A stretch of DNA of 14,682 nucleotides from Candidatus Tenderia sp. Lineage in GTDB: Bacteria > Pseudomonadota > Gammaproteobacteria > Tenderiales > Tenderiaceae. The stretch spans positions 1-14,682 of the forward strand of contig JANOSY010000065.1 in assembly GCA_031416075.1 (NCBI GenBank), given 5' to 3'. The translations under genes were made by a program, and so were the position numbers. Under the pieces are notes generated by a model. It was not told the origin of the DNA and ran no database searches. It worked only from the letters and a program-made list of their open reading frames with translations. Positions 1 to 14,682 of this stretch are shown piece by piece; position 1 is the stretch's first letter; the number at the start of each line of letters is the position of its first letter.

Positions 1-206
1 ATGGAACCCAGCGTGCGTATTGCATTATGGCCCGAGCTAATCGTATAGCTCACGTAGAGGCCGGATAGATACACGCAATCTTTACCCTGAGGACAAAAGT
101 TCAATCTTCTCCTTGCAAAACGGGAGGAGTCCATAGATACAGGGCTAGAGGAGAATTCAGTTGTGCGGTTTTTCCGAACAACCGCCGCTGACGGCAAGCA
201 CAGAGG

Positions 207-235
207 TTGCATGAGAGTTTATACTAATTTATTAT
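207..235 (+). promoter_or_regulatory. Putative sigma70 promoter of the ATPase gene (TTGCAT-17 bp-TATTAT)
   Basis: TTGCAT at 207-212 and TATTAT at 230-235 with a 17 bp spacer, about 42 nt upstream of ATG 278. The region is AT-rich, so alternative -10 boxes exist. Confidence 0.35.
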
Positions 236-272
236 CCATTCTATGTATAAATGGATATAAATAGGTATAACT
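216..272. promoter_or_regulatory. Long imperfect AT-rich inverted repeat, candidate operator
   Basis: Core TATCCATT (233-240) and AATGGATA (249-256), extending outwards with few mismatches or gaps to AGTTTATAC... / ...GTATAACT. Ends 5 nt before the ATPase start codon. Confidence 0.5.
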
Positions 273-277
273 AGACC

Positions 278-1462
278 ATGGATCCCATCAAAAACCCTTT
301 TTCTCCCGGCGCTGGTTCGCCACCTCCCGAGTTGGTGGGGCGAGACTCTGTTCTTGAACAAGCGCGCATTCTGTTAGGTAGAGTGAAACAGAGAAAATCT
401 GAGAAAAGTATGCTGCTGACCGGCCTACGCGGGGTAGGCAAAACTGTGCTGCTAAACGAAATCAAACGCATGGCGGACGGCGATGGATACCGCACCATTT
501 CTATCGAGGCACACGAAGGAAAAGCATTGGGCTCGCTGATTGCTCCATATTTGCGGAGCCTTCTTTATGATCTGGATCGGATTGCCGGAACCGGAGACAA
601 GGTCAAGCGCGGCTTGGCTGTGTTACGCAGCTTTATCGGTGCGCTCAAGGTTACGGTGGGCGATGTCAGCATCGGGTTGGACATTGACCCGGAGAAGGGA
701 TCGGCTGATAGCGGTGATTTGGAAATTGACCTGCCCAATCTCTTCGTCGCAATCGGCGAAGCAGCAGAGGATCGCAAGAGCGCAGTGGCTATCTTCATTG
801 ATGAGATTCAATACTTCAGCAAGAAGGAGTTGGGCGCACTGATCATGGCTATGCACAAGGTTCAACAGCTTCAGCTGCCTCTGGTATTGCTGGGTGCAGG
901 ACTACCTATCCTTCCCGGACTGGCAGGTGAATCAAAGTCTTATGCCGAGCGGCTTTTCAACTTCCCAAATATCGGCGCACTCTCGCAAGAAGACACTGCA
1001 AAAGCATTGCAAGAACCCGCACAAGAGGCAGGAGTCGCTTTTGAGAGTGAAGCGTTGGATGAGGTTTTTCATCTGACCAAGGGGTATCCCTATTTTCTTC
1101 AGGAGTGGGGCTACGTAGCTTGGAATTTAGCAACAACAAATCCAATTACGTTGCAGGTTGTCCGGGATGCCAAGAAGGCTGTTATCCTACGTCTCGACGA
1201 GAATTTTTTCCGGGTGCGTTTTGATCGTCTGACGCCAAGTGAAAAGAATTTTTTACGAGCAATAGCAGAGCTTGGGTCGGGTGCGCATCGTACAGGGGAC
1301 ATCGCTGATATCCTCAAAGTTAAAGTTACCAGTCTCGGCCCTGTCCGAGCCAAGCTGATTAACAAAGGGATGATCTATAGCCCTGCGCACGGCGACATGG
1401 ATTTCACTGTTCCGCTCTTTGATGATTTTATGATCCGCGCGATACCAACATTTAAACGGTAA
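278..1462 (+). CDS. AAA+/STAND-like ATP-binding protein (AAA_16 / archaeal-ATPase type) with probable C-terminal winged helix
   Basis: 394 aa. N-terminal NPFxPG...LVGR motif, Walker A GLRGVGKT, Walker B IFIDEIQ, GYPYFLQ (GxP) motif, and a C-terminal wHTH-like segment (TGDIADILKVKVTSLGPVRAKLINKGMIY). Confidence 0.85.
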   Translation: MDPIKNPFSPGAGSPPPELVGRDSVLEQARILLGRVKQRKSEKSMLLTGLRGVGKTVLLNEIKRMADGDGYRTISIEAHEGKALGSLIAPYLRSLLYDLDRIAGTGDKVKRGLAVLRSFIGALKVTVGDVSIGLDIDPEKGSADSGDLEIDLPNLFVAIGEAAEDRKSAVAIFIDEIQYFSKKELGALIMAMHKVQQLQLPLVLLGAGLPILPGLAGESKSYAERLFNFPNIGALSQEDTAKALQEPAQEAGVAFESEALDEVFHLTKGYPYFLQEWGYVAWNLATTNPITLQVVRDAKKAVILRLDENFFRVRFDRLTPSEKNFLRAIAELGSGAHRTGDIADILKVKVTSLGPVRAKLINKGMIYSPAHGDMDFTVPLFDDFMIRAIPTFKR

Positions 1463-1523
1463 CCATCACCTTGGATTTCCGCATTGTCGACACCTTTACT
1501 GGCAACTTGATAAGGCGCACTAA

Positions 1524-1660
1524 GTAGGGCGTCAATGCCCAATACACTCGCTCCGCTCGCGGGGCAGGCTCTAAGCAGAGCGTATTACGCCGAATGAAGC
1601 ACGCTTGGTGGGTTACGCCAAAAAACGGCTCTTGTACCCTTCAGGGTGAACCCCCTCTAC
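1524..1660. repeat. Degenerate hybrid GTAG-type REP doublet (REPIN-like) with two internal mini-insertions
   Basis: Begins GTAGGGCGT (1524) and ends CTCTAC (1660). Left-arm palindrome GGCGT(C)AAT...ATTACGCC. Right arm shares GCTTGGTGGGTTACG (1603-1617) exactly with 11493-11507. Confidence 0.65.
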
Positions 1661-1679
1661 ATTGAATGTTGGTTCTTTC

Positions 1680-1746
1680 TGGCCATTACTGCTCCCCCAC
1701 CTCCAGCGTCTGCATCTCATACAGATGTCTATAGACCCCTTCCATC
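1680..1746 (-). repeat. Orphan copy of the mdlB 3' end (direct repeat of 5562-5628); encodes MEGVYRHLYEMQTLEVGEQ*
   Basis: Manual alignment gives 61/67 identity to 5562-5628: 4 synonymous changes, 1 CAG/TAG change before the shared TAA, and 1 change after the stop. Confidence 0.95.
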
Positions 1747-1959
1747 TGTTCCCTTCATCCATTTTGATACCGGAGCGCCGTGGCAGAGCTTTTGTGCGAT
1801 CACGGCGCAGTGCCTTAATTGCTCAATGGTCAGGCAGGGCCATGCGCCTCATCCCCAGTTGTTGGTGGCTGTTCAAATTTTCGTGAGGCGCTGAAACGGT
1901 TACGCGCGCCCACGGTGGTTGCGTTACCATGGGTTGCGATTTAATAGGATGATGGGCGC

Positions 1960-4539
1960 ATGGAAAATAACTTGCCGGAATTGACAGAAGAAAATTTTAA
2001 AAAGCTGAGCCAGCCAGCCTGTGTGGTGTTTGCCTGGCGTGCGGCTATGCGGGTGTTGCCTGTGTTGGGTGGGCAAGAGGGTAATCTAGATTTTTGGGCT
2101 GAGGCTGATAGGCGTAGGAATTTGGCAGCAGTGTTGGCGGCTTTGGATGAGGTGTTGCCATGGATTGGTTTTGTGGAAGGCGGGATCAGTAAATATGTGG
2201 CGGCTTCTGTTGTCGATGCAGTTGCTAATGTTATTCCCGCAGGCTACGTCTCTTACACCTATGCGGTTGGCGCTGCTGTAGCCGCTGTTTCTGGTGATGC
2301 TTATGAAGCCTATAAATGCGCTGCATTCACTTCTACGGTACGTCGAGGTGACACCCTCGCCGATTTTGTCTTTGGTGCATATGCTGACGCTGCCAAAAAC
2401 GTGATGCAATGGGATCTATATCTGTTATTACAGTGGCAAAAGGCTACGCCAACTTGTGAGGTTGTTTTTGCCCCATTGTGGCAAATAGCGGAGGGAGGTG
2501 GTTTGCCTGACGGGTGGTTGGAAATTACTGATCGCTGGCAACAGGTGATGCGGGAGTATGGCCACTCAGATTTTTGTGACTCCTATCTGGGATTGCTGGA
2601 GGGGAGGCCGTGGGATGTGGAGGCGAGCCTGAGGCGGTTTGAGGATTGGATTGCATCGCGTAAAGACAATAAGCACGGTGAATCTGGTGATGTTGAGGGT
2701 ATTACGATAACAGAGAAACCAGAGACGATTACTCTTGTTCTTGATGATCTGGTAGCTCAAGCCTCCGTTGAAGATGTGGAAATGTCAGTTGGAAGCAAGC
2801 CTGTGGCCAAAAAGTCGAGCGCAGGTATCGCTACTGCACTTGCCGATGAGCCATCCAAACATGACAGCCTGGGGCGTACCCCTATCGTCAACACCTTGGC
2901 CAATATGCTGGCCTCACCAGAACAGACGCTGCCCATGACCATCGCCCTGTTGGGAGACTGGGGGGCGGGTAAGAGTTCAATGATCGATCAGCTCCAGTTG
3001 CAGCTAAACAAGCTGATAAAAGATTTTGATAATTCGTGGACGCTGGTGAGTGAGCGAGATAGAAACGAACCATTGCGGCCATACGCTTATATCCACGCCA
3101 CCTTCAACGCCTGGGAATATGAGAAGACCGACAACATTCGTGCAGGGCTGGCTCAGGAGGTGGTGAATGGGCTGGTTGATGATATGTATATCTGGCAGAA
3201 ATTTGGGTTCAGCTTTTTGAACGCATGGTGCCAACACCGCTGGCAGTTTGTCTGGAGTGTGTTGGGGGTGGTGGTGACGGCATTGGCTGTGCTTTATGGT
3301 GTGAGCAGTAACGACCTTGGCTTAAACACATTTTCCGAAACCTTTTTGGGGGTAGGAGCGGCGGCGGCGATGTCATTTGTGTTGTACAAGTCGTGGAAGA
3401 CGGCAGTCAACATTCTCGAACACCCTTTGGTCAGTCGGTTGCAAACCTATCTGAAACTACCCAGTTATGGTGAGCATCTGGGGCTGGTGCCGGTGATCAA
3501 GCAGCAGATTGAAACACTATGCAAACTGCGCTTGAAGGGACTCTATCGCCATCGTCTGCTGGTGGTGGTGGATGATCTGGATCGCTGTAGCCCGGAGTGC
3601 ATTACCGAGACACTGGATGCCATTCGTTTGGTGATGAACCTGAAGGATGTGGCGGTGTTGATCGCTATTGATGACCGGGTGGCCTTTCGTGCGGTGGCGG
3701 AGCATTACAAGAAGCTGAGTGATCATGATCGCCCCAGTGCTGCCATAGCCCGCGATTATTTGGGCAAGATTATTCAGTTGCCTATTAATCTGCCTAAACC
3801 TGCTGCGGGTGATCTGAGCGGCTTTATAGCAAATCAACTATTTCCACAGATTGAAGCCGACTCGGTTGATGGTTCGGCCGTAGCACCGGTGGTGGAGGCT
3901 TCACTGCCTCATGTTTCTTCGTCATCTGCTGAACCTAAAGATGAGAAGCAGAAACCGTTGCCAGTCACAGGGAGCTTGCCCGAGGAGGATGAGCCGGATG
4001 TGGCGAAGTCAGTACGTGCAAAGTCGAAACGTTCGATGGCTGAAATGCAATCTCTGATGGTGGATTTGCGAGAAGAGCTTGAACAGTTTCAAAAGCTGGC
4101 GCGTGATCTGGATTTCACCAATCCCCGGCAGCTGACCCGTCTAAAAAACTCCTACCGCGTTTTAAAAGGGATCAACCATCTTTCGGACAGAGAGGATAGC
4201 TCGATTGAGCGTCGTGGTTTGATGTTGGGGATGTTCTGGGCTGAATATCTTTTTCAGTTTCCGTTGGAGAATAAGGTTCTGCCTGAGCAGGGGCGGCGCC
4301 ATATTGAGTTGGCGCTGCTGGATGCAATAGCTAAAGAATCCGTGCCCGTGGTCCCAGTGATAAAAAATATGAGCGATGACTTTAGTGACTGGTTACAAGT
4401 GCCGTTTGAGGGGAAGTCGAGACGTTTGTATTTTGAGTTGATGCAGCGTGTCTCTGTGACGGTGCTTTCCAGTGCTGAGGGTGGTTTGTTGTTGAGTCGC
4501 GAGGCGATGGATCGTTACAAGAGTATGAAGGCTGAGTAG
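1960..4539 (+). CDS. KAP family P-loop NTPase with two TM helices and an uncharacterised N-terminal domain
   Basis: 859 aa. D(S)LGR start motif, Walker A ALLGDWGAGKSS, FNAWEY, two hydrophobic segments inside the NTPase domain, Walker B LLVVVDDLDRC, YLGKIIQLP and NPRQL motifs, all typical of KAP NTPases. Confidence 0.92.
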   Translation: MENNLPELTEENFKKLSQPACVVFAWRAAMRVLPVLGGQEGNLDFWAEADRRRNLAAVLAALDEVLPWIGFVEGGISKYVAASVVDAVANVIPAGYVSYTYAVGAAVAAVSGDAYEAYKCAAFTSTVRRGDTLADFVFGAYADAAKNVMQWDLYLLLQWQKATPTCEVVFAPLWQIAEGGGLPDGWLEITDRWQQVMREYGHSDFCDSYLGLLEGRPWDVEASLRRFEDWIASRKDNKHGESGDVEGITITEKPETITLVLDDLVAQASVEDVEMSVGSKPVAKKSSAGIATALADEPSKHDSLGRTPIVNTLANMLASPEQTLPMTIALLGDWGAGKSSMIDQLQLQLNKLIKDFDNSWTLVSERDRNEPLRPYAYIHATFNAWEYEKTDNIRAGLAQEVVNGLVDDMYIWQKFGFSFLNAWCQHRWQFVWSVLGVVVTALAVLYGVSSNDLGLNTFSETFLGVGAAAAMSFVLYKSWKTAVNILEHPLVSRLQTYLKLPSYGEHLGLVPVIKQQIETLCKLRLKGLYRHRLLVVVDDLDRCSPECITETLDAIRLVMNLKDVAVLIAIDDRVAFRAVAEHYKKLSDHDRPSAAIARDYLGKIIQLPINLPKPAAGDLSGFIANQLFPQIEADSVDGSAVAPVVEASLPHVSSSSAEPKDEKQKPLPVTGSLPEEDEPDVAKSVRAKSKRSMAEMQSLMVDLREELEQFQKLARDLDFTNPRQLTRLKNSYRVLKGINHLSDREDSSIERRGLMLGMFWAEYLFQFPLENKVLPEQGRRHIELALLDAIAKESVPVVPVIKNMSDDFSDWLQVPFEGKSRRLYFELMQRVSVTVLSSAEGGLLLSREAMDRYKSMKAE

Positions 4540-4568
4540 GCCTGGGTGTTTTCCCCTCCTTGAAGGAG

Positions 4569-4615
4569 CAAATTAAAGGGATCCAAATTAAAGGGGTCAG
4601 CTTCGCATTTTTTTG
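4569..4615 (+). repeat. Tandem CAAATTAAAGGG x2 followed by GGGGTCAGCTTCGCATT (copy 1 of a 16 bp direct repeat)
   Basis: CAAATTAAAGGG at 4569 and 4584. GGGTCAGCTTCGCATT (4594-4609) matches GGGTCAGCTACGCATT (5471-5486) at 15/16. Confidence 0.6.
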
Positions 4616-4625
4616 AGCCAGCGAG

Positions 4626-4656
4626 GTAGCCCGCATGAAGTGAAACGCAATGCGGG
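4626..4656. repeat. Single GTAG-type REP hairpin between the convergent KAP and toxin genes, running into a G11 tract
   Basis: GTAG + CCCGCAT...ATGCGGG palindrome. G run at 4654-4664. Confidence 0.6.
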
Positions 4657-4677
4657 GGGGGGGGTGGTTTGTGGTGG

Positions 4678-4977
4678 CTACGGTTGGCGCGGAATCTCTG
4701 CCGCTTGCAAATCCCGTCTCTTGTGGATTACCGCCAAAATATCGATGTGGGTGGTATTGATCTCGTAGAGAATGCGATAGGAGTACAGCGATAATTCCCG
4801 AACGCGCTCTTCGTCGAACTCTGGCACTTTTCGCCCTAAGCGGGCCAGTTCATCAAGCAAGAGTGTTTTGCGTACCAGTGCATCCGATACGCGCTTGGCG
4901 TAGAGTGGTGAATCTTGGGCGATGTAATCGTGAATGTGACGAAGCTGGGTTAAAGCATGGTGAGTCCACCTCACCAT
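4678..4977 (-). CDS. Type II toxin, RelE/ParE superfamily (ParE-like)
   Basis: 99 aa. VRWT..AL..L..I.DYIAQDSP..A, GRKVPE...VREL..YSYRILY, ILAVIH.RRD pattern. Confidence 0.9.
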   Translation of the reverse strand: MVRWTHHALTQLRHIHDYIAQDSPLYAKRVSDALVRKTLLLDELARLGRKVPEFDEERVRELSLYSYRILYEINTTHIDILAVIHKRRDLQAAEIPRQP

Positions 4978-5150
4978 GATTGAATATCCCGTAACACCTG
5001 GTCGGCGGGAGTGACGTTTCCTTTTTCGGCATCTTCCTGGCCACGGCGAATATTTTCCAGTACATAGAGGCGATACATGATCTCTTCCATGTCCGCGTCT
5101 TCGGGCAGGTTGGTAATGACATTGATGGCTTCTTGCTTCAGGGGTTCCAT
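4971..5150 (-). CDS. Cognate antitoxin (59 aa, acidic)
   Basis: ATG at 5150 with AAGGAG SD upstream. LPEDADMEEIMYRLYVLENIRRG..D..G motif. Stop overlaps the toxin start. Confidence 0.85.
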   Translation of the reverse strand: MEPLKQEAINVITNLPEDADMEEIMYRLYVLENIRRGQEDAEKGNVTPADQVLRDIQSW

Positions 5151-5339
5151 AGCAGACTCCTTAAAATGGGATGAATAAATCGTTCTTGGGTCTTGCGGCC
5201 TGGACCGAGTGGGGTACACGCGGCCTATTATGAAATATTTTGCAAAGAATTACTGGTTCCAATTTTCAATATGGACAAATGCAAGGCGTTACACACCTGC
5301 TTGACACGTTGGGGATCTCAAAGCCCCTGGGCCTCATGG

Positions 5340-5459
5340 GCAACCGCAACGCTTATCAACAGGCTCAGCCAGTCCACCTGCTATGACGCCATCGGCAATC
5401 TTAAAAAGATGCGCGATGTCCAAGGCAACATTACCCAATTCAGTTATGACACCTTTGGG
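5340..5459 (+). pseudogene. YD/RHS-repeat gene relic
   Basis: Translates as ...STCYDAIGNLKKMRDVQGNITQFSYDTFG (two YDxxG units at RHS spacing), cut off at the GGGTCAG tandem. No credible start. Confidence 0.6.
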
Positions 5460-5486
5460 TCAGGGGTCAGGGGTCAGCTACGCATT
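5457..5486 (+). repeat. (GGGTCAG)x3 + CTACGCATT (copy 2 of the 16 bp direct repeat)
   Basis: Three tandem 7-mers at 5457-5477. 15/16 match with 4594-4609. Confidence 0.6.
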
Positions 5487-5561
5487 ATATTTTGGAAAAC
5501 TGTGAACGGTCGCTTTCAGTTGGCGCAGCCGTTTATGATTCCTGGCCCGATGGACCGCAAT

Positions 5562-5628
5562 TGGCCGTTACTACTCTCCAACCTCCAGCGTCTGCATCTC
5601 ATACAAATGTCTGTAGACCCCTTCCATC
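5562..5628 (-). repeat. Active mdlB 3' end, partner of the 1680-1746 repeat
   Basis: 61/67 identity by manual alignment. Confidence 0.95.
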
Positions 5629-7310
5629 CCCAGCAGCTCGTTGTGGCTGCCGTGCTGCACCAGTTCACCGTGGTTCAACACCAAAATCTGGTCAGCCTTT
5701 TCGATGGTGGAGAGGCGGTGGGCGATGACCAGCAGGGTGATCTCGCCGCGCAGTTGCATCAGTGCAGTTTGAATCTGTGCCTCGGTGTGGCTGTCGATGT
5801 TGGCGGTGGCTTCGTCGAGGATCAGCACTTTGGGTTTGTGGATCAGGGTGCGGGCGAGGGCGAGCAGTTGGCGCTGGCCGGTGGAGAGGTTGCTGCCACG
5901 TTCGTTCATGACGGTGTCGTAGCCTTGCGGCAGTCGCTGTACGTGTTCGTGCAGTCCGGCCTGTTTGGCGACCTGTTTGATCGCGGCGTCGCTGAAGGGT
6001 TGGCCCATGGTGATGTTGTCGCGCACGCTGCTGTTGAAGATGAAGGGGTCTTGCTGAACGATACCGACCTGCTGACGTAATACCTCTTCGCTGAAGCTTT
6101 CCAGTGAATGGCCGTCGATGCGAATCTCACCCTGCTGTGGCGCGTAGAAACGCAGCAGCAGTTGGGTGAGGGTGCTTTTGCCGCTGCCGGTGTGGCCGAT
6201 GATGGCGTGGAACTGGCCGGCGGGGATGGTGAAGGTGACGTTTTTGATGACGTTTTGTGTGTCGTCGTAACTGAAATGGAGGTGGCGGAATTCGATTTTG
6301 CCACTGTGGATGCGGGCATCGGCACGGCGTGCGGGGGTGCTGTTGTCGCTGTCGAGCAGGGTGAAGACACGTTCACCGGCGACGATGGCCTGCTGGTAGA
6401 GGCTGAGGCGCTGGGTGATTTCGACCAGTGGTTCGGAGAAACGTCCGAGGTAGGTGACAAAGGCGTAGATGACGCCGATCTCCACCGGACTGCTGAGGGA
6501 TTGGTAACCAAAGCTGTAGAGCAGCCCGGCGAGCAGCGCCACCTGAATCATATCCACCAGTGGTCGCAGCAGTATGGAGTCGAGTTTGATGTTGCGTAGC
6601 CGTACCCGGTTGTGTTCGTTGCTAAGAGCGGTAAAGTCGCGGCGGAAGCGTGGCTCCTGGCCGAGCAGTTGCAGCACTTTGATGCCCTGGATGGTTTCGT
6701 GCAGCCGGGCGTTGATGTCGCTGAGCAGGGTGCGGGCCTGGTGGAAGATGGGGGCGCTGAGGCGCTGGTAGAGGTACATCAGCGCTGTGACCACCGGCAC
6801 AAACAGCAGGCAGATGATCATCAGCTGCCAGTCGAGCAGCGCCATGGCGATGAGTATGCCGAGAATGCGCATGATGTTCTGTATGAAGGTGCCAATGACG
6901 TTGACGTAGAGCTCTTTGATCGACTCGGTATCGTTGGTGATGCGTGAGATCAGGCTGCCAGTGGGGGTGCGGTCAAAGTAGCTCAACGGCATCGCCAGCG
7001 CCTTGGCAAATACCTGTTCCCGCAATGTCTGTACCGCGTGTTGGGCGATGAGGTTGAGGCGTACGGCCTGTAGGTAGTTGGTGCTGGCGGCCAGGATCAT
7101 AAAAAAGAGGTAGGCGGCACCGATGGTGAGCATGGCGTTGGGTTGCCAGTGGCCGGGCACTACGTAGTCGTCGAGAAAGAGTTTGATCAGCAGGGGGCCT
7201 GCCACTTCGGCGGCGGTGGCGATGAGCAGCAGGATGAGTGCCTGACGCAGCAGTTTTTTGTCGCTCAGTCCGTAGCTGAGCAGACGCATGAAGGGGTGCT
7301 GTTTATCCAT
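5571..7310 (-). CDS. mdlB: MdlB-like ABC exporter (TMD + NBD)
   Basis: ATG 7310 (MDKQHPF), 579 aa. ABC membrane domain, Walker A GHTGSGKST, signature LSTGQRQ, Walker B LILDEATANID, H-loop IAHRLSTI. Lies downstream of an MdlA-like gene. Confidence 0.88.
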   Translation of the reverse strand: MDKQHPFMRLLSYGLSDKKLLRQALILLLIATAAEVAGPLLIKLFLDDYVVPGHWQPNAMLTIGAAYLFFMILAASTNYLQAVRLNLIAQHAVQTLREQVFAKALAMPLSYFDRTPTGSLISRITNDTESIKELYVNVIGTFIQNIMRILGILIAMALLDWQLMIICLLFVPVVTALMYLYQRLSAPIFHQARTLLSDINARLHETIQGIKVLQLLGQEPRFRRDFTALSNEHNRVRLRNIKLDSILLRPLVDMIQVALLAGLLYSFGYQSLSSPVEIGVIYAFVTYLGRFSEPLVEITQRLSLYQQAIVAGERVFTLLDSDNSTPARRADARIHSGKIEFRHLHFSYDDTQNVIKNVTFTIPAGQFHAIIGHTGSGKSTLTQLLLRFYAPQQGEIRIDGHSLESFSEEVLRQQVGIVQQDPFIFNSSVRDNITMGQPFSDAAIKQVAKQAGLHEHVQRLPQGYDTVMNERGSNLSTGQRQLLALARTLIHKPKVLILDEATANIDSHTEAQIQTALMQLRGEITLLVIAHRLSTIEKADQILVLNHGELVQHGSHNELLGMEGVYRHLYEMQTLEVGE

Positions 7311-7357
7311 TGATCTGCTGCTCAATCTGTTGGTAGCGGAACATCTGTGAGTACCAG
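7303..7357 (-). repeat. Orphan (displaced) mdlA 3' end, WYSQMFRYQQIEQQING*, overlapping the mdlB start
   Basis: 7313-7357 vs 7461-7505 is 38/45 identical, with 5 of 7 changes synonymous. Its TAA overlaps the mdlB ATG (ATGGATAA). Confidence 0.9.
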
Positions 7358-7361
7358 TGCT

Positions 7362-7425
7362 GTAGGGTGCGCTGTGCGCACCATGGATGGTTGGGGAGAA
7401 CGTTCGTGCGCACGGCGCACCCTAC
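7362..7425. repeat. GTAG-type REP doublet (REPIN-like)
   Basis: GTAGGGTGCGCTGTGCGCAC ... GTGCGCACGGCGCACCCTAC. Each half is a hairpin and the halves are inverted. Confidence 0.88.
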
Positions 7426-7441
7426 ATTCATTGCGCTGTGG

Positions 7442-9190
7442 CTAGATGTTGTCATGTTCAATCTCTTGCTCAATCTGTTGATACCTGAACATCTGTGCAT
7501 ACCAGCCATCGTGCTCCAGCAGCTGGGTATGGCGGCCACGCTCCTGAATGGTGCCGTGGTGCAGCACGATGATCTCGTCGGCATCGGTGACGGCGGAGAG
7601 GCGGTGACAGATGATGATGTTGCTGCGGCCTTGGCGTGCCGCTTTCAGGTGGTTGAGGATGGTCCGTTCGGTGCCCATGTCGACGGCAGAGAGCGCGTCA
7701 TCCAGCATCAGTACTGGCGGATCGAGCAGCAGGGCGCGGGCGATGGCGATGCGCTGCTTTTGGCCGCCAGAGAGGGTGATACCCCGTTCACCTACTAATG
7801 TATTGTATTGCTGTGGGAAGGCGAGGATGTCGCTGTCAATGCAGGCGAGGGCGGCGGCGGCACGGATTTCGTCAAGGGTGGCCTCGGGACGACCCAGGGC
7901 GATGTTCTCTGCGAGGGTGACGGAGAAGAGAAAGGGGTCTTGTGGCACCACACCAAACTGGTTGCGTAGCAGTGGCAGTGGATAGTGGTGCAGTGGCTGA
8001 CCGTCGATGCTGATCTGTGCCGCATCATCCTCATACTGGCGTAGCAGTAGATTGATGAGGGTGCTTTTACCGCTGCCGGTGTGGCCGACGATGCCAAAGG
8101 TGGCACCGGGCGGAATGGTGCAGTGGATCTGCTGCAGGGCGTGGTGTTCGCTGCCGGGATAACGGAACTGTGCGATCGCCATGTCGATCCGGGTGGTGGC
8201 GGGGGCAGACAGGGTGCCGTGGTCGCCAATCTCGGGGGCGGTATTAAACAGCTCATCAATGCGGGTATGGGCGGCGCTGCCACGCTCCAGCAGGTTAAGG
8301 GTCCAGCCGTAGGCAAACATCGGCCAGATGAGATAGCCCAGATACATGGTGAAGGTGGTGAGTTCGCCAACGGTGAGTTCGTCCTGATGGATCCACCAGG
8401 CACCACCACCCACGGTGAGCATAAATGAGGTACCGACGGTGACAAAGATGGTGGGGTCATATTTGGCCTCAACCTTGGCGACCTCCAGATTGGCGCGGCT
8501 CACCTCGGAGGTGACCGCGCTGTAGCTCGCCAGTGTCTGTGGCTGTTGGCCAAAGGCCTTGATGAGACGGATGCCAGAGATGCTCTCCTGGGTTTTGTCG
8601 TTAAGCAGGCTGAACTGGCGCTGCGCTTCGGTAAAGGTGTCGTGCATCTGGTTGCCAAAGTGCCACATAAAATAACCCATGATGGGCCAGGGCAGCAGTG
8701 CCAGCAGGGTGAGCTTCCAGCTCATCATCACCGCCATCACCAGCAGCACAACCAGGCCGGTAATCACCCCGTCTACCAGCGCCAGTATCGCCTCACCGGC
8801 AGTCATTTCCACCGCCGTGACATCGTTGGTGGCGCGCGCCATCAGGTCACCGGTATTATGGTGCTGGAAAAAGGCCGGGGCCATGAGTGTCAGGTGGTCA
8901 TAGATACGGCTGCGGAGCAGTGCCGCCAACCGGTATGATGCACCGTAGAGCTGTCGCCGCCAGAGGATGCGTAACAGGTAGACCAGCACCCCTACACCCA
9001 GGAGTAGCGCGATGTCGAGTAGCAGGTCGTTGAGGGTAAGACGCTGTTGTGCCACGGCATCCACTATCCGTCCGGTGACCCAGGGCGGCACCATGATCAG
9101 CCCGGCGATGGCCAGCAGTGCAGCAAAAGAGATGCCGTAACTGCGCCACTCTAAACGAAAAAACCAGCGGAGTTTGAGGAGGATACGCAT
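7442..9190 (-). CDS. mdlA: MdlA-like ABC exporter (TMD + NBD)
   Basis: ATG 9190 (MRILLKLRWFFRLEWRSY, resembling the MdlA N-terminus), 582 aa. GDLMARATND, GHTGSGKST, LSGGQKQR, LDDALSAVD motifs. Confidence 0.9.
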   Translation of the reverse strand: MRILLKLRWFFRLEWRSYGISFAALLAIAGLIMVPPWVTGRIVDAVAQQRLTLNDLLLDIALLLGVGVLVYLLRILWRRQLYGASYRLAALLRSRIYDHLTLMAPAFFQHHNTGDLMARATNDVTAVEMTAGEAILALVDGVITGLVVLLVMAVMMSWKLTLLALLPWPIMGYFMWHFGNQMHDTFTEAQRQFSLLNDKTQESISGIRLIKAFGQQPQTLASYSAVTSEVSRANLEVAKVEAKYDPTIFVTVGTSFMLTVGGGAWWIHQDELTVGELTTFTMYLGYLIWPMFAYGWTLNLLERGSAAHTRIDELFNTAPEIGDHGTLSAPATTRIDMAIAQFRYPGSEHHALQQIHCTIPPGATFGIVGHTGSGKSTLINLLLRQYEDDAAQISIDGQPLHHYPLPLLRNQFGVVPQDPFLFSVTLAENIALGRPEATLDEIRAAAALACIDSDILAFPQQYNTLVGERGITLSGGQKQRIAIARALLLDPPVLMLDDALSAVDMGTERTILNHLKAARQGRSNIIICHRLSAVTDADEIIVLHHGTIQERGRHTQLLEHDGWYAQMFRYQQIEQEIEHDNI

Positions 9191-9413
9191 AGAAGTGGTG
9201 AGCCAGATTGTGTGTACTGTGGGGCCATTGTACAAAATAATGCCCCTTTTTTGTGACGGGTTGACTGTTCAGAAGCCTCTGGCTCAAGTAGTGTGCACGG
9301 TTATGGCTGTGAGTGGGTCTCATCGCCCACGGTTTTGCGATGGTGTTATAAATTGACATTGGCAAAGTGGTTGAAGCAAAACCAGAAATCAAAGAGAGTC
9401 TGCTGTTCTCAAT

Positions 9414-10502
9414 ATGAATATTGTTGCCCCCCATTCATCTTCTCGCAGTGGTTGGATTTTAGCCGGAACATTGTTGATATCACTGCTGCTGCATGTATGG
9501 CTGCTGTTTATGCCGCAGATCCATCTGGCACTGTTTCCTGACGCCAAACCGGTAGAGACGGCGACAGACCTGGTCTCCATGCTTAAGGTGCGGATTGCCG
9601 CGCCTGCGCCTGAGGTGCCTGTGCCGCCACCGGTAGCCCCTAAACCCAAACCAGCGCCGGTTAGCAATGTGGCTGGCCCGTCACTGGTTGCGCCCGATGC
9701 CCCACCACCCCGTGTGCCAGAGGTAAAAGAGGAGGAGGTTGCTGTTGAGGATGTTGTGCCTGCAGCAGAGCCAGAACCGGCTGTGGACGAACCTCTGCCC
9801 AATCCAGCACCGGTGGTACCTGCAGTGGTGCCGGAACCGGTAGCCGCTGAGTCCTATCCGCCGCTCAAGCTGACCGTTAACTATTCGCTTTTTAAGGGTA
9901 AAAACGGGATCAAGATCGGCAAGATTGTCCACACTTGGGATATCAAAAATGGTCAATATGTGATTGCCAGTGTGGTGGAGTCGGCGGGTCTGGCCCGTTT
10001 TCTCACCAGTGAGATGATTATCCAGACCAGCCAAGGGCGGATCACCGCCAACGGCCTGGAGCCGGAGAGTTACTGGGAGCAGCGTGGCCAGAAGGCTGAC
10101 AGAACTTACTACGCCACCTTTGACTACACCAATAAAACATTGACCTATGGCCGTGTTACGGAGGCGACAACGGTGCCGCTGCCACCGGGCACCCAGGATC
10201 AGCTCTCCTTTATATATCAGTTTGGGCTGAAGGCACCGTTTAGCGGTACGCTACAGTTTTCTATGGCCACAGGCCGGAAGCTGGGTGTTTATAACACAGA
10301 GGTGGTGGGGGAGGTGTCGGTTAAGACCGGGTTGGGTGAGTTGCGCACCCTGCATCTGAGAAAAGTACGCAAACAGTCCAGTGACGATGATGTAGAGGTC
10401 TGGCTGGCGATTGATCACCAATATCTGCCAGCCAAGGTGCGGATCACCAACAGTGATGGCGATGTGCTGGAGCAAGTGGTGGAGGGGATCAGGAAGGAGT
10501 AG
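9414..10502 (+). CDS. DUF3108-like periplasmic protein with N-terminal membrane anchor and Pro-rich linker
   Basis: TM segment LLISLLLHVWLLF, PEP/PKP-rich linker, C-terminal domain with QDQLSFIYQ, GELRTLHL and EVWLAIDHQYLPAKVR motifs. Confidence 0.72.
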   Translation: MNIVAPHSSSRSGWILAGTLLISLLLHVWLLFMPQIHLALFPDAKPVETATDLVSMLKVRIAAPAPEVPVPPPVAPKPKPAPVSNVAGPSLVAPDAPPPRVPEVKEEEVAVEDVVPAAEPEPAVDEPLPNPAPVVPAVVPEPVAAESYPPLKLTVNYSLFKGKNGIKIGKIVHTWDIKNGQYVIASVVESAGLARFLTSEMIIQTSQGRITANGLEPESYWEQRGQKADRTYYATFDYTNKTLTYGRVTEATTVPLPPGTQDQLSFIYQFGLKAPFSGTLQFSMATGRKLGVYNTEVVGEVSVKTGLGELRTLHLRKVRKQSSDDDVEVWLAIDHQYLPAKVRITNSDGDVLEQVVEGIRKE

Positions 10503-10522
10503 GGAGGACAGTTCTGCCCTCC
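10503..10522. terminator. Short GC-rich hairpin between the convergent DUF3108 and metF genes
   Basis: GGAGGACAG-TT-CTGCCCTCC imperfect stem; no clear U tract. Confidence 0.3.
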
Positions 10523-10535
10523 GCTACTGTAGGAC

Positions 10536-11381
10536 TTAAAGCCCGAGGTTTTTCCACAGCGCCGTGGTCGGCCCGGTTTGGTTCATGGTGTAAAAGTGGA
10601 GTCCTGGTGCGCCGTTGTCGAGCAGCTTGCGCCCCAGTTCCGTGACCACCTCTTCACCAAAGGCGACAATGCTCTCCTTGTCATCCCCATAGGCCTCTAA
10701 CCGTTTACGCATCCAGCGTGGAATCTCGGCACCACACATGTCGGAGAAACGGGCCAGCTGGCTGTAGTTGGTGATGGGCATGATGCCGGGAATGATCGGC
10801 AGATCAACGCCGACCCTTTCGCAATCATCCACAAAGCGAAAATATGCGTCGCTGTTGTAGAAGTACTGGGTGATGGCGGCGTTGGCACCGGCCTTCACCT
10901 TGCGGGCGAAGTTTTCCAGATCCTTGCGGGCGTTGGGCGCTTGCGGATGGATCTCAGGGTAGGCGGCAACCTCGATATGGAAGTGGTCTCCGGTTTCGCT
11001 GCGGATAAACTCCACCAGCTCGTTGGCGTAACGCAGCTCACCCATGTCGCGCATGCCGGAGGGCATGTCACCACGCAGGGCAACGATACGCTTCACGCCG
11101 ATATTGATATAGCCCTGTAACAATTTACGGATGTTCTCTTTGGTAGAGCCGACACAGGAGAGGTGCGGCGCGGCACTGTAACCCTGTTCCTGGATCTCTT
11201 TGACGGTGTCGTACGTACCCTCCTGAGTACTGCCACCGGCACCAAAGGTGACGGAGAAGTAGGCCGGATTGAGTCGGGCCAGCTTTGTCAGTGTGGCGCG
11301 CAGGTTCTCGGCACCCTTGTCGGTCTTGGGTGGAAAGAACTCGCAGCTGTAGGATTTGGTGTATTTTTTTTGCGTGTTCAT
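10536..11381 (-). CDS. metF: 5,10-methylenetetrahydrofolate reductase
   Basis: SCEFFPPKT, FSVTFGAGGST, APHLSC, ALRGD, VAAYPE.HP, ITQYFY, LHFYTMN motifs. Context downstream of ahcY. Confidence 0.96.
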   Translation of the reverse strand: MNTQKKYTKSYSCEFFPPKTDKGAENLRATLTKLARLNPAYFSVTFGAGGSTQEGTYDTVKEIQEQGYSAAPHLSCVGSTKENIRKLLQGYINIGVKRIVALRGDMPSGMRDMGELRYANELVEFIRSETGDHFHIEVAAYPEIHPQAPNARKDLENFARKVKAGANAAITQYFYNSDAYFRFVDDCERVGVDLPIIPGIMPITNYSQLARFSDMCGAEIPRWMRKRLEAYGDDKESIVAFGEEVVTELGRKLLDNGAPGLHFYTMNQTGPTTALWKNLGL

Positions 11382-11405
11382 GCTTGGATGACCCTCGGAT
11401 CAAAT

Positions 11406-11536
11406 GTAGGGTGGGTTAAGCGTTTTTTGCTTAACCCACCGAGCGTTGCGCAGCAACACAAAACTTTTTTTCAATGTGTGCCTGTCGGCAGGGCTTGGTG
11501 GGTTACGGCGCAAACAGCGCGCCTAACCCACCCTAC
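11406..11536. repeat. GTAG-type REP doublet (REPIN-like) between ahcY and metF
   Basis: GTAGGGTGGGTTAAGCG...GCTTAACCCACC and GGTGGGTTACGGCGC...GCGCCTAACCCACCCTAC, inverted. Confidence 0.9.
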
Positions 11537-11555
11537 ATTGATTGGTTTGTGCCAG

Positions 11556-12974
11556 TTAATAGCGGTAGTGGTTTGCCTTATATGGCCCTTCCACAGGCAC
11601 GCCGATGTAGTCAGCCTGCGCTTTGGTGAGCTTGGTCAGCTTGACGCCGATCTTCTCCAGATGCAGACGGGCCACCTCTTCATCCAGATGTTTTGGCAGG
11701 ATGTAGACGTTGTTTTCGTACTGCTCCGGTCTGACAAAAAACTCGATCTGCGCCAATACCTGGTTGCTGAACGAGTTGGACATGACAAAGCTTGGATGAC
11801 CTGTGCCACAACCTAGATTCACCAGACGCCCTTCGGCCAGCATGATGATGCGGTTGCCACTGGGCAGAATGATGTGATCAACCTGTGGTTTGATGTTTTC
11901 CCATTCGTATTTACGCATGCCGATAATGTCGATCTCGTTATCGAAGTGGCCGATATTGCAGACGATCGCCTGATTCTTCATCTGGATCATGTGGTCGTGG
12001 GTGATGATATCTTTGTTGCCGGTGGTGGTAACAAAGATGTCGCCAAGCGCGGCAACGTCATCCATGGTCACCACACGGAAACCTTCCATCGCTGCCTGCA
12101 GGGCGCAGATAGGATCGATCTCGGTAATCATGACGGTGGCACCCAGCCCTTTCAGTGATTGGGCGGACCCTTTACCGACGTCGCCATAACCGCAGACAAC
12201 TGCAACTTTACCGGCGATCATGACGTCGGTGGCGCGTTTGATGCCATCCACCAGTGATTCACGGCAGCCGTAGAGGTTGTCGAATTTGGATTTGGTGACG
12301 GAGTCGTTGACGTTCATGGCCGGGAACAGCAGTTCGCCCGCTTTCACCATTTCATACAGACGGTGAACGCCGGTAGTGGTCTCTTCGGTCACGCCCTGGA
12401 TGTTGGCGGCCTGTTTGGTCCAGAATTGTGAATCCTCTTTCATCACGCGCGCCAAAACGCCAAGGATGCATTTGAACTCTTCGTTGTCGGTGGTTTCCGG
12501 GCCGGGTACGACACCGGTTTTTTCAAACTCAACACCCTTGTGAACCAGCAGGGTGGCGTCGCCGCCATCGTCCAGAATCATGTTGGCGGTCTGGTTGTTG
12601 GGCCATTTGAAGGCCTGTTCAGTACACCACCAGTACTCTTCCAGGGTTTCACCCTTCCAGGCAAAAACAGGAATGCCGGCAGCCGCGATGGCAGCAGCGG
12701 CGTGGTCCTGGGTAGAGAAGATGTTGCAGGAGACCCAGCGTACTTCGGCGCCCAGTGCAGTCAGGGTTTCGATCAGCACAGCGGTCTGGATGGTCATGTG
12801 CAGGCTGCCCATGATGCGGGCGCCCTTGAGCGGTTTGTCCTTGCCGTACTTTTCGCGCAGCGCCATCAGCCCTGGCATTTCAGTCTCGGCAATATTCATC
12901 TCCTTGCGGCCCCATGAGGCGAGGGAGATGTCGGCAACCTTATAGTCGGTAAATCCGTCAGTAACAGCGTTCAT
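11556..12974 (-). CDS. ahcY: S-adenosyl-L-homocysteine hydrolase (long form)
   Basis: ATG 12974 with [62 protein letters not shown] and C-terminal YRY motifs. Confidence 0.98.
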
Positions 12975-13007
12975 TGTCAATCCTCCAAATAGTAACAGTA
13001 GAGTATT

Positions 13008-13094
13008 GAGCGCCGTTGATCATCAGATGACCCGTACTTCGAGCCTGGCAGCGCCTCTGTTGTGGCTCTGTCGCAGCGCCCCTCGAAGTGCGGG
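13008..13094 (-). ncRNA. SAH riboswitch
   Basis: Minus strand reads CCCGCACTTCGAGGGGCGCTGCGAC...GCCAGGCTCGAAGTACGGG...CAACGGCGCTC, matching the SAH aptamer consensus (GAGGRGCGCTGC, CCAGGCTC, AACGGCGCTC pseudoknot). Lies directly upstream of the ahcY RBS. Confidence 0.93.
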
Positions 13095-13146
13095 GAGTGC
13101 CCCATCTGCAGGGCTTTAAATTTAGTAAATAGCGTAACGCATGTTG

Positions 13147-14307
13147 TTAGATGCCGGCGGCGGCGCGCAGGGCGTCCGCTTTGTCGGTCTTTTCCCAGGT
13201 GAACTGTGACTCTTCACGGCCAAAATGGCCATATGCTGCCGTTGCCTTGTAGATCGGACGCAGCAGGTCGAGCATGGCGACCAGGCCTTTAGGACGAAGG
13301 TCGAAATGTTCGCGCACCAATTCGGTGATGCGGGCGTCGTCGATCTTGCCGGTACCGAAGGTCTCCACCGAGATGGAGGTGGGTTCGGCTACGCCAATGG
13401 CATAGGAGACCTGAATCTCGCAGCGGTCAGCCAAGCCAGCAGCCACAATGTTCTTGGCGACATAACGGCCGGCATAGGCGGCAGAGCGGTCAACCTTTGA
13501 GGGATCCTTGCCGGAGAAGGCGCCGCCACCGTGACGCGCCATACCGCCGTAGGTATCCACAATGATCTTGCGCCCGGTCAGACCGCAGTCCCCCACCGGG
13601 CCACCGATTACAAAGCGGCCGGTCGGGTTGATAAAGTAGCGGGTCTTGCTGGAGAGTAGCTCGGCGGGCAGCACGTGTTTGATGATCTCGTCCATCACCG
13701 CCTCTTGCAGCGCCTTCTGTGAGATATCAGGGCTGTGCTGGGTGGAGAGCACCACAGCATCAATGGCGACAGGTTTGCCATCTTCATAAACAAAAGTCAC
13801 CTGACTCTTGGCATCGGGACGCAGCCACGACAGGGTGCCGTTTTTACGTATTTCAGCCTGGCGCTGCACCAGCCGGTGGGCGTAGGTGATCGGGGCGGGC
13901 ATTAGCACATCGGTCTCGTTGGTGGCGTAACCAAACATTAGCCCCTGGTCGCCAGCACCCTGTTCGTGGTCGGCGTTCTCATCAACCCCCATGGCGATAT
14001 CGGGTGACTGTTTGCCGATGGCGTTGAGCACGGCGCAGGACTCCCAGTCAAAGCCCATGTCAGAGCTGTTGTAGCCGATCTCTTTGACGGTTTCACGCAC
14101 CAGCGCCTCAATATCGACCCAGGCGGAGGTGGTCACCTCTCCGGCAACGATCACCATGCCGGTCTTGACCAGTGTTTCGCAGGCGACGCGGGCCGTTTTA
14201 TCCTGTTCCAGAATGGCGTCCAGAATGGCATCAGAGATCTGGTCGGCAACTTTGTCCGGATGTCCTTCGGAGACCGACTCAGAGGTGAAAAGGTGACGGT
14301 TTGACAT
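13147..14307 (-). CDS. metK: S-adenosylmethionine synthetase
   Basis: ATG 14307 ([19 protein letters not shown]), 386 aa. [15 protein letters not shown] and AYGHFGR motifs. Confidence 0.98.
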
Positions 14308-14476
14308 TATGTGATGTACCCCATGAATAGCAGTTAGGTTGATTTTTATCCGGAAATTATAGACCGCATATAGTATAGCTATTGGCTGTTTTGGTAAAAC
14401 GATTCTGTCATATCCACTGGGGGCAGCGAGATTTGTGCTGCACAGTATAAAACTGCTAGTGACCGAGGGGGGGTGG

Positions 14477-14682
14477 CAGGGCAATCGCGCTACATAGCCC
14501 CTGAGCCAAATAAGGCCCGAAAGCGATAGTCATCGTTGAGTAGGGCCACCAATTTACGGCGGCGCAGGCTGCGCTTGCTGTCTTCGGCCTGGCGTAGCAA
14601 ATTAAGGGCAGTGCGTCGAATCAACGCCAGGTTTTCCGGCGAATGGTCTTTGCGACTGCGATTGGCATCTTCGCCAAATTGC
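14477..14682 (-). mobile_element. Right end of an ISAs1-family insertion sequence (runs off the window)
   Basis: Terminal CAGGGCAATCGCG at 14477 (ISAs1 ends begin CAGGG) immediately follows the transposase stop. Confidence 0.8.
14490..14681 (-). CDS. ISAs1-family transposase, C-terminal part (partial, absent from the ORF track)
   Basis: My translation: [63 protein letters not shown]. The F.ED..R.R....EN.A..R..ALNLL motif is typical of ISAs1. Confidence 0.85.

Follow-up and report, generated by a model that had tools for sequence, protein, structure and literature searches.

In Candidatus Tenderia sp., two neighbouring ABC-transporter genes, mdlB and mdlA, each carry an insertion scar at the 3' end. 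At mdlB, a recombinase-free island of 3.8 kb lies between the in-frame gene tail and the displaced resident tail; at mdlA, a REP doublet lies between a drifted in-frame tail and the old tail, which bears the mdlB start. At least seven such island scars, the one at mdlB among them, are present in this single genome. The window is the whole stretch of DNA analysed and comprises the entire contig JANOSY010000065.1 of assembly GCA_031416075.1 (14,682 nt; positions 1–14,682, forward strand). The genome of this uncultured bacterium is denoted G000; G001 and G003 are among its congeners.

Island insertion at the 3' end of mdlB

The original prediction, made from this DNA alone, held that mdlB and mdlA each have a second copy of their tail downstream, and both copies were found where they had been placed (repeats D1 and D9). 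The mdlB side is organized as follows:

5571–7310, minus strand: mdlB-type ABC transporter gene; ATG at 7310, stop TAG at 5571–5573 (ORF list; Pfam ABC_membrane 7.3e-47, ABC_tran 6.6e-35)
5562–5628, minus strand: in-frame mdlB tail copy (MEGVYRHLYEMQTLEVGE, stop and 9 further nt; repeat D1)
1747–5561, no strand: inserted island of 3815 bp without a recombinase gene; absent from G003, junctions bridged by Logan contigs
5193–5519, plus strand: Rhs/YD-repeat gene scrap, an ORF fragment and not a gene (Pfam RHS_repeat 6.1e-5, 23.7 bits, cut-off 22)
4678–5219, minus strand: ParE toxin (4678–4977) and small upstream antitoxin ORF (4971–5219) (Pfam ParE_toxin 7.2e-17)
1960–4539, plus strand: KAP-family P-loop NTPase of 859 aa, a defence-type single gene (Pfam KAP_NTPase 6.8e-32; PADLOC QatA 1.2e-27, PifA 4.5e-17)
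1680–1746, minus strand: displaced (orphan) mdlB tail (MEGVYRHLYEMQTLEVGEQ, stop TAA at 1686–1688; repeat D1), followed by resident downstream DNA
278–1462, plus strand: AAA_16/STAND-like ATPase in the resident flank, outside the island (Pfam AAA_16 1.2e-14)

Repeat D1 pairs positions 1680–1746 with 5562–5628 (67 nt, 61/67 identical) and covers the last 18 mdlB codons, the stop and 9 nt; counted in bases, this is the final 58 of the mdlB coding sequence and 9 more. It opens with 15 identical bases, and both tails encode the identical 18-residue peptide. The in-frame gene is intact despite the duplication, and its DNA is 89–91% identical to that of G001, G003 and G004.

Comparison of the mdlAB loci across relatives, which had been put forward as a check, revealed empty sites and thereby true insertions. 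G003 represents the exact empty site of the island, with window positions 138–1746 and 5562–11409 abutting on one 67-nt copy, and a single mdlB tail is also present in G001 and G004. The orphan tail and the DNA beyond it form one uninterrupted match to G003 that extends to window position 138; the tail itself matches the single G003 copy at 63/67 positions, compared with 59/67 for the in-frame tail. Judged against G003, five of the six D1 differences are derived in the in-frame copy and one in the orphan. The in-frame tail differs from G003 at 8/67 positions and the upstream gene at 68/600, so the tail is not more diverged than that upstream part. The in-frame end of mdlB probably arrived as a foreign end along with the cargo.

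Defence cargo had also been predicted, and the island indeed encodes a KAP NTPase resembling QatA and PifA (PADLOC) together with ParE (Pfam). The antitoxin ORF at 4971–5219 matched no Pfam family, and its ATG at 5150 is more likely to be the start than the longest one. The ParDE cassette is bracketed by a 20–23-nt motif at 4589–4614 and 5469–5491 (repeat D17). The AAA_16 ATPase was assigned to the resident flank because it adjoins mdlB in the empty-site genome G003. REP-like DNA near the orphan tail (~1500–1640) is likewise shared with G003; it therefore predates the mdlB insertion and is not tied to it.

As anticipated, Pfam detected no integrase or transposase family between either pair of tails, the assigned parts covering the island except ~700 nt. 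A single-sequence scan of the genome contigs for relatives of the KAP protein returned 20 pattern hits, none of them confirmed. When the island and new tail were searched as DNA against 299 other genomes of the class, the ParDE part alone was matched, at 81% identity at best; the matches fell in 13 genomes, or 11 when G055 and G157 are left out. Thus no donor of the mdlB island emerged from the KAP scan or, outside ParDE, from the DNA of these 299 genomes.

A REP doublet in the mdlA/mdlB overlap

The second scar lies at the junction between the two genes:

7442–9235, minus strand: mdlA-type ABC transporter gene, permease and ATPase; longest start, stop at 7442–7444 (ORF list; Pfam ABC_membrane 3.5e-38, ABC_tran 6.1e-30)
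7461–7505, minus strand: in-frame mdlA tail copy (WYAQMFRYQQIEQE), followed by the extension IEHDNI and a stop (repeat D9; translation)
7361–7426, no strand: REP-type hairpin doublet, the sole 'cargo' between the mdlA tail copies (inverted repeat I2)
7303–7357, minus strand: displaced original mdlA tail (WYSQMFRYQQIEQQING, stop TAA at 7303–7305; repeat D9), matching the single native junction of G004

Repeat D9 (7313–7357 and 7461–7505; 45 nt, 38/45 identical) lies within the last 21 mdlA codons, and the displaced tail keeps the native ATGGATAA overlap with the mdlB start. The hairpin arms at 7361–7381 and 7406–7426 are 21 nt long and 95% complementary, with a predicted DNA fold of −24.5 kcal/mol (z −6.6). 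The native overlap without the doublet is found in G004 and in eight genomes of other genera (G015, G010 and six others). REP hairpins had been predicted beside the copies of both genes; this holds for the hairpin between the mdlA copies, whereas the REPs on the mdlB side are the older ones shared with G003.

The mdlA insert looks like a local duplication and not an imported end, because the flanking repeat in G003 is near-perfect (59/61), surrounds an identical REP doublet and includes the mdlB ATG. The doublet would have come to lie in the 8-nt overlap of the two genes along with a ~60-nt local duplication that left both genes intact, in an ancestor common to G000, G001 and G003; the copies would afterwards have drifted in G000 and G001, or been homogenised in G003. 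In G001, a decayed stretch of similar length occupies the place where the old mdlA tail would be. An imported mdlA end is also possible, as the in-frame tail of G000 shares the allele 'IEHD' with G001.

The REP family to which the doublet belongs (GTAGGGTGCGC) is low-copy in the genome, with 8 exact half-sites at ~6 loci. A general mechanism of REPIN insertion with duplication was rejected, since long flanking repeats were found at 0/6 other loci of the family.

Orphan 3' ends across the genome

A genome-wide tail screen had been suggested as a further check. The last 75 nt (+10) of 3000 ORF-genes were compared with the 10 kb downstream by Smith-Waterman alignment (+2/−3), with the opposite strand as control. 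Matches scoring ≥40 were obtained for 22/3000 genes on the same strand versus 2/3000 on the opposite strand; control scores reached ≥50 in 2/3000 genes and ≥60 in 1/3000. D1 scored 104 and D9 scored 55. Orphan tails accounted for 8 of the 31 matches listed, with duplications of 45–232 nt and 82–93% identity that end −19 to +40 nt from the stop.

The screen extended the pattern beyond mdlAB to six further genes, amtB, rapA, ada, a SNF2 helicase gene, hlyD and a hydrolase gene, each with an orphan 3' end past 1–3 kb of integrase-free cargo that includes DarTG and dCTP deaminase among these loci. At mdlB and these six genes, the direct repeats that flank the cargo derive from the 3' end of the target gene, which is intact. 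The amtB site is empty in 3/3 congeners with the locus and the ada site in one congener; the hydrolase site is empty in two congeners and holds other cargo in two. Alternative cargo at the same site in congeners was observed for rapA, hydrolase, SNF2 and mdlB.

No integrase, transposase or resolvase family was found in the 15 cargo ORFs of G000 (≥100 aa; three from the mdlB island and 12 from the other loci), and no integrase or transposase in 20 congener ORFs beside or beyond these gene ends, which comprise alternative cargo and some resident neighbour genes. Six Phage_integrase matches occur in the genome, all away from these loci, and three integrase loci are non-Xer-like. The competence genes ComEC and DprA are present, but they also occur in 10–11 of 14 control genomes and are uninformative.

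By-eye comparison of the eight left edges revealed no common boundary motif; the first mismatch follows after 2–15 identical bases, and the local-alignment edges are fuzzy. The original prediction of one system striking the same motif in two paralogues was not upheld, as the mdlA insert consists of a REP doublet alone and the duplications (45–232 nt) share no boundary motif. The duplications do start close together, three codons apart in a gap-free MdlA/MdlB alignment where about three had been stated, and this coincidence is probably due to chance. Eight orphan 3' ends stand against one clear orphan 5' end, a bias that a non-specific process accounts for only via selection. When the search for orphan tails was extended to 10–100 kb downstream (to whole-contig distance), it gave one doubtful match, C90, which lacks the last 54 nt of the gene.

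Divergence and polarity of the copies

Differences between the copies fall mainly at synonymous sites, in agreement with the original prediction. Its figure for mdlA and mdlB, nine synonymous differences out of 13, was close: eight codons differ synonymously and two change a residue, the rest lying in or after the stop. Across the loci, third codon positions account for 95/144 differences (chi-square p = 3e-16; binomial against a generous 0.45, p = 3e-7), and 92 changed codons are synonymous and 39 non-synonymous. In rapA, 22 differing codons are synonymous and one is non-synonymous.

The polarity of the differences varied by locus. In ada, the in-frame tail holds 22 derived changes and the orphan two, and divergence from G001 jumps at the duplication boundary, from 32/600 upstream to 26/140 inside (Fisher 2e-6). 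The foreign tract begins within 9 nt of the orphan's start, and by this comparison the in-frame end of ada is clearly foreign from the duplication boundary onward. For amtB, one difference is in-frame-derived, four are orphan-derived and seven ambiguous; the corresponding numbers for the hydrolase gene are one, three and four. hlyD was left out of the polarity analysis because paralogues blur polarity there. The prediction that incoming DNA supplies a new 3' end is thus borne out at ada, but not at mdlA, which resembles a local duplication.

Comparison with known systems

The closest known kinds are the end replacement by e14 at icd and the C-terminal displacement at Rhs/T6SS loci. Phage 21 and e14 occupy icd in like manner. 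In E. coli K-12, the icd reading frame continues into e14, a C-terminal pseudogene, icdC, lies at the far end, and a chimeric gene is restored when the element is excised or the copies recombine (PMC13626634). The islands resemble e14 in carrying a mostly synonymous replacement 3' end while the resident end is displaced beyond the insert. However, e14 is a prophage of 15 kb that encodes an integrase and is excised site-specifically upon SOS induction, whereas the insertions here measure 0.1–4 kb and contain no recombinase gene at the eight loci. Direct repeats of the gene 3' end with an intact gene are shared with integrative elements, but an element-encoded recombinase is not.

C-terminal displacement at rhs/CDI loci was reportedly described by Jackson in 2009. 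For T6SS effector-immunity modules, sequential displacement by homology-facilitated illegitimate recombination has been proposed, with later shuffling of the arrays by homologous recombination (Kirchberger 2017, PMC5361080). In these systems, an incoming homologous stretch brings new genes behind it, and the former 3' region ends up beyond them as an orphan, without the help of an integrase. A new end with new genes, an orphaned old end and the absence of a recombinase are all found at the loci described here. In those systems, however, the displaced end is a different toxin and the cargo its immunity gene. The present loci differ in having housekeeping hosts (ABC transporter, amtB, rapA, ada), end peptides that are identical or nearly so, and unrelated cargo; at mdlB, this is a KAP NTPase with ParDE and not a polymorphic toxin with its immunity gene.

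Sites at which cargo is swapped by double crossover in the flanks are similar in that a small cargo of accessory or defence genes lies between core genes, without mobility genes and with different cargo in congeners. Double crossover there leaves no duplicated gene end, whereas the orphan tails here record another, founding event. CIMEs are att-flanked islands without recombination genes that are mobilised in cis by a related ICE; their short att sites are identical to those of a known ICE family. The islands are CIME-like in being bounded by direct repeats at a gene 3' end without an integrase, but no CIME-type ICE, att core or helper was found for them.

REP/REPIN elements are mobilised by RAYT (Y1/HUH) transposases. 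The insert between mdlA and mdlB has their hallmarks, being a hairpin-forming doublet of inverted REPs from a small multi-copy genome family, and Y1_Tnp genes are present with eight matches. It differs in its flanking duplication, which is lacking at the six other REP loci checked; REPINs are not known to produce long target duplications. Transposons and IS elements encode a transposase, end in inverted repeats and leave a short (2–14 bp) target duplication. An ordinary insertion of this kind was rejected, as no transposase family was found and the duplications are 45 and 67 nt long and diverged. A literature search covering articles without their supplements found no published description of the pattern at housekeeping genes.

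Mechanism of insertion

We hold, at about even confidence, that mdlB and the six other islands arose through capture by host recombination and the mdlA scar through a REP doublet with local duplication. In the captures, the donor DNA would be a fragment from a related lineage that starts with the homologous gene tail and runs into accessory genes. This fragment would be taken up by the host's own recombination: the incoming tail would pair with the end of the resident gene, and the other end of the fragment would be attached through an illegitimate joint at that point or close to it, by homology-facilitated illegitimate recombination or by Campbell-type insertion of a circularised fragment. 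A working gene end would be kept, cargo gained and the old end pushed downstream, and later cargo swaps would use the flanks as ordinary homology arms. Several observations weigh against this scheme. Polarity varies, with more orphan-derived differences at amtB and hydrolase; the in-frame mdlB tail shows no excess divergence from G003; the KAP scan and the search of 299 genomes yielded no donor; orphan tails are biased towards 3' ends; and the homeologous tails (82–91% identity, 67–232 nt) are poor RecA substrates. Moreover, illegitimate recombination facilitated by homology occurs orders of magnitude less often than homologous recombination (PMC5361080).

A more far-reaching version appears rather doubtful. 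Here, small cassettes of defence, toxin-antitoxin or other accessory genes would travel with the homeologous last 15–75 codons of a conserved host gene as a homing arm and be inserted by host recombination, and the direct repeat so created would let RecA excise a circle that re-inserts elsewhere, a self-perpetuating, integrase-free mobility that would have acted at the seven or more loci here.

Decayed or non-autonomous site-specific integrative elements are a possible, though unlikely, alternative. A tyrosine or serine recombinase would act at the 3' ends of protein genes on an attP with a replacement end, its gene being lost or a helper acting in trans as for CIMEs. The architecture is that of e14 (PMC13626634), with a gene running into the element and a C-terminal pseudogene at the far side. 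The start of the ada foreign tract so close to the orphan start would also be expected from site-specific crossover at an att core; the 15 identical bases at the opening of D1 and the three non-Xer-like integrase loci of the genome point the same way. A 20-nt motif, ATGCGAAGCTGACCCCTTTA, is confined to three of these islands and has the orientation of the host gene at 4/4 sites. Followed up as a possible att site, this motif proved rare (3/21 genomes, all of genus g1), its flanks are not conserved, and it lies at a boundary at 1/4 sites and in one island only. Eight different target genes would require many different recombinases, and no identical core is evident at their left edges, as far as the fuzzy alignment limits show. 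The cargo and congener ORFs examined contain no integrase, the islands measure merely 1–4 kb, and the search for tails 10–100 kb downstream did not reveal intact larger elements.

Duplication in place at insertion, through long target duplication or replication template switching and with later divergence instead of an imported end, is improbable. Besides the G003 mdlA/mdlB junction, it is favoured by the amtB copies, which are near-identical over the last 130 nt and share changes absent from relatives, and by the hlyD and SNF2 orphans, which contain a stop or many non-synonymous changes, like decaying copies. The third-position excess and the almost exclusively synonymous rapA differences speak against it. 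Furthermore, the in-frame copy, although under selection, is more derived than the neutral orphan at ada (22:2) and mdlB (5:1), the opposite of decay in place.

The junctions 1746/1747 and 5561/5562 are bridged with 0 mismatches by Logan contigs of another sample (run X2), and the stretch 6966–7519 is bridged over its full length, also with 0 mismatches, by a Logan contig from a different study (run X4). A strain-chimeric contig from multi-strain metagenome assembly, which had been named beforehand as one of the outcomes that would overturn the prediction, is accordingly disfavoured and very improbable: the relatives are metagenome-assembled genomes, the window is a complete 14.7-kb contig of low depth (3–5x in the Logan runs) and the tail copies diverge as alleles would, but independently assembled contigs of other samples cross every junction, congener assemblies show the same architectures (the mdlA junction in G003; orphan tails of hydrolase and SNF2 in both G001 and G003), and no sequence common to cargo and gene interior could mis-join the assembly graph.

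Biological significance

At many integration hotspots and defence islets no mobile element can be recognised, and the way in which the first gene came in is unsettled. Orphan gene tails provide a readable scar of the founding insertion. They indicate that a foreign gene end can arrive with cargo, at ada and probably at mdlB, so that the process reaches housekeeping genes and is not limited to toxin loci. The scars of this one genome enclose cargo that includes DarTG, dCTP deaminase and a PifA-like NTPase. For annotation, short 3' pseudogene fragments flag insertion boundaries, and the scar could be counted across genomes by a simple screen. If host recombination suffices, it would offer bacteria a cheap and general route to defence genes.

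Tail duplications at mdlB and mdlA

The window is the entire 14,682-bp contig C65 of the G000 genome (3.49 Mb, 95 contigs). ORFs run in the order metK, ahcY, metF, mdlA, mdlB on the minus strand, and no tRNA genes were found in the window. Upstream of ahcY, the S-adenosylhomocysteine hydrolase gene, 13001-13090 (minus strand) matches the SAH riboswitch family (Rfam RF01057) at 58 bits, the gathering score being 37.

Features at and downstream of mdlAB, in gene order
7442-9235, minus: mdlA, permease-ATPase ABC transporter (Pfam)
5571-7310, minus: mdlB, permease-ATPase ABC transporter (Pfam)
First downstream of mdlB: Rhs gene scrap (Pfam RHS_repeat, 6.1e-5)
Downstream of the Rhs scrap: small antitoxin ORF and ParE (Pfam, 7.2e-17)
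After ParE, on the opposite strand to it: KAP-family NTPase, 859 aa (Pfam 6.8e-32; PADLOC QatA 1.2e-27, PifA 4.5e-17)
Last: AAA_16 ATPase (Pfam)

A repeat search recovered both tail duplications of the original prediction: 1680-1746 matches 5562-5628 at mdlB (61/67 identical, score 104) and 7313-7357 matches 7461-7505 at mdlA (38/45, score 55). In the opposite-strand control, scores of at least 50 occurred in 2 of 3000 genes and of at least 60 in 1 of 3000. When MdlA and MdlB are aligned, which needs no gaps, the starts of the two duplications do lie 3 codons from each other. The mdlB duplication comprises the gene's 18 final codons, its stop and 9 bases beyond; its displaced (orphan) copy encodes MEGVYRHLYEMQTLEVGEQ-stop, and the in-frame copy gives the same peptide with the stop one codon sooner. 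At mdlA, the lower copy encodes WYSQMFRYQQIEQQING-stop and retains the overlap with the mdlB ATG, a classic ATGGATAA overlap, and the upper, in-frame copy runs on as ...QEIEHDNI-stop. Between the mdlA copies lies a REP-type hairpin whose 21-nt arms are 95% complementary and whose predicted fold has −24.5 kcal/mol (z −6.6).

Assembly artefact is a very improbable source of these duplications, since independent contigs bridge all junctions, which also disfavours a strain-chimeric assembly. Logan contigs from a second sample span 1684-2343 and 5020-5670 with 0 mismatches, bridging both island junctions, and a contig from a different study spans 6966-7519, with old tail, REP and new tail in one; this check used contigs rather than reads at 3-5x depth, with rare variants beyond its reach.

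Relatives at the mdlAB locus

The locus was compared in four congeners (G001 to G004) and members of other genera, all genomes being MAGs. The comparison, proposed with the original prediction, returned both an empty site and alternative genes after mdlB. In G003 (91% DNA identity), window segment 138-1746 abuts 5562-11409 with one shared 67-nt copy, so that the site of the 3815-bp island is precisely empty there. A single mdlB tail is followed in G001 by a Sel1-repeat protein, small ORFs and then sbcB, and in G004 by a 121-aa ORF, a radical-SAM protein and then sbcB; the stretch downstream of mdlB is thus a variable spot. The orphan mdlB tail was found in 0 of six further genera in the available downstream DNA (only 1.2 kb in one of the six).

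Orphan gene ends across the genome

For a genome-wide screen, an own ORF heuristic supplied the genes (3000 ORFs without mutual overlap, minimum length 100 aa), and the last 75 nt +10 of each was aligned to the 10 kb downstream. Scores of at least 40 were reached by 22 genes downstream on the same strand, 2 downstream on the opposite strand and 14 upstream on the same strand. Of 31 matches scoring at least 34, 8 showed an orphan tail beyond inserted DNA and were kept, six of them additional to mdlA and mdlB. The 23 dropped comprised tandem paralogues, in which the "copy" is simply the end of the following gene (e.g., C92 twice, C14, C93, C17:46027), repeat arrays (C69, C57, C12), doubtful host ORFs (C67, C85, C28) and short or weak matches (C12:24154, C20, C39, C17:8370, C27, C50, C90, C91). 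The C28 case is a complete Rhs (2013 aa)-Imm8-DUF4304 module at G000:C28:11655-19130, with 226-nt direct repeats on either side (170/226, 39-nt indel).

Orphan-tail loci: host gene; duplication; cargo
mdlB; 61/67; KAP/PifA-like NTPase and ParDE
mdlA; 38/45; gene-free
amtB; 172/184; DarT and DarG (PADLOC 2.3e-67, 2.3e-142)
rapA; 175/198; dCTP deaminase, 538 aa (1.5e-156)
SNF2 helicase; 171/208; DUF3800 protein
ada (AraC-MGMT); 116/140, extending 40 nt beyond the stop; HIT protein and three unknown proteins
alpha/beta hydrolase; 77/84; Hcp and two small proteins
hlyD; 192/232; one unknown protein

With boundaries taken from local alignments, the 8 duplications start 58-228 nt before the stop codon and end −19 to +40 nt from it. 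No orphan tails were found 10-100 kb downstream, one doubtful match aside. In a mirror screen, with 5' ends aligned to the DNA upstream, matches of at least 50 numbered 20 (11 outside same-strand genes), compared with 20 (15) for 3' ends; by inspection, only one was clearly an orphan 5' end with intervening genes (C15:1805-2434, 198/217). There, 217 nt over the start of a 209-aa gene are repeated 1.4 kb upstream (G000:C15:167-381 and 1792-2008), with two ORFs between. The bias towards 3' ends is real, not absolute.

Cargo and site polymorphism

As predicted for mdlAB, no integrase or transposase family was found between the copies, among 15 cargo ORFs of at least 100 aa. The genome's six Phage_integrase matches, of which two are Xer-like, two form one broken pair and two are others, all lie outside the islands, as do its eight Y1_Tnp matches.

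The amtB site is empty in G001, G003 and G004, where both parts of the query fall on a single copy with 166-184 nt in common; the hydrolase site is empty in G002 and G004, and the ada site in G001. At the hydrolase site G001 and G003 carry other cargo, with the 140 nt that immediately precede the orphan in common, and the rapA and SNF2 sites hold different cargo in G001 and G003. The hlyD cargo and downstream DNA had no match among five genomes searched. Twenty congener ORFs that adjoin these gene ends or lie past them encode, among others, NHL-, RCC1- and laminin-G-type proteins and an AAA_15/21 ATPase, and some are residents such as sbcB; there is no integrase among them. Different cargo at occupied sites indicates that cargo is swapped at existing sites without new orphans, as expected for double crossover in the flanks (PMC5635113).

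Of the mdlB island, the ParDE module (4617-5165) alone has relatives at the DNA level in the rest of the class, in 13 of 299 other genomes (two of the 13 flagged unpublished; best 81%, in another family). This suggests that a TA cassette able to travel on its own is nested in the island. The module is bracketed by two sites of a 20-nt motif, ATGCGAAGCTGACCCCTTTA, present four times in the genome (window 4589-4608 and 5469-5491; G000:C55:3592-3611; G000:C66:33740-33759). All four sites lie within orphan-tail islands, co-oriented with the host gene; the motif turned up in genus g1 alone (3 of 21 genomes searched), and its flanks are unconserved.

Divergence and origin of the copies

The original prediction held that both copies evolved as coding sequence. 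Across the 8 loci, codon positions 1/2/3 account for 32/17/95 of the 144 differences, with 92 synonymous and 39 non-synonymous changed codons. The third-position excess is significant against even use (chi-square, p = 3e-16) and against 0.45, a generous expectation for one constrained and one freely decaying copy (p = 3e-7). Coding-type divergence is cleanest in rapA (22 synonymous and 1 non-synonymous) and ada (12 and 2, respectively). The hlyD and SNF2 orphans carry an added stop or many replacements, and so have also decayed. At mdlA and mdlB, the predicted nine synonymous among 13 differences became 8 synonymous and 2 non-synonymous codons.

With empty-site relatives as outgroups, changes polarised as in-frame-derived, orphan-derived and ambiguous numbered 22, 2 and 0 at ada; 5, 1 and 0 at mdlB; 1, 3 and 4 at the hydrolase; and 1, 4 and 7 at amtB. 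The in-frame ada gene matches G001 at 568/600 positions upstream of the duplication and 114/140 within it (Fisher, 2e-6), the break lying at most 9 nt from the orphan's first base, and the orphan matches at 134/140; the in-frame end is thus imported. The mdlB polarity is suggestive only, because its tail (8/67 differences from G003) is no more diverged than the preceding gene (68/600). The amtB copies are near-identical over their last 130 nt and have common changes missing from relatives, which fits gene conversion or recent local origin. No donor was found.

The REP doublet and the mdlA event

The predicted single system hitting the same motif in two paralogues is unsupported: the mdlA insert is gene-free and its duplication near-perfect in G003, and the mdlA and mdlB events do not form one system. 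The REP family is small, its 8 exact GTAGGGTGCGC half-sites in G000 being spread over some 6 loci, and none of six other loci has long flanking repeats. Of the REP hairpins predicted beside the copies, that between the mdlA copies stood, but the REP-like DNA near the mdlB orphan (~1500-1640) is unrelated to its insertion because it also occurs in empty-site G003. Between metF and ahcY lies a 137-nt element (11403-11539) that ends in inverted repeats of 20 nt (AATGTAGGGTGGGTTAAGCG...). It has the appearance of a MITE/REP family akin to the REP at mdlA/mdlB; it occurs in G001 too, and a 22-nt piece recurs at 1603-1624.

The native mdlA/mdlB overlap is found in G004, G015, G010 and six further genera. 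The G003 doublet is identical to that of G000 over 78 nt and is flanked by a 59/61 duplication containing the mdlB ATG. REP and old tail together (window 7297-7441; G003 L022 4128-4265) are 134/138 identical where adjacent genes are ~91%, a sign that so short a segment was recently exchanged or is strongly constrained. The G001 junction (L021 ~8400-8520) has two REP doublets in tandem and an "IEHD"-type mdlA tail as in G000, the old tail being replaced by a stretch of similar length with little similarity left.

The simplest reading would be one old event, ancestral to G000, G001 and G003 and not in G004. The doublet would have entered the gene overlap along with a local ~60-nt duplication, as this would be the only way for both genes to survive. 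Afterwards the in-frame mdlA copy would be free to drop the embedded mdlB start and extend to a new stop, with the old copy constrained for the mdlB start alone; the G003 copies may be homogenised or still fresh. Alternatively, an "IEHD tail + REP" may have been imported.

Mechanism of insertion

We prefer, at about even probability, host recombination that captured DNA beginning with a homologous tail and continuing into cargo. The joint would form where homology starts in the donor fragment, or close to there; foreign tract and orphan would therefore start together, as at ada. This same capture model has been put forward to explain T6SS effector-immunity arrays as well as rhs orphans (PMC5361080), and also dimorphic loci in E. 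coli (PMC2884548).

The main rival, distinctly less probable, is site-specific integration by recombinases now lost or acting in trans, for which e14 at icd/icdC is a precedent (PMC13626634). It would explain the ada boundary equally well, but eight targets, the apparent lack of a core, the lack of an integrase and sizes of 1-4 kb speak against it. In-place duplication followed by divergence is unlikely as a general account: it fits the mdlA/REP junction, and perhaps amtB, and is contradicted elsewhere by the codon-position and polarity data.

A literature search, supplements aside, returned no account of such scars at many housekeeping genes of one genome, with defence/TA cargo and no recombinase; integrating elements that replace gene ends are already known, as is the displacement of C-termini at toxin loci. 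In this Candidatus Tenderia genome, the insertions are polymorphic, working gene ends are kept and homeologous ends displaced, the cargo lacks recombinase genes, and the pattern recurs at several genes.
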